Notes under the pieces: generated by a model | What the model saw: the letters and a program-made list of their open reading frames with translations, nothing else | Told to the model about the DNA's origin: nothing | The model's database searches: none | Assembly (NCBI GenBank): GCA_000004985.1 | Contig: GG738929.1 | Length of the DNA stretch: 64,000 bases | From: Naegleria gruberi | Taxonomy: Eukaryota | Direction: 5' to 3' (one strand) | Program-made: the position numbers and the translations under genes | In this document: one piece after another, positions 1-64,000 of the stretch | Position numbering within the stretch: position 1 is the stretch's first letter | Layout of the letters: each line of letters begins with the position of its first letter

Positions 1-784
1 TTGAAAAACTTTAATCTTAATATCAAACCAGGTGATGTAGTAGCTATTGTTGGTATGAGTGGTAGCGGAAAGAGTACTATTTTATCATTGCTCAGCAGAT
101 TCTACGACGTTGACAATGGTTTAATTACAATCGATGGGGAAGATATTAGAGGATTGGATGCTACATGGCTCAGAACACATATTGGTGTTGTTTCGCAAGA
201 ACCAGTATTGTTCGATATGACTATTGAGGAAAATATTAGATATGGTATTCCAGAAGGAGTTGAAGTAACAATGGAACAAATTATTGAGGCAGCCAAGAAA
301 GCTAACTGGTAAGTTGAACAAACACAACAATATGTTATAACTTTTAATCAGTCACGAATTCATCATGTCATTCCCAGATGGTTACAATACAAGAATTGGT
401 GAGAAGGGAATGGGTTTGTCTGGTGGCCAACGTCAAAGAATAAGTCTCTGCAGATCTATTCTCCTTAATCCAAAGATTTTGGCATTGGATGAAGCAACTT
501 CTGGTAAGTTTTAATATTTGCATTTTGAAAACTAATATCCTGTAGCTCTTGACAGTGAAAGCGAGCATTTAGTTTCTAAGGCATTAGAAGAAGTTATGGC
601 AGATAGAACTGTCATTATTATTGCACACAGATTGAGTACAATCAAGACAGCAGATTATGTAGTTGTTTTGGATGAAGGTTCCATCAAAGAAGTTGGTACT
701 CACGAAGAATTATTGAAGAATGATGTTGATGGAATTTATCATAGATTAGTAACTAGACAAATGGTTGGAGCAACAAAAAATTAA
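1..784 (+). CDS. ABCB/MDR-type ABC transporter, C-terminal nucleotide-binding domain. The 5' end is cut by the window edge. Exons are 1..308, 352..503 and 546..784.
   Basis: Walker A (GMSGSGKST) is present, followed by the signature [11 protein letters not shown], Walker B (ILALDEATS), the D-loop and an H-loop ([10 protein letters not shown]). The two introns begin GTAAGT and end CAG/TAG, and both restore the conserved frame. The stop TAA lies at 782-784. Confidence 0.85.
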
Positions 785-804
785 ATTATTATTTTAATGT
801 AAAG

Positions 805-2413
805 TTAGTGATCTTTTTTAGCTCCTTCTATTACTGATTCACATTTCCATTTCTTTTCCTCGAAATTATATTTCCACAAACGAACTGAGCCATCATCTCC
901 ACTACTAGCAAGAACAGTTCCACTCAAATTCCATTCAACTTTCCAAACTTCAGAATTGTGTTTGTGTGTTTCATCAATGTCCATTAACTCGATAGATTTC
1001 GTTTCAGAGTTGAGTTTCCAAATTCTTACAGAGCCATCCTTAGATGCTGATGCAATTAAATCGTAAGATCTTCCTAAATTTGGAGCCCATGATACGTCAT
1101 GAATTGGTTGTGAATGACCAATTAAAGGAATGACTTGAGTAATATTTCCTTCATTCACAACAATGGATTTCAAGGCTACAGAACCTGGTGTGTATCCAAC
1201 TAGTTGTGAGATATTTTGTGCATTAGGAATAACCTGTGACGGAATCCATGCTTGCCATTTTCTATTTTGTGTATAGTGCCAAATTCTTAATTTACCATCT
1301 TCACATCCAATAACCATCATTGGTTCTTTAAACCTATATGGACACCAACTCATACAGTGAATTTTTCCTCCATTATTAGCATCAAAATCAAATCCGATAC
1401 TCCAGTGAGCAAGATTCATCACATCAAAAGCTTCATAGACACGAACTTTCCCTGATAGAGAGCATGTAGCAAGCTTTAACCCCAAGTGCTTCGGTGCAAA
1501 TTTAATATCTACAACATCATCAGTGGAATCGACAAGAGTTGCCTTCAAAAGCCAGGATCTTCTCGATGCATGAGGATTATTCACAGGATTAGGTGATGTA
1601 TTTTGAACAGTAGAATTATTGACCATATTTACATTACCACCAACCATTACACTATTCAAGTTGGTAGAACTGGAAGAACTTGGCAAATTACCACTACTTG
1701 ATGAATGATCCATTCCTCCACCAACAATTACTCCATTTGAAACTGGTGATGTATTTCCATCAACTCCATCATTGGTAGTTGTGTTTGAAGTTGATGATGA
1801 ATTTTGAATAATATTTGATGTTGAAGAAACAACTCTTTGAACAGTACTAGATTGATTTGATGAAGGTTGTCCAATAATTCCTTGTGATATAACCAATGGT
1901 GCTAAACCACTAGCAGGTCCTGTATTTGCAGGCGGTTCTTCCCAAATACTAACAGTATGATCATAGGAACATGAAGCTAAAACTTGTCCGAATTCTGGAT
2001 GAGCCCATTCAACTTTCCAAATACTTCCATTATGTGCTTTCCAATCATAAACACATTTCCAGGTTTTTGATTTACTTGGATCCGAATATTGATGATTAAT
2101 AAGATTATTATTTGTATTAGGACTCTGTGATGAATTATTCACGGTAGCAACATCTACTTTATCCCAAACTTTAATATGATGATCACTGGAACAAGAGGCA
2201 ATACGCTCTCCATAGAAATCATACTTTAGATCGTGTAGATAATAATTGTGTGTGCTGGGAAATGTTTCAACAATCCTCTAAAAAGCAATACATAATAAAT
2301 ATATCATACAACAACATCCAACAAATTACATAAAAACATCATTATCACCATATAAAATCCGATCAAGATGATTAATTTTCCATCAACACATCAACCAATA
2401 AAAAACTCACCAT
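805..2413 (-). CDS. SEH1: Nucleoporin SEH1-like WD40 protein with a long S/N/T-rich low-complexity insert. The main exon is 805..2277. A tentative 3-nt first exon (ATG only, 2411..2413) is followed by a GTGAGT donor.
   Basis: The translation HDLKYDFYGERIASCSSDHHIKVWD...WKVEWAHPEFGQVLASCSYDHTVSIWEE...KFAPKHLGLKLATC...SWCP...ASASKDGSVRIWK...EVWKVEWNLSGTVLASSGDDGSVRLWK follows SEH1 along its whole length. The reading frame stays open upstream of the track's M and ends at a TTTTTAG acceptor at 2278/2277, so a 5' exon is required. Confidence 0.72.
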
Positions 2414-2617
2414 GATTATTTTGCGATTTTATTTTGAGCGTGTTTTTAAACTCCGAATTTTTCGTCGTTTCATAATCGCAATCTTCAAGTAAAACAAAGC
2501 ATATTATTACATCATGTTGAAAATAAGATATTAATAGTATCCAATTAATATTAATTATTATCAATGTGTTTAATAGAATCAAAGATTATAATATTGGATT
2601 TATCATCTTGAAAAAAA

Positions 2618-4254
2618 ATGAAATATTCGAAACAACAGTCAACTCGCACAGTTGTAGGCTTGATTGTCCTTGTACTGATGTTGTGTTCTTGCTGCTGGTT
2701 GGTTGTTGCCAATTCTACTACACAACAACAACAACAACTAGAAAATTCCATAACCAAACACGATTTGAAACTCTTGAAAATCTTGGCCAAGTTGTCAAGA
2801 GGAAAATTAATGAAGGAATTGGGTGAAAAGTTTACTCACGACAATACTATTCTTGCTGGTAAGTGTTTTTATTAGAGTTGTGGATGTTTAATTTATATAT
2901 AATATTTTGTAAAGATTATAATTTTGTCAATGGAATGAAAGATATTCTTCCACATATGAAAGTAATCATCAAGACTGTTGTTGTTGGAAGTAACATGACA
3001 GAACCAATGGTTGTTAAGGAACAAAGAAAGGAATTTAATGGTGAAATGAAAAAGTATTTGCCAGAGATTTTTGGTAAATTCAAGAATGTTTTTGGAAACT
3101 TTGTAAAGGATTTGAGTTCTGACATTAATTTTACAATGCCAGAAAAATCATTGTGGAAACAATTTTTGAAAATTTCCAGAAGAGCTCACAAGCAATTTGT
3201 TAAAGGAAAGTGGAATCATTCTGTAAAAGAAGTCAATAATAAGGATGCTCTCTACTGGAGACAAGTTAAGGATATGATGAAGCAATTCAAAACATCAAAC
3301 GAAACTAATGTTCCAAAGAAATCATCTTCTCAACAAGAATTTAAAACAGTCGATGAAAAACAATACTGGAAAGATGTTTTGAAAATGATCAAGGAATTAA
3401 AGAAAGATTCCAAGCAACCTGTTGATGCCAAGAAGGAAGAAGACAGAAAGTATTGGAGACAAGTTAAGGGCATGATGAAGGAATTCAGAAAACCACAAGA
3501 TAACAAAAAGGAAGAAGACAAAAAGTACTGGAGACAAGTATCTTCTCTTATCAAATCATTTGGTAAAGATCGTATGAAGAAACCTTATGGTTTAGTTGAT
3601 GAAAAGAAAGAATCTGATCGTACATATTGGATCAACGTAAAGAGGATGATTAAAGAAAACTTTGAATCTCCAAAGAAAGAAACCTCTCCAAAAGATGTTG
3701 CTTACTGGCGTGATGTTCACAAGATGATCAAGGACGTCTCCATCAAGAAGAAATTGGATCAAGATCGTGAGTTTATTTCCAAGCCATTGGAAAGAAAATT
3801 GAGAAAGTGGTCACCATCTCACAGAGTTCTCAACAAAAAGCTCAGAAAAGAAATGAAACCAGCTCTCAAGATGATCACTTTAATCTCCTTCCAATCATCT
3901 GGTAATTCCACAAAGGAAATTTCAAAGAATTTGAAGCAAGTATTGTACAATGTAGTTCCATACCTCAAGGAACATGCCAAGAAGGGTGGAAAATTGAACA
4001 TTTTACAAGTAACACCCCTCATCAAGGAAGGTGTTAAGGATATGATAATCAGAGATACCAAATTAATGGGAAGCACCTTTAGAAAGAATATGTGGAATTT
4101 AATAACAAAGCTCAACAAACACATCTTTGAGAATCCAACCTCTTTCAAAATGGAGGGATTAAAGTTGCCATTCAGCATGTTGAAGAAGATGAATAAGACA
4201 ATCAAATCTATTAGAAAGATTGACGATTTTGATATGCTTGCTGATTCTCTTTAG
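2618..4254 (+). CDS. Predicted secreted lysine-rich tandem-repeat protein. Exons are 2618..2858 and 2915..4254.
   Basis: The ATG at 2618 is followed by a hydrophobic, signal-peptide-like stretch (VVGLIVLVLMLCSCCWLVVANS). A GTAAGT donor at 2859 and a TTTGTAAAG acceptor at 2914 join the two track ORFs in frame. The product carries six copies of the motif xYW(R/K)(Q/D)V..M(M/I)K.(F/L), spaced about 25 aa apart in a K/E-rich background. Confidence 0.6.
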
Positions 4255-4344
4255 ATAATAATACATTAATTATTTCTCTCAGTCAAATCCACAATCTTTC
4301 TTATAGTTATGATCTTCATCTTCTGTTGGATAAAAGTAAAAGCA

Positions 4345-4417
4345 ACTCCCCCTGGTGGGCTCGAACCACCGACCTGCAGATTAACAGTCTGACGCTCTAC
4401 CGACTGAGCTAAGGGGG
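4345..4417 (-). tRNA. tRNA-Asn (anticodon GUU)
   Basis: The 73-nt cloverleaf has a 7-bp acceptor stem (TCCCCCT/AGGGGGA) and a D-arm GCTC/GAGC. The anticodon loop CTGTTAA carries U33 and A37. The T-arm is GGTGG-TTCGAGC-CCACC. There is no intron. Confidence 0.85.
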
Positions 4418-4532
4418 ATTACATGTACTAAGAATGGTTTCCACTAATATACAGACAAACGTCACTTTAATCAAATTTGTTAAATTTATTGTGGGAACAT
4501 TTACTGAACTCTGATTACAAAATTGAAAAAAA

Positions 4533-4994
4533 ATGTCAATATTCAATTTGCACCCTCTTAGTTTGCTCCCTGTTTTATATCATCTATTGCCGTTCATGAA
4601 TGATAGGAGCATACACAGACTTGCACAATGTTCCTCCGATTGTCATGAATCTATTCGCAATATTAAAAGACGAGAATTGTATTATTTAATTGATGAAGGA
4701 AATAAATTGGTAGGTGATCCGATGATAATAAGAAGTATCGATCAAGTGGAGTGTATCAATGATCCTGAAAGTATTCGAATTTCTGCAATGATTGATAGGA
4801 GAGAGGCAGAATTGTCAATTATATTTCCATCGTATGTGAAGGATTTTTTGCAAATTTGTGGAGATTTGGATTGTAGATCGAGATGGGATGATTTTTATCT
4901 TCATCCATCTAATATGATGCTTCCTTTTGAGGATTGGGAGTTTGTTTCAAATTCTCCATTAAAAACCAAGAAAGTGGATCAATCAACATTTTGA
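4533..4994 (+). CDS. Hypothetical protein with an N-terminal F-box-like motif. It may be the 5' part of the next gene.
   Basis: A real ATG at 4533 opens a 153-aa ORF. LSLLPVLYHLLPFMNDRSIHRLAQCS loosely resembles an F-box. No splice joins it in frame to the ORF starting at 5014. Confidence 0.35.
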   Translation: MSIFNLHPLSLLPVLYHLLPFMNDRSIHRLAQCSSDCHESIRNIKRRELYYLIDEGNKLVGDPMIIRSIDQVECINDPESIRISAMIDRREAELSIIFPSYVKDFLQICGDLDCRSRWDDFYLHPSNMMLPFEDWEFVSNSPLKTKKVDQSTF

Positions 4995-5040
4995 AAGGTG
5001 GCAACGAGAAAAATTGCTAGTGATTGGGTATTTAAAAACA

Positions 5041-6360
5041 ATGAGGGCATGTTTGGTGTTGGAAACTGTGACAGGTGTTTTGTACTGTTTTAAATTTAAT
5101 AACTTTACCAAATTACTGAACTTTACCAATTGGTATAAATCATTCCCAACACAAATAGGGAGTAAATTAAGGAAGAGAATTGATAAATTCAAAGAGGAAC
5201 AAATTTTAGAGACAAAATATACAAACAACACACCAATTGTATCAACAGGAAAATATAGATACCTGTCAATGGAAAGGAAAAAGGACCACAATATAATTCA
5301 TAATGTAATGCAATCAGGTTATATTGAAAATAGCCTTCCTTTTGAATATAGAGATAATCCAGATTTCATGTTAGAGTATATAAGGAGAAATGTTGCTGCT
5401 TTTCTTATATGTTCAAAAAGACTTAAATTTGATCCTAGTTTTGTAGAGAGAGCTAATGAAATTGATTTCTGCATGGCATATATTAATGATTCTAGAAATT
5501 GGAATAATACTATGAGATTTAAATATGGCAAGGTTGTAAATATAGTGGATGATTTTCTTGTAAAATATGTAGAAGGAAGACAGATAGTTCAAGTTAATAA
5601 TAATTACAACAAGAAGGAAAATGAATCACCACCTCCAATTAATGGAAATCCACTAATTGCCAATCATAAACCAGCCATGGTAAGAGTGAAAGAAAATGGA
5701 CTCTACTTAAAGTATTGCACCGAGGAATTAACATCCAATAGAGACATTGTATTTACAGCAGTTCAAAATAATGGAATGGCTCTCTCTTTTGCTCATGTAA
5801 AATTCAGAGAGGATGTTGAGATAGTTAGAGAAGCCCTTTTCAATAATCCATATTCTATTCGATTAATTTCTACATCATTTCTTGACAATAATGAAGAAAT
5901 TATTCTAAATTTTATGGCTAGAAACTTGTGCAACTTTGAATACTTAATTCCTTCCAAGTATACTTCAAATTTCGACCTGATGAGAAAGGCCATTATTCTC
6001 AATCCTCACAATTATTCAAGAACATATCCACCCTCAATAACTCTTTCACTTAATAATGAAAAAATTAAGACACTAAGACACGATAAGGAATTAATAATTC
6101 CCTATATTTGGTTTAATCCAAACAAAATACCGGCATTAATGAGAAAACTCCCAATCGAATGCATCGACAGGGATGTAGTCTTGGCTGTCATACTTGCACC
6201 AAACAATTTCAACTGTTTAGACAAATCATCTGATTTTATATTGAGGAGAAAGATGAAGTATAAAGAGATTTTAGATATTAAATACAAGTTCTCCACCAAT
6301 ATACTCATCAACTCAATCTCAATATCAACAATGAAATCAACCTCAATTAATCAAGTTTAA
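5041..6360 (+). CDS. DUF4116-like repeat protein
   Basis: The first ATG of the long ORF is at 5041. Its repeated units (NRDIVFTAVQNNGMALSFAHVKFREDVEIVREALFNNPYSIRLI...) match the repeat style of the gene at 50328..52301. Confidence 0.5.
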   Translation: MRACLVLETVTGVLYCFKFNNFTKLLNFTNWYKSFPTQIGSKLRKRIDKFKEEQILETKYTNNTPIVSTGKYRYLSMERKKDHNIIHNVMQSGYIENSLPFEYRDNPDFMLEYIRRNVAAFLICSKRLKFDPSFVERANEIDFCMAYINDSRNWNNTMRFKYGKVVNIVDDFLVKYVEGRQIVQVNNNYNKKENESPPPINGNPLIANHKPAMVRVKENGLYLKYCTEELTSNRDIVFTAVQNNGMALSFAHVKFREDVEIVREALFNNPYSIRLISTSFLDNNEEIILNFMARNLCNFEYLIPSKYTSNFDLMRKAIILNPHNYSRTYPPSITLSLNNEKIKTLRHDKELIIPYIWFNPNKIPALMRKLPIECIDRDVVLAVILAPNNFNCLDKSSDFILRRKMKYKEILDIKYKFSTNILINSISISTMKSTSINQV

Positions 6361-6505
6361 CCTTAAAAAAGAATGGCACTTTTAGGAGTATTGTTAAATT
6401 GGCTTTTCACTACCATGATAAATATTACTACACAATGTAAATTTCACAATTTACCAATTTATTTGATATTATTATTAAATTTACCCTCATTACAATCTCT
6501 CAAAA

Positions 6506-7972
6506 ATGTCGTCACTCGATTTAGCAGAGGATTTTACTCTCCAACCATCAACGATGCTGCTAGTAGTCGACAAGTACATGTTTTGTCATATCATTTCCTT
6601 CATGCCCTATTTCTATCAATCAAAATTTAAGCGATTAAACAAGTATACCTTAAAGTGGATCGAGTACAATCAAAAGTATTTACTCATTCAGAGGATATTA
6701 AAGTTCACTTCATCAGAGGAGATGAAGAAGAAACATCCCGATTATTATGAACATATTGTAAAGGATTCAAATAGAGTTCTTTTGGAATTGGATGATTTGA
6801 AACATGTGGAGAGGGAGGATTTTGTTAAATGTGATTTATTTTCAATTATGGAAGATCCAGAGAAATTATTGGAATTTATCAAACAATTTTATTATCTAAA
6901 TGATAAGAGATGGCTATTGTATTGGAATAATGTTGGAGATGCATATTTCTCTCAGAAAACAATCTATGATACTGACATGTTGTTTGATAGAAAGTATGAG
7001 GAAGCATTTCAGTTGGAAGGAAATGTAACAATGTTGGATGAGCAAATTGCCAGACATTTCTTTATTAACTTGACAGTAATTGGTGTAAAAACTCTATCAG
7101 TTCCTCTTCCACAATATTTGGACACGCTGTACATGGTAGGGATAGCTGGCGTGGAGTTCTTATTTAGTAGTTTGGAACCCTCTTCAGGAGAGCCATCAAC
7201 GTATTATCATCTGTTTCACAGGGCAATTCCATTCTTTACCAATTGTTTCACAAGTGTCAGGAAGAAGAAAGGCATTAAGAAAATTAGAAACTGTGTACCT
7301 TTAAAGACCAATATTCAATCAAGGAAACGAGCTGAAAAGTATTTGTTACAATGTGCACAGGCCCACAATGTTCATCCTTCCCTTATACCACTTGGAGAGC
7401 TTTTCGTTTATTCCATGTTTGACAAGGAAAAGAAATCTCAACTCAATTGGGAAAATGCTGTATATTTCTATGAAAAATCTATAATATCAGTTTGTGAAAA
7501 GTTGAGAAATGCAGCTGTTGGCAAGGAAATGGACATTACTCAATTTTTATTCACACCAATATTGGAAATTGCAAGAAAAACCTATCTTTCTGAAAAAAGT
7601 GAATCAAAATTTTTAACCTCACTCAATCTATTTCACCAAGACGGAACTGTAAAAGAAAATAAGGAACGATTGGAATATCTTTTAAAGTTTGTGGATCAAG
7701 AATGTTTTACTAATCTTTCTCTTCCAATTCTGGTTAGAATTCTCGATTCTGAAACCAAGTCAAAATTCCAGAAATTCTACTTACACACAACACTCCAAAT
7801 CAAGAAATTCAAATTGGAAGATTATAAACTATACAGTTGGGAGAATGATGTTATGAATACTGCTTTAACATTCATGCCCAAGAAAGAAGAGCTACCCAGA
7901 CCAGCAGAAACCAATTCACAACAAAAACCAACAAAGCAAAAGAACAAGTTCACTAAAATAAATGTAGACTAA
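6506..7972 (+). CDS. Hypothetical protein, 488 aa
   Basis: The ORF starts at an ATG and is not low-complexity. I recognise no domain. Confidence 0.45.
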   Translation: MSSLDLAEDFTLQPSTMLLVVDKYMFCHIISFMPYFYQSKFKRLNKYTLKWIEYNQKYLLIQRILKFTSSEEMKKKHPDYYEHIVKDSNRVLLELDDLKHVEREDFVKCDLFSIMEDPEKLLEFIKQFYYLNDKRWLLYWNNVGDAYFSQKTIYDTDMLFDRKYEEAFQLEGNVTMLDEQIARHFFINLTVIGVKTLSVPLPQYLDTLYMVGIAGVEFLFSSLEPSSGEPSTYYHLFHRAIPFFTNCFTSVRKKKGIKKIRNCVPLKTNIQSRKRAEKYLLQCAQAHNVHPSLIPLGELFVYSMFDKEKKSQLNWENAVYFYEKSIISVCEKLRNAAVGKEMDITQFLFTPILEIARKTYLSEKSESKFLTSLNLFHQDGTVKENKERLEYLLKFVDQECFTNLSLPILVRILDSETKSKFQKFYLHTTLQIKKFKLEDYKLYSWENDVMNTALTFMPKKEELPRPAETNSQQKPTKQKNKFTKINVD

Positions 7973-8006
7973 AAGAGGTTTGAATTAAAATATTTTACAA
8001 AATAAT

Positions 8007-11000
8007 TTAGAGCAATTTTCTCAGCTTTTCCTTAAGAGATTCACCAACAGCATCACTGTTATTTTCCAAGAAGGAAAGCAAACCATCACAAACTGAACCT
8101 AAATTACCTGAAGAACATAATGAAAGAATATCTTGCTTGACCTTTTCACCTCTCAATGTAGCAATGGCTTGTGTAACAGTTTCCTTATTATCTTCAATCC
8201 AAGACAAGAATTCTCTATCGTTAGTCCAAACTTGTTCATTATTGATGACCTTTTGTCTGAGGATTTCTCTCTTGATAGATAACTTGTTTGATTGAGCATC
8301 TACACATTCACTTAATTCCTTCAACAAATTGAATTCGAGAATCTTTCTCTTCAATCTCCAGTAGAAGTAAGTTCTAGCAGTCTTCCAAGAAATGATTTCG
8401 GTAATAACACCCTTAGCCTTCATTCTACCTGGAGTATCATGGAGATCAGCAAAACATTCAGCTACTTGAGTATAAATTGGAATCAACTTTTCAACTCTCT
8501 TACCCATCTTGACCTTGATTTCATCCTTTTCCTTCAAAGAAATGTCTGATCTTCCCAATTCCTTGGCAAGGTTAATATATTCAGCATCCAAACGTTGAAT
8601 AGTAGCAACAATTTCTTGCTTTCTGTACTTAATTTCAACAATACCAGAAGCTTCCAAAATACCACCCTTGGACTTATCATCAGCAAACATTTCCATAACA
8701 TCATTATTGATCATTGGATCAACAACAACCCAAGCACCACCTCTCAATTCACCATTTGGTGGAATGTAAACAAAAACTGGTTGCTTGTAATTGGTCAAAG
8801 CATCAACAATGTAAGAACCAAACTTGAGGATTTCATCAAACATATCTCTTTGACCACCAGAGAAACCTCTCCAGTTAGCAAAGATCATGAGTGGCAATTG
8901 TTCTCCCTTGTTGAAATCATTGATTGCTTGAGCAGTCTTGAATGCAGAATCTGGATACCAGACTTGGCCAGATTTTTGAACTACTCTTTCTCTAGAGTTA
9001 CTATCAGCAGGATCAGCAGGAATAATTTGTTCATAGGTCTTTGTGTCAACAGCAATAACACCCATTGGAATACCACCAAGTCTAGCACGAGCAACAATAA
9101 TATTCTTTGCCCAACCAGTCAAAGTTTCAAAGAATGAGTTCTTATCAAAGAAACCACTCAACCATGTTGATTCTCCATTTTCACCTTCAACAGTCTTACC
9201 AACCAACATTTCTCTAAAGTCATAGTGGCTACCTTCAACTGGGAGGTATTGAATTTGACGTTCAGGATCATCAAGAGTCTTCAAGATTGGAAGTGCAGAA
9301 CCAACTGACTTTGGAACATATGACAACCACTTGAGAGCATCCTTGATAGCAAGATAGTCATCCTTAGCAATCAAGTGAGTGACACCATTAGGATTCATGA
9401 TTTGAATACCACCCAATTGCAAATTACTGGTATAAACTTCTCTAGACAAAACCTTATTCAAAGCACCAGCACCAGTGAGCAAGATAGGAGCTTTTCTATT
9501 TTGAATAATTCTTTGACCAAGACGATTAACATAGGCACCAATACCAACACTTCTTGCAGCAATATAATTCATAGTGAAAACTTCTTCATAGGCACGAGAA
9601 GTTTCACCAGCAATCATACCAGATCCTCTCAAATTTTCGACACCAATACCATTTTCCTTACCAATAATGTCAATAATCTTCCATCTCTTTTCTCCGTTAA
9701 CTTCAATTTCAACAGCATTGACAGAGTTGGTCTTTTGAAGTTTTTCGTAATCATTTGGAGTGAGGTAAAGATATTTGAAGCCCTTAGTGCTATCATTTGG
9801 TTCGTTCCATTCAATCTTGAATAATTCTCTGACTTCATCAGCCAAACCAATTCTAGCACCAGAGTTGGCAGCAATGTAGAATCTTGGAATCTTCAACTTT
9901 CTAGCCATTTCACTAGCCAATTGGAATACTTCATCTTCAATAACACCAAAAGAACCAGATTGATATGTGATATCGTTGGCAATTAAAATCATATCTCTGC
10001 CATCCTTAGCTTCTGGAGTGAACAAAGTAACCTTCCAAACAACCATACCACATGTATTCTTACCTATAGCATTCTTGACTGGATTTTCAATCAAGAATTT
10101 GCCAGTTGTATCGAGAATATATTCAGTAAGACTGATGAAAGTGCTTGGAATGTCTTCCTTAGTCAAATCGTTATGTTCTTTCCACATGGAACGAACAACT
10201 CTTTCGAACAAGTATGGGAAATCATAGACATAGGATGTATCATTGTTGTGAGCAAGAACTCTCTTTTGATCAACAGCTTGGAGAATAGGGTGAGGAATAT
10301 TAACATCCAAACCTTCCAATGGCTTCTTTTCACCAACAACAGTCTTGTAAACGGTTCTACCAGTAGTTTGATCCTTTTCTTCTCTGTAAACGTCCAATGT
10401 AAGATTGTAACCAGTGTCATCAAGAGCAATGAATCTAAAGGTTTGTGGTTGAGAGGTTCGGGAGAATTTAGCAGTGAATCTAACTTCAACTTCACTAACT
10501 CTCAACTTCCACAATCTCTTACCATAAACCTTTTGGAATCTTTCAATAATTTCACCTACCATATCTGCCTTGACAACAACTTCAGGTAAGAAATTGACGA
10601 AAATGTGATTAGCATAACTAGTTGGGTAATTCTTATCAGCCATAGCAATTTCCAAAGCATTGATTGAGGCAACAACATATCTTTCAAGTTCTGAAATTTG
10701 CAATTCTTCAGGATTTTCTTCAGTGAAGATATCACCTTGCAATACCAAAGTACGAACGAAGAATCTCTTATTCAAGAAATCATATCTATTCAAACCAAGC
10801 TCCTTCTTCTTTTGACCATAGAAAACGTGAACAGATGGATCCTTACATGGGTATGGAGTAATGTTATAATTAGATAATTTCTTAAGGAAAAGTTGGAAGG
10901 CAAGTGTAGGTTCAATATGTCTGTACATTGGATCTTCGTCATAGTTGAATCTTTGTCTGAAAGTAAAGTAGAATGGCAATTTATCTTGAACTTCAACGAC

Positions 11001-14000
11001 AACAGTAACTCTCTTAATTTCGTTATATTGGAGAGATTCGCTGTGCTTCTTCAAAAGGTTAGTAAGGGATGGGAGAAGTTCAACATCATTTGGTGTTGGT
11101 CCGTGAGCTCTCAACAAAATCTTCAAAACATTAGTATTGTCAGCATCGTCGTTATTTTCAAAGATCTTCATAACATCTGGAAGGTGAGCATCAATATCAC
11201 TGACAGAATCAAAGATAGCCAAAACACCAAAACCAATGTTATCTTCAGTCTCTGAGAGACTGCTCAAACAGTCCATAGAAATAGAACCAACAATACCATC
11301 AGACTTTAATGAACCTGAAGTGGACTTTTCAGTATTCATAAAACTAAATTCAACAGTCTTGAACTTTGGTTGGGAGGTAACTCTTGAAATATCAATATCA
11401 AAAGTACAGTATGCCTTTCTGATGTAGACTTCAGCAGCCAAGTTAGCAATTCTTTCATCTGGATCAGAGAAGAATTCAAGAAGAATGTCGAAACTATAGT
11501 TAGACTTGACAATTAATTCCTTCAAACAAGCAAGCTTTTGTTGATTATCAACAGCTTCAAGTCCATCCTTAAAGTATCCTTCCATTTCATCCTTCATTCT
11601 TTGCTTAGAAGGCAATCTACTTGAGGTGAGGATGTGTTTAGCAGCAACAGCAACATCACTGAATTCTGGAGCAACAAATGAAGCCAATTCATCCAAAAGT
11701 GGAGTTGATTCCTTAACCATGTCGAGTTCTTCAATAATTTCTAAAAGAGAACGAATAACCTTATTCTTACTGCTAAGTCTAAAGTGGGAGAGACCAATTT
11801 GGTAAGTCTTGTTGAGGTTTTCAGAGTGTTTTTGTCTCAATTCAAACCAAACAGCTTCTCTTCTCTTACCACCAGTGGTATCAAAGATCTTTTCAGTTTG
11901 AATATATTCTTCAAGTAATTTGGCGAGAGTGGAGAAAGCATGTTGCTTGTATCCATTATTGAAGAGTTCCAAAAGTTCAAAAACTGGTTTGGCAGCGATG
12001 AGGAATTCTTCCTTCTTAGCTCCTTCAAGACCACTTTCAAAGTTCTTGAAAATAGAAGTAATTTCCTTAACTAAATCCTCATTGTAAACATCTTGGGTGT
12101 GATCATTATCATCCTTGCAACAATATTCGTCGTATTCAATCTTTCTCTTTTGCAAAAGGTTATTGACTTCTCTAACCAATGATACTGGTAAGAATTTTCT
12201 CAAAACTGAAAGCTTTTCAATCATTTCATGGATAATAACATTTCTATCACCGAGTTTTCTGAGTGACAACATGGTTTCTGAGAGTTTGTCATTGAAAATG
12301 AAAGCAGGATAATCATAACCAGCCAACAAGTTTTGAACAGTTTCCAAAGCAGAAGAAACAACTCTATTTGGAGGAAGTCTTGCATTAACCTTAGCAGCAG
12401 GAGGGAATTGGCCTTCGAATGGAAGTGATCTCTTAACTTGGGATTTATCATCAAGATCGATTATAGCAATGATATCTCCTTGGTTAACACCAGTACCATC
12501 AACAAGACAGTGATTAACTCTACCTGGAAGTGGAGCATAAACAGTGACAATCATCTTCATGACTTCCAATTCAGCAACTGGAGTATTTGGTTTAACATGA
12601 GCACCATTTTCAACCAAATACTTCATGAATTTACCACTCAATGTTGATCTCAATTGAGATGGATCGAATTCCTTAGTAAACATACAAACCTTACCGTCAA
12701 GTGTAAGTTTGAGGCCCGAAGGTTCTTCACTGGCATAAGAGACGTGTGATCCATTGTCAACAACAATGAGTAATCCAGAATCTCTCAATTCAGACAATTC
12801 AGCTTCTATTGTAGATCCATTCAAAGCCAAAGTATATTTGTTTGGTCCACTTCTAACTCCGTCAACTTGATATTTAATATTTTCATAAATAAGTTCAATA
12901 GAGTAGTGTACATCAACATTGTCAAATGAAGGAACCTGTCCTCTTTCAACAGCCAAAATCCAATTCTTGGCTCTCTCGGAAACCATTCTGTGGAGAGTAT
13001 GGACTGCACCACAAGTAACTACTAAAAGTGTATCAGGCTTTTCCAATTTAATTTTCTTTGAAATAAGATTATCCAACCATGATGTTGTATAATTGTTATT
13101 AACATAATCATCAAACTTCAAAAGTGATTGTAAATATTCAGCTGTTGTTCTGATTTCGCCTCTGATGGCTAATTCAGAAAGTGTTGAAAGCATAGTCTTT
13201 CTTGCTTCTTCTCTTGTTTCACCCTTTGTGAAAATGTGACCGAATTGAGAATCAGAGAAAGCGTGGATGGCACCTTGGGAACGAATTGAGAAATATCCCC
13301 AAACGTTTGGATTTGTTCTAAAGTTAAGTTCAACAACAGAACCACAAGTTGGTTGGAACCCACTTTCTGGATTTTCAGCTGTAACACGGCAAGCAATAAC
13401 GTGACCAACTGGAGGTTGTCTCCTAGCAGCATCGTTAACATCAATTTGTGGTTCAACAGTGTAGAGATCCTTCAATTGAACACCAAAGAATCTTCTAATA
13501 TCTGGAATACGATTTAATGATATTCCCATAGCAATTTGAAGTTGGATAGATGGAATATTGGTGAGTGTAATCCATTCTGTGACTGGATGTTCAACTTGCA
13601 ATCTAGGATTCAATTCCAAAAAGTAAACATGTTCAGTAGCAGGTTCATAAAGATATTCAACTGTACCAGCACCACTATAATTAACACTACGAGCAAGTGT
13701 GACAGCTGCAGCTTCCATTTTATCAATAACGTGCTTTGGAGCAACTGTAACTGGACCTTCTTCAATAATCTTTTGATGTCTTCTTTGAACGGAACAATCT
13801 CTTGAATATAATGCGAGAGCATTACCATGTTTATCAGCAACAACTTGAACTTCCAAGTGTCTACTTTCACTAGAGAGTTTCATCAAGAAAATAGGAGATC
13901 CCGGCACTTCATTTTTAACTTGTGAAAATCCCAATTTCAATTCAATATCATTTGCTACTTTACGAATACCTTTACCACCACCACCTTCAGAAGCTTTAAT

Positions 14001-14663
14001 CATTATTGGATATCCAATCTTATTTGCACATTTCAAAGCTTCTGATTCAGAAGTGATACAACACTTTAAATAAATGTCTTCAGGAATTGGTAAACCACTC
14101 TTTGTAATATCGTAGTGAACCTCGGAACCAGACCATGGAATACAAGGAACACCAGCTGCTTGAGCCAAAATTGTGGAAGAAATCTTGTCTCCCAAAGCTT
14201 CCATTGGTACACTGTCTGGACCAATAAAAGCAATTTGTCGTTTAGTTTGTGAAAGTGAAAATGGAAGTTCTGGATTTTCACTAGCGTGTCCCCAACCTGG
14301 CCAAACTGCATCACAACAAAATTGTTCAGCAATATCTACTATTAATTTAACATTGCTGTAATTGTTATAATTCGATTCACCTGGTACTTTGACTAATTCA
14401 TCAGCCAATCTAACATATTCGGCATTGGCTTGGATATCTTCAGGTGTAGCCATTACTACGAATTTAATTTCATCTGATTTACCAAAAACTTCATTACACC
14501 ATTTTCTCATTGAACGAATTCCTTTAACTGCGGCAATACCATTGTTTGCTATCAGTATCTTTTTGATTATCTTGTTGCCACCCATAAAACTAACATATTC
14601 TTCTACACTTGCGAAAATGCCATGATTAGATTGTGTAGGAATAACTGGACTATCTGTTTCCAT
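8007..14663 (-). CDS. ACC1: Acetyl-CoA carboxylase (single exon, 2,218 aa). It carries biotin carboxylase, BCCP and carboxyltransferase domains.
   Basis: The ATG lies at 14663 (METDSPVI). The translation shows the biotin carboxylase N-terminus, ATP-grasp motifs, the biotinylation motif EVMKM and the carboxyltransferase domain with good conservation along its full length. The ORFs on the opposite strand inside this span are artefacts. Confidence 0.95.
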   Translation of the reverse strand: METDSPVIPTQSNHGIFASVEEYVSFMGGNKIIKKILIANNGIAAVKGIRSMRKWCNEVFGKSDEIKFVVMATPEDIQANAEYVRLADELVKVPGESNYNNYSNVKLIVDIAEQFCCDAVWPGWGHASENPELPFSLSQTKRQIAFIGPDSVPMEALGDKISSTILAQAAGVPCIPWSGSEVHYDITKSGLPIPEDIYLKCCITSESEALKCANKIGYPIMIKASEGGGGKGIRKVANDIELKLGFSQVKNEVPGSPIFLMKLSSESRHLEVQVVADKHGNALALYSRDCSVQRRHQKIIEEGPVTVAPKHVIDKMEAAAVTLARSVNYSGAGTVEYLYEPATEHVYFLELNPRLQVEHPVTEWITLTNIPSIQLQIAMGISLNRIPDIRRFFGVQLKDLYTVEPQIDVNDAARRQPPVGHVIACRVTAENPESGFQPTCGSVVELNFRTNPNVWGYFSIRSQGAIHAFSDSQFGHIFTKGETREEARKTMLSTLSELAIRGEIRTTAEYLQSLLKFDDYVNNNYTTSWLDNLISKKIKLEKPDTLLVVTCGAVHTLHRMVSERAKNWILAVERGQVPSFDNVDVHYSIELIYENIKYQVDGVRSGPNKYTLALNGSTIEAELSELRDSGLLIVVDNGSHVSYASEEPSGLKLTLDGKVCMFTKEFDPSQLRSTLSGKFMKYLVENGAHVKPNTPVAELEVMKMIVTVYAPLPGRVNHCLVDGTGVNQGDIIAIIDLDDKSQVKRSLPFEGQFPPAAKVNARLPPNRVVSSALETVQNLLAGYDYPAFIFNDKLSETMLSLRKLGDRNVIIHEMIEKLSVLRKFLPVSLVREVNNLLQKRKIEYDEYCCKDDNDHTQDVYNEDLVKEITSIFKNFESGLEGAKKEEFLIAAKPVFELLELFNNGYKQHAFSTLAKLLEEYIQTEKIFDTTGGKRREAVWFELRQKHSENLNKTYQIGLSHFRLSSKNKVIRSLLEIIEELDMVKESTPLLDELASFVAPEFSDVAVAAKHILTSSRLPSKQRMKDEMEGYFKDGLEAVDNQQKLACLKELIVKSNYSFDILLEFFSDPDERIANLAAEVYIRKAYCTFDIDISRVTSQPKFKTVEFSFMNTEKSTSGSLKSDGIVGSISMDCLSSLSETEDNIGFGVLAIFDSVSDIDAHLPDVMKIFENNDDADNTNVLKILLRAHGPTPNDVELLPSLTNLLKKHSESLQYNEIKRVTVVVEVQDKLPFYFTFRQRFNYDEDPMYRHIEPTLAFQLFLKKLSNYNITPYPCKDPSVHVFYGQKKKELGLNRYDFLNKRFFVRTLVLQGDIFTEENPEELQISELERYVVASINALEIAMADKNYPTSYANHIFVNFLPEVVVKADMVGEIIERFQKVYGKRLWKLRVSEVEVRFTAKFSRTSQPQTFRFIALDDTGYNLTLDVYREEKDQTTGRTVYKTVVGEKKPLEGLDVNIPHPILQAVDQKRVLAHNNDTSYVYDFPYLFERVVRSMWKEHNDLTKEDIPSTFISLTEYILDTTGKFLIENPVKNAIGKNTCGMVVWKVTLFTPEAKDGRDMILIANDITYQSGSFGVIEDEVFQLASEMARKLKIPRFYIAANSGARIGLADEVRELFKIEWNEPNDSTKGFKYLYLTPNDYEKLQKTNSVNAVEIEVNGEKRWKIIDIIGKENGIGVENLRGSGMIAGETSRAYEEVFTMNYIAARSVGIGAYVNRLGQRIIQNRKAPILLTGAGALNKVLSREVYTSNLQLGGIQIMNPNGVTHLIAKDDYLAIKDALKWLSYVPKSVGSALPILKTLDDPERQIQYLPVEGSHYDFREMLVGKTVEGENGESTWLSGFFDKNSFFETLTGWAKNIIVARARLGGIPMGVIAVDTKTYEQIIPADPADSNSRERVVQKSGQVWYPDSAFKTAQAINDFNKGEQLPLMIFANWRGFSGGQRDMFDEILKFGSYIVDALTNYKQPVFVYIPPNGELRGGAWVVVDPMINNDVMEMFADDKSKGGILEASGIVEIKYRKQEIVATIQRLDAEYINLAKELGRSDISLKEKDEIKVKMGKRVEKLIPIYTQVAECFADLHDTPGRMKAKGVITEIISWKTARTYFYWRLKRKILEFNLLKELSECVDAQSNKLSIKREILRQKVINNEQVWTNDREFLSWIEDNKETVTQAIATLRGEKVKQDILSLCSSGNLGSVCDGLLSFLENNSDAVGESLKEKLRKLL

Positions 14664-15514
14664 CCTTTATGTTGTTGTTGTTGTTATATTGATGAATTTT
14701 TAGATGATGACAATCAATACTAAAAGGTTATTTGATGATTGTGTGGGTGGAAAATTTGGGTGATTCAAAAATGCCGCAAAAAAGCAAGGCTTTGTTTTTT
14801 ACACCTCGTGTTATTTTTTTTGATTCTTCCTGAACGTTGCAGGCTTGTTTTTGGAAGGGAGCACAAGTGAGGGCTGTGTGTGAAAAGAGGTTAGCAGTTT
14901 AACAATGTTGCTACGGCTTCTTTTTGATACTTCGTTTTGCTCAACTTGTTTGGAATACAGGTGGTGAAATTCTCAGCCAACACACAAATAGAGGTGAATA
15001 GAAATTTTAACTTCATCTCTATATAATGGTAAGGAAATAGAAAGTGAATAGTACAATGAATAGAGTGAGGTGAGAGATTCAAAGCAATGCTCAATGGACT
15101 CCTTCTTAAAGTTCGCACCATGCACAATTTATTCGGACATGAAATCAGTGTCATCAATTCCATTAGCCTGTTGGACAACGGTTATTAACAAATTGGATTG
15201 TAACTCTTTAAGAATATGGGACGTTGGCTACTGAGGTTTACAATAACATTCTAAAAAACAAATTATTGGTGAGGAATCATTAAAGCGTATGATCATTTGT
15301 TATTAAATCTACTGAGGTGTTTTCTAGGTTCAATAATCAGAAGTTTCAAGAATCAAAAAAGAACGATCAAACTATCATTATTACATTAATTACTAGAGAT
15401 TACACACAAACTGCCCGGTGTAAATGATCCGAAATGGATCTTTTCCTTAACAAAGAAGAGTTATTTTACTCACAAGAACTTGTTCCTTTACAATTAATAA
15501 TTGAAATTCAATTT

Positions 15515-17248
15515 TTATCCATTGTAATCATCATCTTCATAGCTGTTTGATTTGTGTTTTGGAATAAAAACAAAATCGTCACCAGGCTTTGGAAGACCTG
15601 CAAGCTCTGTTAATGTGATCCAATCTTTGCCATTTGATGAGGCCATTAATGTTTCCAATTCATTTCTTCCTCTGTAGAGTGGTGGTCTTTCATTTAGTTT
15701 GATTGGCAAACGTTCCAAAAGTCCAACTGGTACATATCTACACAAGAATGAAAGCCATTCCAATAAAAATCTACGAGTCTTTGAAATACCAATCTCATCT
15801 GCACCATAATGGTCAAGTCCATATTTAACAAAGTTCTTTAACATCTCCAATCTTTCACTTGCTGAAATGTCAATAGTATGTTGTTGCTCGATTTCTCTAA
15901 ATAACCATGGTTTGATAAGGGCACCACGACCAATCATTAAGGAATCAACCTTATCAATATGTTCATACCAATCTTGATAATTATAAATATCACCATTACC
16001 AACCATATAAACTTTTCTATTTGCCTTTTCTGAGTAGGTTTGAACAACCTTGGAGCAATCATAAATGTATTGATAATCTGCTTCCTTTGTATATCTCATT
16101 TCTCTTGATCTTCCATGAAGAGTCAACCCATCAACACCACATTCACAAAGGTCTGCCATAAGTTTGTGAGCAAAGTTCTTTCCAGTCTTGCTACCAGTTC
16201 TCATTTTAACAGTAATAGGAATTGAAAGAATTTCCTTCATTCCTCTAACAATACCAACAAGTTTTGTTCTCTTTTCCATCATACCAGCACCCATACCAGA
16301 AGAGCAAAGAGTATTAACTGGACATCCACAATTAACATCTACAAAATCAATATGAGGGAATTGTTCATCAATAAGTTGTGCAACTCTTGTCATGGTAGCA
16401 GCATCCTTGCCAGCCAATTGAACTCCAAAGATTTTTTCAGATTCATGTCTTCTCAATAATGAAATATCTCCTCTTTCTCCTTTCAAAATAGAATGACTGA
16501 GGGCCATTTCACCAATTGTAATATCACATCCATAATCTTTACAAATACGTCTGAATGGTAAATTACCAACAGTTGTCAAAGGAGCAAGATATGTTTTTCT
16601 TGTAAAATCCACTTTCTTGATCTCACTTGGGTGATATTTAGTTTCCTTATAAGTTAAAATGTCATATTTTTCTTCCTCTGGAACGAGTTCTCCTCTTTCA
16701 ATCATTTTTTGTCTAACTATTTGTTGTTGTCTTTGTCTGAATAAAGCTTCCTCACTCTTTGATCGTTCTTGAGCTTCCTTTTTACCATATTCTTCGACAT
16801 GTTTTGTTACTTCCTCAGCCTTTTCAAAATTGTAAGTCTTCTTTCTCAATTGTTTAATTACATCAAATTCAACAAAATTGAATTCTCCTTGAGGTCTAGC
16901 AATATGTGTATTTTCATCCGCATTATTTGAATCTGCATTCTTTTCCTTCTTCTCCTTTTTCATTGCATCCCTGGTTCTATTGTGGAAACTCTTGGCTTTT
17001 TTAGAATTCTTATTGTCACCTTCATGTTTTCTTTTCTTTTCCGAATCATTATTTTCAGTTGATGATGGAATATCATCAGATTTTGGCTTTTCCATAATAA
17101 TATATTCAAGTTTTACTGGTGCTTCTCCCTTTCTTCTAACATATTCTTGTTGTATACTATTATTATCCGATGATGATTCAACGGTTGTTGATGAAGGTTG
17201 TTGTTCAGTTGTATTTTCAACTGGTGTTGCTTCTTGTTGTTCAGACAT
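15515..17248 (-). CDS. DUS3: tRNA-dihydrouridine synthase, Dus3-like, with a K/E-rich N-terminal region
   Basis: The DUS TIM-barrel signature reads LAPLTTVGNLPFRRICKDYGCDITIGEMA...VDVNCGCP...KMRTG. It is a single exon with an ATG at 17248. Confidence 0.88.
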   Translation of the reverse strand: MSEQQEATPVENTTEQQPSSTTVESSSDNNSIQQEYVRRKGEAPVKLEYIIMEKPKSDDIPSSTENNDSEKKRKHEGDNKNSKKAKSFHNRTRDAMKKEKKEKNADSNNADENTHIARPQGEFNFVEFDVIKQLRKKTYNFEKAEEVTKHVEEYGKKEAQERSKSEEALFRQRQQQIVRQKMIERGELVPEEEKYDILTYKETKYHPSEIKKVDFTRKTYLAPLTTVGNLPFRRICKDYGCDITIGEMALSHSILKGERGDISLLRRHESEKIFGVQLAGKDAATMTRVAQLIDEQFPHIDFVDVNCGCPVNTLCSSGMGAGMMEKRTKLVGIVRGMKEILSIPITVKMRTGSKTGKNFAHKLMADLCECGVDGLTLHGRSREMRYTKEADYQYIYDCSKVVQTYSEKANRKVYMVGNGDIYNYQDWYEHIDKVDSLMIGRGALIKPWLFREIEQQHTIDISASERLEMLKNFVKYGLDHYGADEIGISKTRRFLLEWLSFLCRYVPVGLLERLPIKLNERPPLYRGRNELETLMASSNGKDWITLTELAGLPKPGDDFVFIPKHKSNSYEDDDYNG

Positions 17249-17642
17249 TTTTTAAATCAATTAAAAATTGCAACAAGAATTTCCAACATGCATACACGAT
17301 GAGCTGGCAGTGGCAAATAGGAAACATCAAGTAATAATGATATCATTTAATATTTCAGTATAACAATTAGTGGACAATAATTGCACTACAAGAAATTGAA
17401 TGTAATTATTAAATCCAAAAATCCGAAATTAAAAAATCTTCTGCGAGCATATTTTGGCAGCACCATAATTAATTAACAATCCATACATCCAACGAGAATC
17501 TAAAATTCTTTCATATTAATTGAATCCGAAAACTAGATTAATTTTCCCATCACAAAGCCTCTCCTGAGTTGCAATAATAAATCAACACTGGCAGGAGGCA
17601 AACAACGTTGTAAACGCAATTAAAAATGACAAATTATAAAAA

Positions 17643-18560
17643 ATGTTGAGAAGAGCTGCCACCATCGCTTCCAAGTCATTCCAAACAACTTCCTTCACCA
17701 AGCAAAATATTGCTGCTGGTTTCTTTACACAACAAAATCAAATCAGAAACTATGCTCCTGCTCAAGTTCAAGTTGAAAAGGGTACCGTTGCTGTTATTTT
17801 GAGTGGTTGTGGTTATCTTGATGGTAGCGAAATTACCGAAGCTGTTAGTGTTATGGTTCACTTGTCAAAGAAGGGATACAAGCTTGCTTTCTTCGCTCCA
17901 GATATTAACCAAGAAGAAACTTATGATCACTTGACAAAGAATGTTGAAAAGAATGAAGTTAGAAACATTCGTACTGAAGCTTCTAGAATCACCAGACAAA
18001 ACGTCCTCAGATTGGACCAATTCAGACCACAAGCTTTCGAAGCTCTCATCATTCCAGGAGGTTTTGGTGTTGCTAAGAATTTGAGCAATTATGCCGAAAA
18101 TCCAACCAACTTCAAGATTCATCCAGAAGTTGAAAAGGCTATCGTCTCAACTCATGAAGCCAAGATCCCAATCGGTATGTGTTGCATTGCTCCAGTTTTG
18201 GCTGCTAAGGCTATTCCACAATGTTCTATTACTTTGGGTGATTCTGATCCATCTGTCACTGAACATGCTAAGTCATATGGTGCTAACTGTGTTCCAAAGT
18301 CAACTTCTCAAGTTGTTGTTGACAAGGATAACAAGTTGGTCACTACTCCAGCTTATATGGGTAAGAACCCAACTGCTTTTGAAGTCTTTGATGGTATTGG
18401 TTCTATGGTTGATTCCGTTATTGAATTGACCGGATCAAAGAGTGATGAAGATGGTGAAATCGATTTTGGTGTTTTGGAAGAAATTGCTGCCAAGAAGATT
18501 GGTATGGATAAATTCACTAAAATGAAGGAACAATTTTACGGAAAGCCACTCTCAAAGTAA
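17643..18560 (+). CDS. ES1/GATD3-like DJ-1/PfpI-superfamily protein with a mitochondrial-presequence-like N-terminus
   Basis: VAVILSGCGYLDGSEITEAV follows the ES1 N-terminal consensus. The gene shows GC3-biased codon use (gct/acc/ggt), typical of highly expressed genes in an AT-rich genome. Confidence 0.82.
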   Translation: MLRRAATIASKSFQTTSFTKQNIAAGFFTQQNQIRNYAPAQVQVEKGTVAVILSGCGYLDGSEITEAVSVMVHLSKKGYKLAFFAPDINQEETYDHLTKNVEKNEVRNIRTEASRITRQNVLRLDQFRPQAFEALIIPGGFGVAKNLSNYAENPTNFKIHPEVEKAIVSTHEAKIPIGMCCIAPVLAAKAIPQCSITLGDSDPSVTEHAKSYGANCVPKSTSQVVVDKDNKLVTTPAYMGKNPTAFEVFDGIGSMVDSVIELTGSKSDEDGEIDFGVLEEIAAKKIGMDKFTKMKEQFYGKPLSK

Positions 18561-18697
18561 ATTATTTCGGAATATAATTTATAAACAGGGCAATTACAAT
18601 TTTAAAATTCATAATTAATATTTAATTTTATTGTTTTTTGTATTATTATTTGCCGCCTTTTTGTTGTATTTTTAAAACAGAAAAAACTACAAAAAAA

Positions 18698-19810
18698 ATG
18701 GCAGAAGATCTTGAAAAGTTACCAAATGGTAGAATTACAAATGATTACCTCAGAAAGTTGTGTAAAAGCAAGGGTGGATACATGACCGAACACTTAAATG
18801 ATAAACTCTACCTACAACATAAGGGTGTGTCAAAAATTGAAAATTTGGAAAAGTTTACCGGAGTGAAGGTTCTTTGGTTGGAATCCAATGCTATTCATGA
18901 AATTCAAGGATTGGAGGAAAATAAGGAAATCTCTTGTTTATATCTTCATGAAAATTGTATTGAGGAAATTAAAGGAATTTTCCATTGCACAAAGCTTCAT
19001 ACACTGAATTTGTCTTCAAACTTTATTACACATATTCCGGAAGAGTTGGGACTGAACTGTACAAATATTCAAACATTGGATTTGAGCACAAATGCATTGA
19101 AAACAATTGATTCTGTGAGAGGTCTTCGTTATTTAACATCATTGAACATTTTAGATCTGAGTAAAAACAAATTGTTTGAGGAGTTGACCAATGGAATGGA
19201 CTATGAGCAAACAATTGAGGAATTTTTAACTATTCTCAAATCAATCAAGGATTTAAGATTATTGAGACTGGAGGGAAATGAAATGCTTAAGAAGATTCCT
19301 AATTATAGAAAGAAGATCATTGGAAGTTTACCAAGTTTGACCTATCTGGATAGTATGCCAATTTTTGATGATGAAAGAAGAACAGTGACTGCTTGGATGA
19401 AAGGAGGCCTTGATGCTGAAAGAGAGGAACGAAAGATAATGGCTCAAGAAAAGAAAGATAAAGAGAGAAGAAATTTTGAAGCATTTGAACAATTAATCCA
19501 ACAATCAAAGAAGGAAGAAAAGGAGAAGGAATCAAAAATTGAGAGGGAACAAGTCGAAAAGAAGGTTGAAGAACAAAAAGAAGAGGAGGAATTAGAAATA
19601 ATTGAAGATGTTCCTATCCGACACATGTCATGCCAGATTGAAGAGTTAGTTCTTGAGGATATCACAAACGAGGAAGACACACAAGAAACAAAACAAGATT
19701 TAATTTCGAGCCCTCAAAATTTGGCAACCCAAGAGGTCTCTAAGGCTCAAGAAATAGTGGTGAACATGTCTGAAGAGACTGTTGGTGACAGCTTATTTGA
19801 TATTGAGTAA
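18698..19810 (+). CDS. DNAAF1: DNAAF1/LRRC50 (ODA7)-like leucine-rich-repeat dynein axonemal assembly factor
   Basis: YLRKLCKSKGGYMTEHLNDKLYLQHKGVSKIENLEKFTGVKVLWLESN...IPNYRKKIIGSLPSLTYLD...AWMKGGLDAEREERK follows DNAAF1 along the N-terminal cap, the LRRs and the LRRcap region. The ATG is at 18698. Confidence 0.8.
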   Translation: MAEDLEKLPNGRITNDYLRKLCKSKGGYMTEHLNDKLYLQHKGVSKIENLEKFTGVKVLWLESNAIHEIQGLEENKEISCLYLHENCIEEIKGIFHCTKLHTLNLSSNFITHIPEELGLNCTNIQTLDLSTNALKTIDSVRGLRYLTSLNILDLSKNKLFEELTNGMDYEQTIEEFLTILKSIKDLRLLRLEGNEMLKKIPNYRKKIIGSLPSLTYLDSMPIFDDERRTVTAWMKGGLDAEREERKIMAQEKKDKERRNFEAFEQLIQQSKKEEKEKESKIEREQVEKKVEEQKEEEELEIIEDVPIRHMSCQIEELVLEDITNEEDTQETKQDLISSPQNLATQEVSKAQEIVVNMSEETVGDSLFDIE

Positions 19811-19905
19811 ACATTGTAAATAAATTATTTATTCGCTCATTGTTTTTAAAATTCTTTCCATCTTTAAGAGTTCTGCTTTTTCCAATTTCTTTTAAAGGTT
19901 TAAAT

Positions 19906-21621
19906 CTAAATACAATTCAAAGTACTTACAAATTGTTTTTGTAATGCAAATTTTTGCATATCTGAGAGACTCTTTTTCATCAAATTTTCTGAAAGGTCAT
20001 CAACTTTTCTCCTTTGATCTTCCACTCTTTGAGCTAATTCTTTCACATTAGCATTCTGTGATACTTTGCTAGAGTTTGTACTGTTTGAGCTGCTTCCAAC
20101 TTTTGGTGTAACATCTCTAATCTCCTTTACCTCTTTGAATTCTTTGATATTCAAATCTGGACTACTATCAGAAATGCTTGGAAGATTGGATTTTCTCATC
20201 AATGGAATTTCCTTTCTCATAGGGTTAATTACAGTGGAGCCTCTCATAGAGGAAGATCTCAGACTACTAACAGACGAATTCACAGAAGAAGAGGTAGGCC
20301 TCTTTTTAACTGATTGTTTCTTGGCCATTGAAGAGCTATTGTCATAAGGAGTATAGCTGATAAATGGCTCAATGTGTTCATATTTTTCAACTTCTGGATT
20401 GAGGTTGTACATTTTCTCAATAAACTCATTCTTTCTAATTAAAAACTCAGTTTGAATTTCCTCTACGTGTGCTTTAAACCTTTCATAATAGCTTTTTGCA
20501 GTGACATTAGGTCTATTCTTCTTCTTGGTCGGTTCTGATTTATCCTCTTGCAGTGAGTATATATTGTCCTTGAATGTCATTAAAAAGTGTCTCAGGTTTT
20601 CCTCATTACTTTCTCTATCAAAATCTTCGAATGATTGTACAATATCTTCAATAATTTCTTGATTAACAGACTTTGAGCTCACAGAACTAGGTGTAACTTG
20701 ACCTGTAAAATCATTATACTTTTGTTCGATTTCTTTTAGCATTTCTGAAAAATAGGAGTTATAAAATGTACTTGTTTTTGACATTATGTTCAACTCTTCC
20801 TGTTTCATTTGCAAATCCAATTCAAATAAAGTCTTTTGAGCATGGAAAGCTTTTACAAACTGTTTGATAGCATCCTCAACTTCTTTTGAGGTTTTAGAAT
20901 TACCTATTCTTGGTAATTTTGACATCATTTCAGAGGAACTCATATTCATTGGGTTGTAATATTGACCATATGAAGAGCTAACCTCCTCGGAAGAACCTTT
21001 CACTTTCTTTGGCAATACTAAAGAGAGCTCTACCATCTCATTCAGTACTTTTGTTATGTTGTTAATTGTAATATCGGTCAATAGTAAAAAATTAGTATCT
21101 TTGACTTGACTTTTGTTAGCATTAAGCTGAGTTCTTAATCTATACAAGTTTCTGTACACGTGAGTCAAATCATTTTCCAACTCCAAAACTGTTGACACTT
21201 CGAGATAAGGTATATCATCATTCTTAGAGTAATTGCAAACATTTTGAACTGAATCAGTACCTCCTGAGTATTTACATTCCATAAAATATTTTTGATTTTC
21301 TGCTTGTTTTGTCAGAATATTATAGTTTCGAATCTTTTCTTGCAACATTTTACCCCATTTTCGTAAATGAGATCTTTCTATAGGAGAAGAATCCTCTTCC
21401 TCTCCAACTATTTCAAGAACAAAGTTATCAATATCCGTGACTGCCTCTGCCTTGATATTTGTACATTTCGTTAATAATTGAACCTGTCTTTCCAATTGAA
21501 CAATTTTGGCACGATAGGATTTAATAATTCTGGCATCATTATCTTCATTTTCCATCATCAATTCCTTATTCAAGTGTTTTAAATCCTCAATTTCCCTCCT
21601 TAACAATTCATTTTCTTCCAA
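19906..21621 (-). CDS. Coiled-coil protein. The 5' end is unresolved.
   Basis: The 571-codon ORF is heptad-rich. Its track start codon is TTG, and an in-frame stop lies immediately upstream, so an upstream exon is possible (ATATGTAG acceptor). Confidence 0.45.
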   Translation of the reverse strand: MEENELLRREIEDLKHLNKELMMENEDNDARIIKSYRAKIVQLERQVQLLTKCTNIKAEAVTDIDNFVLEIVGEEEDSSPIERSHLRKWGKMLQEKIRNYNILTKQAENQKYFMECKYSGGTDSVQNVCNYSKNDDIPYLEVSTVLELENDLTHVYRNLYRLRTQLNANKSQVKDTNFLLLTDITINNITKVLNEMVELSLVLPKKVKGSSEEVSSSYGQYYNPMNMSSSEMMSKLPRIGNSKTSKEVEDAIKQFVKAFHAQKTLFELDLQMKQEELNIMSKTSTFYNSYFSEMLKEIEQKYNDFTGQVTPSSVSSKSVNQEIIEDIVQSFEDFDRESNEENLRHFLMTFKDNIYSLQEDKSEPTKKKNRPNVTAKSYYERFKAHVEEIQTEFLIRKNEFIEKMYNLNPEVEKYEHIEPFISYTPYDNSSSMAKKQSVKKRPTSSSVNSSVSSLRSSSMRGSTVINPMRKEIPLMRKSNLPSISDSSPDLNIKEFKEVKEIRDVTPKVGSSSNSTNSSKVSQNANVKELAQRVEDQRRKVDDLSENLMKKSLSDMQKFALQKQFVSTLNCI

Positions 21622-22074
21622 TAATTTCTACATATTTTAATAATTTAATATATTCCATCCATCACATGATCATCATTAGAAAATCCAATGCACAATAACA
21701 ACTCTCATACAAACCCTTCGTTCGACTTCATCAAAAGTATTCCCGCTAAAATTCATTTTTTTAAAGTTTGAATTTTAAAAACTGTAAATCGGTTATGAGG
21801 TTAAATTAGATAATGAATTGAATAGAATGATTTGATAATTGCTCTATAGGTTAGTTGACATCTGTAACAAGTGATGTAAAACCTGAAGCATTAATTCTTT
21901 AATCCAGATAAAGATTTAAAAAATAGCTCAAAGTGTTGTATGCTGCTGGAGCAGATCGGAAGAGAAGTGTATTAATTCTTCATCATACAAAATTTGAATC
22001 ATCATCAGTTGTGGAGAAAAGAAATATATCAATTAGTAATATATTAAATTAGGATCATTGATTTGTTATAAAAT

Positions 22075-23837
22075 ATGTTGTCATCAAAGGTAACTAAAAA
22101 GTACGAACCTATTGTTCCAAAACCTCTCTTTTATGGTTCATTGGTTGTAACAATTGGTATTGTGATTGTATTGCTAAATCATGCCTATAACTTGTCTCGG
22201 GATTTTATTACATCAGGACAGGCGATCTATCCAATGAGAGTTGACAAAGGATGGTTTATGGATTTTGAACAGGTTTGTTTCAGTTTGATTATTCGGATAA
22301 TAATAATGGATTTAGGATTTAACAGATCCACAATGGAGAAGTTTCAGACAGTTTATTCCTTTATTATTAATTGGAGCAACTGTATATGTAATACTTTCTA
22401 GAATTATCAGACATTTATTATTCCCAAATGTTTGTATTTTAATTATATTATTTAATAATTTTATTAATTTGAATTAATTAGAATTATAAGGCTACTCTGA
22501 TTTATTACTTGCTATTTTCTGCAGGATTTATTTATTTCCTTTATGGAAATTGTGTAATATTTCTTATTGGAATTACTCTTGTAAATTATTTAATTGGAAA
22601 GATTTTCAAATCAAGTAAGCTAAATACTATTGTATCTTGGCTTTTCAATTTGACAATTTTATTTACTAGTAAGCGATATAATGGATACTATTTCCAGGAC
22701 TTCTTTTTACCTGGTTCTCTAGAACAAAATAGAGGAGTTCTCGATTGGGAAACCTATTTTAATATCTTATTTTGTAGATTAATTAGTTATAATATGGATT
22801 ATTCAGAACAATTATCAAGGGTCCCATCTGATTCAATCAATGCTACTAAAAAGGAAGATGAACAATGGTCAGAATATAGACAACGTCAGGAAACATCTTT
22901 GAATATCGAGGCTGATTTCAATTTACTCCATTATTTGGCCTACATTTTCTATACACCACTCTTTATTGGTGGTCCTGTTTGCAGTTATACTGCTTTCATT
23001 TCTTATGTAAAATATTCCACCCAAAAAGAACTCTCATATGGTCAATTAATATGGCACACTATTAGACTTGTCGCTTATATTATTTTATTAGAGATTTACC
23101 TTCACTTGTTCTACACTGTTGGTTTCAATGATGTAGGATTCTGGAAAGAGGGACTCTGGAGAGGAAAATTCACTCGAGTTCTCCCTCCTTTTTCAGTTGG
23201 TGTCATTGGTATTACTACTCTAACATTTATGTATATGAAATTCTTGATTATTTGGAGAATGTTCAGATTGTGGGCTCTTTGGGACGGAATCAATCCTCCT
23301 GAGAATATGAATAGATGTGTGAATAATAATTACCTTGTTTCAGATTTTTGGAGATCTTGGCATAGATCTCTCTATATGTGGATTTTACGTTATCTTTACA
23401 TACCACTTGGAGGAAGCAAATCAAAGGTTTGGAGTGTTTGGATTATTTTCACTTTTATTGCATTGTGGCATGATCTTTGGTGGAGATGGCTTGCTTGGGC
23501 ATGGATTAATTGTTGTTTATTGATTTTGGAAGCTGTCTTTTTCTATGCTATTCTTCCAAGAATGTCATGGATTGAAAAATTGAGACAAAGAAGCAAGTAT
23601 ACATTTGCTTTCTTGTGTGGATTTTCTGGAGCTATCAGTATTATTACCCTTATTATTGCAAATCTTGCCATTATGCATGGTTTTGCTGATACTCCACTTT
23701 TCATTCATCAACTCTTCTTACAACCAGGTGGTTTTGTTTACTTTTTGACAATCTTATTTGCACTTCCTTTTGTTGTAATGGTCATGATTCATAAGAGAGA
23801 TATGGAAAGAATGGCTGGTGATGAAAAGAAGTTTTAA
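22075..23837 (+). CDS. Membrane-bound O-acyltransferase (MBOAT), GUP1/HHAT-like. Exons are 22075..22275, 22352..22429 and 22482..23837.
   Basis: The conserved MBOAT block reads FWRSWHRSLYMWILRYLYIPLGG...ALWHDLWW, and includes the invariant His. Two predicted introns (GTTTGT donors, CAG and TTAG acceptors) join three hydrophobic exons in frame. Confidence 0.68.
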
Positions 23838-23968
23838 TCTCACAAACTCATCAATTTGAGGAAGTAAGCTTTGATTCTGTTAAAAATGTCTGTGGAACGT
23901 CACTTTTCATCAATAAATTACAACCAATCACAATTAAATTTAATCATAAAAAATACGATCATCACACA

Positions 23969-24409
23969 ATGAGCAGAAGTGGAAAAGTTGGAGGCCTTTT
24001 ATCCATGTGGGAAAAGAAGGGAGAAGATACTCAAACAACCTCAACCCCAAAGAAACCAATCACATTACCAACAGCAAACACTACTTCATCAACCACATCA
24101 ACCACAACCACAGCAACAACCACCACTCCAGTCGTAAAGAAGGAGGAACCAGTAAGCAAACCAGCAACAAGCAATACCACCACCACTTCAACTCCAAAGA
24201 AGGAAGAACCTGTTGTTACTCAACCATCAGTGAAATCAACTCCACCACCAACTACTTCTTCACCACCTCCATCTGGTAAGACCACAGTTACCCCAACTCC
24301 TACCACAACAATTCCAGATGTTTTGCAACCAGAATTTTTGAAGAAATTAGAAGAATTGGTTGTTGCTGTCGAAAAGGAAACTGCTAGATTGGAATCATTG
24401 GCCAAATAA
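23969..24409 (+). CDS. Small S/T/P-rich protein, 146 aa
   Basis: An ATG sits at 23969. The sequence is low-complexity T/S/P-rich with a short C-terminal helical segment. Confidence 0.35.
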   Translation: MSRSGKVGGLLSMWEKKGEDTQTTSTPKKPITLPTANTTSSTTSTTTTATTTTPVVKKEEPVSKPATSNTTTTSTPKKEEPVVTQPSVKSTPPPTTSSPPPSGKTTVTPTPTTTIPDVLQPEFLKKLEELVVAVEKETARLESLAK

Positions 24410-24946
24410 TTCAAAAACAAATTGTAAAAATATGTAATTGATATAACTAAAGTAGTATTTATTTAACAATAACATTTTTCAAATTTGAAAGCAATAATTC
24501 TCAAACATTTTGAAAACTACTTGGAACAATCTTTATACACTCAATGAATTATATCACTTTTTGGAATTATCTTTATACACTCTTCTTATTTACCTCAATT
24601 ACATTCCTGGAATCGAACATTCATCTCTTGATCTTTGTACTTGGAAATCAGAACATTAGCAATACACAGTAACACAGCATTAAAGAGAGAACAATCTAGT
24701 AATAACAAGCACCTTGTATTGCATTGGTATTGTAAATCCGACAATTTCCCTCCATAACCCAATGATTTGAATCTATCGAGATGAAATTATTTACAATGAT
24801 TACTTATGAAGTTGTATGAGGCGCCAAACAGGTTGCTGATGAAGAGACCAATCTTTACGATGATGACCGATGAGTTGTTGTTCCAGAGTAATACTTTCCC
24901 GCCAAAAACAAACACCTCATTGGACGAAGGTTTGTAAAAATTGTAA

Positions 24947-26413
<1,467 letters not shown>

Positions 26414-26535
26414 ATAAATCTAAAAAAGCTTTTAAGCAATTTTTGAAATCTCTATTCTAAGAGGAGCTAAGGCTGGAAGCATTACACTTGCAAGCTTACA
26501 AGAATGAGAAGCATTATTAAAATAAAGTTTTTAAT

Positions 26536-28948
26536 CTAGTTTACAATCGACACTGCACTCTTTTCCTTATATAATGATACTGCAAAGTACCATTCAACTT
26601 TGAGATCTATTGAATCATCAAAACATGTACCCAAATCTGTACTAATGTCATCCATTATAACCTTAACAGATAAACATCTCTTATCAAAATTAAAATTAAC
26701 AATAACAGTGGCCTTTTCTTTGAGTAATTTGTTTTTCGTAAACTTTTTCCATGAATCCATGTAACCAGCTTGCCCAGAAACAAAGTTAATACCATAGGAA
26801 TTTTGAAGTTTCTTTGATCCTAATATTCCTCCTTTTTTACAAATTCTCCAATCATTATCTTTTGACACTAAACCAATGACAATTTCATTTTCTGCACTGA
26901 GTTTCTCAATCTTGAATGCAACTTCATTATTGAGTGGTGTTACCTTTTGTTCACATCTGGCAGTATAGTAATCTGATCCAAAAACCTTATTCTGTAAAAG
27001 AGTTAAGGTCTTTTGATGATTAGAAAGGTTGAAATAGTTGTGTTTACAACCAGTCTCAAATATAAAGCTTTGCTTTTGTTGCTTAAATACCATCTGATAA
27101 TATTCATCAACGTTGACATTTTCTTTTGGATCATGTGAAGGTTTAGCTTGCCCTTTAACCTCAGTAACCATCTTGTTTTTGAACATGCCAACCATTAAAT
27201 TACTTTTTGAAGGTACCTTTTTCAATGACTTATCATCAACTAATTGAATTCCATTGTTATATTTCACGCTCTTTCTTCTTGCTTTAACAGTTTGAGATCT
27301 TGCTTGCTGAGTTGAGGCACTACTCTTTCTTGGACTCGAATCATTCAAATTTGGTGAAACAACAATTCCCTGTTCATGATGTTTCAGAATGAGAGGACCA
27401 AGTAAATCATTAATATTTTGCTTAACCTTTTCGCTAAATTCAACTTGTTGATTCAATTGATCAATTTGAGATTGCTTAACTTTCATCTCTGCAAAATATT
27501 TAAATTTTCTAAATCTCATCAACCATGGAGAGTATTTAATCTCTGAAATACTTTTAGGTCTTTTAGTTTTATCATTCGTCAGAACACTCATTATTAAATC
27601 AACAATGTGTCTATCACTACAATTTTCTTCAAGAATTGACCAAGTTTTTTCTTCATCAATTGCATCAATTTTCAAAAATGTGCTGTCTTTAACAATTAAT
27701 TTAAATAATAAATGACCTAAATTCCAAATATTTTCTTGTTTTTCCTTTTCCAAATCTGCATTTAAATCTGTTTGTAAAAATGTTTCCAAATTAAGATAAA
27801 TGCCAATTTGCTTCTTTACATCACCTGATAAATTGTCTCTAATGAAAATATCATTCTCAAGTAATTGTTTAACTAAATTATTATTGTTAAATGTCCTATT
27901 TCTACTATGAAACATCATAATCACATCAAGAACTTGTGTGAAAATATGAATTGCACTATCAGTACTCATATTTCCAAAAGTTGATTTCAATAAATCACTT
28001 AATTTAATTTCAGATGGAATATATTCCATAGTATAGAACAATCCAGTAAATTTAGGTTCAAATTCTTCACTATTTTGATCAATGACAAGATATAAATCAT
28101 AAACTTGAGCAACATTGACATGATATGAAAGTGATAATAATTCAATGAACTGTTTTTTTGAAATAATCAGAAAATTGAATGAATCCAAATTGATTAAACT
28201 CTAAATTAACAAAATGAAAACAATGAAAACAAACCTTTCTTTTCAATTCCAATTCATTTCCCAATATTGATGATTTAAAATTATCATCAATAAAGTGAAT
28301 ATATCTTCCAACACAATATTCAATATTATCTTCATCTTCTGTACTTTCATCTTCTTGATATTCATCTTCTAAAACTTCAATATCTGATAAAATTGAATCA
28401 TTTCCAGGTGGAGTATTAGCAGATCCAGCCAAATTACCTTTCATTCTATGTTGTAGTTGAACTAATTCTTCAAAATCAGAGAAGGAAGTACTTGTACTCA
28501 TATTTTGAGTAGATTCTGAACTTGGTGATTGACATGAATGATGATTGAGTGGTGTTGTATTATTTGAAGCAGTTAAATGTTGTGGAGTTTGTGGAGATGA
28601 TGATAAATTTGTGTGTAATTGTTTTACAATTGGTAAATTTAATGTTAAATAATCTTCACTTGTTTGTAGAGTATATTCGTAAAGTGAAAATTGTGAATTT
28701 GATGATTGATTTTTTCTATAGTGAATAGTAAATGATTTGTATGGAGAAAATCTGTGCTGATGAGAATTTAAATTTCCATGAATTGATGATGACAATGATT
28801 GATGACTGGCAGCAATCATCAATGTATTGAAATGATAAGATTCATGATGAGAAGTTTTTGATGATGATGCTTGTTGTTCAACAACAGCTTCTTGATTGGA
28901 TGAAGTAAAATAGGCGTAATTTAACTTGTAGTGAGAGGGGTCTGTCAT
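26536..28948 (-). CDS. Pseudokinase-like domain fused to a C-terminal SPRY/B30.2-like domain. Exon 1 is 28233..28948. Exon 2 is either 26536..28198 (after a 34-nt intron) or 26536..28149 (after an 85-nt intron).
   Basis: The kinase C-lobe remnants are YTMEYIP, IWNLGHLLFKLIV and RPKSISEIKYSPWL, with no HRD or DFG catalytic motifs. The SPRY-like tail reads GINFVSGQAGY...VKVEWYFAVSLY. The two track ORFs sit in different frames and are joined by an AAG|GTTTGT donor. Confidence 0.55.
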
Positions 28949-29079
28949 TTTTTTTGTTTGTCATCTGACGTTGATGTTTTTATTGTTGATAAATTGGTAG
29001 TGAATTTTGCCTATTGATCAGGTATCATCTCTTTGAGTGACTGTTGGTAACCAACAATACTTGTTGAACAAAAATTCAA

Positions 29080-30023
29080 TTATTGGACTAACTTTTCGAA
29101 TAAATTCTTTAAATCTTTCATTTCTTCATTAGAAACTTCATGTGAATGATATCTGTAAATCTTTCTACTTGTAATACTCTTTCCCTTTTCAAGCCAATCA
29201 AAACTTTCAGATGCAAATGATTGATAATGAACAACATCATCTTCATCTCCATGGAAAATATAAAGTGGTGTTTCCTTATTTTCCTGTGAAATAAATTCAC
29301 TTGGATTAGTAAATTTAGATCTCAATAACATGTATCCTGATGCACTAATGATGGCACCCAATGGATGCTTAGATTGAAGTCCTGTTAATAATGACATGGC
29401 TGCTCCTTGACTGAAACCTTTTATAAATTATTATCAAAAATTATTAAAATTATTATATTTCAAAAATAATTTTCAATTAAAATAATTAATAAATTAATAA
29501 TAAACGAACCTCCAAGAATAATTCTCTTTGAATCAAATTGTTTTAATTGAGATTCAATTAATTCATCAATTAATTTCTTTGATGCTTCGTAGCCTTCCAA
29601 ATCTTCATGTACTTTTAATTCCTGTCTTTCCAATGAATATATATCGTACCATCCATTCATTACCATTCCTCCATTAATTGTAATTGGTCGTTGAGGTGAA
29701 TTTGGTAGAATGGCCATTGTATTCTCTGGAAGAATTACTTGCAACATTTGTGAGAAGCCTTCATAATTATCACCCAAACCATGAAGCCAAATAACAAGTG
29801 AATCAACAAGTGGTTTGGAATCTTGTTGTTGTTGAGGCTTCGGAGATGGGGTTAAAACAGCACAATCCAATCCACACAGTCTAGTTCTCTGAATTTTGTG
29901 ATAGCCCATTATTGAATTTTTATGTGGAGTTTGGAATAGACGTTTAATAATGATGTTGTGATTATTCTTGTTTGTGCCAATGAAATGTTGTTGTCTTGAT
30001 GAGAGGGAAATTAAAGATTTCAT
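29080..30023 (-). CDS. Phospholipase/carboxylesterase-family alpha/beta hydrolase (acyl-protein thioesterase-like). Exons are 29510..30023 and 29080..29417.
   Basis: LVIWLHGLGD and the nucleophile elbow GFSQG are present. The elbow is rebuilt across a 92-nt intron (donor G|GTTCGT, acceptor AAAAG). The real ATG is at 30023. Confidence 0.75.
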
Positions 30024-30152
30024 CAATTTTTTTAATTTTTAAATAAAATTTTAAATTAGCCATTTCTTGGTATTCTCTTCATAAGTAAGTACTCCAGTAG
30101 GCATGGTGCTCTATCCATTGTGCTGTTTTAACCCCATCTCTGAATTCGAATT

Positions 30153-33100
30153 TTATTTTTCCAAGATGGTTTTCACAACATTTCTAATTTGTGTTTGAGA
30201 TATTGGTTTTAGACACACAAGATCCATTCCTGCACGTTTGCACAAGCTTTCTCCATCACTATCTCCAGTCGCACCAATTAAAATACAAGAAGTAGCAGGT
30301 TTCTTTTCTGCTTCAAATAGTCTTATTTTTTCGGCACATTCCAATCCTGACATTACATCCATGTGTACATCAAGAACAATGGCATCAAATTTGTTAGGGG
30401 TATCAAAATTCTCAATATAAGCATCAAGAGCCTCTTTACCATTTGAAACACCCTTAGTTTCAATCATGAGCTTGTGTGGTTCATTCTTGACCTGCGAGAG
30501 ATGATTTTCTAGCTCACTATTTCCAGTAAGACCACCAAATATCTTGAGCATAATATTCTTATTAATAACATTATCATCAGCTACAAGTATTCTTAATTTA
30601 AGTTGTTTCTCTGATGGTCCACTATCAGATGATCCTGAGGGAGACGATTGGGGTGATGTTTCAGATGTTTGCGGATCTTTGGAAATTGCTGGCAAGTTTG
30701 GCTCTGAAATTAATGCCTTCTTAGGGAATTGGAATTTTTCAAAATCATTCTTCTCCGTGCTTGAAAAGGAAACAGTGGAATTCTTCATTGTTAATATTTG
30801 TTGAATCATATATTGGAAAGAAAAAAGTGTTACAGGTTTTCTAATTGATAAATCAAACATAGACTTGTTGGATTTAGGAAGATTTGTATCCTTTTTGATA
30901 AAACTTAGGAATCTTTTAGGTTCAAATCTATCAAACCATACAATTAATTTAGGTTGGATGACTTGATTATTTGTAGCAAATTTAGCATTATGTGACTCTA
31001 TTAATACTTTCAGTTTAGAAATGGTTGAATGAATTCTTTCAATCTCTACTGGAGAATAAATAAGAGTACTATTTCTTCTACCAGCATTGTTTGATTGATT
31101 TGCAGCCTTAGATTCAGCATTATGGGAGGAAACATGAGCTGCAGTGAAAAGAGCATTCTCGCTCTTTGGTAGATTGTCAGGAAGGAAACAAGCGTCATCC
31201 AAAATAATGAAAGAAATAGGTTTCTTAACTAACCAATCATTAGGATTAGATGATGATCTGTGCAAGAACTCCTCAGTGAATTGCTCTATCTTGTCAGCAT
31301 TTACAAATACGTTTTCAATATTTTCCATTGTTGCAACCTTTTCATCAAACACTTCTCTTAAATAATTGGAGAGGATGTTTCTCACTTTTGATTCTTTGTA
31401 AAGTACGAGACAAATATTGTTGCCATAATTTTTGGAAAGCTTTTCCTTTACCTCCATAATCTTACTTTCATCTGTAAGAGGTAATCTCTTATCAGCTCTG
31501 TCAATAATCTTGTCATAGTCCTCTCCTCTTGCAGCCTTTTGAAAAACAACTGTAAACCAGAAATTACTTCCACTGGAACCATTACTCTTACAACCAATGT
31601 CACCATTCATGAGGGTTGTAAGGTTTTTACAAATACTGAGACCAAGACCACTTCCTTCATACTCCTTATCCTTTTTCAATCTTGAAAATACTTTGAAAAG
31701 ATCTTTTTGTTTTTCTTGAGGAATACCGATACCAGTATCACAAACTACTACAAATACTTTCACTGTGGTTTCAGTTTCTTCTGGAACATCAACCAAGACA
31801 GAAACCGATCCTGTATGAGTAAACTTGATAGCATTACCCATCAAGTTTGTTAGAATTTGTTGGAATTTGTGAACGTCACCTCTAACAACCAATGGTACTC
31901 TATGTTTAGATCCACGTTTTACATCAATTTCAAGTGCTACATCAATTCCCTTCTTAAAGGCAGTAACACTGTTAATAGAAATAATTTCTTCAACAGAATA
32001 TTGTAAATCAAAGTTTGAAACATCAAGCTCAACACTTCCAGATTCTAATTTTGATGATGAAAGAACGTCTTGAATAATATTACTCAAAATATGGCAACTG
32101 GATAAAATCATATTCATCCATTCTAGACCTTCATGAGAATCTACTGTTTGTTGATGAACAAAGTCTTCATGCATCTTTTGGGCAATTAAATAAATCGAGT
32201 TCAAAGGATTCTTCAAATCGTGAGAAATCATACTAAAGAAAGTTGTTCTACTTTGAAGTTCTATTTGTGCTTCTCTGGCTTTTTCATTCATTAATTTAAC
32301 TTGATCATTAAGTTCATTATTTCTGATGATGAACACATCAACTTTCTTAGAACTCAAAAAATCTACTTTGTGTGTGACCTCTACACCAAATCTATCACCA
32401 ATCTTGGTTCTTGCCTTACATAGAGTCCACTTATCTGTTGCAATGACTGGAGGTCCAACAAGCAAATCCAAAATATTTTTAGAAGCATGTATTATTTCAT
32501 CATGTTCATATCCAAACATTCTTTCAAAAGCAAGATTAACATAGATAATCTTCTTTTTCCTTCTACTCTGTATGATTATTGCTTCGTTTGTAATGTTTAG
32601 CATGTTAGATAATCTTGTTTCAACTTCTCTGATTTGAGACCTAAATGCCTGATGCATATTATTAAGAATGAGAATTGCAACTACAAAGGGTATCGATATA
32701 AATAATATATCACAAAAGTAATCTCCATAATTTAAAGACAATCCTGGCATTAATGATTCTAACCATCCAAATTGTATGAAGGCTAGAATATATCCAATAA
32801 GAGCAACAATGGCAGTTTTGATGCTCGAAAGTCCAATAGCTGCAAAAATTGTTGGGAAAATTACGAGTCTCATGTTAGAAGCGAGAATTAGATGATTGTA
32901 AAGAGTTGTTTGATTTTGTTCAAAAATTAGAAGTGAAAGGATGGAGTTAGTATCAATGGAAGATGAAGCAAGATTAATTAGTATGAAAGGAACGGTGAGA
33001 AGGTAGAAAAGGAAAACGTAGAGGTAGGCATGTGGGAAGGGTGAACGAAAAAGGATGAATCCAACTAATGAAAATGTAGCATCTAGAATGTACAGCAGTG

Positions 33101-33739
33101 AAAGTGTTTTAAATCTGATTAGTTGTTGTATGATCACTATAATTTAATAGAAACATTGATGATCATTTATGAATAATTTATGAATAGGGTAAATGAATGA
33201 ATATTCAATAATAAAATTTCGTACATACTTGATATGCTGAAGAAGAGATGGAAAACAAAATACACTGAATAGTAAGCTATTGATAATCTCTCGTATGGGT
33301 CCTTAATGCTATTATGTGCTCGCAAACCAGGGAAGTTTACAAACCTATATCCCATCAGAAATGATGATGATTTACTAAACAGATGCGAAATAAATCTACG
33401 GAAACGGGATCTTGGTTTTGTATCTGGTTCCTCTTCCTCATCATCATCATAATCACGGTCTCTCTCTTCCTGTTGATTATTTGGTTCGAGAGAAGGCTGA
33501 ATAGCTATTGTTGTTTGGTTATTCCCCACATCATTTATAACTGTAGAAGGCTCGGATAAGTTTTGTTGTTGTTGTGTATTAGAAAGAGGTGTTGTTGTTG
33601 TTGTTGGTATATTAACTTTGTGTTCAACATTCCTACCAAGTAAATTTGTCGTCGTCGTCGTAGAAGGAGGAGTTGTAGTAATAGTTCCTTCCACCACTAT
33701 CGATGGTGATAACGGTTCGTTATTATTGGTAGAAGGCAT
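30153..33739 (-). CDS. Hybrid sensor histidine kinase (multi-TM N-terminal region, HisKA, HATPase_c, C-terminal receiver). Exons are 33328..33739 and 30153..33136.
   Basis: The H-box reads FFSMISHDLKNPLNSI, with N/G1/G2 boxes (LMGNAIKFT, CDTGIGIP, GSGLGLSICK) and a REC domain (ILVADDNVINKNIML...DAIVLDVHM). The track ORF starts on GTG, directly after a TTATAG acceptor. The upstream ORF with a real ATG at 33739 ends at a donor (CCT G|GTTTGC) and joins in frame, giving a 191-nt intron. Confidence 0.78.
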
Positions 33740-34673
33740 TTTCTATTTTTTTTTGGGCTGTCCTCTGGCAACAAACTTGGCAAGAGTAAAATGCTTCATA
33801 AAGATAAAAATTCAAAACAACTTTAGCGCCAACTCCATCAAACGAATTAATGTTCTCTGGTAGTGAGGGTTTTTTTTAATATGTGGTGATAGGGAAGCTC
33901 TATGCTGCTGCAAAATACTAATTACTACAGCAGCGAAACAAACACTGAGTGAATTGCTTTGCTCTGAAATATTACAACAGAAATAACATCTTGGAGGAAT
34001 ATAAACTCATAAAGCAATCTTTACCACTAAAAAAGTCCCTTAAAAACTGCTTCGAATGTGCTCATTTCTTCAATTGTCTTAATAAAATGATGTTATAATC
34101 ATCAACAGGACAAAAAATTCGGAGAAAGTGACCCAGGTTATAGCTCCAATTTATCAAATCTAGATTAAAGATAACACCATTCAGCGAAATGGTTTGTCCT
34201 GTAAAGGGCTATCAAACTATTCAGAGAAGAAAGATTACTAACAGTTCCATGATTTTGGAATGATAGAGGGACTTATCCATGTCATTGCAGCGTTATCTAA
34301 CTGTTAATAAAAGAAAATTAAAACGATTCCATTTCGTATTGGATGTACATGAAAAAAACGAAGAAAAATCTTCTCACCTTGTTTGGTGCACTCCACAATT
34401 AACCAAAATCTCATCTCTACTTCTTCATTATGGTCATATCCTTGTTTCCAAAATCAAACTCAAACATGATTAAGAAATGCACTTTATCAGTGCAGTTAAA
34501 TCAAATTAGTACCCAAATACTCAATTTCTCAACGTGGAAATAAAATAACAAAAGCACTCGATGAATGGTATTCTCTGAGTAGTACTGTGCTTGATTGGCT
34601 TCTTTTCAATGTCTTCAACAATAAAATTATAAACACAAATTAAAAATTCAAATAAAATTTGAAACACAAAAAA

Positions 34674-35657
34674 ATGGCACCAAAACAAAAAGCCAAACAA
34701 CAACAAGAAAAACCAAAGAAAATTGAAGTGGACAATCATTCATCATCGGATGATGACTCTGATAGTAGTGATGATGAAATGGTGACGATCAATCCTAAAC
34801 AATATGCTAACAAAATAATTTCTATGGAATATAAATTAAAAGGATCTTCAAATCCACAATATATGTTTTATAGGCTTCATAATGGTCAATTACCTTCTTC
34901 ATCATCAGGGGATAAAATTGATAGAACAAGAGGACATGTTTTATTCTGTACAAATCCATCACCTTTTTTAACAGAAAATTCAATTTCCGAACTCTTTTCT
35001 AAAACCTTTGATACAGAAATTGGACATGTAGTGATGAGTCATTTGGAACCAACATTGGCCAATCAACAAGATAACAAAGCATGGTTGGAATATCAATCCC
35101 CATTTTCAATGTACAAAGATTCACCACAACTTAAAAGTGGAACTTATCACTTGATGTTAAACAAGGCATCAGCTGTGAAATCTGCTTTAGATAAACCAAC
35201 TATCAAAACTTCACATCAAGTTGAACCATCTAATTTTGGTATTGAAAAGTATTTAAATGATTATCAACAAATTCAATTCCCATCCGGTAAGAATGAAAGA
35301 CAAGATATTAAAGCAGAACTTAATCAATATTTGAAGGAATTTGATATCAAGGAAAAGGAAAGAATGAGAGTTATCAATACTTTGAGAGGTAAGGTAGATG
35401 AAAAAGGTTGGACTAAAGTTTTCCACAGAGGTAATCAAGGTCCAATTCATGCATCTGAATTGAAACAAAAGAAGAAAGTCAAAAAGAATAATGTAAAGAT
35501 TAAGCATCAATTGGATTTACCATTCTACAAGTTCCAAAAGGTTGAAAAGAAGAAGAAGGCCTTTGAGGATTTGAGAGAACAATTCGAAAAGGACAGGGAA
35601 CTCATTGAAAGAATGAAGAGACAAAAGAAATTTGAATCCATAGGTACAACTCAATAA
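34674..35657 (+). CDS. RRP7: Rrp7-like ribosomal RNA processing protein
   Basis: The C-terminal block LPFYKFQKVEKKKKAFEDLREQFEKDRELIERMKRQKKF matches the Rrp7 C-terminus. The ATG is at 34674. Confidence 0.65.
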   Translation: MAPKQKAKQQQEKPKKIEVDNHSSSDDDSDSSDDEMVTINPKQYANKIISMEYKLKGSSNPQYMFYRLHNGQLPSSSSGDKIDRTRGHVLFCTNPSPFLTENSISELFSKTFDTEIGHVVMSHLEPTLANQQDNKAWLEYQSPFSMYKDSPQLKSGTYHLMLNKASAVKSALDKPTIKTSHQVEPSNFGIEKYLNDYQQIQFPSGKNERQDIKAELNQYLKEFDIKEKERMRVINTLRGKVDEKGWTKVFHRGNQGPIHASELKQKKKVKKNNVKIKHQLDLPFYKFQKVEKKKKAFEDLREQFEKDRELIERMKRQKKFESIGTTQ

Positions 35658-36003
35658 ATTATTACAACAACCATATTATCTTCTTTGAATTTCATTTATT
35701 TTGCATTTCTTCAATAATTATCGTTACTAGTATATTTCTTCTTACAAGAACAAGACACTTGTGAAATATGTACTCGTAGTCAATAGATACGTTTAATCCT
35801 CTCCAATTCAGAGAATAATTCACTCATGTTCAGTGTCTTGTTCAATGATGATTGTTTTCATCATCTCCTCAATTCAACAGCCAAAGAAAAGGAATTTCAT
35901 ATTAGAAGCTCCGTGTCGTTTTCTGCTTCACCACTTGATTTTTCGAAAACAAATAGAAGCTGAAAATAGAACACTAAAAATTTTAATATCAAACTGTAAA
36001 AAA

Positions 36004-37571
36004 ATGTCCTATGTAGAGTAAGTAGTCAAAATCATCGGCATCGGGAGATGTTAATTTTATCATTATATAACTATCGGATAGTTTTGTTACCCCAGCTATT
36101 GAACATGCTAGACAAGCAGCTGAGAAGGATGAAGCTAAAAGTTATGATGAAGCACAACGTCTTTATTTAAAATCGATAGACTTTTTCATGACTGCTATTA
36201 AACGTACGTTTTTTTTGTATTCAAGATTTATATTAAATCATATGATGATCAATTAATAGATGAGACTAAAAATCCAAAAAAGAAGGACATGTTGAAACAA
36301 AAAGTTGAGGAATTGATGGGTAGAGCTGAACAAATTAAAACATTCTTGAAAGAAAAATCAGAAATAGAGAAGGGTGACGCTGATACTTCGAATGGTGGAT
36401 CACCTGCTGGTGGATCAGTATCTAAAGCAAAGTAAGTATTGTTTTTGTAATATATTCATGATCATGATGATGAAATAGATCAAAGAAGGAAAAAAAAGAA
36501 GAGGATGAAAAACAACAATTGATGGGACAATTGGAAGGAGCTATTGTAAAAGAAAAACCAAATGTAAAATGGGAAGATGTTGCAGGTCTTGAAGGAGCTA
36601 AAGAAGCTCTCAAGGAAGCAGTTATTTTACCACTTAAATTCCCACAACTTTTTACAGGAAAGAGAACTCCATGGAAAGGTATTTTACTTTATGGACCACC
36701 TGGTACTGTAAGTAGTCATCATAATAGTAGTTATTTGATACATCTTTTTTATAATTCTTCAAATCATTAACAACAGGGTAAAAGTTATTTAGCTAAAGCA
36801 GTTGCAACAGAAGCTAATTCAACATTCTTTTCTGTTTCAGCTTCTGATCTTGTCAGTAAATGGCAAGGTGAATCAGAAAAATTAGTTCGTTCATTATTTG
36901 ACATGGCCAGACAAAACAAACCAAGTATAATTTTCGTTGATGAAATTGATAGTATGTGTAGTTCTAGAGGAGAAGGAGATAATGATAGTACTCGTAGAAT
37001 TAAAACTGAATTCCTTGTTCAAATGCAAGGTGTGGGTAAGGATGACAGTGGAGTTTTGGTTTTGGCAGCTACAAATATTCCATGGGGACTTGATCCTGCC
37101 ATTAGAAGAAGATTTGAAAGACGTATTTATATTCCATTGCCAGATCTTCCAGCTAGAGTTGCAATGCTCAAGATTCACATTGGCAAAACACCAAATACTC
37201 TGAAAAAAGAAGATTTTGATGAATTAGCCAATTTAACTGACGGATATTCTGGTTCAGATATTTCTGTACTTGTAAGAAATGCACTTATGGAACCTGTTCG
37301 TACTTGTCAAATTGCAACACATTTCAAAGTTGTGTCTGGAACATGCCATTTAACAGGTCAAACTTGTGATGACATGTTGACACCATGTTCTCCTGGTGAT
37401 TCATCTGCTATTGAAATGAGTTTAATTGATGTTCCTTCAGACAAATTATTACCTCCAGATGTATCAAAGAGAGATTTTATTAAGGCCCTTCGTACAGCAA
37501 GACCATCTGTTTCTAAGGATGACTTGCATGCTTACGACAAATTCACCAACGATTTTGGTCAAGAATGTTAA
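36004..37571 (+). CDS. VPS4: Vps4/SKD1 AAA-ATPase (MIT domain plus AAA core). Exons are 36004..36017, 36080..36201, 36260..36431, 36479..36707 and 36777..37571.
   Basis: The MIT helix reads [46 protein letters not shown]. The Walker A loop GPPGTG|KSYLAKAVA is split by intron 4. Walker B (IIFVDEIDS), the second region of homology and the Vps4 C-terminal domain follow. All four introns begin GTAAGT or GTACGT and end in AG. Confidence 0.9.
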
Positions 37572-37636
37572 TTCTCGTTGGTTAGATTGTACAATTATTT
37601 TGTAAAATTAAAATATAATTATATTATTAAATAATT

Positions 37637-39589
37637 TTATTTCGAATATTCCTTTTCAATAAAACTAATAATTTTCTTTGCTTGTTTCTTATCCATTCCA
37701 TTTTCAATACCTTCCAAAGAACCATGATGAGCTCTATAAGCTGAAAGATATTCCTTAATATTTGCATCGGTGAGATCTGATGGAATTTGAGGTGCTGGAC
37801 CTTTCTTTTCAGGTGTTGCAGGAGCAGTCTTTGTATCTTCTTTAACTGGTACGAATGTATGAGGTTCTTCTTGGAAGAGTGGGTGTTTGCTGAAATCTTG
37901 TTCAGCAGCGTCCTTCTTACCTGCTGCTGCCTTTTTTGGTTTGGCGATCTTTGGCTTTTTAGCAATCTTCTTGGCTGGTCTCTTCTTGATGGCCTTCTTT
38001 TTCTTAATGATTGCCTTCTTAGGTTTCTTGTTTGCCTTAATAGGATGCTTATTCGAAACTTTCTTATTGTCTTTCTTAGGTTCTGGTTTCTTTTCAGCTT
38101 CCTTTGGTTGTTCCTTCTTTGGTTCCTCTTTTGGCAGTTCATAAGGATGTGGATCATCTTGGAAAAGTGGATGAGTGGCAAGGAGAGTAGCATCATCTAA
38201 TTCCTTCTTTGGTTCCTTTGCTTTTTTGACTGGTTTCTTTTTAATTTGCTTCTTTTTCTTTGGAAGTTTCTTTTCCTTTTTCTTCTTTTCAATTGATTTC
38301 TTCTTTGGAGCTTTAACAATTGGTTTTTCAGAAGAAATCTTTGTTTCTTCTTTTGTCTTTTCCAATGGTTTCTTTGGAGTTTCAGCTTGTTTTGTTGGCT
38401 TCTCAGATTCTTCCTCTTCAATTGATTCAGGTTTTACATCTTTCACCAAATCATCTTCAGGTTTTGGATTTTCAACTTTCTTTTCCTCAACATTTGGTTT
38501 CATTTCATTTTCCTTTGGTTGTTCTTGAACTTTCTTTTCAGTTTCCTTTGGTTGTTCTTTCAATGGTTCTTGAACTATTTTCTCCTTTTCTTCAGGGGCA
38601 GGAGTATTTGGTTTGTTATCAACCTTCTTCTCAACCACAACTTCTGGTTCAGAAAGTTTCTTTTCCTCTTTTGGAATTTCAACTGACTTTTCCTTCTTCT
38701 TTTCCAATTTTTGATTCTTTGGTTGATCTTTCTTTGGTGTAAATGGTTCTGGATCTAATTGTAAAAGTGGATGATTTTTCAAATCTTCATCAAGTGTTGT
38801 TGGTTTCTTCTTTTTTGGTTTCTTTTCATCGATGAGTTTCAAATACTTTTCAATGACTTCATCATGTTTTGCCTTCTTTTCTTGTCCTTGATAAACAATT
38901 TGCTTTTTTCTCACAATTTGGGGAATTTTCTTTTTTGGTTGAATTTTCTTTTTAATTTCCTTCTTTTCCTTTTTTTTAGGTTTTTTATCTTCTCTCAACA
39001 ATTCATCTAAACTCTTTTCATCAATTAATTCTTCATCCTCTTTCTTTGATTTCTTTTTCTTTACTTGCAAAATTCCATTTTTCTTTTCTTTTTCAAGAAT
39101 TTCATGTTTTTTAACATTTTCACTCTTTACAACATTATGAACATTTGCAGCACCTGAATTCTTTTCATGATGATTCAAATCAGAATTTGGTGTTGTTGGA
39201 TTTACGAGGGTGGTGGCTCTTCTCTTCTGTTGCATCATCACCACCACTAGAAAATATAAACTTGCCAATAAGAAAATTAAAATCAACAAAGTTATCAAAG
39301 TTCTTCTCATACTTCCAAAACAAGTTGAAAATAGAGAAGATTGCTTCTTTCTGAATTGATACTTGTTTTTTAAATCATCAACATCTTGTGTTTGTTTTTG
39401 TCTAGGAGTTGTTGATTGATGTAAACTGTTACTTTCAATGTCATCGTTGGAATGATTGCTGGCAGATGAATGACCTCTTCCTCTCATTGTATGTCCATAG
39501 GAAGGAATATATTCTATTGATGAATCATTTTGATCCGGGGGTGTAATTGTTGATGATTGATGTGTGGCAGGTGTTGAAGGTGTAAACAT
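37637..39589 (-). CDS. K/E/P-rich single-pass (type II-like) membrane protein with three conserved HPL(F/L)Q-(D/E)P-P motifs
   Basis: The ATG is at 39589. One transmembrane helix is present (LITLLILIFLLASLYFLVVVMM). The lysine-rich repetitive body carries HPLLQLDPEPFTP, HPLFQDDPHPYELP and HPLFQEEPHTFVP. The plus-strand ORFs in this span are periodicity artefacts. Confidence 0.55.
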   Translation of the reverse strand: MFTPSTPATHQSSTITPPDQNDSSIEYIPSYGHTMRGRGHSSASNHSNDDIESNSLHQSTTPRQKQTQDVDDLKNKYQFRKKQSSLFSTCFGSMRRTLITLLILIFLLASLYFLVVVMMQQKRRATTLVNPTTPNSDLNHHEKNSGAANVHNVVKSENVKKHEILEKEKKNGILQVKKKKSKKEDEELIDEKSLDELLREDKKPKKKEKKEIKKKIQPKKKIPQIVRKKQIVYQGQEKKAKHDEVIEKYLKLIDEKKPKKKKPTTLDEDLKNHPLLQLDPEPFTPKKDQPKNQKLEKKKEKSVEIPKEEKKLSEPEVVVEKKVDNKPNTPAPEEKEKIVQEPLKEQPKETEKKVQEQPKENEMKPNVEEKKVENPKPEDDLVKDVKPESIEEEESEKPTKQAETPKKPLEKTKEETKISSEKPIVKAPKKKSIEKKKKEKKLPKKKKQIKKKPVKKAKEPKKELDDATLLATHPLFQDDPHPYELPKEEPKKEQPKEAEKKPEPKKDNKKVSNKHPIKANKKPKKAIIKKKKAIKKRPAKKIAKKPKIAKPKKAAAGKKDAAEQDFSKHPLFQEEPHTFVPVKEDTKTAPATPEKKGPAPQIPSDLTDANIKEYLSAYRAHHGSLEGIENGMDKKQAKKIISFIEKEYSK

Positions 39590-40040
39590 TTTTTTTAAAA
39601 ATGACTAGATGGGTGACAGACATTTTTGATCTTATGCTGACTCACAGTCTTATGTGTTAATGGTGGTGAGGTATTAATAATAATGCATTGAATAAAGTGT
39701 TTCTCTGATTATAATTTTTATTAGAAAGTTCCATATTTGGTTCATTGAGGTAAAAATATTGTAATAGAAAAATAATTTGAATCATTATCTATTATCCTTA
39801 TATTTTGAAATTGAATTTCAATAATTAATATTTCACTTTCCTCTTTTTATTTGAGATGCGTAACGTTAAATAATGATATTATTCAGTAGTTAAGCAATTT
39901 ATTGGTGATCTGAATTCAACCACATACATGGATATTGCTAAAATCGATTAAATATAACTTAACCGAGCTAATATTTCAATTATTATTAGAAAACTCGCAA
40001 TTTCCTTACATAGCTCTCAATGTAAGGAACATCGATAATG

Positions 40041-40508
40041 TCAGGTTGTTCTAAGGAGTGGTAAATTTTTAGATTTCATATCTGGTTTGATGTCATTTAT
40101 AATATCCAAGTGAAGTCGAGTAATTGCACTCAGCAAGTAGAGGGAGAGATTCATTCGAGTTTGATAATCAAACTTTTCGAATATGGAACTAGTATTAAGG
40201 GTGAAATTGAACTTTTTTGTAATTATTTCACTCCATGTTGATGCAGAGCTAGAAAATTCTACTCGGAAATAAGGAGGAATGAGATTTGCAAGCTCTTTTT
40301 GATAAATAAATTGAAAACATTGATATTCTCTTTCTAAATCTCTTGGAAGTTTTAAAATATATAATTCGGAATGATTTGTTTCTTGTTGTAGTGAAATTTC
40401 ATACAAATTTACTTCTAAACATTTAAGAATTGTTATTTGACAATTTGTTGTATTGTTTGATGCTAAATTATTGTTATTCCACTTCCTATTGATTTTCAAT
40501 GATTTCAT
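40041..40508 (-). CDS. Hypothetical 155-aa ORF that begins 5 nt downstream of the ITFG1-like stop
   Basis: A real ATG is at 40508 and the sequence is non-repetitive. It is suspiciously close to the upstream gene and may lie in that gene's 3'UTR. Confidence 0.3.
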   Translation of the reverse strand: MKSLKINRKWNNNNLASNNTTNCQITILKCLEVNLYEISLQQETNHSELYILKLPRDLEREYQCFQFIYQKELANLIPPYFRVEFSSSASTWSEIITKKFNFTLNTSSIFEKFDYQTRMNLSLYLLSAITRLHLDIINDIKPDMKSKNLPLLRTT

Positions 40509-40513
40509 TTTTT

Positions 40514-42706
40514 TTATTTTTGGAAACGATCAATCTTTCTGTGATAGAATGGATCGTTCAATTGAATGTATGTTGAAAGGTACAATAATCCAACAATAAC
40601 GAAAAGTGAGACAATAAGGAAGGTCAAAACTGACATGCCGGTGTGAACTCTAGTAATATAAGCATAAATGCCTTGCTTGGTGGAAACAACAATATCCAAA
40701 ATATTATCACCATTAATGTCAACAAGTTGAATTGGAGAAATAGAAGGATGAGGGAGTTCAATAATTTGTTGAACGTTACCAAACAAATCAACAATAGTAA
40801 TTCTCTTTTCACCAACAGCAACAACGAATGAGTGAGTTTCAAACTTTCTGAGTGGGAAAGCAACAATTTCAGGGAAAAATGATTCAGTTTCAGCACCAGA
40901 TTCAACCAAAACTCTTTCTCTTCTGAAAGAGGATGGTGTCATGACTTGCCATTTAACTCTGAATTTTGGTTCACCATTAACGCTATTCTTTCTATCAAAA
41001 GTAATTGCAGTAACCAAACCAGTTGATGTCAAATAAACTAAATCTCTAGCTCTGTGTTGTGGCTTTTGTTCAGCAGAATAATGTTCAATAATAGCTGGTG
41101 TGACTACATCCATTTGCTCATCCTCGTATTCTTCATCATCATCAAAGCTTTGTCTCTCTTGTTGTTCATTTGACATTAAGAATGGAATGGAGAATTGTTC
41201 AATGAAAGAAGATGGATGAAGTTTACAGACAGACTTTCTGAAAAGAGTATCATATGGATTTGGAGCTCCACTTTCAACTCTGGCCTTACAAACTTGAGCT
41301 TCAGCAGCATCAATCATACCATCAAAGTTAATATCTTGATAGTAGGTGTTTTCCTTCAATGGTGAAAATTGAGTTAAAGTTCTACCGGTATACAAGTGAA
41401 TAACTTGAATACCCTTTGAAAGATGGGCAACCATAACGTTTGGAATCTTTTCAAACTTCTTCATCAATTCAATATTCTTCTTCAATTTTTCATTGGTATC
41501 CTTAGTCTTAGTTGTAACAGTTTGAATGGTACTCTTAACCTTTTCTCCAATATCACCATAATCTTGTTTTTCAGCTCTTTCTTGAATCTTTGAAACCTTA
41601 GCTTTCTTTGTTGGTTGGAAATTGTCCAAAATAACAGAGGTATCATATGGGTGACGATAAACATGAGGTAAATGATGCATAATCTTCTTCTTATATTCTC
41701 TCCATATAACTTCACCAGAGTCACTTAAATGTTGTTGAGCATTCAATTTGAAAGAATGTTGTTCATAAAATTCATTATCATCCCAACTCTTAGCATTAGA
41801 TTGATGCTTCCAACGAAGTTGACCTGTAGCTCCATCAAGACAGAAATATGTGATTTGAGTAGCTGTTTCTTCAGTTCTCTTGGTGCTATCATTATCAAAC
41901 ATTTCTTGAGGTTTACGGAAACCAATAATAACCATTCCTTCATCATTTTCATGAACTCTCCAAGGATAAACAGCAACAAAAACTTCAAATGGTTTGAAAT
42001 CATTTCTCAAATCTTCCATTTCCACATCAGTAAGCTTCATTTCAGAAACAACATGTTGCAAAAGATCAGATTCCCATTGTAAATTCAAATCAGGATCAAG
42101 ACATAAAACTTTCCAATTTGAAAGAACAGCAGCAATTCTCTTTGTTCCTCTTTGTCCTTTCTTTTTCTTTACTTTAATATGACCATGTCCGAGACCAATA
42201 ATCGAATGATGAACAGTTCCTTTGTTTTTGTCCTTTTCATTAACATCAAATGATTTCTATTATTTGTAAAAATAAATAATATTAATATTAAATAAAATTG
42301 ATCATCATCATTCCTAAAAAACATACTTCTTCAGTGATTGGATTAAACATGTCTTGATGAACCAAAAGAGAGGATGAAATAGTTTTTAAGGAAACTATAG
42401 AAATTCTACCATTATCATTACTCGTTATTAAATCCTTTGATCCATCTCCATCAATATCAGTGATAATAGGCTTTGGACTAAAACGATCAAACAAGTATCA
42501 AATTTGATGACGACGATTATATTTCGGAAGGCTTTAAAAAAAACTTACACTAAATCCACTTGTCCTGTTTTTAATAAAAGTGGTTGTTGATTTGTTGTTT
42601 GTGAGAAAAAGAAAGCCTTTTCAATGGTTACACTTCCCTCTTGGTTCAAAGCAACCACCAAGAGAAGGCAAACCAATGCGAACATTGCAAAGTCACGTTT
42701 TCGCAT
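40514..42706 (-). CDS. FG-GAP repeat (integrin-alpha-like) type I membrane protein, ITFG1/TIP-like. Exons are 42549..42706, 42327..42477 and 40514..42256.
   Basis: The signal-peptide exon encodes MRKRDFAMFALVCLLLVVAL. DIDGDGSKDLI and DINGDNILDIVV are FG-GAP/Ca-binding motifs. A transmembrane helix sits near the C-terminus, followed by a short tail. The introns are 71 and 70 nt (GTAAGT, GTATGT; TTTTAG, AATAG) and keep the frame. Confidence 0.7.
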
Positions 42707-42868
42707 TTTTTAATTAATCCAAAAAAAAGATCAAATTGTGTGTGATGTAAGCAAAATTTTCGTCATACTATTCTCTAGTAAAATTTAGGAGAAGTAGTTA
42801 ATGACGATCATCTGTTGGAACAAATTGAACGAGATTTAAAATCTTGTAATATCAAGTGAGAGTACTAA

Positions 42869-43357
42869 CTAGGGTGTTTGTTTATTGTGTTCAGCTTGTT
42901 GTTCATTCCTTACATCATTGATGGTTCTATGCTCGGAATGCTTAGTATGCAAATCATCTTTTTGTGAAGAGGCAAGAGAAGCAGCCCTCTGTTCCTCCTC
43001 CTTATTAATTTTCATCATTTTGTTATATTCTTCCTTTAATGCATCAGGGAAAGCTCCACTGTTCGATTCTTGTTCGGAAACTGAGTAACCCATTGTTGTT
43101 GATGCTCTCTGACTATTCTCTGTGGCTCCTTTTCCACTTGTATTGGTGGTACTAGAAGAAGAAGAAGAATTGGTGTTTGCACTTTTACCCTTAGCATTGG
43201 ATTTCTCGACGGAATCTCTATTCTCTTGTGGGAGGGCTTCTTTAGGTTTGTTCAAATCACCTCTTATGATACCAAGATTAGTGGAGAAACTTTTGAAGGA
43301 AGCTTGATTGAGAGGAACCTTTCGGAGGAAAAGGTTTGAGAATTGTTTGATTTTCAT
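42869..43357 (-). CDS. Small S/T-rich hypothetical protein, 162 aa
   Basis: The ATG is at 43357. No domain recognised. Confidence 0.35.
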   Translation of the reverse strand: MKIKQFSNLFLRKVPLNQASFKSFSTNLGIIRGDLNKPKEALPQENRDSVEKSNAKGKSANTNSSSSSSTTNTSGKGATENSQRASTTMGYSVSEQESNSGAFPDALKEEYNKMMKINKEEEQRAASLASSQKDDLHTKHSEHRTINDVRNEQQAEHNKQTP

Positions 43358-43641
43358 TTTGTTTTAATGGTAATAATGTTCAATCAGAATTCTGTAATAC
43401 TTAATGTCTGATCCTATTCATGCTAAAATGTATATTTTCCTTTTAGGAAGAATCCTAAATTGTTTAATCCAAGAATGTTTAACTTTCATATAGAAAACCA
43501 CTTTGCATATTTGATTTTAGGTTTAAATTGAAATCTCTTCTTCAATAATAATGTGATGTGAGTTTACTCTAATTTGTACTTACTAGGTGATATTACATTC
43601 AAGATTTCATAATGGATATAAAGTTATTAGATTTCAATAAT

Positions 43642-46600
43642 TTATTGAGCTTCAACTTGACCGCCTAAACATTTAATCAAATAATCAATCATTGAGAAAC
43701 TACTCATTTCTTCTACTAGAAGATTTGAATTCAATTCCTTCAATCGATTTGTTGCTTGTTTCAAATGAATAACAGATTCAGAATATTTGCTTGAATCTTT
43801 CTTTCCGCTTTGGAGTGTTTCTTTTGCCCATTGAGAAAGAGGATACATTCCATCATCACTCTTATCATTCTCAGTAACATTAGAAAGGAAATTGTCAAAT
43901 GATGTTTCTTCTACTTTACCATAGAGATTAGGATAATTTGTCTTTAAGTGATTTAGTAACTCTTCGTGAGTTGGTGGATTAGTATTGCAAATGTGAATAA
44001 TTTCCAAATCAAATAATTTGAATCGAGTGGAATTGACAATGATTTTGCTTACAAAGTCAACATTCACCAAGTTTCTAACAATTTCTAAATTTGGAGTACT
44101 GTTAGTTCTCTTAATTGATTTTAACATTCTTTCCAATAGAAAACCTTTTGGCATTTCACCTGTTTCATTTCCAATAATTAAACCAGGTCTCACAATCAAT
44201 ATTGGTAATCCCAAAATGTCTTTGGCTTGTTTCAACAAACACTCGGATGCAAATTTCGTTTGAGGATATCCGAATGTGAGATTCATTTCTGATAGTGTTG
44301 AAATCCTCTCTATTGGTTGACCTGAATCCTTATCCAAAGGTGCAGCAGATATTGAACTAACATATAGCAATGGCTTGACCCTACTCTGAAATGAAAACTC
44401 AATCATTCGTCTTGTTCCATCAACATTCGATTCTTTCAAAGATGAAAATGGTTGAATAAAATTCACAACAGAACCACCATGATAGACAACATCAACATTC
44501 CGAGCCAATTCATCATAGGTTGCTCTGTCCATTCCAAATAAATCCAAGCCAACATCTCCAACAAGTACTTGAACTCTGCTAATATATTCATTCTTCCAAA
44601 GTGAATACTTTTTCATGTTATCTATTAATCTCTTAGTTGCATGATCAATACTATTACCTCTACAAATACAATAGACCATTTTCAATTCTTGTAATTCTAA
44701 TAAATCTCTTAATAGGAAGGCACCCAGAAATCCAGTAGATCCAGTTAAGAGAACTTGTTCATGAATGAGTGGTTGACTGGAAGAAATACTTTGTGGAAGG
44801 GATTCCTTTGATTTTTCCAAATATTTCATTATTTCTTCATTGACAACAGGTGTTAATAATTCAGATTGATTGATTGCCTCAATGAGTTTCTTTGGAGTGT
44901 TCATCTTGTATACTTCATCAACACTCAGTTGAACATTGAATTCATTCTTGATATAATTTCTTAATTTGATCAATGAAATTGAATCTAATCCAATATTAGT
45001 AAGTGATGTATTCAGTTCAATTGCATTTTCCTCGTTTATAAATATTTGCTTATTCATAAATTCGAGAAATTGTGAAGGTTCTGCAATTTTAGAAGCTTTC
45101 TTACTTGATTGAGGTTTCTTTACCATAATATTTTCATTCTCATTAGCAGAGGATGAAACATTGTAAAGTGAATCAATAATATTCTTGAATACTTGTTCAG
45201 TTTTAGATCTAGAAACAAGTCCTTTCAAACTACTGGTTGGAATACTATCATTGGTTAGCAATATAAAATCCACAATTCTAGAATGGAATGGAAGTCTATT
45301 ATTCATTTCAATAATTTGCTCACTAATCTTTTCCTTAATATTATTAGGTTTCTTTTTAGGATCAATTTCAATCAATGCCACACAGAAAGGTCTATTATGA
45401 CCAATGACAGCACTTCTAACAACGGATCCATCAAATGAATCAATTTCATTCTCAATTGGTACTGGATTAGTCATTTCACCATTAGTATGACAAAGAATAT
45501 TATCAGATCGGGTATTATAGAAATAGTGATCTTTAGGATACTCAAAAAATAAATCATGAGTACAGAATATACCATCTACCCAAAACTTTGTATTATTAAT
45601 GGACATGTAATCCAATGCACATGTTGGGCAACCCTTCTTTAGATTCAATAAATAACACTTTTCCATTTCATAAGGTTGCCAAACAATGTACTTTTCTGGA
45701 ATGACACATTTCATTGATTTGAATGCGCCAGTGAACGGATCAGCTGCCATTACAACACCTACCTCACTCATTCCATATCCATTTGTTATGTTAATTCTAT
45801 GATCTTGGCAATAATTGATGAGATGATTTGGAGTAGAAACTCCACCAAGAGCCACAACCAGACATTCAGATAATAGTTTAGTCTTTTCCTCTGATTCCAT
45901 TATTTCTTCCAATAAAATTGGAAATACAATGGCTCTAGTGGATGGTAAATGTTCCTTATGGCTCAACAATACCTGACTGAGTGTTTGAGAAATACTTTGT
46001 CTAGTTGTCTGATTAAACATTATATAATTAGTACCCTTGTAGAGACAACCCAACAAGTTATATAATCCCATTAAGTGAAATAATGGTAGAAAGTTGATAA
46101 CATATTGTTGACTTGTCGTTCCAATGGATTGTGAATAGTGAAGACTTGACATTAGTGATCTCATATTGTGAATTACTATTTTAGGAATATTAGTACTACC
46201 TGAAGTGTTCAAATAAAAGCATGGATCTTCAAATTTGAATGGTAATTTCAGTGCTTGTTTCAAATCTTCATCACTGATTGTAGTATCTAATTGATCTTTG
46301 ATAGCTGAAATAATGTCGAATGGTTTCAGATAGGAAGAATATTCATGTTTCTCATAATCTTTCAATTGTTGTGAAATGTCTGATGTGATCATGTATTTAT
46401 CGGCTGTTTTAAAGAATGTATCCATACTCTCCTTATCACTTGCTTTAATCATTGAATCTAGAATCTGGGGAGATAAACTAACATATTTCACATTTCCCAA
46501 TTCGAGTAGTTTTGAAATAATTCCAGGAGTCAATTTGTTATTGACTGGAAAATTAATACAACCCAAAGTCCATAATGCAAACAGTAATACAGAGTAGACT

Positions 46601-46902
46601 ATTGAGTTTTCATGTAACAAAGCAACGCAAGAACCTTTCTTTAAACTTGGCCATTGCTTCATGATTAATCTTCTGGCCATTGCAACTGATTTGGAAAATT
46701 GACCAAATGTTAAGGTTGATATTTCCAATTTGTAATCTAATGGTAATTCACCATCTGTGATCACTCTTGTGAGGAAAGTTGATTGAGAATTGTTCAAACC
46801 ATAATGTTCTACAAGTTCCAATAAGTTAAAGAATGGTTTCCTATTTAAAGGCCATTCAACTTGAATTCCTTCGTGGTCTATAATTTCTGTTGACTGACTC
46901 AT
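43642..46902 (-). CDS. NRPS-like adenylation–thiolation–reductase enzyme (A-PCP-R). It is either a carboxylic acid reductase or an alpha-aminoadipate reductase of the Lys2 class.
   Basis: The AMP-binding core motifs are LNTSGSTNIPK (A3) and GYGMSEVG (A8 region). The phosphopantetheine attachment site reads NIGLDSISLIKL. The thioester-reductase NAD(P) fold reads VLLTGSTGFLGAFLL. It is a single exon with an ATG at 46902. Confidence 0.85.
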   Translation of the reverse strand: MSQSTEIIDHEGIQVEWPLNRKPFFNLLELVEHYGLNNSQSTFLTRVITDGELPLDYKLEISTLTFGQFSKSVAMARRLIMKQWPSLKKGSCVALLHENSIVYSVLLFALWTLGCINFPVNNKLTPGIISKLLELGNVKYVSLSPQILDSMIKASDKESMDTFFKTADKYMITSDISQQLKDYEKHEYSSYLKPFDIISAIKDQLDTTISDEDLKQALKLPFKFEDPCFYLNTSGSTNIPKIVIHNMRSLMSSLHYSQSIGTTSQQYVINFLPLFHLMGLYNLLGCLYKGTNYIMFNQTTRQSISQTLSQVLLSHKEHLPSTRAIVFPILLEEIMESEEKTKLLSECLVVALGGVSTPNHLINYCQDHRINITNGYGMSEVGVVMAADPFTGAFKSMKCVIPEKYIVWQPYEMEKCYLLNLKKGCPTCALDYMSINNTKFWVDGIFCTHDLFFEYPKDHYFYNTRSDNILCHTNGEMTNPVPIENEIDSFDGSVVRSAVIGHNRPFCVALIEIDPKKKPNNIKEKISEQIIEMNNRLPFHSRIVDFILLTNDSIPTSSLKGLVSRSKTEQVFKNIIDSLYNVSSSANENENIMVKKPQSSKKASKIAEPSQFLEFMNKQIFINEENAIELNTSLTNIGLDSISLIKLRNYIKNEFNVQLSVDEVYKMNTPKKLIEAINQSELLTPVVNEEIMKYLEKSKESLPQSISSSQPLIHEQVLLTGSTGFLGAFLLRDLLELQELKMVYCICRGNSIDHATKRLIDNMKKYSLWKNEYISRVQVLVGDVGLDLFGMDRATYDELARNVDVVYHGGSVVNFIQPFSSLKESNVDGTRRMIEFSFQSRVKPLLYVSSISAAPLDKDSGQPIERISTLSEMNLTFGYPQTKFASECLLKQAKDILGLPILIVRPGLIIGNETGEMPKGFLLERMLKSIKRTNSTPNLEIVRNLVNVDFVSKIIVNSTRFKLFDLEIIHICNTNPPTHEELLNHLKTNYPNLYGKVEETSFDNFLSNVTENDKSDDGMYPLSQWAKETLQSGKKDSSKYSESVIHLKQATNRLKELNSNLLVEEMSSFSMIDYLIKCLGGQVEAQ

Positions 46903-47096
46903 GAATTGTTTTTCTATGATATTATTTCTATCAAAAATAACTCGTGGAGTTTATATTTCTGATATTACAAATTTAGAAATAAACCTTTCTGAGGTTAAAT
47001 AAATTAAGGGATTTGAACAATTGAAGGAAATGTGCGTAGTGATTCTTACAGTTGTAGATGGAATGGATATCATTTAAAATATTTACAATATTTGAT

Positions 47097-47944
47097 TTAA
47101 GGTTCATAGGACATGAGTTCTTCCTTGTCATCTTTTGACATTTTCTCGACAGCATATCTAAGACCTTCTCTACTGAAATGTGAATAATTTTCCTTAATAA
47201 AATCAGTTACCAAATCCAAATCAGCTAAACTCAATTCTCTCAGCACCCATCCAGTTCCAAGTTGTGCAAATCTTTCACTATTCTTCACTGTTGTACTACA
47301 AATATCAATAATCAAGTCGTTATATTCTCCATGCTTGGCAATCTTTACAAAACTAACACAAGCACTTCGTTGTTTCCACAAATTATCGGAATCTTTCCAC
47401 TTTTGAACAACTTGTGCCAAACTTGAATCTCTTTTAATGAGCTCACAAATTACAGTTGAGCTAATAGTATCACAAGTTGCCCAATCATAAACATGTTCCT
47501 TATCAAATAAATTCTCCTCAATTCCATTCACAACATATAATCCATTGACTCCAATTTCATCATCTTCAGTTGATTTCTTCTTCTTTTTTGGTACAAAGTT
47601 TTTAACATTTGATGCCAATATCTAATTCATTATTATATATTCCAAATTAAATACTCAGTTATCAAATAAAAACCAACCTTGATTCCAATAGATTTCTCTT
47701 CAAAATATTTACTTGCTATTAATTCATAACTAACATCCACCTGATCCTTCAATTCTGGTATATTTGTTTGTAAATTACTTTTCAGAGTATCTTTCCAACA
47801 TTTTTCAACAATCGGAGCCTTCAATCCATGAAATTTAATAACATTCTTCATGTAGCCTTCTTGGTGTTTAGCAGAGTCCTTGTTGGCTACTTTTAATAGT
47901 GTTGTTCGGACGAGTTTTGTAAAATTCATACGTTTGACTTCCAT
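47097..47944 (-). CDS. AlkD-like DNA alkylation repair protein (HEAT-like repeat glycosylase family). Exons are 47678..47944 and 47097..47622.
   Basis: YMKNVIKFHGLKAPIVEK and WATCDTISSTVICELI...SDNLWKQRSACVSFVKIAKHGEY...TGWVLRELS match the AlkD/AlkC family. A 55-nt intron (AAG|GTTGGT ... AATTAG) joins the two track ORFs. Confidence 0.65.
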
Positions 47945-48332
47945 CTGTTTGTGAGAGTGCCAGCAACCTATGTGTTGATTTTTTTTATGTTTTGATTTTC
48001 AAATAATGGCGCCAATTTATTGTACTGGGTTTGAAACAGTTCGAATTTTTACAAGAAGTCCAATCAATGTGATGATTCACTAAACACATAATTTGTCCAC
48101 TTCACTAACTTCACGCATGGCATGGCTACAGAAAAATCAATTCATTGGTTTTTTCTTTTTCTCTATTAAAAGCGAAATTACAATTTACATGAACAATAGT
48201 AAAACTCCAACAATAAGAATAAAACTGAAACTATGGCCTCTATTGGGGTTTAGTGAAAAACAATTTATTTAATTATTTAAAGATTAAAAAAGATTAAAAA
48301 AATTAAACTTTCTTGGGAACAGTGTTGGAAAA

Positions 48333-50081
48333 ATGTTTTTTGATAATGATACTCTATTTGTCATTTTCCATTACATGACTCCGTGGAATTTATTATTTAC
48401 AACCAGTAGAGTTTCTAAACAATGGAAATATGTTTCCTCACTCATTCCGATCCATTTAAAATTTAATCAATTTAATACTTTTCATCAAATCATGATGATG
48501 AAATTTATTACTACTCATCATCTAATTGATGATCATCAGATGAATGAAAATAATTCTTTTAAAATTGTGGAATTAAATTTAATGAACATGTATATTAAAA
48601 AGGAAAATATTCATTTATTATATGAACACATTAATGTATTGAAATGTTCATTAACGAGTTTGAGTTTACCAAGACTTTTACCGAGAGATGTTTTGGAGAA
48701 AATTTCAGAAATTGAAATGGAACACTTGACACAATTAATGATTGATGGATGTGAAATGAATTTAGATTGTACATTATTTTGTAAATTTAAATTAAAACAA
48801 TTGAGATTAACAGAGATTATAACAGTGGAAGCATTTTCTGCTCTTGCAAAAAATGAAAATTTGTACAATTTAACAAGTTTAGACTTGTCTATTTCTCAAT
48901 CTACCGTTGAAAGCATTGAAATATTGAGTAATAGTTTAATATTTAGTAATTTAACATGTTTAATTATGGAGCATAATCATATAGATGATGAAATGGTTAA
49001 AATTCTAACAAAATGTAAATATTTATCAAAAATAAGGAAATTGAATTTATTTGCAAATGATATTGGAAATGTTGGACTACTCCACATATCATCTTGTGAA
49101 TATTTGAGGCAATTAAATCATTTAGATTTGAGGAGAAATTCATTTACTGATATTGGAATCGGCTATTTGAGTAATAGTTCAAATATGCAAAATTTAGAAT
49201 ATTTGGATTTGAGTAGAAATGTATTGAGTGGTGATAGTGCTATATTATTATCAAATAGTCAATATTTAACAAATATTAAATCAATTAATCTAACTTCTAA
49301 TAGTTTAGGATATTCATGCGTTAAGGAAATTTCTAAATTTAAACAATTGGAAGAATTGAAATTATGTAATAATGATCTCAACCAAGAATCCATGGAAATT
49401 ATTTCCAAATCCTTCACAAAATTGAAAGTTTTAGATTTGAGTGATAATCCAATTATGGAAGGTGCTTCGCATCTTCAAAATTTACCAAATTCCAATTTAA
49501 TTCATTTAGATCTATCGCTTTGTAAACTTCCAATCAAATGTATTGTTGATTTATCAATGAGTGATTCTATATTGAATGTAAAGAAGCTATATTTGGGATT
49601 TAATCAAATTGGAGATGAAGGTGTCATGTTAATTTCGTCTAGTCTTTACAATCTCACTCATTTGTTTCTTCCATTTTCGAATATTACATCAAGAGGTGTA
49701 AAATATTTATGTGATGGAGTGTTGGATAGAATTGAATTGTTGGATTTGGCAAATAACATGATAGGAAATGAAGGATTGACCTACATTTCACAATGTAATA
49801 ATTTTTCCTATTTGGAATATCTATATTTGGATATTAATATTTTAATAAGTGATTTGAGTGAATTATTGTTTGTGAATGGAAATTTACAAAATTTAAAACA
49901 TATTTCAGCTAGAAAATGTATGATTGTTAAATTAATTGAGAAATCTGATGAAAATATTTCTTTGCCATTATTGGAATTTCTCGATATTTCAAAGAATAAG
50001 TTTGAGAAGAGTGAACTTTCTAAATTAATGAAGAAAACTTCAATTCTGCCTTGTACTCTTTCTCTAGTCATTTTGTATTAA
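48333..50081 (+). CDS. F-box / RNI-like leucine-rich-repeat protein
   Basis: An N-terminal F-box-like motif (LFVIFHYMTPWNLLFTTSRVSKQWKYV) is followed by about 20 LRRs of the L..LDL..N.I type. The ATG is at 48333. Confidence 0.7.
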   Translation: MFFDNDTLFVIFHYMTPWNLLFTTSRVSKQWKYVSSLIPIHLKFNQFNTFHQIMMMKFITTHHLIDDHQMNENNSFKIVELNLMNMYIKKENIHLLYEHINVLKCSLTSLSLPRLLPRDVLEKISEIEMEHLTQLMIDGCEMNLDCTLFCKFKLKQLRLTEIITVEAFSALAKNENLYNLTSLDLSISQSTVESIEILSNSLIFSNLTCLIMEHNHIDDEMVKILTKCKYLSKIRKLNLFANDIGNVGLLHISSCEYLRQLNHLDLRRNSFTDIGIGYLSNSSNMQNLEYLDLSRNVLSGDSAILLSNSQYLTNIKSINLTSNSLGYSCVKEISKFKQLEELKLCNNDLNQESMEIISKSFTKLKVLDLSDNPIMEGASHLQNLPNSNLIHLDLSLCKLPIKCIVDLSMSDSILNVKKLYLGFNQIGDEGVMLISSSLYNLTHLFLPFSNITSRGVKYLCDGVLDRIELLDLANNMIGNEGLTYISQCNNFSYLEYLYLDINILISDLSELLFVNGNLQNLKHISARKCMIVKLIEKSDENISLPLLEFLDISKNKFEKSELSKLMKKTSILPCTLSLVILY

Positions 50082-50327
50082 GGTTTTTTCAGAACTATGT
50101 TTTCGATCTTAATATTTTTTTTAGTATTATTTAGCATTGCACTGCAAGCCATAAACTTATTCATCATGTGGATTTTATAAAGATTTATCATTGCTTTCTG
50201 TGATAATTATTGCTCAGCTCTTTCAAATCATTCAAGGCTAATCCGAATGACAAGATGGAAATAATCCTTATGGCGATCAACCAGAATCTGTCTATCCTGA
50301 TATCTGCTCAAATTTAATTCTTCATGA

Positions 50328-52301
50328 TTAAATGCAATATCTTTTCACAAGGGATGAATCAATTTCAACCTTGAATAATATTTTGAAGAGAAAGCTGTGA
50401 GTAATTCTTTCATCGTTAACAAAGTGTATTGATGAATGATTACACAACAATGCACTAATGCAGAACATGAAATCTTCCTTAAGGAATGGAGATGCATCAG
50501 AAAATGCATACTCATAGGAGAGTATGGCAGCCTTGACAATGTCAGGATTACTTTTCAATCTTGGAGAGGCAAATTTGAGTGCCATTCCACTATTCTTACA
50601 TGCCGTCATGATTACTTCAAAATCATCACACAGTGGAGGGTCTGCATATTGTAATGTGTATGGATAATGTTTCACAGCATGAAGTAGCAACTCTCTGTCA
50701 GTAATTGTACTTGGATATTTGTTGAAAAAGTCGGCACTCTTTTCAACAGATGACCAAATCAATTCCTTGTCGGCTCTTAGACTTTCTGGAATGACATCCA
50801 GGTGATCGGTTCCATATTTTTTAACAATCATCATAATTAGCTCTCTATCATTTCTAAAGGATGAATCAAGGAACTTGAATAGGCATGGATTATTCTCCAC
50901 AATTTCAAAAATTAAATTTCTATCCAATTTCAACTCTGGAGTTAAAAACTTGTAGGCATTTGGTGAATATTTAAGAACCTTTTTTAGGAAATCCAAGTCC
51001 TTGACTAATTCAGGGTTCAGAAACTTTGTTCCTTCATTTGGTTTGTATTTTATGTATGCCAACAATACTTCCTTGTCGTTTCTGATATGTTTAGGCAATT
51101 TCTTATATTCTATAGCATTAAAAACTTGCATGACAACTTCTTTATCATTCCACAAATCCTCAGAGAGTTCATAAATAGAAACTTCAAATTCTGGTACCAT
51201 TTTAAGTATTAATGATCTATTACTGGATATTCTTCTTTCTATTTCATCAAAGACATGTCTTGGGTGCGATGATAAGTGAGCTCTTATTACTTCTTCATCA
51301 TCCCACAGTTGATGATCTGTAACTTGGCTTAGAATAAAATCATGATCTGATGAATCTGAAACCCGTAGACAACTCAGCAAAATTTCTCTATCATTGAAGC
51401 ATGATTTTTCTAAATAATAAATAGATGACCCATTTCTGGCTATGAGTGTTTTAGCTACCTGTTTGTAGTGTGGATATTCTAGTGGAAGACAAGATAAAGA
51501 TAAGTTTTTTTCCATGGCAACTTGAACTAGTTCATCAAAAAATGGCAGGTCAACTGGAACATATTTAAGATGATTACTATTTCCAGAGATTGCTTTCAAT
51601 AAAATATCATAATCCAGGGCATGTTTGGTATTTTTGATATGACCATAAGGATGGTTCTCCAACACGATCAATAACAAATCCTTTCTTTCACATATCAAAT
51701 CACTAGGAAGATAAGAAAGTGATATTCCACTCTTCACACACTCCTCAATAATGTCCAAATCTAGTGATTTGTAAACACCTGCTTTTAAGTAATTCAACTT
51801 TCCATGTTGTGCCAATTCCAAAACAATTTCCTTATTATCCTTAATTTCTGGATAAAATATGCCAACATTCAGTCCGTTGGACAAACAAGCTGCGATTCTA
51901 ATATCAATGTCTCTTTTCAATTCATTTGGAAGATAATCGAAAATATAACCATAAACACTGAGAGCTAACAGGGCAATATCCTTTCTCGTTTTTAAATGTT
52001 CGGGTATTTTGGAATAATTGAACCCATCCGATTCAATTGCTAGTTTGACAATTGTTTCATCATTTTTCAATCTTTCAGAAATAAATTCAAATCCACTAAA
52101 ATACTTTTTTGAACATGCCATTAATACAATTTCTCTGTCATCTCTCAATCTTTCAGAACAGAATTGAAACGCCAATGGTGCATGTTTAATGGCCAACTCG
52201 ACCACTTGTCTATCATCTTTCCAATGACTTGGAGCATATTTCAATACGTATGCGTTATGGGATACTAGCAATTTAATGACATGTTTGTAGTAATTGACCA
52301 T
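50328..52301 (-). CDS. DUF4116-like repeat protein (about 25 tandem repeats of roughly 26 aa). A possible upstream exon lies at 52366..52542.
   Basis: The repeat unit is of the form KNDREIVLAAVKQNG.AL.YA. The ATG is at 52301. An upstream ORF with a real ATG at 52542 could splice in through a GTATGG donor and a TTGCTAG acceptor (64-nt intron). This is unverified. Confidence 0.6.
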   Translation of the reverse strand: MVNYYKHVIKLLVSHNAYVLKYAPSHWKDDRQVVELAIKHAPLAFQFCSERLRDDREIVLMACSKKYFSGFEFISERLKNDETIVKLAIESDGFNYSKIPEHLKTRKDIALLALSVYGYIFDYLPNELKRDIDIRIAACLSNGLNVGIFYPEIKDNKEIVLELAQHGKLNYLKAGVYKSLDLDIIEECVKSGISLSYLPSDLICERKDLLLIVLENHPYGHIKNTKHALDYDILLKAISGNSNHLKYVPVDLPFFDELVQVAMEKNLSLSCLPLEYPHYKQVAKTLIARNGSSIYYLEKSCFNDREILLSCLRVSDSSDHDFILSQVTDHQLWDDEEVIRAHLSSHPRHVFDEIERRISSNRSLILKMVPEFEVSIYELSEDLWNDKEVVMQVFNAIEYKKLPKHIRNDKEVLLAYIKYKPNEGTKFLNPELVKDLDFLKKVLKYSPNAYKFLTPELKLDRNLIFEIVENNPCLFKFLDSSFRNDRELIMMIVKKYGTDHLDVIPESLRADKELIWSSVEKSADFFNKYPSTITDRELLLHAVKHYPYTLQYADPPLCDDFEVIMTACKNSGMALKFASPRLKSNPDIVKAAILSYEYAFSDASPFLKEDFMFCISALLCNHSSIHFVNDERITHSFLFKILFKVEIDSSLVKRYCI

Positions 52302-52667
52302 ATCCCATCACATCGTCCCCTTCCATACAGAGTGGAAACAAATCCTTCTCCAATTCGGTGAGTGATTCCACTTCAGATAAAACCTTTTCATGAGTGAAGA
52401 GAAATTTAATGTACTCTCGGAGGGGAAATATCTTTAGAAGGAGCTTGGTTTCTTGAATGTATTTTGAACGGAGGAGGAAACAACGAGGTGTTTCATCCAG
52501 AAGGATTCTCACTGCAGGTTGTATTATTTGAACTAGAGACATTTTTTGAATCAAAAAGTTTAATTCAGATCTGAAATTTACACTCCCAAATTCAGTTCAA
52601 TTCTAAAATCCATTATTGTTATTATTGTATGAAATTTGAGTTTTACAATTTACATTACAATAATATG

Positions 52668-54212
52668 CTAATAGTAACAATCGTCAAAAATATCATCTCC
52701 ATCAAGTTCCTCAACTTTCTCAATACCATTTGTGAATGTGAATGGTTTCTTGTTTGCTCCACTCTCATCATTTCTTGAAGAGTAGAAATAATCTTGGATA
52801 TTAAAGAGTTTACGTTTGTGAGTCATAGCATATGAAGCCATAAATTTCACAATATTAATTGGATCATTTGTACCATTTCCTAATATTTTCCCAATCATTG
52901 ATAGATATTCTGATTCAACATTATTGGTGGGCTCATCAAATCTACTCTTTTCAGAACAGTTTTGATAAATGTAAACTGAATCTTTTGGATTATTGAAATA
53001 ACATTCGAGTCCAACATCAACAAAATCATCATCTCCAGTATAGTTTTCACATTCATATTTCAAAGAAAAGAACTTGTACTTTTCTTGGAGACTTCCTCTG
53101 ATCCTTATATCAAATTCAACTTTTTCATAACAGTTCTCCTCATTAAAAATTCGAACAACAGTCACAGGAGAACACCAAGTAACATTTTTGAAAGCTGGTG
53201 ATGGAGCTTGAAGAGTTTTAGCTATCCTTGTTGATGATAAATTGTTGGCAGAGAATCGCACAAACTTCAATATTGAATTAATTGATTTTTTTGGGATTTT
53301 ACACATCTTATCAATTAGATCTGAGGCAAATTGGATTCCTTTCTTGCTTGGAACATTTTCGCACCACCCAAACTTATCAACCCTCTCTAGTATGTTACAG
53401 CCAGGTGCTTTTGTATATGCTTCAATCAATGATTGATAAATTGTATCCATATTCTTCTCTGGAAGCAGAGTTTTAATTAATGCTTGTATATTTCCCCTAA
53501 CACCGAAGGCAGTTGTTTTCAATACAGCATCTAACCCACATTTGTCAATATCTATTTCTTCCAAACTGGCTTTTTCATAATGAATAAGAACTCTATTATT
53601 ACATGAAATGACAAATGTTGAAAGTAAGTGATTAAAAGATCGAAAAGTAGCATAATCTATCTTGATCAATAAATACTGATTCGAATCTCTTACAAGGAGT
53701 TTCTTAATTGAGGAAGTGAATGAAGAATTTCCTGTTTTAACAACATTAAAGCAAAATAAGCTTCCTAAATTCTTGTCTATCATTATATTTTCCTTAATTT
53801 CCTTGTCCAAAATTGCAATTTCAGCATTTAATCTATAACATATTCCAAGAAAGAAGTTTCTCGTATCTACCTCTGAAGTAAATTCTCTACATGCTTCTTT
53901 CATTAACATTGCAATCTTTCTTGATTGATAATGATATAAAAAATTATCCCCATCCATAATATTCCTAATTGATGTACAAGTTGCATACAATGAACATTGT
54001 GTATCCAAAGAGGAAAAACTACAAATTTCGTCCAAAATTCCTAATTCCATCGGAAAACATTTTGTCATCATTGAATTATTAGCTGCTGCTGCGGATGACA
54101 CTGCAGAGGAATTCAATAATGGAGTTGGTGATGATGATTCATTAGAGATCTTTGCAATTTTTTGCCCTTCATATCCAGAGTTAGATTCAGCCTCTGATGA
54201 TGTTCTTTTCAT
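52668..54212 (-). CDS. Hypothetical protein with an N-terminal F-box-like motif
   Basis: The real ATG is at 54212; the track start codon is GTG. LGILDEICSFSSLDTQCSLYATCTSIRN is F-box-like. The rest is unrecognised. Confidence 0.45.
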   Translation of the reverse strand: MKRTSSEAESNSGYEGQKIAKISNESSSPTPLLNSSAVSSAAAANNSMMTKCFPMELGILDEICSFSSLDTQCSLYATCTSIRNIMDGDNFLYHYQSRKIAMLMKEACREFTSEVDTRNFFLGICYRLNAEIAILDKEIKENIMIDKNLGSLFCFNVVKTGNSSFTSSIKKLLVRDSNQYLLIKIDYATFRSFNHLLSTFVISCNNRVLIHYEKASLEEIDIDKCGLDAVLKTTAFGVRGNIQALIKTLLPEKNMDTIYQSLIEAYTKAPGCNILERVDKFGWCENVPSKKGIQFASDLIDKMCKIPKKSINSILKFVRFSANNLSSTRIAKTLQAPSPAFKNVTWCSPVTVVRIFNEENCYEKVEFDIRIRGSLQEKYKFFSLKYECENYTGDDDFVDVGLECYFNNPKDSVYIYQNCSEKSRFDEPTNNVESEYLSMIGKILGNGTNDPINIVKFMASYAMTHKRKLFNIQDYFYSSRNDESGANKKPFTFTNGIEKVEELDGDDIFDDCYY

Positions 54213-54414
54213 TTTTTTTTTATTGTTTATTTCCAGATAACACACAACATTCTCGACATTCTTTGATGTTCCAATTTCAATTTGATTGTAAACAAGAGTA
54301 AAAAAATTGAAGATGAGTTGAAAATCTATTTGTGTTAATATAGATTGAAGTAAATAATGGTGATTTAAAAAACACTAATATTAGAATGAATATTAAAAAA
54401 CCAATTCAAAGAAA

Positions 54415-56388
54415 ATGTACTCACTGCACCAACACACTACTCAAGATGAATGTAATGATCATTCACATTCTGATACCTTCTTCGATGATAATAGTACTAT
54501 TGAGTCATTGCTCAATGATGATTTGTTTTCACACCTTGCTGGCAATACTCAAGCACCATCAGAGAGTGGAGTTTCTAATTCTTGTCATGATTTTGAAGAT
54601 GATAACGATGATAATGAACGAGTTGACAATGAAGAAGAAAGTATGCCACCTTGTAAACACCTAACACCAGATGCAAAGAAGGAGAAGGAGGAATTTGTTG
54701 CTAGAAAATTAACAGAAGAGGAAATTCCAATGGAAAGAACAATATTTTGCAGTAATTGTACTTCATGCACTTCATGTGTCTGTCAGAAGAATAAGCTTCC
54801 CTGTACAGTTAAATGTGCATGTCAAATTAAATGTAAAAATTTGAGAAAAGAAGTACTAACTGATAATTGGATTCAACACAAAACCTTACCAGAAAGAAAT
54901 ATTGAAAGTCCACTAATAGTTGGTCCAATTAATGTGAAACAAGATTTATCCATAAAGGAATCATTTCAATTGATTTGGACACCTGATATTATAGAACACA
55001 TTTATGAGAGAACCAATAGAAAGTTTGAATATTGGCAAATTTACTCAGATGAGATTAAAATGTATAAACTTGCAATTAAAGACAAATCCAAAAAGAGAAA
55101 GAGAATGAACAATAACACTAATCCATCTGAATCCATTGAATTATGTTCAGATATCGAATATGATCAGCCAGTTAGAACTCCAAAAAAGATATTTCCTGAT
55201 TTTGATGAATATTTCACAAAATGTAAAACTGAAAACAAAATATTAGAAGAAAAGTTTTCAAGAAAGCAAATTACTAACTTTTTAAATATTTCTATATTGA
55301 TGAATACTACATGTAAAATTCCAAACATTTGCAATTATTGGACAATATCAGGACTTGATGCAGCCCTTTATGGAAATGGAATATTCAGATATTTAATGAG
55401 TAGATCAATGTTTAATCAAATCAAGCAGAATTTAACATGTGACTCTGATTTTTTGGAAATGAGAGTGAATGAGAATTCTAGAAAATTTTGGAAATGTTTC
55501 AAAGAAATTTCAGTGGATGAAATAATTGCTCCTTTCAAGGGAAAGATTAGTGACAAACAGTTTCTCCCCACCAAACCTCACAATTATGGATTGAAATATT
55601 ATACACTATCTGATTGGGTTGGGTATGTTTATGCATTTTGGTTGTCAAAACACGAACATAAATCAGATAAAATTGTTTTAGATCTTATTGAGCATATTGA
55701 TGATCCACAGAATCATATTTTAGGTGTCGACAATTATTATGGATCATTAAATTTAGCAAATCAATTATCAGAAAAAGAATGGAATTATGTCATGACAGTG
55801 AGGGCTAATAGACCAACATTTCTTTTCAGTGATGGATTGTTGAAACATCTCAAAAGAAGCAAAACTAAAAAGTGGACTCAAGCTGTCCATAAAAACAATC
55901 ACATGGCTGCTGTTTCTCTCAATGATCACAAAAAGGTTAATTTTTTAACTAATTTGGGAAGTAATCAAACATTTCATTCACAACCACTTGTTCAGAAATA
56001 TGAAAGAATGGGTTGTGTTGAATTGTCTGGAATCAATCTTTACAAAATGGATGTTCCCTTCGAGGTAAATAATTGGAAAATCATCCATCTCTTTGAAGTT
56101 CTACGTATAGCTCTCGTTAATCAATATTTAATTTATAAGCATGTTAGAAACTTAACTAATTTGACCCTCAATGAATATTTGCAAGAGGCAACATTATCTC
56201 ATTGTGAATCCACCAACCCAAATTTCAAAAGAACAATACATTTCCCATCCAGTGTCAAAACTCGTGGACTTTGTGAGCATTGTAAGAATTTTCATTCTCT
56301 CACTCCTATCAAATGTCCTGCTTGTAATTCCTACCTTCATCAAAAGTGTTTTGTAGATTTTCACCTTAAAAAACACATTTATTATTAA
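54415..56388 (+). CDS. piggyBac-transposase-derived protein (DDE_Tnp_1_7-like core, C-terminal Cys-rich zinc finger, extra N-terminal CxxC-rich region). It could be domesticated or the ORF of an element.
   Basis: The core blocks are WTPDIIEHIYERTN, IAPFKGKISDKQFLPTKPHNYGLKYY and GVDNYYGSLNLANQLSEKEWNYVMTVRANRPTF, matching the DNFFTS...GT.R.NR block. The C-terminus CEHCKNFHSLTPIKCPACNSYLHQKCF is a piggyBac-type CRD. The 657-aa ORF is intact. I did not verify TIRs or TTAA target sites. Confidence 0.7.
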   Translation: MYSLHQHTTQDECNDHSHSDTFFDDNSTIESLLNDDLFSHLAGNTQAPSESGVSNSCHDFEDDNDDNERVDNEEESMPPCKHLTPDAKKEKEEFVARKLTEEEIPMERTIFCSNCTSCTSCVCQKNKLPCTVKCACQIKCKNLRKEVLTDNWIQHKTLPERNIESPLIVGPINVKQDLSIKESFQLIWTPDIIEHIYERTNRKFEYWQIYSDEIKMYKLAIKDKSKKRKRMNNNTNPSESIELCSDIEYDQPVRTPKKIFPDFDEYFTKCKTENKILEEKFSRKQITNFLNISILMNTTCKIPNICNYWTISGLDAALYGNGIFRYLMSRSMFNQIKQNLTCDSDFLEMRVNENSRKFWKCFKEISVDEIIAPFKGKISDKQFLPTKPHNYGLKYYTLSDWVGYVYAFWLSKHEHKSDKIVLDLIEHIDDPQNHILGVDNYYGSLNLANQLSEKEWNYVMTVRANRPTFLFSDGLLKHLKRSKTKKWTQAVHKNNHMAAVSLNDHKKVNFLTNLGSNQTFHSQPLVQKYERMGCVELSGINLYKMDVPFEVNNWKIIHLFEVLRIALVNQYLIYKHVRNLTNLTLNEYLQEATLSHCESTNPNFKRTIHFPSSVKTRGLCEHCKNFHSLTPIKCPACNSYLHQKCFVDFHLKKHIYY

Positions 56389-56601
56389 ACAATTAAATCA
56401 AAGATATTTAGATTTCAATAAAGTATTGAATCTTAATACTTTTTGCCATCAAAACCTTCAGTTTAAGCGACTAGAAAATAGGGGGAACCTTTGCCAATTT
56501 TTCAATACCAAACAAAGGGATAAAAACAGTTTAATAAGTATTAAGTTATTTAATAAAATACTTTTAAGCAATCAAGATCTTGTTTTCAATCTATGACTAA
56601 G

Positions 56602-56606
56602 AAAAA
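56602..56606 (-). terminator. Pol III oligo-T terminator of the 5S gene
   Basis: A TTTTT run lies directly 3' of the 5S end on the minus strand. Confidence 0.5.
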
Positions 56607-56724
56607 GACTACAGCACCACAGGTTCCCAAGTTGTCTCCAACCTCAGTACTGATGTGGCTCGACGATGCTTAACTTCTCAAATCGGACGGGATGAGGTGC
56701 ATGAATCGTGATATGGCCGTAGCC
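56607..56724 (-). rRNA. 5S ribosomal RNA, dispersed copy
   Basis: The minus-strand sequence GGCTACGGCCATATCACGATTCATGCACCTCATCCCGTCCGATTTGAGAAGTTAAGCATCGTCGAGCCACATCAGTACTGAGGTTGGAGACAACTTGGGAACCTGTGGTGCTGTAGTC (118 nt) matches the 5S consensus. Helix I pairs, and a T5 run follows as a Pol III terminator. Confidence 0.85.
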
Positions 56725-56780
56725 ATTTCCTATCATTAAATCTTAATTTTGAATAAGAATATTACTGATTTTTAAATCTA

Positions 56781-57266
56781 ATGTTTTCGTCTATGAATTC
56801 TATCTATTCTAACAATATTCTTTTCAATTTACAATTAAGACGGGAAGCCTGCCAGGAATATGGCGACAATCCCGCTACAGTCTTTGACTGTATGAACAGT
56901 GAAGGCAACGATCTTGCGATAGTTGGTTTGTTCAATTTGGTTGAGGAAATTAAGAAGATAACTGGCCTACTATTTATTTGTTGGCAATTAGCAAAGTTCT
57001 TCTTAAATTTTGGTTTGATTCTTTCACAAGATCAAATTTTGAATGCTATTGGTAAACCAGTCTTATCATTTGTTGTTGCAGATTTCGAAGATTCTGATAT
57101 GGAAGAAGTTTATCCAAACGAACCAGTTTCTTTGAAGGAAGGAGAAATTTTCAAATTGTATGGTAAAATCAAAAACTCTGGAAAGGAAACAGCTAAGGTT
57201 GCTGTATCTTTCAGATATGGTTCAAAGATTTATCACATTCAAGAACTTGATATTCCAACAAGTTAA
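56781..57266 (+). CDS. Hypothetical 161-aa ORF with a GC-rich 5' part whose codon usage is atypical for this genome
   Basis: An ATG sits at 56781. The segment 56838-56930 is GC3-rich (cgg gcc tgc cag ggc gac ccc), unlike neighbouring genes. The C-terminal half looks beta-rich. No domain recognised. Confidence 0.3.
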   Translation: MFSSMNSIYSNNILFNLQLRREACQEYGDNPATVFDCMNSEGNDLAIVGLFNLVEEIKKITGLLFICWQLAKFFLNFGLILSQDQILNAIGKPVLSFVVADFEDSDMEEVYPNEPVSLKEGEIFKLYGKIKNSGKETAKVAVSFRYGSKIYHIQELDIPTS

Positions 57267-58527
57267 CCGAGTTGATACAAATAAACGGTGAGACGGGCAA
57301 CGGGATGAACGGGATTCAGGCCGTTTCTTATTCTAAACGGGAGATTCTCTCCGCTTAATACTACAAGCTGGCAATTCAAATATGGAGAGAGAGCTTAGTA
57401 ACATTAATAAAATGAATGAGACATAATTACTTTTTGAATTTTCCTTTTATATTTGAAACTTTGACTCTGCTTACTTTCAATTGTTTGTTTAATATGGCTT
57501 GCTTGACTGAAGAATAAGCAATAACTAACACATCCAAACATCACCAAATTGGTCTGACTGGATTTTGAAGAAAAAATATTTCAACATCTAGTACGTGATG
57601 TACTTTGATGATTTACGGAGTGGTTTCACATCTTTATACCACAATAATTTCAGCCCTTCATCTATACATCATCTATATAATAGTAGTAATAATGATTTTT
57701 ATTGGAAAATTATCATCATGAAATTAGAAATCATTTTTCATCATGGAAAAATTGATGTTGGTGATACCATCATCTGATCATTCACCAACCATCATCAATG
57801 ATATTTTCCATCGATATAATAATAGTATTTAGTTATGATAGGGAAAGGTATGTGTGAAATTTGAAAATACACATGTATACTACCCATCATGTACTTCACC
57901 AAATCAAAAAGTTTCTTCTAGTAGTACTATTTAAATTGATAATAAACATCATATTTATTATAATTTATTCCTGTTCTTTTGTGTTGGTCAGGTTCCTGTT
58001 TGGTTGACTAAGAATTGGTTATTTACTCGCCCAAATTAAATTTCCAAATCGTGCAGCTTTCCCATGTATTAGTAAATATCAAATTAATAATAAATTTCAC
58101 TTTTTTTTTAATTTTTTATATAAGGCATTCCTTAACACTCTTTTTTTCCCTTAATTCTGAATAACTCTTGGATCAGATGACGAAACTTGAATTTTTTGAA
58201 TAATTATGGATATATATAAATAATGACAATGCTACTAACTGTAATTGGCATGTTTTATTCTTTGCGAATAAACTTGAAACAAATCTATTCAAAGATTTGC
58301 TAATTTGTTAGTTGAAATTACAAAATAAAACAACGAAACTTGAAATGATAACATACATGAATGCACACATCGAGTGGGGAAAGTTTCATGAAATAATAAT
58401 GTGAAATTTGATCTTGGGAATGAAATCGCTAAGAACAAGTAGATTAAATCCAACAACAAATGGAATCAATTAGAACAATTTTAGAATGTTACTGTGTTAT
58501 TGAGCTTAATATCCATTCTTAATTCCG

Positions 58528-58622
58528 TTTCTTACTTCAGACTGCCCCGTTGGACAGTTTCTTACTTGAGGCGGATTCCGTGAGACTGTGTGTTCCGTCA
58601 CTCCGTTTCTTAGTATTCACTC
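58528..58622 (+). promoter_or_regulatory. Triplicated GTTTCTTAC/GT-containing motif just upstream of the ATG at 58635
   Basis: TTCCGTTTCTTACTTCAG, GACAGTTTCTTACTTGAG and CTCCGTTTCTTAGTATTCACTCAG lie within about 95 nt. The patch is locally GC-richer than its surroundings. Confidence 0.25.
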
Positions 58623-58634
58623 AGTGTCCTAACA

Positions 58635-59144
58635 ATGTTCCTGAAGAGGCTGCCATGCCAACTTTGTGGGCTCAACAAAAGATTGACTCTCTCTCTGCAT
58701 TCCCTCAACTGTGCACAAGAAGCTAAAGATAAGCAAGAAAAGGAAAAGTTAGAAAGAATTATTAGTATGTGGAAGGAAAGAGTTAATTGGCATAAGACTG
58801 ACTTTAAATTACCTGAAGAAAAGCCAGAAAAGGAAAAGAAAAAGTTGGCTGCAATGGATGACTGTATTTCTGAATCTCTCTCTGTACAATCCTCTAGTTT
58901 GGATCGTTGTTGTAGATGTGAGGAGAATAGAGAATGTTGCAGACGTTCTTGTGCACCATCTCCAAGTTGTGCTAGAGGTTGTTGTTGTCGTTCTGCTAGT
59001 CCTTCTTTGAGTTGTTCAGATATCAGTTCAGGTCCACCACCACCTTCTGGAGGTGCAGGTAGTCCACCACCTCCTTCTGCTAAGTCAACAGCCTCTCAAG
59101 AAGAACCTAGTGTTGCTGGTACCATTCCATCTGGTAATTCATAA
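58635..59144 (+). CDS. Dubious Cys/Pro-rich ORF that overlaps the 3' end of the actin-like fragment on the opposite strand
   Basis: An ATG sits at 58635. The 169 aa carry a CCRCEENRECCRRSC block and PPPPSGGAGSPPPPS. They are low-complexity and partly antisense to the actin-like ORF. Confidence 0.2.
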   Translation: MFLKRLPCQLCGLNKRLTLSLHSLNCAQEAKDKQEKEKLERIISMWKERVNWHKTDFKLPEEKPEKEKKKLAAMDDCISESLSVQSSSLDRCCRCEENRECCRRSCAPSPSCARGCCCRSASPSLSCSDISSGPPPPSGGAGSPPPPSAKSTASQEEPSVAGTIPSGNS

Positions 59145-59785
59145 GAAACATCAGTCAGTGCCTTTTCATTTTCCTGTTCAAAATCCAATGCAACATAGCA
59201 AATATTATGCTTAATATCTGTCATGACATCTGTTGGATGCTCTGCAAAATATGGTATTTTACATCCAACAAATGCTTGAACCAAATATTCAGTAATTTCC
59301 CTTCCAGCAAAATTCCAACTTGAAATGGCATGTGTCAAGGCATATCCTTCATAGACAGGAACAGCTCTTGATACCATCTCTCCCAAATCCAAAACAATTC
59401 CACTTGTCTTGCCAGATGCAAACAATGCCAACACTCCTTGCATTGCCACATAAAAATTTGATATATTAAACTCCTCAAACACGATCTGCGTCATCCTCTC
59501 TCTATTACACTTTGGTTCCCTCACTGCTTCACTCATCAAGATTGGATGTAATTCTGGCCTGCATCTCAATTCTTCATAAATGGTTTGTCTCCAAACTAGT
59601 TCCATATCAGATATGTTGGTAATGACACAATGTTCAATTGGATATTTCAATGTACAGATACCTCTCTTAGCAATGGCTTCATCACCAACTACAGTGGTGC
59701 TTGTTGATTTCTTGTGATGGCCAACTATGGTTGGAAAGATTGATGTCGGAGTATTGTCTTGTTCATTTGCTATTCCTACTTTCAT
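59096..59785 (-). pseudogene. Divergent, truncated actin-like gene fragment, equivalent to about actin residues 20–250. It is a probable pseudogene or a decayed actin-related gene.
   Basis: FPTIVG...VGDEAIAKRGICTLKYPIEHCVITN...MTQIVFEEFNISNFYVAMQGVLALFASGKTSGIVLDLGEMVSRAVPVYEGYAL...ICYVALDFEQE...YELPDG follows actin colinearly. It lacks the N-terminal DNGSG phosphate-1 loop, the phosphate-2 DSGDGVTH motif is degenerate (DLGEMVSR), and the frame ends 9 codons after PDG, with the actin-like continuation in the +1 frame. Confidence 0.6.
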
Positions 59786-60460
59786 ATTACAAGATCAGTA
59801 AATAAATATCTCAGTTTAGTTTCTGAATAAAAAGTTGAAACCCAGTGTCAGGACTTGAACCTGAATTATGTGATTTGGACTTGTTGTTTAAGTATCGTCA
59901 GATTCACATGTCTTTCATTAGACTACACAGGGTTGAGTGGAATTGTTTTTTGGGTTTGATGTGTTGGCTGTGTTCAAGGATTATGAATCAGATTTTTGGT
60001 TTCAATGAATTAACATTTTCCAAATTTACCTTTCAAAGTTTGTTAAAAATCGGATTTTTGTGGCTTAATAATATCAGAGTTGTTTCTTAAGGAATGAAGA
60101 AATGTTGTTTACCCCCGATTATTTCGTAATTTTCTGACAACCATACGCCCCTAAATGAAAAGATAGATTTCTGCACCTCCTTCACCACCTCAAACTATAA
60201 TTCATGTCTCTTCCCCATCGTTTTCGGTTGTTTTAAAAAAAAGACAAAAAATAACTTGAAACCTCACTCCTTACCATTATTAAGCATTTTTCATCATTAT
60301 CACACCATCAAAAATGTTGAACACCCACTAGTAATGTTCTTCTACATGGTTTTATGTAGAAACCATCTAAAATTCATCTTCACTAGCCCAAAAAATTCAT
60401 TTCCTCTGTTGAAGAATATTTTCTGGTTTCTTTTTTTCTGTTCGGATTACAATTAAAAAA

Positions 60461-62552
60461 ATGTCTACAAATGCTACCAGGGCACAACTGTTTAATCCTT
60501 TTGGTGTTTTTGTTTCATCAAATAATGAAGTTTACATTGCTGATTTTTGTAATCATGCAGTTAGAAAAATATTAGAAAATGGAAATATTGTGACAATTGC
60601 AGGAAATGGAACTGCTGGATTCAGTGGTGATAATGGTCCTGCAACAAATGCACAATTTAATTATCCTTCTAGTGTTTTTGTTTCATCAAATAATGAAGTT
60701 TGCATTGCTGATTTACATAATCATAGAATTAGAAAAATATTAGAAAATGGAAGTATTATAACAATTGCAGGAAATGGAACTGTATGGATTCAGTGGTGAT
60801 AATGGTCCTGCAACAAATGCACAACTGTATAGGCCTTCTACTGTTTTTGTTTCATCAACTAATGAAGTTTATATTGCTGATTATAGCATAATCAAAGAAT
60901 TAGAAAAATATTGGAAAATGGAAATATTGTGACAATTGCAGGAAATGGAACTTATGGATTCAGTGGTGATAATGGGCTTGCAACAAATGCACAATTGTAT
61001 AATCCTTGTACTGTTTTTGTTTCATCAAATAATGAAGTTTATATTGCTGATCATACAATCAAAGAATTAGAAAAATATTAGAAAATGGAAATATTATAAC
61101 AATTGCAGGAAATGGAACTGATGGATTCAGTGGTGATAATGGTCCTGCAACAAATGCACAATTGTATTATCCTTCTAGTGTTTTTGTTTCATTAACTAAT
61201 GAAGTTTATATTGCTGATCAACATAATCACAGAATTAGAAAAATATTGGAAAATGGAAATATTATAACAATTGCTGGAAATGGAACTTATGGATTCAGTG
61301 GTGATAATGGTCCTGCAACAAATGCACAACTGAATCAGTCCTAATAGTGTTTTTGTTTCATCAAATAATGAGGTTTATATTGCTGATCAACAGTAATCAA
61401 AGAATTAGAAAAATATTAGAAAATGGAAATATTGTGACAATTGCAGGAAATGGAACTGCTGGATTCAGCGGTGATTCACCTTTTAATATTATAATGTATC
61501 CTCATATTGGAAATAAGTTATTAACTGGAAATAGTAGCTTGTACTCCAAAATAGAATATAATTTGAAAAAACATTCAAGAGATCAATTATTTGGATTTCA
61601 AATTTATGGATTCATTCCACTCATTGAAAAAATTTCACCAAAATTTAGTAATATTTTGAAGAATGAAAAGATGCTTTGTTTGATGAGTTCATCACAACAA
61701 GAAATTATTCAAAAATTAATTGATTCTTTGCTGTATGATAAGAACAAGGTAAAGTTTAGCAAAGAAGAAGTGTTGGATGTTTTATTCATTTTGGGTTTAT
61801 TTAAGAATGGTGAATTTATTGATTTGAAAAGATCATTGACAAGTGAATTTGTGAACTCATTCACATTAGAAAATCTTACTTTCAAATGGGAAACAATTGA
61901 AAATTTACTCAAAACTTGCAAAGAGGAATTTGGTATTCAAAATTACATTCTCGATCAATTGAATAACCATTGCATTGAATATGCTGCTGTTCAAATGCAA
62001 ACAAAAGAAGGAAACACTTTATTATCGACTCTTCCAATAATTATGAGAAATGCTACTGCCATATTTCCAAAAATGATCATTACTGAACCAACTGCAATTA
62101 ATATTGAGGAAACAATTGAAAATGAACCACAAACAATTGAATCATTATATGGTGATATGAAAACAAGTGATGTAAAAATCAAAATGGGACAAAACAAATA
62201 CTTATATTGTCACAAAACTGTATTGAGTTCATCAAGTACATTGTTTAATGCATTATTTGACAGTGGATCTTGTTTCAGTGATTTGAGTGATGATGGAATA
62301 TTCACACCTGACGAATCAGAAGATTTGGAATTATTGGAAATTGTGATCAAATATTGTTATAGAATTTCAATTGACAAAATTGATGCTGTTAAAATTATTG
62401 GATTACTTGATATGGCAATGAAACATGAAATTCAATATCTAATCAATTATTGCAAGAATAACTTTACTCTATCCATTGATAATTACTTTGCTATGCTTGA
62501 AGTTTGTGAAAATTTTTTGAATGCAATTTTTGAGAGAGATTCTCAAGTTTAG
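60461..62552 (+). pseudogene. NHL-repeat + BTB/POZ domain gene. Its NHL region is interrupted by frameshifts and stops. The C-terminal BTB ORF (61347..62552) is intact.
   Basis: The NHL motif reads FGVFVSSNNEVYIAD..NH.IRKILENGNI.TIAGNGT.GFSGDNGPATNAQ. The BTB domain reads DVKIKMGQNKYLYCHKTVLSSSSTLFNALF...LELLEIVIKYCYR. The reading frame breaks at 60797, between 60860 and 61160, and at 61340. Confidence 0.55.
60488..61500 (+). repeat. Tandem array of about 6 copies of a 170-nt unit, each coding one NHL repeat
   Basis: The unit (…AGGAAATGGAACTGCTGGATTCAGTGGTGATAATGGTCCTGCAACAAATGCACAA…) recurs at about 60600, 60771, 60941, 61111, 61280 and 61450. Copies 3, 4 and 6 carry 1–2-nt indels relative to intact copies. 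Confidence 0.8.
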
Positions 62553-62944
62553 CATTGTCAACAGAAAACAACTCTTCATAGATCAAAATAGAATTTCCAA
62601 ATTACCTGAAAAATTTTGGCAAGAAATCTTAAAGCTTTCACAGGACTTTTGAGATTGAGACATGAAAATAATTATAATAATTTATGTGATGCATTGTCAT
62701 TGACCTTTTACTATTCGAGACGGGACTGTACTCTCTCTCCTCCTCAATAAACAACAATACTTGGTAATGACTCAGCTTCCATTTTCTCTCAATGGTGCGT
62801 TTTGAATACAGAGGAAAAGACTAAATTATGACAAATACTTTACATTCTTAAAGCTGTGAAGTAAAAATTGAATCAGATGATGAAAGCTACTTATCCTCTC
62901 AAATAAACGAATGTCTTACTGTTTTATTTAAAATGGTATCTAAA

Positions 62945-63403
62945 TTACATAATTAAGCATTCTTGTTGGCTTTCTTCATTTTCATTGTTTCTTCTTCCTT
63001 GTTGTTGAATTTGTTGTTGTTGTTGATTGGGAGGGTTATTATTATTGGTAGCTACATACATGGCTCCTAAAGAAACTGCCCCAACAACAGCAAGTGCTCC
63101 CCAGAATGAGCCATTTCCTTGGTTAGTAGTAGTGCTTGTTACAGGTACTTCTGAATCCAATCTTGTTGTTTGCTCAAAATGTTCTGGTTCAATGAGATCC
63201 TTTGTGTGATCTCTGAGCTCTCCATTTCGGCCATTGTAAACTCCAAATGGTTTGATTGTACCAATCGAATCTATATCCCATTCAAGAATTTCAGTCAAAT
63301 AGCGAGAGGCATTGTTGCCACATCTCGTAACTTGTTCTCTGAGTTTTTGAAGTTTTCGTTTTTGATTTCTCCAAACCACATCTGGTGAATAGTTAATAGC
63401 CAT
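62945..63403 (-). CDS. Hypothetical tail-anchored membrane protein, 152 aa
   Basis: The ATG is at 63403. A single C-terminal transmembrane helix (FWGALAVVGAVSLGAMYVA) is followed by an N/Q-rich tail. Confidence 0.4.
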   Translation of the reverse strand: MAINYSPDVVWRNQKRKLQKLREQVTRCGNNASRYLTEILEWDIDSIGTIKPFGVYNGRNGELRDHTKDLIEPEHFEQTTRLDSEVPVTSTTTNQGNGSFWGALAVVGAVSLGAMYVATNNNNPPNQQQQQIQQQGRRNNENEESQQECLIM

Positions 63404-63555
63404 TGATTACTTGAATTTCTGGAATATGAATCAGTTCACATTTTAACTATTAAGATCTAGTTTTCGTATCCCCCAATCTTTCGAATAGTACTGAAATAGA
63501 CACACGAGTAAATCATATCCAACAAAGAATTTAATCCATTAGTATAATTCATTAT

Positions 63556-64000
63556 CTACTCATAATCAACCAAATAATCAACTAGAATTTCTCTAATACT
63601 GGAAGGAAATGATTTTGACATTACAATATTTTCAAAACTTCTTCCAGAGCTGTCTACAAACTTCTTTTTAGATCCTTTTTTTAAGAATTCCAAGAATAAA
63701 TCAACCCATCCTTGTACATCAAACTTTACAAAAGCATTCAATTGACTTGATATAAAGATGAGAGGATCACAATAAGGTGGTTGAACATTTTCATCAAATA
63801 CCTTATTAGAAAAATTGAATATTACTTGCACAAGTGTGTGAAACTCAGCCGGTATCCAACAGTCCCCCAATTGACAAGTGGTAATTCTGAAAATTAATGG
63901 AATTTCAGGATCATCCTCAATTTTGGAAAGGAGAATTTCAATATTGCTAATGAGTATATACTTTTTATGTCCACAGCCAAGTAGGGCCACACTTGCACTA
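63556..64000 (-). CDS. Hypothetical protein, partial. The 5' end lies beyond the window.
   Basis: The ORF runs off the window end and is non-repetitive. Confidence 0.3.
   Translation of the reverse strand, partial: SASVALLGCGHKKYILISNIEILLSKIEDDPEIPLIFRITTCQLGDCWIPAEFHTLVQVIFNFSNKVFDENVQPPYCDPLIFISSQLNAFVKFDVQGWVDLFLEFLKKGSKKKFVDSSGRSFENIVMSKSFPSSIREILVDYLVDYE

Follow-up and report, generated by a model that had tools for sequence, protein, structure and literature searches.

Exchangeable apolipoproteins of the ApoA-I/A-IV/E type are secreted, cysteine-poor, all-helical proteins in which tandem amphipathic helices with proline-containing breaks fold on lipid surfaces. Dehydrin K-segments and the Entamoeba protein KERP1 are lysine-rich and largely disordered, and contact with membranes or surfaces is made by short conserved amphipathic segments (dehydrins) or by the whole K/E-rich helix (KERP1); KERP1 is a genus-restricted amoebal orphan, and neither dehydrins nor KERP1 are known to have signal peptides. 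A basic amphipathic helix, W-R anchored at its start, also occurs in plant Ca2+-ATPases, where it is calmodulin-binding and autoinhibitory (PF12515, CaATP_NAI). In multipeptide antimicrobial precursors, including magainin- and apidaecin-type polyproteins, a signal peptide is followed by several membrane-active units per chain. In Naegleria the pore-forming naegleriapores have been reported to come from a pre-pro-multipeptide precursor (review PMC6723116). The N. gruberi protein described here recalls the apolipoproteins in its putatively secreted, cysteine-poor build of tandem amphipathic helices, the Ca2+-ATPase helix in the character of its repeat unit, and the multipeptide precursors in its overall layout.

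The gene lies on the + strand at positions 2618-4254 of the 64,000-nucleotide stretch of N. gruberi DNA that was analysed (the window), and all coordinates below refer to the same strand. By ORF and splice-site reading it has two exons, with a 1581-nt coding sequence specifying 526 aa. Exon 1 (2618..2858; 80 codons plus 1 nt) runs from the ATG at 2618 through a signal peptide or signal anchor and a poly-Q tract to the start of a conserved helical domain; the 56-nt phase 1 intron that follows (2859..2914, GTAAGT...AAAG) recurs at this position and in this phase in the orthologue of N. lovaniensis, and exon 2 (2915..4254) includes the stop codon at 4252-4254. After splicing, the product matches XP_002669249.1 (NAEGRDRAFT_59983) exactly, a deposited N. 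gruberi entry annotated as a hypothetical protein, and the preliminary description was right in joining a signal-type exon to a K-rich body. Judged by the sequence searches below, NAEGRDRAFT_59983 belongs to a protein family confined to the genus Naegleria; as now known, it is one among many lineage-specific hypothetical proteins and is already in GenBank. No paper naming the gene was found by locus tag, accession numbers or metagenome project, and NAEGRDRAFT_59983 is absent among the entries listed of one N. gruberi proteome table. The UniProt entry D2W320 bears the name "lipoprotein", which we consider an annotation artefact, as LMLCS|C appears to fit the prokaryotic lipobox pattern, meaningless in a eukaryote. 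A scan for bacterial promoters and terminators gave a shuffle-level result and is likewise irrelevant to a eukaryote.

The family is small. An exhaustive phmmer search over 1.84 billion (1.84e9) representative proteins returned three matches only, all from Naegleria, and no protein from outside the genus at E 1e-3. A word-indexed search with the single protein recovered only itself, one with a doubled 40-column repeat profile produced no candidates, probably an effect of the word filter, a three-species profile search found nothing beyond the N. gruberi models, and none of 306 pattern matches in a JGI metagenome scan was confirmed. Paralogues carrying the same repeat, as envisaged in the preliminary description, were not found, including within the 64-kb window by six-frame motif scan and tblastn; orthologues in two further species of the genus make up all the relatives found. 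These are N. lovaniensis C9374_005679 (XP_044547566.1) and the degraded N. fowleri locus FDP41_005565, true orthologues at 33-40 % identity that adjoin Seh1 as in N. gruberi and have the intron position and the signal-domain-repeat architecture in common with it, all three copies being annotated merely as hypothetical. The N. lovaniensis gene is intact and syntenic, with 7-8 repeats (seven among the 13 units compared below), with linkers rich in S/T/N where those of N. gruberi are rich in K/E, and without the ~150-aa C-terminal extension of N. gruberi. In N. fowleri the exon 1 (signal) ORF has been lost and the copy carries a +1 frameshift, a 39-nt deletion and a TAA stop. The dN/dS ratio between N. 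lovaniensis and N. fowleri is 0.30.

Residues 1-31 (2618..2710; MKYSKQQSTR-TVVGLIVLVLMLCSCCWLVVA) consist of a basic n-region and a hydrophobic core, a layout repeated in N. lovaniensis, and are read as a signal peptide or type II signal anchor. The protein has a single strongly hydrophobic segment, aa 12-30, the best 19-mer of which sums to -3.8 on the Hessa scale vs +10.6 for the next, and neither intact orthologue has a second transmembrane segment. Candidate cleavage sites with small residues occur in N. lovaniensis (AMA|G and VLA|DS) as in N. gruberi (CSC|C and VVA|NS). The product probably enters the secretory pathway, as the features of both orthologues make plausible, and to this extent the earlier claim of a secreted protein stands; the full hydrophobic stretch of 19-21 residues fits an uncleaved type II anchor as well as a cleaved signal peptide. 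The charge on the N-side of this segment is +3/+2, with neutral or acidic residues on the far side, and this distribution predicts an N-in/C-out topology that would place the repeats in the lumen or at the cell exterior. An N-x-S/T sequon at around aa 102-110 lies in the same loop in all three Naegleria species, and the linkers between the repeats are S/T/P-rich. A GPI anchor or ER retention was considered and dropped, the C-termini ...MLADSL and ...DLIVK being neither hydrophobic nor K/HDEL.

The protein is strongly basic, with 17.9 % lysine and a pI of 9.97 over the 526 aa (the intact N. lovaniensis orthologue likewise has pI 10), and after the signal it holds no cysteine in N. gruberi and one in N. 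lovaniensis. Three-species alignment delimits a conserved N-terminal helical domain of ~130 aa that spans the intron (aa 46-176, 2753..3201), with the blocks LPH.K.II and SEKDLWKxFLKxxxRAHKxxVKxGKxN; the latter holds a degenerate repeat, here numbered 0 (LWKQFLKI, aa 160, 3151-3186). Six YW repeats follow, with their cores at aa 194-205 (repeat 1, YWRQVKDMMKQF, 3253..3288), aa 231-242 (repeat 2, YWKDVLKMIKEL, 3364..3399), aa 260-271 (repeat 3, YWRQVKGMMKEF, 3451..3486), aa 285-296 (repeat 4, YWRQVSSLIKSF, 3526..3561), aa 318-330 (repeat 5, YWINVKRMIKENF, 3625..3663) and aa 344-355 (repeat 6, YWRDVHKMIKDV, 3703..3738). The chain ends in a K-rich extension that is mostly N. gruberi-specific by alignment (aa 356-526, 3739..4251), with helices predicted at low confidence. 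It contains decayed repeat remnants, namely KW-SPSH-RVLNKKLRK, NMWNLITKLNKHIF and GVKDMIIRD, the last a direct repeat with 14 nt identical to repeat 1, and N. gruberi and N. lovaniensis have the tail KLPxx(L/M)(W/L)KK...D.L.D in common.

The six repeats are real, as had been proposed: the pattern YW[RKI].[VI]..[ML][MIVT]K occurs six times in the protein, and at least one copy arose in only 1 of 20,000 residue shuffles, while YW dipeptides number 6 against 0.25 expected from 12 Tyr and 11 Trp. The motifs are spaced 37, 29, 25, 33 and 26 aa apart, so that the "about 25 aa" of the preliminary description holds as a minimum and not as a typical value. Each unit spans ~16 residues, D/N-x-x-Y-W-R/K-x-V/I-x-x-M/L-M/I-K-E/D/Q-F(-G). 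The copies are 64-82 % identical at the DNA level and Tandem Repeats Finder reported no array there, and the repeats are therefore old rather than recent. Between species they are one-to-one orthologous, N. gruberi repeats 2 to 6 corresponding to N. lovaniensis repeats 1 to 5 and N. gruberi repeat 1 being without counterpart, and repeat 4 has 11 of 15 residues identical to its partner. Identity reaches 52 % in the repeat cores vs 33-37 % overall, and the linkers cannot be aligned. Spacing is nonetheless kept within 2 aa (29/25/33/26 aa in N. gruberi vs 27/27/34/27 aa in N. lovaniensis), in arrays of six and 7-8 units, respectively.

From its sequence, each YW unit reads as one autonomous amphipathic alpha-helix, with D/N as N-cap three residues before the Tyr and often a Gly as C-cap. 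Y, W, V, M, I/M and F form the hydrophobic face, the polar face is centred on the conserved residues Arg3 and Lys10, and the linkers between units are flexible, poorly conserved and S/T/P/K-rich. The hydrophobic moments of the repeat cores lie at 0.64-0.84, with outliers of 0.46 and 0.52, whereas the mean over the protein is 0.38 (SD 0.18-0.21). HeliQuest-type discrimination factors, for which the thresholds are 0.68 and 1.34, lie at 0.95-1.94 in 12 of the 13 units of the two species, and in the 14-residue windows used for this factor net charge is +1 to +4, again in 12 of 13, one N. lovaniensis unit being neutral; an amphipathic helix is a generic feature, however, and such scores cannot separate lipid binding from protein-protein packing. 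AF2 models gave a mean pLDDT of 44 both without and with a 3-sequence alignment, with moderate confidence (pLDDT 60-83) only for aa 46-176. Compared with the apolipoproteins (PF01442), to which there is no sequence or Pfam match, the YW helices are irregularly spaced at 23-37 aa with long disordered linkers and do not form contiguous 11/22-mers, and a helical-wheel reading of the motif puts their basic residues at the centre of the polar face and not at its edges. The dehydrin/LEA comparison likewise yields no Pfam match (PF00257) and no homology in the exhaustive search at E 1e-3, and differs in that the YW protein has a signal-type N-terminus. The preliminary description had recognised no family, which agrees with the searches by Pfam, PDB sequence and Foldseek, none of which returned a match above threshold. 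Two further motif types were set aside. An LIR/Atg8-binding motif (W-x-x-V after acidic residues) would leave the conserved M-I-K-E-F part unexplained, and LIR binding is cytosolic and involves an extended conformation; WH2 and tau-type cytoskeletal repeats have LKKV or PGGG signatures that are lacking here, and belong to the wrong compartment.

The reading that we favour, at a probability of just under 0.4, is that of a multivalent protein that binds anionic membranes or surfaces within the lumen of the secretory pathway or phagosome. The chain would be translocated into the ER and then either released or retained by an uncleaved N-terminal anchor, its body facing the lumen or exterior. Each YW helix would be disordered in solution and fold upon contact with an anionic interface, where Tyr and Trp would come to lie while Arg and Lys reach out to phosphates or acidic sugars. 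With six to eight such weak binders, one chain would coat or bridge anionic membranes or surfaces multivalently and with high avidity. For a bacterivorous amoeba the likeliest targets would be the envelopes of its prey, in the phagosome or the medium, or its own luminal or outer membrane surface. Several properties count against membrane binding. The hydrophobic arc is narrow (about 120 degrees), and summed Wimley-White interfacial energies are mostly unfavourable at -0.95 to +3.4 kcal/mol, as calculated before helix-folding and electrostatic terms; the neutral N. lovaniensis unit also speaks against it. The conservation of R3, K10 and E/D11, together with that of the linker lengths, goes beyond what non-specific binding needs and is more in keeping with a specific protein partner or a packed fold.

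A specific partner is the less probable yet still credible alternative, in which the Trp-anchored hydrophobic face of each unit would insert into a groove of that partner and the protein would act as a scaffold or ligand clustering six to eight partner copies, by analogy with the Trp-anchored target helices that bind calmodulin-like proteins. It draws on the invariance of Y, W and K10 and the near-invariance of R3 and E/D11, both on the polar face, across 13 units of two deeply diverged species, and on the one-to-one retention of individual repeats at spacings within 2 aa. PF12515 is also the only Pfam model to come near, with E-values of 3.4e-4 and 1.7e-4 and essentially one repeat involved. 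Its scores of 20.5 bits (full protein) and 21.5 bits (repeat fragment) are below the gathering threshold of 25, however, and no match was obtained in the N. lovaniensis orthologue or in the fragment with repeats 1-2. Anchor spacing deviates from that of the Ca2+-ATPase helix in 11 of the 13 repeats: the calmodulin patterns 1-8-14 and 1-5-8-14 fit one of six repeats in N. gruberi and one of seven in N. lovaniensis, and 1-5-10 and IQ fit none. The predicted topology would moreover place the repeats in the lumen or outside, a non-cytosolic compartment from which calmodulin is absent. The same conserved spacing, kept despite diverged linker sequences, could reflect a folded helical-repeat domain, compact or solenoid-like, in which YW helices pack side by side and the motif is conserved for its core and not for a ligand. 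Degenerate repeat 0 sits within the better-predicted N-terminal helical domain, and repeat-profile matches in the PDB (E 1e-3 to 2e-2) involve only helix-loop-helix junctions of designed four-helix bundles, ...IKEVEKNPEDMEYWNKI..., both of which are consistent with packing. Such a domain nevertheless seems unlikely, as the helices are merely ~14 residues long and the linkers, of 8-22 residues, are low-complexity K/E/S/T/P sequence with 12 % hydrophobic residues, unalignable between species, and as repeat number varies (6 vs 7-8). AF2 drew the repeats as isolated helices, with pLDDT values of 30-40 and no packed arrangement, from an alignment of 3 sequences only, and with this low-confidence model Foldseek found nothing in the PDB with E below 0.4 (best 0.47). 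When the full protein, its orthologue and fragments of the repeat region were scanned against Pfam, all matches were sub-threshold; PDB sequence searches with the single protein and the three-species profile gave nothing, and none of the known alpha-helical repeat families (TPR, HEAT, Sel1, ARM, spectrin) matched by Pfam, PDB profile or Foldseek.

The naegleriapores offer a same-genus precedent (PMC6723116) for a still less probable reading, a precursor that would be cleaved in the secretory or lysosomal pathway into six to eight cationic amphipathic peptides, each 13-16 residues long and antimicrobial or lytic in action. The units are indeed cationic and amphipathic, and they carry Trp at position 2, which is also its place in cecropin-type helices. 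The mature N. gruberi protein is free of cysteines, a point in favour of this reading and at the same time a difference from the naegleriapores, which are saposin-like with six cysteines (the N. lovaniensis protein has one after the signal); no SapB Pfam match was found. A conserved processing site is missing: dibasic sequences flank only 1 of the 13 units on both sides and are all but missing between the N. lovaniensis repeats, and the D/N helix cap is the only conserved flank motif around the 13 units. Core net charge, at 0 to +3, is low for stand-alone antimicrobial peptides, and cleavage would explain neither why a large N-terminal domain is conserved nor why the linker lengths are. Very improbable, finally, is the initial proposal of a secreted effector, adhesin or nucleic-acid-binding factor directed by a fungus-like organism toward a host or symbiont. 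A signal-type N-terminus, repeats, high pI and orphan status are common to many effectors. The source, however, is N. gruberi, a free-living, bacterivorous heterolobosean amoeboflagellate and no fungus-like organism, so that the idea of an effector acting in a host or symbiosis setting falls away. Pfam and PDB searches found no nucleic-acid-binding or adhesin domain, nothing but positive charge points to nucleic acids, and it is the sole human-pathogenic species, N. fowleri, that has the degraded copy, the non-pathogens keeping the gene intact.

The practical value of these results lies mainly in a corrected annotation, for a protein to which the labels fungal, effector and "lipoprotein" do not apply. 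The presence of an intact gene in N. gruberi and N. lovaniensis and of a degraded one in N. fowleri also gives comparative studies of pathogenicity in Naegleria one small but concrete data point. A further step, which we regard as rather doubtful, would be to see in the multivalent surface binder an undescribed secreted type built on Trp-anchored amphipathic helices, which might serve bacterivorous Naegleria in binding, aggregating or permeabilising the bacteria they feed on, or form a coat on a luminal or outer membrane; loss of the protein in the exclusively pathogenic N. fowleri, with retention in the sister species N. lovaniensis, would then mark a change in feeding or surface biology. If the favoured binding mechanism is right, a new 16-residue repeat would be defined that is open to a family model. 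The known toolkit of free-living amoebae has so far comprised saposin-like pore formers, lysozymes and hydrolases, and a cysteine-free multivalent amphipathic-helix protein would join this antimicrobial and surface-binding repertoire.

The repeat gene (2618-4254, + strand) encodes an already deposited, uncharacterised orphan restricted to the genus Naegleria. An A-rich context surrounds the ATG at 2618, which opens an 85-codon ORF, and a second long ORF in a different frame runs to a stop at 4252-4254. Splicing across a 56-nt phase 1 intron (GTAAGT...AAAG) gives a CDS (2618-2858 + 2915-4254) of 1581 nt, whose 526-aa product is identical at every residue to the N. gruberi protein EFC36505.1 / XP_002669249.1 (UniProt D2W320; "hypothetical protein NAEGRDRAFT_59983"). 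The gene model of the preliminary description is therefore correct, while the fungus-like genome it supposed is that of N. gruberi, a heterolobosean amoeboflagellate and not a fungus. The G+C content of the window (33 %) and the neighboring genes for Seh1, a DUF4116 protein, Dus and MBOAT also fit N. gruberi. The gene is single copy within the window, with no paralogue; NAEGRDRAFT_75761, a 133-aa JGI model at 3856-4254, has the same sequence as the last 133 aa of the repeat ORF and is a redundant gene model.

The six repeats first noticed in the sequence are real. YW dipeptides, of which 0.25 would be expected in this protein, lie at aa 194, 231, 260, 285, 318, and 344 and in every case lead into [RKI]x[V]xx[ML][MI]K; only 1 of 20,000 residue shuffles gave even a single match to this pattern. 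The spacing of 25-37 aa (mean 30) is somewhat wider than the "about 25" aa originally stated. A weaker copy, LWKQFLKISRRAHK, lies N-terminal to the array at aa 160, and decayed copies lie on its C-terminal side: KW-SPSH-RVLNKKLRK; GVKDMIIRD, identical to repeat 1 over 14 nt; and NMWNLITKLNKHIF. The repeats are old rather than recently expanded, since the units are only 64-82 % identical in DNA and Tandem Repeats Finder detected no array over them.

The consensus of thirteen aligned units from N. gruberi and N. lovaniensis is xxDxxYWRxVxxMIKEFxxx, in which Y, W, and K10 never vary. The residue three before Y is D or N in twelve units and E in the other, and would occupy the N-cap position of the unit helix; Gly frequently follows the final Phe, at the C-cap position. 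On a helical wheel read from the motif, Y1, W2, V5, M8, I9, and F12 share one face of about 120 degrees, with R3 and K10 opposite, mid polar side. The hydrophobic moment averages 0.38 over the protein but is 0.64-0.84 in the 12-mer cores, except for two cores with values of 0.46 and 0.52. The cores carry a net charge of 0 to +3, and the HeliQuest-type factor is 0.95-1.94 in 12/13 units. From a three-sequence alignment, AF2 modeled each unit as a helix on its own (pLDDT 30-40) and a helical bundle for aa 46-176 only (pLDDT 60-83).

A word-indexed protein search returned only the same protein, with one V-to-I change, from an ENA metagenome contig (ERZ929261, k127_360077; 5.5 kb). The metagenome assembly thus includes near-identical N. 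gruberi DNA, in which prokaryotic gene calling had broken the gene in two at its intron. Exhaustive phmmer against 1.84 billion representatives found three proteins, all from Naegleria: an N. gruberi fragment, N. lovaniensis C9374_005679 (399 aa, E 1.5e-26), and N. fowleri FDP41_005565 (175-183 aa, E 8.7e-11). No further relatives emerged from a three-species profile search or a JGI metagenome scan. In all three species the gene stands head-to-head with the Seh1 gene. Here the latter (805-2142, - strand, on to about 2414) encodes a nucleoporin/GATOR2 WD40 protein with a long Ser/Asn-rich insertion (best PDB match 9hcj Seh1, E 1e-73). Downstream lie a tRNA-Asn (GTT) at 4346-4418 on the opposite strand, 92 nt 3' of the stop, and DUF4116 (PF13475) repeat ORFs at 4533-6360 (+), of which 4533-4994 and 5014-6360 may form a single gene; this gene is likewise downstream in the metagenome contig.

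The N. lovaniensis orthologue shares the intron position and phase (...TIEA|D...), a signal-type N-terminus, and the conserved blocks LPHxKxII and SEKDLxKIFLKLCxRAHxWxVKNGKLN, and carries seven YW units as well as a terminal helix, LWKKIAQEV. Its repeats pair one-to-one with those of N. gruberi (for example YWRQVSSLIKSFG / YWRQIASLIKEFG), and identity reaches 52 % in the repeat cores against 33-37 % overall. The linkers, with 12 % hydrophobic residues, are rich in K/E/S/P in N. gruberi but in S/T/N/G in N. lovaniensis, and cannot be aligned; despite this divergence their lengths are kept within 2 aa (29/25/33/26 vs. 27/27/34/27).

The N. fowleri copy is degraded, whereas those of N. gruberi and N. 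lovaniensis are intact. In two independent assemblies (5480-6695 and 5480-6720 of the respective loci) the frame of exon 1 is interrupted by stop codons and lacks an ATG 5' of the conserved splice donor, and the signal-peptide coding part has therefore been deleted. Both also show a +1 frameshift after KAQLKS in exon 2, fusion of repeats 2 and 3 by a 39-nt deletion, and a TAT to TAA change at the Tyr of the final repeat; one strain has an additional 19-nt deletion. The public N. fowleri models of 175-183 aa are remnants. A dN/dS of 0.30 at dS 0.64 (292 codons, N. lovaniensis vs. N. fowleri) indicates constraint for most of the divergence of these species, and the decay is probably recent; alternatively, N. 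fowleri may still use a signal-less remnant.

Both intact orthologues contain a single strongly hydrophobic 19-mer, which is N-terminal (summed Hessa scale -3.8 and -3.1; next-best segment > +10). Positive charge precedes it (MKYSKQQSTR; MLKANSANR), with neutral or acidic residues after it, so the body is predicted to be luminal or extracellular. Signal peptide cleavage is plausible at AMA|G or VLA|DS in N. lovaniensis and CSC|C or VVA|NS in N. gruberi; the 19-21-residue stretch could instead be kept as a type II anchor. The absence of a K/HDEL motif and of a hydrophobic C-terminus, 0-1 Cys after the signal, a sequon that three species share in one loop, and S/T/P-rich linkers fit a non-cytosolic protein weakly. 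D2W320, a eukaryotic protein, is named "Lipoprotein" by UniProt, most likely an annotation artefact of the prokaryotic lipobox rule acting on LMLCS|C (2618-2710). Directly after the hydrophobic segment, an (ACA)5.7 microsatellite (2722-2738) encodes a TQQQQQ tract absent from N. lovaniensis.

The protein lies outside every described family. In Pfam, a single repeat came near one model, the calmodulin-binding autoinhibitory helix of plant Ca2+-ATPases, at 20.5-21.5 bits and so below the 25-bit cut-off, and the orthologue did not show this match; canonical calmodulin anchor spacings fit 1/6 and 1/7 units, and no unit has an IQ motif. PDB sequence searches were empty save for designed four-helix bundles, whose helix-loop-helix junctions the repeat profile matches, and Foldseek against the PDB gave no match below E 0.4. 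In architecture it resembles exchangeable apolipoproteins, dehydrin K-segment proteins, KERP1 (a lysine-rich Entamoeba orphan), and multipeptide antimicrobial precursors, but is a member of none. Naegleria reportedly makes naegleriapores from precursors of the last kind (PMC6723116).

Our best inference from sequence is a secretory-pathway, multivalent binder of anionic membranes or surfaces. The protein would enter the secretory pathway, and its capped cationic amphipathic helices would fold on, and together bind, an anionic membrane or surface, most likely prey envelopes or the luminal/outer leaflet of the amoeba itself. Such binding does not need the conservation seen in the polar-face residues and in the linker lengths. 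Two other explanations, which this conservation fits better, are therefore alive: an array of motifs that dock a specific partner, or helices packed into one domain. A peptide-precursor model has no conserved processing sites to support it. The proposal of a fungal effector fails both on taxonomy and because the only pathogenic species, N. fowleri, is the one that has lost the gene.

Overall, the original observation is confirmed and its interpretation supported in part. On present evidence this protein is not a surprising system; its repeat is clean, conserved, and previously undescribed, and merits definition as a family.

Follow-up and report, generated by a model that had tools for sequence, protein, structure and literature searches.

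The gene NAEGRDRAFT_75808 of Naegleria gruberi encodes a stand-alone adenylation–carrier–thioester-reductase (A-T-R) protein which, judging by its sequence, is likely to be a functional enzyme of the carboxylic acid reductase (CAR) type, acting on an acid that is not an α-amino acid. The family to which it belongs is restricted to the Naegleria/Willaertia lineage. It is an ordinary, though uncharacterised, enzyme and represents no new kind of system.

The gene was analysed within a window of 64 kb (the whole stretch of DNA, 64,000 nucleotides), and all of the features given below lie on the minus strand. An ORF scan identifies it as a complete single-exon coding sequence at 43642..46902, encoding 1086 aa followed by a stop codon at 43642-43644. 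The frame is uninterrupted from ATG to stop over 1,086 codons, a stop-free run with a chance probability of ~1e-36 given the base composition of the window. Its product matches XP_002669289.1, deposited under the name "predicted protein", at 100% identity. The genome is that of N. gruberi (Heterolobosea), and the fungal host implied by the original prediction is wrong. The prediction of a 1,086-aa A-T-R enzyme in one exon is upheld by the ORF and by the Pfam and NCBIfam matches, and the N. fowleri orthologue is likewise one continuous ORF. The GC content of the gene equals that of the window, and it is therefore not a recent foreign insertion. An in-frame stop lies 17 codons 5' of the ATG, within an upstream intergenic region (46903..47096) that carries in-frame stops and measures 194 bp between the ATG and the end of the next gene 5'. 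That gene (47097-47944) is AlkD-like, with a DNA-alkylation-repair domain (PF08713), and is the DNA-repair neighbour that had been predicted. A literature search with the locus tags and accessions returned zero mentions.

Pfam places AMP-binding at aa 62–387, AMP-binding_C_3 at 467–581, PP-binding at 625–677 and NAD_binding_4 at 719–955. The adenylation (ANL) domain thus spans aa 1–581 (45160..46902; the two Pfam segments at 45742-46719 and 45160-45504), and is followed by the carrier (T/PCP) domain at aa 610–680 (44863..45075) and the thioester-reductase (R) domain at aa 716–1058 (43729..44757). All 10 of the ANL core motifs are recognisable, and every residue that is invariant across an alignment of 47 A-T-R proteins is present. 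By motif reading, the A3/P-loop motif TSGSTNIPK occupies aa 233–241 (46180..46206), with S234, G235, P240 and K241 nearly invariant in that alignment; the A5 motif GYGMSE is at aa 375–380 (45763..45780), with E380 invariant. The A7 motif CTHDL (aa 447–451) and the hinge/A8 sequence RSDNILCHTNGEMTNPVPIE (aa 465–484) together cover 45451..45564; here D450 and G475 are invariant and R465 and E484 nearly so, and the hinge carries a GE(K/M)TNPxPIE signature common to fungal NRPS-like A domains. The catalytic lysine of A10, Lys560 (45223..45225), sits in the motif P-x-T/S-x-x-K-G-x-V/I-S-R and is invariant in the alignment of heterolobosean and fungal A domains. Two motifs are atypical, A7 reading T-H-D against the usual T-G-D and A6 being without the usual GY, and adenylation chemistry may on this account be reduced or altered. 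In the carrier domain the GLDS motif (44980-44991) contains the phosphopantetheine-attachment residue Ser641, G638 and S641 both being invariant. The R domain has a Rossmann motif TGSTGFLG (44722-44745), Ser849/850 (44353-44358) and YPQTK (44254-44268), which supplies Tyr879 and Lys883; T720, G721, G724, S849 and Y879 are invariant and K883 is nearly so. The roles of the Ser, Tyr and Lys residues are taken from the structure paper on NcCAR (PMC10168641). With collinear ANL, phosphopantetheine-carrier and SDR thioester-reductase domains and intact catalytic residues, the protein has the make-up expected of the carboxylic acid reductase functional class.

The predicted structure agrees with this layout. 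An AF2 model built from a 47-sequence alignment has a mean pLDDT of 85.8, with most of the adenylation domain above 85 (a model from two Naegleria sequences alone gave a pLDDT of 33). Foldseek matched the A domain to MenE, benzoate-CoA ligase and 4-chlorobenzoyl-CoA ligase with TM-scores (target) of 0.76–0.77 and the R domain to MxaA (4U7W) with a TM-score of 0.77, and also returned the A-PCP didomain of a bacterial CAR (5MSS). Ser641 lies at the N-terminus of a helix, 641–655, in the model.

A search of 1.84 billion representative proteins yields full-length relatives in N. fowleri and Willaertia magna and in one metagenome fragment, and nowhere else. The orthologues are 44–46% (N. fowleri) and 36–37% (W. 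magna) identical to the N. gruberi protein, and both are collinear with it over the full length, from the same start at the N-terminus to near the C-terminus. The neighbourhood is not shared: no conserved gene order was found between the N. gruberi and N. fowleri loci, and a hybrid histidine kinase near both genes was rejected as synteny, the similarity being at the domain level only (25% identity). No PKS or NRPS gene was found near either gene and a biosynthetic gene cluster is absent across the whole window, as the original prediction had it ("not an obvious cluster").

By lineage the A domain is acyl/aryl-activating, and it carries an FH motif and not FD. Its best generic HMM matches are to long-chain-fatty-acid-CoA ligase (85.6 bits) and MenE (81.2 bits), whilst TIGR01733, the model for amino-acid adenylation, reaches 55 bits where its cutoff is 317. 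Outside the family itself, the closest A domains are all from fungal A-T-R NRPS-like proteins (85–123 bits, 23–28% identity), and the heterolobosean and fungal NRPS-like A domains form one clan with 99% bootstrap support in neighbour-joining (NJ) trees on Kimura distances, in which characterised fungal CAR, Lys2 and ATRR sequences are not among the taxa. The two groups have in common the derived motifs HSSG(S/T)T..PK, P(L/M)(F/Y)H..G, NGE(K/M)TNPxPIE and KGx(I/V)xR followed by ..IxxxY. Word-indexed A-domain profile searches retrieved no named, characterised fungal CAR; nearly all of their matches were acyl-CoA-synthetase-like or luciferase-like, with one fungal A-T-TE protein. Fatty acyl-AMP ligases (FAALs) are marked by an insertion in the N-terminal subdomain (cd05931 signature). 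The spacing from A5 to A7 (E380 to D450) is 70 aa here, with no extra insertion, and no FAAL model is among the top NCBIfam matches. A published survey reports FAALs in two Naegleria species.

In amino-acid A domains Asp235 binds the α-amino group, and domains without Asp or Glu at this position usually take non-amino acid substrates (bioRxiv 10.1101/559534). The equivalent residue here is His276 in PLFHLMG (46075..46077) by motif anchoring, or Leu277 by MAFFT alignment with PheA; neither is acidic, and all three heterolobosean proteins likewise have a non-acidic residue there. Those pocket positions that can be aligned hold small or hydrophobic residues. The full Stachelhaus code proposed as a check differs between the two approaches by one residue at several positions, and we therefore use only the non-acidic residue at 235 and the hydrophobic or small pocket. 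These suggest that the substrate is probably a hydrophobic acid without an α-amino group, a prediction that is weak because identity to characterised enzymes is low (A ~25%, R 32–35%).

The R domain points in a different direction, and the protein as a whole is a mosaic in its similarities, its A domain of the fungal NRPS-like/CAR type and its R domain of the bacterial NRPS/PKS terminal type. The thioester-reductase model TIGR01746 is matched at aa 716–1058 with 233 bits (cutoff 213.35), and the best sequence match is MxaA (4U7W; aa 716–1014, 1.6e-46, 161.9 bits). Identity to bacterial NRPS/PKS terminal reductases is 32–35%, against 23–26% for the R domains of the same fungal proteins that are closest in the A domain; these rank last of 147 by identity. 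The fungal relatives themselves have the R domain of Neurospora crassa CAR as their best PDB match, and NcCAR R (8AEP) scores 108–144 bits against them but 49.8 bits against NAEGRDRAFT_75808.

Whether the protein could nevertheless be an aminoadipate reductase was judged from several directions, and they indicate that it is something other than Lys2. With TIGR03443, the equivalog model for Lys2 (cutoff 1030), the score is 174.6 bits (175.5 bits for the Willaertia orthologue), in a single stretch that covers T-R only (aa 595–1036 to profile positions 835–1309), and the A domain gives no alignment to it at E<=0.01. As originally noted, the protein is ~300 aa shorter than Lys2 (1086 aa against a 1390-position profile). 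The N-terminal ADA domain, a truncated condensation-like domain of about 230–300 aa, is absent: there is no Pfam Condensation match, AMP-binding already begins at aa 62, and the in-frame stop 17 codons upstream and the 194-bp gap leave no space 5' for a further exon. This domain is reported as required for adenylation in Lys2-type enzymes (PMC7884236). Three Lys2-length matches (P0033, P0120 and P0147) were rejected as Lys2, being PKS fragments, and no true Lys2 is among the 150 best matches. The phylogeny that had been proposed as a check groups the A domain with fungal non-Lys2 NRPS-like proteins in a tree from which true Lys2 is absent. Homocitrate synthase, Lys9, Lys1 and the Lys5 PPTase were not found in the 64-kb window. 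The Lys2 assignment offered by the original prediction therefore falls, on the model score, the missing ADA domain and the acyl/aryl lineage of the A domain, and reading the gene as a sign of the fungal lysine pathway is out of place in a heterolobosean amoeboflagellate. Were Naegleria to make lysine with a non-canonical α-aminoadipate reductase in place of Lys2, that enzyme would share the A-T-R core and the partial T-R match, and published defined media for N. fowleri reportedly do not list lysine as required; euglenids, which are also Discoba, use the aminoadipate pathway. The missing Asp235 is not in itself decisive, as α-aminoadipate is activated non-canonically (PMC7884236). The low model score and absent ADA domain count against such an enzyme too, however, the alignable pocket offers no conserved charged residue for the zwitterionic end of aminoadipate, and a core amino-acid pathway of Discoba would be expected to extend beyond Naegleria and Willaertia; we consider it very unlikely.

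It is quite unlikely that the protein reduces amino acids in the manner of the fungal type V/clade I enzymes LnaA, HqlA and BrsA, making amino aldehydes that condense to pyrazine- or piperazine-type metabolites. Fungi do have stand-alone A-T-R enzymes of this sort (PMC9605436) and the nearest A domains are from fungal NRPS-like proteins of mixed or uncharacterised specificity, but the lack of an acidic residue at H276/L277, common to all three heterolobosean sequences, and the low TIGR01733 score both argue against it. It is also unlikely that the protein, instead of reducing free acids, serves in trans as a loading or chain-release partner of a Naegleria polyketide or fatty-acid synthase, with an R domain taken over from the terminal reductase of a bacterial NRPS/PKS. 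The closeness of the R domain to MxaA, the much lower similarity of the fungal CAR R domain and the recovery of a joint heterolobosean and fungal R clade in 14% of bootstraps would fit this reading, and Willaertia and N. gruberi do encode type I PKS genes (PMC7285305). Against it, the protein has A and T domains of its own and so is self-sufficient for loading and reduction, neither Naegleria species has a PKS or NRPS gene in the vicinity, and faster divergence of the fungal R domains, which score 170–207 bits with TIGR01746, below the cutoff, could explain the pattern equally well. The mosaic might instead be a true chimera of a fungal-type A-T and a bacterial terminal reductase with a lineage-specific primary or signalling role, either as a non-orthologous α-aminoadipate reductase conferring lysine prototrophy or in making fatty or aryl aldehydes or alcohols for encystment or membrane lipids; this we regard as improbable. 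Least of all do we expect a decaying gene or an artefact of gene modelling, as the bare annotation and the slightly atypical A6 and A7 motifs might suggest: the length of the ORF, collinear conservation in three species with all catalytic residues kept, and the confident predicted fold make this extremely unlikely.

A CAR-type enzyme, our preferred reading and an alternative already named in the original prediction, is favoured by the architecture, the motifs and a collinear match to the bacterial CAR model NF041592 over aa 57–933, which at 155.7 bits against a cutoff of 1300 is not that of an equivalog. PDB CARs are matched at 1e-24 to 7e-34. Of the known systems, the bacterial type I CARs (Nocardia iowensis, Mycobacterium marinum, Segniliparus rugosus) have the same A-T-R order and predicted chemistry, but the A domain stands apart from the sampled bacterial A-T-R A domains in the NJ tree. 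The fungal NRPS-like reductases and CAR types II–IV (such as NcCAR) are also stand-alone A-T-R proteins of ~1050–1100 aa with AMP-binding_C_3 and an A domain of the same clan; they differ in that the R domain here is not of the NcCAR type, A-domain identity is only 23–28% and the host is heterolobosean. The closest of these fungal relatives are themselves mostly uncharacterised. Lys2, a class I adenylate-forming reductase, shares the A-T-R core with its carrier and thioester-reductase domains, and differs in its ADA domain, its length and an A domain to which that of NAEGRDRAFT_75808 cannot be aligned. The MxaA-type reductases of the myxalamid and other bacterial NRPS/PKS pathways have the TGxTGFLG, GDL..P.LGL-like and YxxxK motifs in common with our protein, but act at the end of a multimodular assembly line, whereas here the reductase is fused to a stand-alone acyl-activating A-T in a eukaryote. 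The glycine betaine reductase ATRR (A-T-R1-R2) is likewise a eukaryotic NRPS-like reductase whose A domain is without Asp235. It belongs to primary metabolism, is found in fungi, some protists and invertebrates, and has a second, C-terminal YdfG-like SDR (bioRxiv 10.1101/559534), whilst NAEGRDRAFT_75808 has one R domain and terminates at aa 1086 with no such SDR behind it.

As a CAR-type enzyme, NAEGRDRAFT_75808 would use ATP to form, in its A domain, the acyl-adenylate of a carboxylic acid other than a canonical α-amino acid, most likely a hydrophobic aryl or aliphatic one. The acyl group would then be transferred to the phosphopantetheine arm on Ser641, and the R domain, through Ser849/850, Tyr879 and Lys883 and with NAD(P)H, would release it as an aldehyde, or possibly as an alcohol after further reduction. 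No PPTase was found in the 64-kb window, and one would be encoded elsewhere in the genome.

Bacteria and fungi are the known sources of CAR-type A-T-R enzymes, which are prized in biocatalysis. Their phylogenetic range is widened by a divergent family that occurs only in vahlkampfiid amoebae, and in pairing a fungal-like A domain with a bacterial-like R domain this family illustrates, in nature, the kind of domain recombination that enzyme engineering tries to reproduce. For annotation, NAEGRDRAFT_75808 must not be counted as evidence for an aminoadipate lysine pathway in Naegleria. Humans are not known to possess an A-T-R reductase of the same type, and the N. fowleri orthologue, should it prove essential, would lend itself to selective drug targeting; either of the roles suggested above for a true chimera would make it a parasite-specific target in this brain-eating amoeba.

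The gene NAEGRDRAFT_75808 (window 43642–46902, minus strand) is an ATG-to-stop open reading frame of 1,086 codons in one exon, a length whose chance expectation at the base composition of the window (33% G+C, stop probability 0.0735 per codon) is ~1e-36. Its product contains the Pfam domains AMP-binding (aa 62–387), AMP-binding_C_3 (aa 467–581), PP-binding (aa 625–677) and NAD_binding_4 (aa 719–955), and the NCBIfam thioester-reductase domain TIGR01746 scores 233 bits, passing its curated cutoff of 213. The succession of adenylation (A), carrier (T) and thioester reductase (R) domains is therefore real, and the single-exon 1,086-aa A–T–R enzyme of the original prediction is confirmed. The fungal framing of that prediction is wrong, as the protein is 100% identical to XP_002669289.1 (UniProt D2W337), deposited as a 'predicted protein' of N. 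gruberi, a heterolobosean amoeboflagellate. In-frame stops are found within 64 codons upstream of the ATG, the closest 17 codons away, and the gap between the ATG and the stop codon of the next gene upstream is only 194 bp. That gene is an AlkD-like DNA-alkylation-repair gene (PF08713; 47097–47944, minus strand), the DNA-repair neighbour of the original prediction. Its two ORFs, 47633–47944 and 47097–47618, match profile positions 1–74 and 96–213 of PF08713, indicating that a short intron, or else a frameshift, separates them. The G+C content of the A–T–R gene (0.322) equals the window average (0.329), so a recent foreign insertion is not suggested.

The core motifs of ANL enzymes are recognisable in the A domain: A3 (TSGSTNIPK, aa 233–241), A4 (PLFHLMG, which includes His276), A5 (GYGMSE, aa 375–380), A7 (CTHDL, aa 447–451, with His in the usual place of Gly), A8 (RSDNILCHTNGEMTNPVPIE, aa 465–484) and the A10 lysine, Lys560. 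The carrier motif GLDS has Ser641 at a helix N-terminus. The R domain carries TGSTGFLG at aa 720–727, Ser849/850, and Tyr879 and Lys883 within YPQTK; these Ser, Tyr and Lys residues correspond to the catalytic set described for the Neurospora crassa carboxylic acid reductase, NcCAR (PMC10168641). All of the columns that are invariant or nearly so when 47 A–T–R proteins are aligned are kept in the Naegleria protein, both in the A domain (S234, G235, P240, K241, E380, D450, R465, G475 and E484) and in the T and R domains (G638, S641, T720, G721, G724, S849, Y879 and K883). The AlphaFold2 model made from this alignment has a mean pLDDT of 85.8. Foldseek matches its A domain to MenE, benzoate-CoA ligase and 4-chlorobenzoyl-CoA ligase (target TM-score 0.76–0.77), to acyl-ACP synthetase (0.73–0.75) and to the CAR A-PCP didomain 5MSS (0.57), and its R domain to MxaA (0.76–0.77). 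With the architecture and the motifs present, carboxylic acid reductase, one of the two identities originally proposed, is supported as the type of enzyme.

Against 1.84 billion representative proteins, an exhaustive HMMER search with a Naegleria profile recovered no more than three sequences related over the full length: the N. gruberi protein itself, FDP41_010104 of N. fowleri (44–46% identity) and KAL9642249.1 of Willaertia magna (876 bits). All three align collinearly, starting at the N-terminus (QVEWP at aa 14–18) and ending close to the C-terminus, and the N. fowleri orthologue is likewise a single ORF. A metagenomic fragment, P0010 (260 aa from an ENA contig of 1213 bp), scores 345 bits over a stretch running from the last part of A through the T domain into the first part of R, showing that another, unsampled member of the family exists in nature, probably in another vahlkampfiid. 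Below this fragment the matches cover the T–R part only. NAEGRDRAFT_75808 is thus a real, intact and conserved gene encoding a predicted stand-alone enzyme of carboxylic-acid-reductase type, and the family is confined to Naegleria and Willaertia. A biologically important role specific to this lineage seems improbable.

No phosphopantetheinyl transferase, lysine-pathway, PKS, NRPS or tailoring genes are present across the whole 64-kb window, bearing out the remark that the gene does not sit in an obvious cluster. Two genes of lipid metabolism, a eukaryotic-type acetyl-CoA carboxylase of 2218 aa in a single exon (8007–14663, minus strand) and an MBOAT acyltransferase (22509–23837, plus strand), lie 29 kb and 20 kb away; given these distances and the unrelated genes interspersed, we do not call this a cluster. 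Next to the N. fowleri gene lie genes for an RGS protein and a hybrid histidine kinase, neither of them related to the N. gruberi neighbours. In both species a histidine kinase of PAS-HisKA-HATPase-receiver type is found within ~10 kb of the A–T–R gene (window 30153–33137, minus strand; positions 1701–4742, minus strand, of the N. fowleri locus DNA), but the two are only 25% identical over the kinase and receiver domains, a domain-level similarity, and we regard the shared proximity as coincidence rather than synteny. Elsewhere in the window, an intact piggyBac-type DDE transposase ORF of 657 aa (54415–56388, plus strand; PF13843 DDE_Tnp_1_7, 1.6e-33) could, judging from its sequence, be an active or domesticated Naegleria transposase. 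Two DUF4116-repeat proteins (5014–6360, plus strand; 50328–52301, minus strand, with 6 repeats, 7e-92) and two LRR proteins (18638–19810 and 48333–50081) look like expanded repeat-protein families.

The A domain is very divergent. Alone, its best match among PDB sequences is MenE (2e-8); the best generic models are long-chain-fatty-acid–CoA ligase (85.6 bits) and MenE (81.2 bits), and the amino-acid adenylation model TIGR01733 reaches 55 bits, below its cutoff of 317. When the best 150 matches were compared domain by domain, a related A domain was found in one group only, a pan-fungal A–T–R 'NRPS-like' family of ~1010–1160 aa from Rhizopus, Blakeslea, Zychaea, Sporodiniella, Neoconidiobolus, the chytrid Thoreauomyces, Xylogone and Suillus (BLASTP 85–123 bits, 23–28% identity). 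A neighbour-joining (NJ) tree of 70 A domains unites the three heterolobosean sequences at 100% bootstrap and, at 99%, places them in a clan with the fungal NRPS-like proteins, a fungal enzyme of A–T–TE architecture and one further protein, P0083. The A domains of bacterial A–T–R, acyl-CoA-synthetase-like and luciferase-like type lie apart from it. Members of the clan have derived motifs in common, GE(K/M)TNPxPIE in A8 and KGx(I/V)xR in A10, and have lost the A6 'GY'. The best solved-structure match of the fungal NRPS-like proteins is 8AEP, the R domain of the type III CAR of N. crassa (108–144 bits), which ties them to the fungal CAR or adenylate-forming reductase family.

The R domain has a different affinity. 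Its best solved relative is MxaA (1.6e-46, 161.9 bits), the terminal reductase from the PKS–NRPS that makes myxalamid, and the R domain of NcCAR gives only 49.8 bits. Over 300 aligned columns its identity is 32–35% with many terminal reductases of bacterial NRPS/PKS but only 23–26% with the R domains of those fungal proteins that have the nearest A domains; these R domains rank 138–146 of 147 in identity. At 100% bootstrap both the heterolobosean R domains and the fungal ones form clades of their own, which only 14% of NJ replicates join. The less ordinary feature of the enzyme, as far as its sequence tells, is thus a mosaic affinity, that of a fungal NRPS-like A domain with an R domain of bacterial assembly-line type. 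The R domain may have been replaced by a bacterial-type one; equally the fungal R domains may have diverged faster, as would fit their TIGR01746 scores of 170–207 bits, under the cutoff, where the heterolobosean ones score 220–233. The R-domain trees are distance-based and compatible with both. In the R-domain NJ tree P0005 is sister to the heterolobosean sequences; this 916-aa protein from a Logan contig has the reverse domain order, the reductase being N-terminal (aa 4–280) and AMP-binding and AMP-binding_C_3 C-terminal.

In A domains that take amino acids, the α-amino group is bound by the residue at the position of Asp235 in PheA. The equivalent here is His276 when anchored on the FH/FD motif or Leu277 in a MAFFT alignment to PheA, and it is non-acidic in all three orthologues; at the other pocket positions that could be aligned the residues are small or hydrophobic (Leu, Met, Ile, Val, Ala, Gly) and show no conserved charge. 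This part of the proposed specificity-code check stands, while the exact code is approximate: the PheA sequence used gave nine of the ten DAWTIAAICK residues at their numbered positions, Lys517 being misplaced by the alignment, and the two methods disagree by one residue at several sites. A domains without Asp or Glu at 235 generally activate aryl, keto, hydroxy and other non-amino acids (bioRxiv 10.1101/559534). From the non-acidic position and the pocket we infer, with modest confidence, that the substrate would be a hydrophobic aryl or aliphatic carboxylic acid; α-aminoadipate or a proteinogenic amino acid is not likely.

Among the other families compared, the bacterial type I CAR model is collinear over aa 57–933 at 155.7 bits against a cutoff of 1300, so the enzyme is predicted to work alike but falls outside that family. 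The glycine betaine reductase ATRR was rejected, since the second C-terminal reductase domain it requires is absent. A published survey reports FAALs in two Naegleria species; judged by spacing alone, the A5–A7 interval here is without the extra insertion.

The other identity originally proposed, a Lys2-type L-α-aminoadipate reductase, is rejected. The Lys2 equivalog TIGR03443 scores 174.6 bits, far under its cutoff of 1030, and its single aligned stretch joins aa 595–1036, the T–R part, to profile positions 835–1309, leaving the A domain unaligned. According to Kalb et al. 2015 (via PMC7884236), Lys2-type reductases have an N-terminal ADA domain of ~230–300 aa that is critical for adenylation. 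Here the ANL core begins at ~aa 60 and the coding space upstream for such a domain is absent, which explains the predicted shortfall of ~300 aa relative to Lys2. Two defining features of Lys2 are thus missing. Two Suillus A–T–R proteins of 1044–1085 aa, P0116 and P0162, are labelled 'L-aminoadipate-semialdehyde dehydrogenase' in GenBank; P0116 clusters with the non-Lys2 NRPS-like family and P0162 belongs to its 90%-identity cluster, so the labels are probably an annotation error, the same one that the original prediction risked. NAEGRDRAFT_75808 is not Lys2, and it should not be counted as a marker of the aminoadipate lysine pathway.

What the first reader, a model, noticed from the sequence alone, without database searches (positions are those of the whole stretch)
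54415..56388. Intact piggyBac-derived transposase ORF with an additional CxxC-rich N-terminal region
All recognisable piggyBac core blocks and the C-terminal zinc-finger CRD are present in an uninterrupted 657-codon ORF. The N-terminus carries an extra Cys-rich segment (CSNCTSCTSCVCQKNKLPCTVKCACQIKCKN). If the catalytic DDD triad is lost this is a domesticated PGBD-like gene. If it is intact and flanked by TIRs plus TTAA, it is a possibly active element.
Basis: partly seen in the sequence, partly recalled or inferred. Interest (0 to 1): 0.55.

Follow-up and report, generated by a model that had tools for sequence, protein, structure and literature searches.

The report
One-ended piggyBac transposase copy in Naegleria
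This is a full-length copy of a piggyBac-type "cut-and-paste" transposon gene in the amoeba Naegleria gruberi; its extra cysteine-rich module is normal for its transposon family, and this copy has lost one transposon end and changed a catalytic residue, so it is probably stuck in place rather than active or clearly co-opted by the host.

Summary
54415-56388 (+) is an uninterrupted 657-codon piggyBac transposase ORF (Pfam PF13843, E=1.6e-33; predicted fold matches piggyBat/piggyBac) with a C-terminal Cys/His finger and an N-terminal Cys-rich module.

The window is Naegleria gruberi. The ORF belongs to a heterolobosean piggyBac subfamily that always carries the nine-Cys "CXC-like" module, found in 12 relatives.

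The family is a real TTAA-specific transposon. N. lovaniensis has an intact copy with TTAA|CCTTT…AAGGG|TTAA ends. N. fowleri has at least 3 copies at 96-98% identity, all broken. Acrasis kona has a TTAA/TIR-bounded copy. N. gruberi has a second copy, 88% identical over its 126-aa C-terminal fragment.

The window copy differs in three ways:
- The third catalytic Asp is Glu (D368, D439, E536). This change is derived. In T. ni piggyBac it cuts excision to 0.3-8% of wild type.
- The family-type right end is present (56476-56519) but is flanked by ATAA.
- No left end exists.

Best reading: an immobilised, catalytically weakened copy whose ORF is still intact. Nascent domestication is not excluded, because an ORF this long rarely stays open under neutral drift. 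A 21-nt inverted repeat bracketing the ORF and a 5S rRNA gene is unexplained.

The parts
54415..56388 (+). Intact 657-codon piggyBac-like transposase ORF (ATG to TAA).
54415..54714 (+). Acidic N-terminal region, aa 1-100, predicted disordered (25 D/E against 7 K/R). It cannot be aligned between species.
   Evidence: pLDDT below 50 for residues 1-100; composition; alignment.
54748..54870 (+). CXC-like nine-cysteine module, aa 112-142, plus the conserved Trp152. Probably a Zn-cluster DNA-binding domain.
   Evidence: Eight Cys columns plus N and W are invariant across 13 family members, and the remaining Cys is present in every member but shifts by one alignment column. Sub-threshold Pfam TCR/MSL2-CXC hits in relatives. 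hhalign to the LIN54 CXC domain gives probability 60%, E=8.5e-5.
55249..56121 (+). DDE_Tnp_1_7 catalytic core (RNase H-like), aa 279-569.
   Evidence: fold match.
55516..55518 (+). Catalytic Asp 1, D368 (GAT), equivalent to T. ni D268.
55729..55731 (+). Catalytic Asp 2, D439 (GAC), equivalent to T. ni D346.
56020..56022 (+). Third catalytic position, E536 (GAA), where the family has Asp (T. ni D447). The substitution is derived on this copy's lineage.
   Evidence: Functional analogy from PMC2533014.
56272..56364 (+). C-terminal Cys/His cross-brace-type finger (CRD), aa 620-650.
   Evidence: Conserved pattern in the alignment; coordinates; pLDDT about 88-93.
56476..56519 (+). Family-type right sub-terminal block and right terminus (…GGGGGAACCTTTGCCAATTTTT…CAAAGGG). 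It is homologous to the right ends of the N. lovaniensis and N. fowleri elements.
   Evidence: Local alignment reached by 1 of 300 shuffles. GGGGGAAC is unique in the window and lies at the equivalent place in L001. It is the only right-type end in 56380-60000. Ends compared.
56520..56523 (+). ATAA at the position where the family has the duplicated TTAA target site.
54362..54382 (+). Left arm of a 21-nt inverted repeat, GATTTAAAAAACACTAATATT, at -53 to -33 from the ATG. It contains a TTAA. Its role is unresolved.
56758..56778 (-). Right arm of the same inverted repeat (19 of 21 matches), at -54 to -34 from the 5' end of the 5S rRNA gene. It lies outside the family-type right end.

Best explanation
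The ORF is a full-length but immobilised copy of a piggyBac-like transposon family that is resident in heterolobosean amoebae (Naegleria, Acrasis).

How the family works (inferred from homology to T. ni piggyBac): it is a TTAA-specific cut-and-paste element about 2.7-4 kb long with TTAA|CC[CT]T[TC]… termini. It encodes one protein with four regions: an acidic disordered N-terminus, a nine-Cys CXC-like zinc module, an RNase H-like DDD catalytic core, and a C-terminal Cys/His finger (CRD). The CRD, and probably the CXC module, bind the transposon ends. The DDD core cuts and rejoins DNA at TTAA.

How the N. gruberi window copy differs (shown):
- The third catalytic Asp is now Glu (E536).
- The right end is recognisable, but its flanking TTAA reads ATAA.
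- The left end is gone. Only about 170-200 bp separate the ATG from a divergently oriented host gene.

Consequence (inferred): the copy cannot be excised in the canonical two-ended reaction. Its protein is probably a weak or dead nuclease that can still bind DNA. The ORF is still open either because immobilisation was recent or because some selection preserves it.
For: Family identity:
- Pfam PF13843 at E=1.6e-33, and a fold match to piggyBat and piggyBac.

The family is a true transposon:
- N. lovaniensis L001 has TTTCC|TTAA|CCTTTACGCC…GGCGGAAGGG|TTAA|GGAAA around an intact 663-aa DDD ORF. The element is 2749 bp.
- N. fowleri has at least 3 loci at 96-98% nt identity. One is complete with TTAA on both sides (CACG|TTAA|CCCTTCAGC…GGAAGGG|TTAA|AAGA). 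All are frameshifted or truncated.
- Acrasis kona has TTAA|CCTTCTGACAAC…GTCGGCAGAAGG|TTAA.
- The N. lovaniensis genome paper lists 29 PiggyBac repeat fragments (PMC6125883).

Genome of origin and copy number:
- The window is N. gruberi; two neighbouring genes are 100% identical to N. gruberi proteins.
- A second N. gruberi copy (P0009, EFC35242.1) is 88% identical over the C-terminal 126 aa and keeps Asp at position 3.
- No synteny exists between the three species' loci.

Catalytic change:
- E536 is derived.
- Among relatives covering this position, 67 have D and one has E.
- D447E in T. ni piggyBac gives 0.3-8% of wild-type excision (PMC2533014).

Ends:
- Right-end homology.
- No left-type end in 50000-54420, and a single right-type end, AAGGG|ATAA.
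Against: - An immobile copy's ORF is not protected by transposon-level selection. A substitution-only simulation keeps this ORF open in only 28%, 8%, 2% and 0.1% of runs at 1, 2, 3 and 5% divergence. The N. fowleri copies are all broken at 2-4% divergence. Immobilisation must therefore be recent, or the ORF is under host selection (rival 1).
- The left end could have diverged beyond recognition rather than been lost. Non-coding similarity between these species is near background.
- The effect of D-to-E is inferred from a distant homolog and was not measured here.
- A statistically non-random 21-nt inverted repeat containing TTAA brackets the ORF. This explanation does not account for it.
Confidence: 0.5

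Rival explanations
1. Nascent domestication. After losing its left end, the copy was retained by N. gruberi as a host gene, for example a DNA-binding regulator, a repressor of the resident piggyBac family, or a low-activity nuclease. It would be driven by the short host-type divergent promoter region.
For: - The ORF of 657 codons is intact although one end is lost, the flank reads ATAA and D has changed to E. Neutral survival of the ORF is unlikely beyond about 1-2% divergence.
- The N. fowleri copies at 2-4% divergence are all broken.
- All other near-invariant family residues are retained: D368, E369, G376, K387, P388, G392, K394, D400, D439.
- The CXC and CRD cysteines are intact.
- The layout is compact and host-like: about 170-200 bp to a divergent neighbour, and a 3' region of 131 nt against about 510 nt in the mobile copies.
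Against: - No syntenic ortholog exists in N. lovaniensis or N. fowleri; their copies are TIR-bounded transposons elsewhere in the genome.
- A diverged paralog exists in the same genome.
- No dN/dS, expression or population data are available.
- The ORF is absent from the N. gruberi protein set, while both neighbours are present.
- Window-lineage changes at conserved positions outnumber paralog-lineage changes 3 to 1. This fits relaxed constraint equally well and is not significant.
Confidence: 0.3
2. A still-mobile element with non-canonical ends. The 21-nt inverted repeat would be the TIR pair: GAT|TTAA|AAAACACTAATATT at 54362-54382 and AATATTACTGATTT|TTAA|ATC at 56758-56778. This would define a 2.4-kb TTAA-flanked element carrying the transposase ORF and a passenger 5S rRNA gene.
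For: - 19 of 21 positions are complementary. This was reached in 2 of 1000 Markov-random sets and 0 of 620 real same-geometry positions in the window.
- The motif occurs nowhere else in the 64 kb.
- Each arm contains a TTAA at the mirrored position.
Against: - The family-type right terminus, homologous to N. lovaniensis and N. fowleri, lies 239 nt inside this putative end and before the 5S gene.
- The putative TIR starts with AAAAC, not the family-wide CC[CT]T[TC].
- Both arms sit at the same distance and in the same orientation upstream of a transcription unit: -53 to -33 from the ATG, and -54 to -34 from the 5S 5' end. This fits a promoter-type element or a local duplication at least as well.
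- E536 argues against efficient catalysis.
- No 5S gene accompanies the N. lovaniensis or N. fowleri copies.
Confidence: 0.08
3. A transposase source acting in trans. The copy cannot move itself, but it would supply weakly active transposase that mobilises other N. gruberi copies or non-autonomous derivatives that retain both ends.
For: The ORF is full-length with intact CXC, core and CRD. At least one more copy exists in the genome. D447E in T. ni piggyBac retains measurable residual excision.
Against: Selection cannot maintain an immobile source copy through its own transposition. Residual activity of a D-to-E enzyme is low. No MITE-like derivatives with family ends were found in the 64-kb window.
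Confidence: 0.1

Closest known systems
piggyBac-like elements (PBLEs): T. ni piggyBac (PDB 6x67) and bat piggyBat (PDB 9c0f)
   Same: DDE_Tnp_1_7 core above Pfam threshold and the same predicted fold. Catalytic D1 and D2 are conserved. A C-terminal Cys/His CRD is present. At family level the elements have TTAA target duplication and short TIRs beginning CC[CT]T.
   Different: About 16% identity to the solved transposases. Position 3 is Glu in this copy. [quoted passage not shown] The protein has a structured N-terminal nine-Cys module, whereas PBLE N-termini are described as unconserved (PMC5381638). This copy has one end only.
Domesticated piggyBac genes: vertebrate PGBD1-5, ciliate PiggyMac and TPB2
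   Same: A transposase-derived ORF without a complete pair of transposon ends, sitting in a host-gene-like context. An N-terminal accessory domain is fused to the transposase, as with the SCAN domain in PGBD1 (PMC5381638).
   Different: Those genes are conserved at orthologous loci across species and are under documented purifying selection. Here there is no syntenic ortholog. The N-terminal module is ancestral to the mobile family, not a host exon capture. Mobile relatives still exist in sister species.
Tesmin/TSO1/LIN54 CXC domain (Pfam PF03638; PDB 5fd3) and MSL2 CXC domain (PF16682)
   Same: The Cys spacing C-x-C-x6-C-x3-C-x-C-x2-3-C-x-N aligns in register with the second LIN54 CXC repeat (hhalign probability 60%, E=8.5e-5). 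Pfam TCR gives sub-threshold hits in 4 of 6 family members, and MSL2-CXC in one. From general knowledge, these domains form Zn3Cys9 clusters that bind DNA.
Cys-rich 'CxC' modules of fungal Kyakuja-Dileera-Zisupton transposases (recalled from memory, not tested here)
   Same: The concept is the same: a Cys-cluster DNA-binding module fused to a eukaryotic DNA transposase.
   Different: It is a different transposase superfamily. No sequence comparison was made here.

Membership tests
piggyBac superfamily transposase | Significant match to the DDE_Tnp_1_7 (PF13843) profile over most of its length | tested here: met
   E=1.6e-33, 116.9 bits against a 22.4-bit cutoff, profile positions 33-347 of 349.
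piggyBac superfamily transposase | RNase H-like fold with insertion domain, as in solved piggyBac and piggyBat | tested here: met
   AF2 model with pLDDT 79.5. Foldseek top hits are 9c0f at E=1.8e-18 and 6x67 at E=1e-17.
piggyBac superfamily transposase | Catalytic DDD triad (T. ni D268, D346, D447) | tested here: not met
   The residues are D368, D439 and E536. Among aligned relatives, 67 have D at position 3. The paralog P0009 and N. lovaniensis have D.
piggyBac superfamily transposase | [quoted passage not shown] | tested here: met
   C-x2-C-x10-C-x2-C-x5-H-x2-C-x4-H at aa 620-650 aligns with the CRDs of P0003-P0006. Caveat: Pfam PF13842 was not reported for this protein.
Autonomous, mobile piggyBac-like element | Two terminal inverted repeats of the family type | tested here: not met
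   The right end is present at 56476-56519. No left-type end exists in 50000-54420. The 5' flank shows no significant similarity to N. lovaniensis or N. fowleri left ends, or to the copy's own right end.
Autonomous, mobile piggyBac-like element | TTAA target-site duplication on both flanks | tested here: not met
   The right flank reads ATAA at 56520-56523. The left flank is undefined. At family level the feature is met in N. lovaniensis, N. fowleri L004 and A. kona.
Autonomous, mobile piggyBac-like element | Multiple related copies in the genome | tested here: inconclusive
   There is no second copy in the 64-kb window. One further annotated N. gruberi fragment is 88% identical, but its scaffold and the whole genome could not be searched.
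Domesticated piggyBac-derived gene (PGBD-like) | Conserved at an orthologous (syntenic) locus across species | tested here: not met
   The N. lovaniensis and N. fowleri homologs have different neighbours and no shared flanking genes within 10 kb either side. The upstream neighbour has no cross-species ortholog for an empty-site test.
Domesticated piggyBac-derived gene (PGBD-like) | Loss of transposon ends with retention of the ORF | tested here: met
   The left end is absent, the right end is degenerate and the ORF is intact. This is also compatible with a recently immobilised copy.
Domesticated piggyBac-derived gene (PGBD-like) | Purifying selection (dN/dS below 1) and expression | not testable with these tools
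   The paralog's DNA is not retrievable, the cross-species comparisons are saturated (39-45% aa identity), and no transcript data are available. There is only an indirect argument from ORF-survival simulation.
Tesmin/TSO1-type CXC domain (PF03638) | Profile match above the Pfam gathering score | tested here: not met
   The window segment gives no hit. Relatives score 10.8-17.1 bits against a 23.5-bit cutoff.
Tesmin/TSO1-type CXC domain (PF03638) | Nine conserved Cys with CXC spacing, in register with a solved CXC domain | tested here: inconclusive
   Eight Cys columns plus N are invariant in 13 sequences, and the ninth Cys is present throughout but shifts by one column. hhalign to LIN54 (5fd3, verified) gives probability 60% and E=8.5e-5 over 25 columns. 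Cys-rich composition can inflate such scores.
Tesmin/TSO1-type CXC domain (PF03638) | Zn3Cys9 cluster fold | tested here: inconclusive

The most novel reading that the evidence does not exclude
Heterolobosean amoebae carry a previously undescribed piggyBac subfamily in which a CXC-type Zn-cluster domain, of the kind that reads specific DNA motifs in LIN54 and MSL2, is built into the transposase N-terminus. It would act as an extra module for recognising transposon ends or targets. The N. gruberi copy would be caught in the act of domestication: ends lost, nuclease attenuated by D536E, DNA-binding modules and ORF preserved, and a 21-nt upstream element shared with the neighbouring 5S rRNA gene acquired as a promoter.
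Probability: 0.2. Interest if true: 0.5.

Novelty: new variant of a known kind. Interest (0 to 1): 0.3.

Why it matters
**Genome annotation.** This 657-aa ORF is missing from the N. gruberi protein set. Its N. fowleri relatives are annotated as several separate 'hypothetical proteins' that are really fragments of one decayed transposon.

**Transposon biology.** The conserved CXC-like module shows that some piggyBac lineages carry a structured N-terminal domain. The N-terminus of piggyBac transposases is otherwise described as unconserved and unalignable (PMC5381638). If the module binds the conserved sub-terminal block, it would be a second DNA-recognition device beside the CRD. That would be of interest for engineering target or end specificity.

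**This copy.** It is a modest but clean example of the grey zone between a dead transposon and a domesticated gene.

**Overall.** None of this is surprising in kind. PiggyBac repeats are already listed for Naegleria genomes (PMC6125883).

Tried and rejected
- **Second 657-aa ORF at 50328-52301 (-).** It looked like a possible paralog but is unrelated. It is a DUF4116 repeat protein, and the equal length is a coincidence.
- **Synteny with N. lovaniensis and N. fowleri.** tblastn of all window ORFs against L001 and L002 found no shared neighbours. The apparent DUF4116 match upstream in both loci is not orthology.
- **5S rRNA as a synteny marker.** There is no 5S gene in L001 or L002.
- **N. lovaniensis TIR sequence in the window.** Matches were at chance level, 5 against 2.9 expected, and none lay near the ORF.
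- **Left-end searches.** I tried local alignments of the 5' flank to the L001 and L004 left ends and to the copy's own right end. All were non-significant. A degenerate TTAA plus CC[CT]T[TC] search gave only one implausible site, inside the upstream gene.
- **Paralog scaffold.** Retrieval of the N. gruberi scaffold carrying P0009, and of any contig encoding the exact window protein, failed because neither is on record.
- **Empty-site test through the upstream neighbour.** Its only homologs are N. gruberi paralogs.
- **Metagenome scan for close relatives.** None were found.
- **Polarised substitutions.** The count of 3 to 1 is too small to be significant.
- **Bacterial promoter and terminator scan.** It is irrelevant for a eukaryote and was at background level.
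- **Literature.** No paper in the searchable library describes a piggyBac-CXC fusion or links Naegleria 5S genes to transposons.
Full report
**1.

- The ORF listing returns an ATG-initiated ORF at 54415..56388 (+) of 657 aa. The other five frames of the same DNA contain 36-91 stops.
- Pfam gives DDE_Tnp_1_7 (PF13843) at E=1.6e-33, covering aa 279-569 and profile positions 33-347 of 349.
- A sequence search of the PDB finds only T. ni piggyBac 6x67, weakly (E=1e-3).
- An AlphaFold2 model built on a 43-sequence family alignment is confident: pLDDT 79.5, pTM 0.74, with residues 1-100 disordered. Its best structural matches are piggyBat 9c0f (E=1.8e-18) and piggyBac 6x67 (E=1e-17), followed by Tn5.
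The C-terminal Cys/His finger is aa 620-650.

**2. Genome of origin and context**

- The window is about 32% GC and densely coding.
- Two neighbouring ORFs are 100% identical to Naegleria gruberi predicted proteins on a 189,881-bp contig: the NRPS-like reductase at 43642-46902 and the gene directly upstream at 52671-54212. The window is therefore N. gruberi.
- The transposase ORF itself is not in the protein collections.
- It lies head-to-head with the upstream gene, with about 170-200 bp between the two start codons.
- A 5S rRNA gene lies 217 nt downstream of the stop codon, on the minus strand at 56606-56724 (100 bits).

**3. The family is a real, mobile piggyBac lineage**

The closest proteins are from N. 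lovaniensis (P0001, 663 aa, 45% identity) and N. fowleri (P0002, 39%).

- *N. lovaniensis.* The ORF sits in a 2749-bp element with a 30-nt, 90% inverted repeat and canonical piggyBac ends: TTTCC|TTAA|CCTTTACGCCTAACGAAAAAT … ATTTTTCGATAGGCGGAAGGG|TTAA|GGAAA.
- *N. fowleri.* Three loci on different contigs carry copies at 96-98% nucleotide identity.
  - L004 is complete: CACG|TTAA|CCCTTCAGC … GGCGGAAGGG|TTAA|AAGA.
  - L003 has lost its right end.
  - L002 is truncated on both sides.
  - All three are frameshifted or interrupted. The longest open stretch is about 315 aa.
- *Acrasis kona.* The homolog P0014 lies in a 4-kb element with ends TTAA|CCTTCTGACAAC … GTCGGCAGAAGG|TTAA.
- *Published annotation.* The N. 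lovaniensis genome paper reports 29 RepeatMasker 'PiggyBac' fragments (PMC6125883).
- *Synteny.* The loci in the three Naegleria species share no flanking genes.
- *Divergence.* An ordinary neighbouring gene is only 44% identical between N. gruberi and N. fowleri. The transposase's 39-45% identity is therefore in the range of normal divergence in this genus.

**4. Copy number in N. gruberi**

- There is no second copy in the window.
- The exhaustive search of 1.84 billion cluster representatives found 2223 relatives at E<=1e-3.
- One of them is an N. gruberi protein, P0009 (EFC35242.1, NAEGRDRAFT_77104). It is 126 aa, lies on a 1190-bp scaffold, and is 88% identical to aa 532-657.
- Its DNA could not be retrieved.
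- N. gruberi therefore has at least two diverged copies.

**5. Catalytic residues**

- In alignments with the family and with 6x67, the residues are D368, D439 and E536. G539 occupies the D450-equivalent position.
- Across 156 aligned relatives, D1 and D2 are Asp in 137 each. Position 3 is Asp in 67 and Glu in one.
- The N. gruberi paralog, N. lovaniensis and an ENA relative all have Asp, so E536 (GAA) is derived on this copy's lineage.
- In T. ni piggyBac, D447E lowers excision to 4.4e-5 against 1.4e-2 in one assay and 2.4e-4 against 3.15e-3 in another. The authors conclude that Asp is specifically required at this position (PMC2533014).
- D450 is not conserved in PiggyMac or TPB2 (PMC5381638). 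Its absence from the whole Naegleria clade is therefore not diagnostic.

**6. Ends of the window copy**

- *Right side.* 56476-56502 aligns with the block just inside the N. lovaniensis right TIR: AAATA--GGGGGAACCTTTGCCAATTTTT against AAATACTGGGGGAA-CTTTTTCAATTTTT. Only 1 of 300 shuffles reached this score.
- GGGGGAAC occurs once in the 64 kb, and once in L001 at the equivalent place.
- The sequence then runs to CAAAGGG at 56519, followed by ATAA where the family has TTAA.
- This is the only right-type end within 3.6 kb downstream.
- The 3' untranslated part is 131 nt, against about 510 nt in the mobile copies.
- *Left side.* No TTAA-like plus CC[CT]T[TC] site exists in the 201-bp intergenic region. 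The only such site in the 4.4 kb upstream of the ATG lies inside the upstream gene's coding region and is implausible. The 5' flank shows no significant similarity to the left ends of L001 or L004, or to the copy's own right end.
- The copy is therefore one-ended.

**7. An unexplained inverted repeat**

- A 21-nt pair brackets the ORF and the 5S gene: 54362-54382 (GATTTAAAAAACACTAATATT) and 56758-56778 (AATATTACTGATTTTTAAATC). It matches at 19 of 21 positions.
- It is not a chance feature. It was reached in 2 of 1000 Markov-random sets and 0 of 620 real same-geometry positions, and the motif occurs nowhere else in the window.
- Each arm contains a TTAA, so it could be read as a TIR pair.
- Three facts argue against that reading:
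  - The family-type right end lies inside it.
  - The sequence does not start with CC[CT]T.
  - Both arms sit at the same distance and in the same orientation upstream of a transcription unit: -53 to -33 from the transposase ATG, and -54 to -34 from the 5S 5' end.
- A promoter-type element or a local duplication is at least as likely. I could not resolve this without the rest of the genome.

**8. The Cys-rich N-terminal module**

- It is conserved in all three Naegleria proteins. It is also present in A. kona and in unnamed assemblies: 12 of the 150 best relatives carry it, and many of the rest are N-terminally truncated fragments.
- In 13 sequences, eight Cys columns, an Asn and a Trp are invariant. 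The ninth Cys is present in every member but shifts by one alignment column.
- Pfam gives only sub-threshold hits to Tesmin/TSO1 CXC (PF03638, E 0.007-0.64, in 4 of 6 relatives) and to MSL2-CXC (E 0.034, in one). The window segment itself gives none.
- A family profile aligns in register with the second CXC repeat of LIN54 (hhalign probability 60%, E=8.5e-5). The LIN54 sequence was verified as PDB 5fd3.
- I therefore call it CXC-like. A role in DNA binding is an inference.
- I found no paper describing such a fusion. The main survey of the superfamily describes PBLE N-termini as unalignable and does not mention Naegleria (PMC5381638).

**9. Relic or domesticated gene?**

- A substitution-only simulation keeps this ORF open in 28%, 7.7%, 1.9% and 0.1% of runs at 1, 2, 3 and 5% divergence.
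- The N. fowleri copies, at 2-4% divergence, are all broken.
- An immobile copy cannot be preserved by transposon-level selection. The intact ORF therefore means either that immobilisation was recent or that the host selects for it.
- Evidence against domestication:
  - There is no syntenic ortholog.
  - Mobile relatives persist in sister species.
  - There is a paralog in the same genome.
  - Changes at conserved positions lean toward the window lineage, 3 to 1, which is not significant.
- dN/dS, expression and population data were not obtainable.
- My weighting:

| Reading | Weight |
|---|---|
| Recently immobilised, catalytically weakened copy | 0.5 |
| Nascent domestication | 0.3 |
| Trans-acting transposase source | 0.1 |
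| Still mobile, using the 21-nt repeat as TIRs | 0.08 |

**10. Verdict**

This is an ordinary kind of object, a piggyBac-like element. It has two mildly interesting aspects: a conserved and apparently undescribed CXC-like N-terminal module in its subfamily, and a copy that sits between a dead transposon and a domesticated gene.

Noticed in passing
window 56606-56724 (-): A complete 5S rRNA gene (Rfam RF00001, 100.3 bits) lies 83 nt beyond the transposon's right end, with a T-run after its 3' end. No 5S gene accompanies the N. lovaniensis or N. fowleri copies.
   Followed up: partly
window 54362-54382 and 56758-56778: The 21-nt motif GATTTAAAAA[A/T]CA[C/G]TAATATT occurs only twice in the 64 kb. 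It sits at the same distance (about -34 to -54) and in the same orientation upstream of the transposase ATG and of the 5S rRNA gene. It may be a promoter element, a local duplication or a TIR pair.
   Followed up: partly
window 59840-59932 (-): A 93-nt tRNA match in Rfam (43.2 bits) was not called by ARAGORN. It may be an intron-containing tRNA gene.
   Followed up: no
window 52668-54245 (-): The upstream neighbour (N. gruberi P0168, 514 aa, no Pfam domain) has homologs only within N. gruberi. One is a 480-aa protein on another contig (P0169) that carries DUF4116 and is 100% identical over 34% of the query. This suggests a segmental duplication or a chimeric gene.
   Followed up: no
window 54415-56388: This 657-aa ORF is absent from the N. 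gruberi protein set, although both flanking genes are annotated. It was presumably filtered out as transposon-related.
   Followed up: partly
L004 5835-8638 (N. fowleri VFQX01000068.1): One decayed but complete TTAA-flanked piggyBac element is annotated as two separate hypothetical genes (FDP41_009240 and the following 272-aa model). P0002 and P0008 are likewise fragments of pseudogenised copies.
   Followed up: yes
L001 9746-9754 and 12504-12512 (N. lovaniensis): The insertion site of the intact element is a perfect palindrome, TTTCC|TTAA|GGAAA. This hints at a preference for palindromic targets, or at a TIR that extends through the TTAA.
   Followed up: no
window 50328-52301 (-): This DUF4116 repeat protein has 10 repeats (E=7e-92) and is also exactly 657 aa, but it is unrelated to the transposase.
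   Followed up: yes
window 59096-59785 (-): A 229-aa ORF matches only part of the actin domain (profile positions 17-268 of 410). It may be one exon of an intron-containing actin-family gene, or a fragment.
   Followed up: no

Follow-up and report, generated by a model that had tools for sequence, protein, structure and literature searches.

Results

Features of the locus

The region described here, positions 56560-57420, lies in a 64-kb stretch of Naegleria gruberi DNA that was analysed as a whole (hereafter the window; all positions refer to it). It holds a 5S rRNA gene, an ORF beside it and two GC-rich segments, and the related features extend to both sides:

54415-56388, plus strand: intact piggyBac-like transposase ORF of 657 aa (Pfam DDE_Tnp_1_7, E=1.6e-33)
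56481-56523, plus strand: probable right end of the piggyBac-like element (motif GGGGGAACCTTTGCCAATTTTT, then ...AAAGGG/ATAA)
56606-56724, minus strand: complete 5S rRNA gene (Rfam RF00001, 100.3 bits, model positions 1-120)
56725-56749, minus strand: promoter-proximal upstream element of the 5S gene, AT-rich and TATA-like (blastn against metagenome locus L007)
56781-57266, plus strand: ORF of 161 codons, only its 3' part with homologues
56838-56930, no strand assigned: upstream GC-rich segment of 93 nt, GC 0.495, with three adjacent Watson-Crick hairpins
56967-57257, plus strand: fragment A of a decayed VIT/YfaP_C-family gene (phmmer, BLASTP, tblastn and family HMM)
57266-58625, no strand assigned: insertion of 1.36 kb with terminal inverted repeats (TIRs) and no ORF longer than 60 aa (empty site in relatives, inverted ends)
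57266-57296, plus strand: left TIR, 24 of 31 bases complementary to 58625-58595
58595-58625, minus strand: right TIR, pairing with the left one
58634-58711, plus strand: fragment B of the relic (tblastn, 69% identity, N. lovaniensis residues 557-582; HMM 493-518)
58716-58997, plus strand: fragment C of the relic (tblastn and HMM, N. lovaniensis residues 638 to ~700)

An earlier note on this DNA had taken the interval for a single GC-rich island, sharply set off in composition from the remaining sequence. The contrast was overstated: the GC content of the full interval is 0.359 against a window mean of 0.329, and 23 separate regions of the window reach a 100-nt GC of at least 0.44. Nor is the island one object; it is made of several unrelated pieces, which are taken in turn below.

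A solitary 5S rRNA gene whose wider flanks are not shared

The match to RF00001 is full-length and far above the gathering score (E=1e-20, 100.3 bits against 38). The 3' end of the gene is the first T of a TTTTT run at 56606-56602, read directly in the minus-strand context GTAGTC-TTTTT-C, and this run is a putative Pol III terminator. The earlier description of a canonical minus-strand 5S gene with an oligo-T terminator was therefore right in gene, strand and terminator but gave the length as 118 nt, while it is 119 nt. The gene is 97.5% identical to the 5S gene of the metagenome locus L007. Compared with L007 and 12 other relatives, a base pair of helix II is disrupted and loop B reads UCAU instead of GAAA; against the closest relative the copy carries three substitutions, in helix II and loop B, and scores 100.3 rather than 106.3 bits.

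The loci used for comparison are metagenome contigs found by a scan for the Naegleria-type 5S motif, and each of the 14 contigs with such a 5S gene (14/14) carries a single copy. By blastn, 56603-56749 of the window is 92.6% identical over 148 nt to positions 536-683 of L007 and the alignment ends there; in the 13 other Naegleria-type 5S loci from metagenomes, the similarity to the present locus stops about 25 nt upstream and at the terminator. The GC-rich segments thus do not travel with the 5S gene as had been suspected, the flanking sequence shared with these 13 loci being only the ~25 upstream nucleotides. A further Pol III RNA had also been proposed for the flanks. When we scanned 56350-57650 against Rfam at E<=10, only the 5S gene was found, together with three chance-level matches outside both GC-rich segments, so that the flanks gave no second RNA family; also, neither segment is followed by a T run of four or longer. 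Within the sequences searched, these results go against the earlier reading on the terms that the note itself had set, namely no Rfam match besides 5S and unique flanks.

A total of 279 putative 5S genes on nearly all scaffolds of N. gruberi has been reported (Table S1 of PMC3369914), as have a TATA box and an internal control region for these genes (PMC3369914), and the copy described here is one of those ~279 dispersed solitary copies already catalogued (PMC3369914). With putative internal control sequences, the TATA-like element ~25 nt upstream and the T5 terminator, it would form a self-contained unit, presumably transcribed by RNA polymerase III.

The neighbouring piggyBac-like element

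The transposase ORF upstream of the 5S gene is 45% identical to N. lovaniensis protein P0002, and the N. gruberi annotation appears to miss it. The motif that marks the probable right end of its element is found also 21 nt inside the right TIR of the N. lovaniensis element (L001 12462-12507), and GGGGGAAC occurs only once in the window. The N. lovaniensis element has a clear TTAA and TIR (L001 9751-12507); the left end of the element in the window was not found, and no TIR of the N. lovaniensis type was seen in the window with up to 3 mismatches. A conserved association of 5S gene and transposase was considered and rejected, because the transposase loci of N. lovaniensis and N. fowleri contain neither a 5S gene nor any Rfam match and show no flanking synteny.

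These data bear on the possibility that the 5S gene is cargo of a piggyBac-like transposon reaching from a TTAA at 54365 to a TTAA at 56772, which could explain how 5S genes were dispersed. A 21-nt inverted repeat (54362-54382 and 56758-56778, 19/21 bases, TTAA in both arms) does bracket the transposase ORF closely, with an estimated chance probability of roughly 1e-4 to 2e-2 in a restricted search space, and the transposase family is mobile in Naegleria, the N. lovaniensis element having a textbook TTAA and TIR and the contexts differing between species. However, the arms are AT-rich, of low complexity and without the initial CCY typical of the N. lovaniensis TIR, a blastn of the arms against the window gave only E=0.064, and the right arm overlaps the upstream region of the 5S gene. 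The subterminal motif kept with N. lovaniensis instead sets the right end at ~56519, 85 nt short of the 5S gene; besides, the elements of N. lovaniensis and N. fowleri carry no 5S gene and the other 5S loci no transposase. We consider cargo a quite improbable origin, and the 5S gene probably lies ~85 nt outside the piggyBac-like element.

The ORF beside the 5S gene contains a fragment of a VIT/YfaP_C-family gene

The NCBI annotation of N. gruberi covers only the last 124 codons of the ORF (56892-57266, from the ATG at 56892) and calls the product a "predicted protein", which the ORF matches at 100%. The ORF matched no Pfam family, and its AlphaFold model was uninformative (mean pLDDT 41). A word-indexed protein search returned nothing other than the annotated protein itself and made the ORF look like an orphan, a reading overturned by a full HMMER scan: phmmer against 1.84 billion proteins matched the ORF at E=1.4e-24. 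The homology is confined to fragment A, which corresponds to residues ~447-543 of an N. fowleri protein and 457-552 of an N. lovaniensis protein, with 54-60% identity to these over ~80-97 residues (locally to 67%; 60% over 80 aa by BLASTP) and a family HMM score of 103 bits over 57018-57263. It has no internal stop and no frameshift. The matching proteins bear the Pfam domains VIT and DUF2135/YfaP_C. All named homologues, from N. fowleri, N. lovaniensis, Willaertia and Acrasis, are heterolobosean, and the remaining matches are metagenome or Logan proteins. These matches do not bear out the foreign origin that had been suggested for the flanks.

Fragments B and C, further matches 1.4 kb downstream, are colinear with fragment A and the homologues by both tblastn and HMM. 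Fragment B is in a reading frame different from that of fragment A, fragment C is frameshifted relative to fragment B, and between B and C the family alignment shows 55 conserved codons to be absent, including the block IVTxNTSLIVLETLDQYLKH. The rest of the gene was found nowhere in the 64 kb by tblastn or the family HMM, and neither the VIT nor the YfaP_C domain was matched anywhere in the window. The missing ends, the 55-codon deletion and the frameshift mark these pieces as the relic of a decayed native heterolobosean gene. The ancestral gene (~1000 aa) has lost its first ~446 codons, its last ~330 codons and 55 internal codons and carries a frameshift, and the surviving internal fragment now supplies the 3' two-thirds of the ORF. 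The fragment itself is likely to be non-functional. An ORF over fragment C (58635-59144) has no internal stop codons, as is the case in fragment A; expression of the pieces may therefore persist, or they may have begun to decay only recently. No N. gruberi protein was found among the homologues of protein P0025, a result that rests on the annotation.

Alternatively, the ORF, in its 124- or 161-aa form, could be a functional recent chimera in which new 5' sequence has been fused to a retained piece of the VIT family, with the GC-rich segment acting as 5' UTR or N-terminus. Ahead of the homologous part the reading frame stays open over ~66-83 codons (estimated chance probability roughly 0.004-0.012), the homologous part is well conserved, uninterrupted and of good codon usage, and NCBI carries the ORF as a gene model. 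On the other hand, what survives is a stretch of 80-97 aa from the interior of a multidomain protein of 1000 aa, and no domain was recognised in this stretch; where it begins, the conserved motif HIATKSGG has decayed into FICWQLAK. In addition, the coding score is ~0 for the first 50 codons, the predicted structure has no confident fold, and a perfect hairpin adjoins the annotated ATG. A functional chimera is therefore unlikely, if still worth keeping in mind, and we treat the ORF as containing a piece of a gene relic.

The upstream GC-rich segment is rich in palindromes

The segment at 56838-56930 lies at the point where the gene fragment breaks off on its 5' side, 114-206 nt upstream of the 5S gene. 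One of the hairpins of the segment, the perfect ACAGTC-TTT-GACTGT, directly precedes the ATG at 56892. Its GC content of 0.495 was equalled by none of the 425 coding 93-nt chunks of the window. The segment had been described as strongly GC3-biased and the ORF as having foreign-looking codon usage. The segment is indeed GC-rich, but codon positions 1 and 2 (0.43-0.57) are raised equally with GC3 (0.47-0.53), so there is no bias to the third position; its 31 codons give a codon-usage score of ~0 (+0.7 bits), against +47.9 bits, a strongly coding score, over 111 codons in the rest of the ORF, with codon usage typical of N. gruberi in the homologous part. The raised GC is a compositional feature and not one of codon usage.

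The segment folds strongly. For 56830-56935 the folding z is -4.57 on the minus strand and -3.13 on the plus strand, ranking 2nd of 1206 windows in the window-wide scan, with the lowest absolute energy. It had no match in Rfam (E<=10), PDB sequences or the other loci; a single-sequence covariance model run over 180 kb matched only itself, and nothing similar in sequence or structure was present among Naegleria and heterolobosean loci totalling 116 kb. The regions before 11 other Naegleria-type 5S genes showed neither a comparable structured element at about that position nor sequence similarity. At one unrelated locus, L013, a different 20-bp hairpin lies further upstream.

Several identities for the segment were tried and rejected. 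As a diverged piece of the VIT-family gene it gave a weak tblastn match to WDCSxS (E ~0.8-0.9) and none with a 20-sequence HMM at E<=1000; as a relic of some conserved protein, its three reading frames matched none of all PDB sequences; and its alignment scores with the insertion termini were at the null level. The stretch GCTACAGTCTTT (56874-56885) resembles the 3' end of the 5S gene in 10/12 bases, but on the wrong strand, and was judged to be chance.

Could the segment be an independent structured ncRNA gene or element, possibly linked in function to the 5S gene? GC-rich, strongly folding stretches in an AT-rich genome are a classical signature of RNA genes, and the segment combines its folding rank with a GC content above that of the coding chunks and a sequence that is not coding-like. 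Nevertheless, it belongs to no Rfam family at E<=10, has no T tract of at least four bases after it on either strand (reading along the minus strand, none is reached before the 5S gene), and, since all its stems are Watson-Crick on both strands, neither strand is favoured as the transcribed one. Homologues were not found in the loci searched, and no comparable element accompanies the 11 other 5S genes. An ncRNA gene is thus very unlikely, and the wider class of undescribed functional elements, a small structured RNA gene or else a palindromic site for protein binding or recombination, has only a slim chance of being the answer.

A 1.36-kb insertion with inverted termini separates fragments A and B

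In N. lovaniensis, 12 nt separate the coding pieces that flank the insertion (L017 7656 to 7669), and in L018 the distance is 27 nt; these empty sites are those of other species and not allelic. The ends of the insertion lie no more than 8 nt from the homology breakpoints. Aligned in inverted orientation, the two ends gave a gapped score of 41 against 19.3 +/- 3.0 for shuffles (maximum 32.5), and 41 was reached by only 4 of 1455 real-sequence pairs. Five AACGG motifs at 57284-57340 at the left end, the densest cluster in the window (5 of 24 sites), are mirrored by three on the opposite strand at 58525-58607 at the right end. The termini have GC contents of 0.44 and 0.42, the interior one of 0.28. 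A TTAA lies at the left junction (57263-57266) and TGTC at the right one; for the target-site duplication, an imperfect alternative of ~10 nt is given by CCAACAAGTT and CCTAACAATGTT. No transposase remnant was detected inside, and no second copy within the 64-kb window.

The downstream GC-rich segment (57265-57400, GC 0.44) is the left terminus of this insertion. Of the two origins that had been suggested for a fragment in the flanks, foreign or repeat, the second accordingly applies to this segment, a transposon terminus, and the first does not. Its folding is unremarkable (z -0.8 and -1.2 for 57262-57400). The perfect 6-bp hairpin that the earlier note had pointed out, CCGTTT/AAACGG, exists, about 10 nt before the position given, at 57321-57340, but such hairpins occur at chance frequency: among 287 perfect 6-bp hairpins with loops of 3-10 nt in the window, 19 have at least three GC pairs, against 17-27 in shuffles. 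We rejected it as a signal.

The sequence at 57266-58625 has the features of a non-autonomous TIR DNA transposon, and its inverted ends, together with the uninterrupted site in other species, make past mobility probable. Such a transposon of 1.36 kb, with subterminal AACGG motifs, would have inserted into the VIT-family gene. We rejected an origin by deletion from the neighbouring transposase element, as neither protein nor DNA similarity was seen.

We also considered that the 1.37 kb between fragments A and B might be an unusually long spliceosomal intron of a gene still functional. The interval does separate two colinear coding pieces and has a GT near the last homologous codons (AAG/TTAAC). 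Yet the relatives have no intron at the corresponding position; the reading frame changes between fragments A and B, a TAA lies in frame, and none of the intervals that we tried restores the frame; the 31-nt inverted termini carry mirrored motif clusters; and the remainder of the gene is missing or deleted. The intron is highly improbable, and we retain the transposon insertion.

Lastly, the GC-rich segments or the ORF could be foreign DNA, acquired by horizontal transfer from a bacterium or giant virus. The local rise in G+C is the sole argument for it, whereas the named homologues of the ORF are heterolobosean and its other matches metagenome or Logan proteins, its homologous part has native codon usage, and the downstream segment is one of two paired inverted termini within the same locus. 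A viral origin of the segments was tried by exact matching and rejected, neither segment having an exact match in viral contigs. Foreign origin is scarcely credible for any part of the locus.

Discussion

We consider it likely that the interval is a patchwork of four parts in the nuclear DNA of N. gruberi: a 5S gene, a gene relic, a TIR insertion and a cluster of palindromes. The four are unrelated to each other, and each is richer in G+C than the surrounding AT-rich spacer. The patchwork does not account for the palindrome cluster at 56838-56930, which stands apart in its structure score. Where a genome is AT-rich, RNA genes, transposon termini and gene relics all show up as local G+C peaks, and such peaks should therefore not be read as a single island.

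Beyond annotation the significance of the locus is small. For the 124-aa "predicted protein" of NCBI, fragment of a decayed VIT/YfaP_C-family gene is the more apt description. The family itself, kept as two copies each in N. fowleri, N. lovaniensis and Willaertia, may have been lost from N. gruberi, which, if true of the whole genome, would be a minor point for comparisons of pathogenic and non-pathogenic Naegleria. The intact and apparently unannotated piggyBac-like transposase and the candidate non-autonomous element with AACGG subterminal repeats would be useful for a Naegleria repeat library.

Spliced-leader RNA-5S repeats occur in Euglenozoa, nematodes and dinoflagellates, and here too a GC-rich structured segment of ~100 nt stands near a 5S gene, in a relative of Euglenozoa. 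Unlike those repeats, the segment has no RNA-family match, no terminator and no consistent layout of Sm site or splice donor, and it does not recur at the other 5S loci examined. We know of no trans-splicing in Naegleria. A spliced-leader-like reading, which comes from this analogy, would be a lead only and is not supported.

The relic is homologous to the heterolobosean VIT/YfaP_C proteins (N. fowleri FDP41_013521 and FDP41_007132; N. lovaniensis C9374_008094 and C9374_013346). In contrast to them it retains ~250 of ~1050 residues and neither defining domain, and with its frameshift, 55-codon deletion and 1.36-kb insertion it is not a member gene of the family.

The insertion compares best with MITE-like elements, and the closest candidate superfamilies are those that target TTAA, such as piggyBac, which has been recorded in N. 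lovaniensis with 29 copies (PMC6125883). As in MITE-like elements, there are imperfect 31-nt inverted termini starting with CC/CT, a TTAA at one junction, mirrored subterminal AACGG motifs, an AT-rich non-coding interior and an empty site in relatives; unlike in them, the target duplication appears not to be intact. The termini differ from those of the N. lovaniensis piggyBac-like element and from the putative end of the neighbouring N. gruberi element.

Like the other dispersed 5S genes of N. gruberi, the present one is a single complete gene, not linked to the 18S-28S rDNA, which in Naegleria is extrachromosomal, and it has a TATA-like upstream element, a putative internal control region and a T-run terminator, with flanks that are unrelated from copy to copy. 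Nothing essential differs in this copy. Such a solitary organisation of 5S genes resembles that of Schizosaccharomyces pombe or Neurospora.

The region at 54.4-59.9 kb is a mosaic in which mobile elements (a transposase element and an insertion) lie together with gene relics and with Pol III genes (a 5S rRNA gene and a tRNA-like gene):

54415-56388, plus strand: intact 657-aa piggyBac-like transposase ORF (Pfam DDE_Tnp_1_7)
56606-56724, minus strand: complete 5S rRNA gene (Rfam 100.3 bits, model positions 1-120)
56781-57266, plus strand: 161-codon ORF, whose last 124 codons match an NCBI "predicted protein [Naegleria gruberi]" at 100%, which marks the window as nuclear DNA of this species
56967-57257: relic fragment A, matched by tblastn to N. 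lovaniensis residues 457-552
58634-58711: relic fragment B, matched by tblastn to N. lovaniensis residues 557-582
58635-59144, plus strand: 169-codon ORF covering fragment C, then a Cys/Pro/Ser-rich tail
58716-58805, onward to ~58997: relic fragment C, matched by tblastn to N. lovaniensis residues 638 to ~700
59096-59785, minus strand: truncated actin-like ORF (actin residues 18-247 only; DSGDG motif lost)
59840-59932, minus strand: tRNA-like gene (43.2 bits, Rfam tRNA), its anticodon arm carrying an insert of 27 nt

A probable gene relic beside the 5S gene

No Pfam domain was found in the 161-codon ORF, and the sole match in a word-indexed protein search was its own annotation. Exhaustive phmmer searching of 1.84 billion representative proteins gave 13 relatives, the best of which (E=1.4e-24) aligns residues 450-544 of a 1033-aa protein with ORF residues 66-160. 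In the relatives, Pfam places a VIT domain close to the N-terminus and DUF2135/YfaP_C at the C-terminal end, and BLASTP gave 60% identity over 80 residues. When the whole window was searched by tblastn, three colinear pieces of this family appeared (fragments A, B and C), all confirmed by a family HMM, with B and C in different frames. Between B and C, 55 residues are absent where the window has a gap of 4 nt, and they contain the family's most conserved block, IVTxNTSLIVLETLDQYLKH; the first ~446 and last ~330 family residues matched nothing anywhere in the 64 kb by tblastn or the family HMM.

Such colinear, out-of-frame pieces with missing ends and heterolobosean relatives point to the decayed remains of a native gene and not to foreign DNA, one possibility raised in the earlier note; those relatives that have names come from N. 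fowleri, N. lovaniensis, Willaertia magna and Acrasis kona, where they are listed as hypothetical or VIT-domain proteins. The orphan-protein annotation at NCBI is thus corrected, the 124-codon entry being a gene fragment. With the N. lovaniensis protein as the query, two paralogues each were found in N. fowleri, N. lovaniensis and Willaertia and none among N. gruberi proteins, an absence that rests on an N. gruberi annotation from which the adjacent transposase ORF also appears to be missing.

Codon usage of the ORF did not look foreign either: scored with a codon table built from 23 long ORFs in the window, the homologous part (56931-57263) reached +47.9 bits, or 0.43 per codon (training mean 0.33). 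The 31 codons of 56838-56930 scored +0.7 bits and the 19 codons preceding them -1.8 bits, and the first 66 translated residues had no match to the 20-sequence family HMM even at E<=1000. A coding score near zero and the lack of a family match suggest that the ORF joins a gene fragment to an unrelated 5' extension. Because the excess of G+C in 56838-56930 extends to all three codon positions, this feature is compositional and not a codon-usage bias.

A candidate transposon within the relic

Counterparts of 57021-57257 and 58634-58711 lie 12 nt apart in N. lovaniensis (locus L017, 7656 and 7669) and 27 nt apart in a Logan contig of another heterolobosean, whereas fragments A and B are 1376 nt apart in the window, which therefore has an insertion (57266-58625). 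Its ends are inverted, 57266-57296 matching the reverse complement of 58595-58625 at 24/31 positions, and a gapped inverted alignment of the terminal 160 nt scored 41, compared with 19.3 ± 3.0 (maximum 32.5) for shuffles; this score was reached by 4 of 1455 pairs of real GC-matched window segments. On both sides the repeats end at most 8 nt from the homology breakpoints. The two densest clusters of AACGG, which occurs 24 times in the window, are the left terminus (five sites, four on the plus strand) and the right terminus (three, minus strand), and G+C is 0.44 and 0.42 at the termini and 0.28 in the interior. The insertion contains no ORF >60 aa and no transposase remnant, and no second copy was found within the window. 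The left junction reads TTAA (57263-57266) and the right TGTC; an imperfect ~10-nt duplication at the junctions is an alternative to a TTAA target site, and we therefore assign no superfamily. In its build the insertion is that of a non-autonomous TIR DNA transposon, and we regard it as a new candidate.

The downstream GC-rich segment (57265-57400) is the left end of this insertion, in agreement with the earlier suggestion of a fragment of repeat origin. The hairpin singled out there (CCGTTT-8 nt-AAACGG, 57321-57340) consists of two opposed copies of the subterminal motif and is unremarkable as a hairpin, and the segment did not fold beyond shuffles (z -0.8 and -1.2).

The upstream GC-rich segment

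The segment 56838-56930 has a G+C of 0.495 (window mean 0.329, SD 0.057 across 100-nt windows), a value reached by 0/425 same-length coding chunks. It forms three adjacent hairpins with Watson-Crick pairs throughout, and a perfect hairpin, ACAGTC-TTT-GACTGT, abuts the annotated ATG on its 5' side. Its folding z is -4.57 on the minus and -3.13 on the plus strand; of 1206 scanned 106-nt windows, one has a lower z and none a lower absolute energy. Other windows with z <=-4 (44968-45073 and 46028-46133, minus; 49420-49525, 28220-28325 and 12532-12637, plus) are all AT-rich or within long ORFs.

No relation was found to the insertion termini by alignment or to the VIT family by tblastn and the family HMM, and there was no match to PDB sequences (three frames), Rfam families, the rest of the window, viral contigs (exact matching), or 116 kb of Naegleria and heterolobosean loci searched by blastn and a covariance model. 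No T run follows the segment, and no comparable structured element stands at about the same position upstream of 11 other Naegleria-type 5S genes. In L013, a metagenome contig of a more distantly related organism, a different perfect 20-bp hairpin (1378-1483, z ~-9) lies 225-330 nt upstream of the 5S gene; nothing in the window resembles it in sequence. The segment fills the space from the upstream region of the 5S gene to the point where the relic breaks off on its 5' side. It could be a solo transposon terminus, rearrangement debris or, for a chimeric ORF, its 5' leader; that it is a small RNA or a protein-binding element is possible but improbable.

Neighbouring elements

The best database matches of the transposase are proteins of N. 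lovaniensis and N. fowleri, at 45% and 39% identity respectively; no N. gruberi protein is among its database matches, so the ORF appears to be unannotated. The genomic contexts of the N. lovaniensis and N. fowleri genes are unrelated, consistent with mobility. N. lovaniensis has a complete, textbook element (locus L001, 9751-12507, PYSW02000039.1) with TTAA on both sides and 21-nt TIRs starting CCYTT, its ends reading TTAA, CCTTTACGCCTAACGAAAAAT and ATTTTTCGATAGGCGGAAGGG, TTAA. The window shares a subterminal motif with it, followed by AAAGGG and ATAA at 56514-56523, a probable right end that would leave the 5S gene ~85 nt beyond the element. An inverted repeat of 21 nt (54362-54382 and 56758-56778; 19/21 bases, TTAA in both arms) would enclose both transposase ORF and 5S gene; we judged it probably a chance match, as the motif conserved in N. 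lovaniensis puts the end of the element at ~56519.

The actin-like ORF, 49% identical to human beta-actin, is a truncated relic directly adjoining the VIT gene relic. Its end is overlapped on the opposite strand by the 169-codon ORF, which accounts for a GC-rich patch at 58891-59160. The longest GC-rich stretch of the window, 25051-25980 (1-kb G+C 0.43), lies inside a 451-codon ORF (25058-26413). The insert of the tRNA-like gene is presumably an intron; ARAGORN missed this gene, and its sole report was a tRNA-Asn at 4346-4418.

The 5S rRNA gene and overall reading

The 5S gene scores far above the Rfam gathering score of 38 although, relative to all relatives, one pair of helix II is disrupted and loop B is changed; its RNA ends in GUAGUC, followed by TTTTT. 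A 24-nt motif typical of Naegleria 5S genes was sought in metagenome contigs and retrieved 14 of them, all with one 5S gene each. In the closest (L007; 5S gene 97.5% identical), similarity to the window is restricted to 56603-56749, that is, the gene with the first part of its T run and ~25 upstream bases, and the other metagenome loci share only the T run outside the gene. These limits suggest that the transcription unit is self-contained and that GC-rich flanks do not travel with the gene, a point which the earlier note had proposed to check; none did so at 13 other Naegleria-type 5S loci. A second Pol III RNA in the flanks was also not found: a permissive Rfam scan of 56350-57650 (E<=10) gave the 5S and three chance-level matches, all outside both GC-rich segments.

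The earlier observation is confirmed in part, and its interpretation is supported in part: a repeat-origin fragment is present, and neither another Pol III RNA nor foreign DNA was found. The finding is ordinary overall. It corrects the annotation of an orphan protein, offers a non-autonomous transposon as a new candidate, and leaves one short palindrome-rich segment unexplained. N. gruberi has 279 putative 5S genes, with an internal control region and a TATA box, on nearly all scaffolds and unlinked to rDNA (PMC3369914), so that in this genome a 5S gene normally stands alone.
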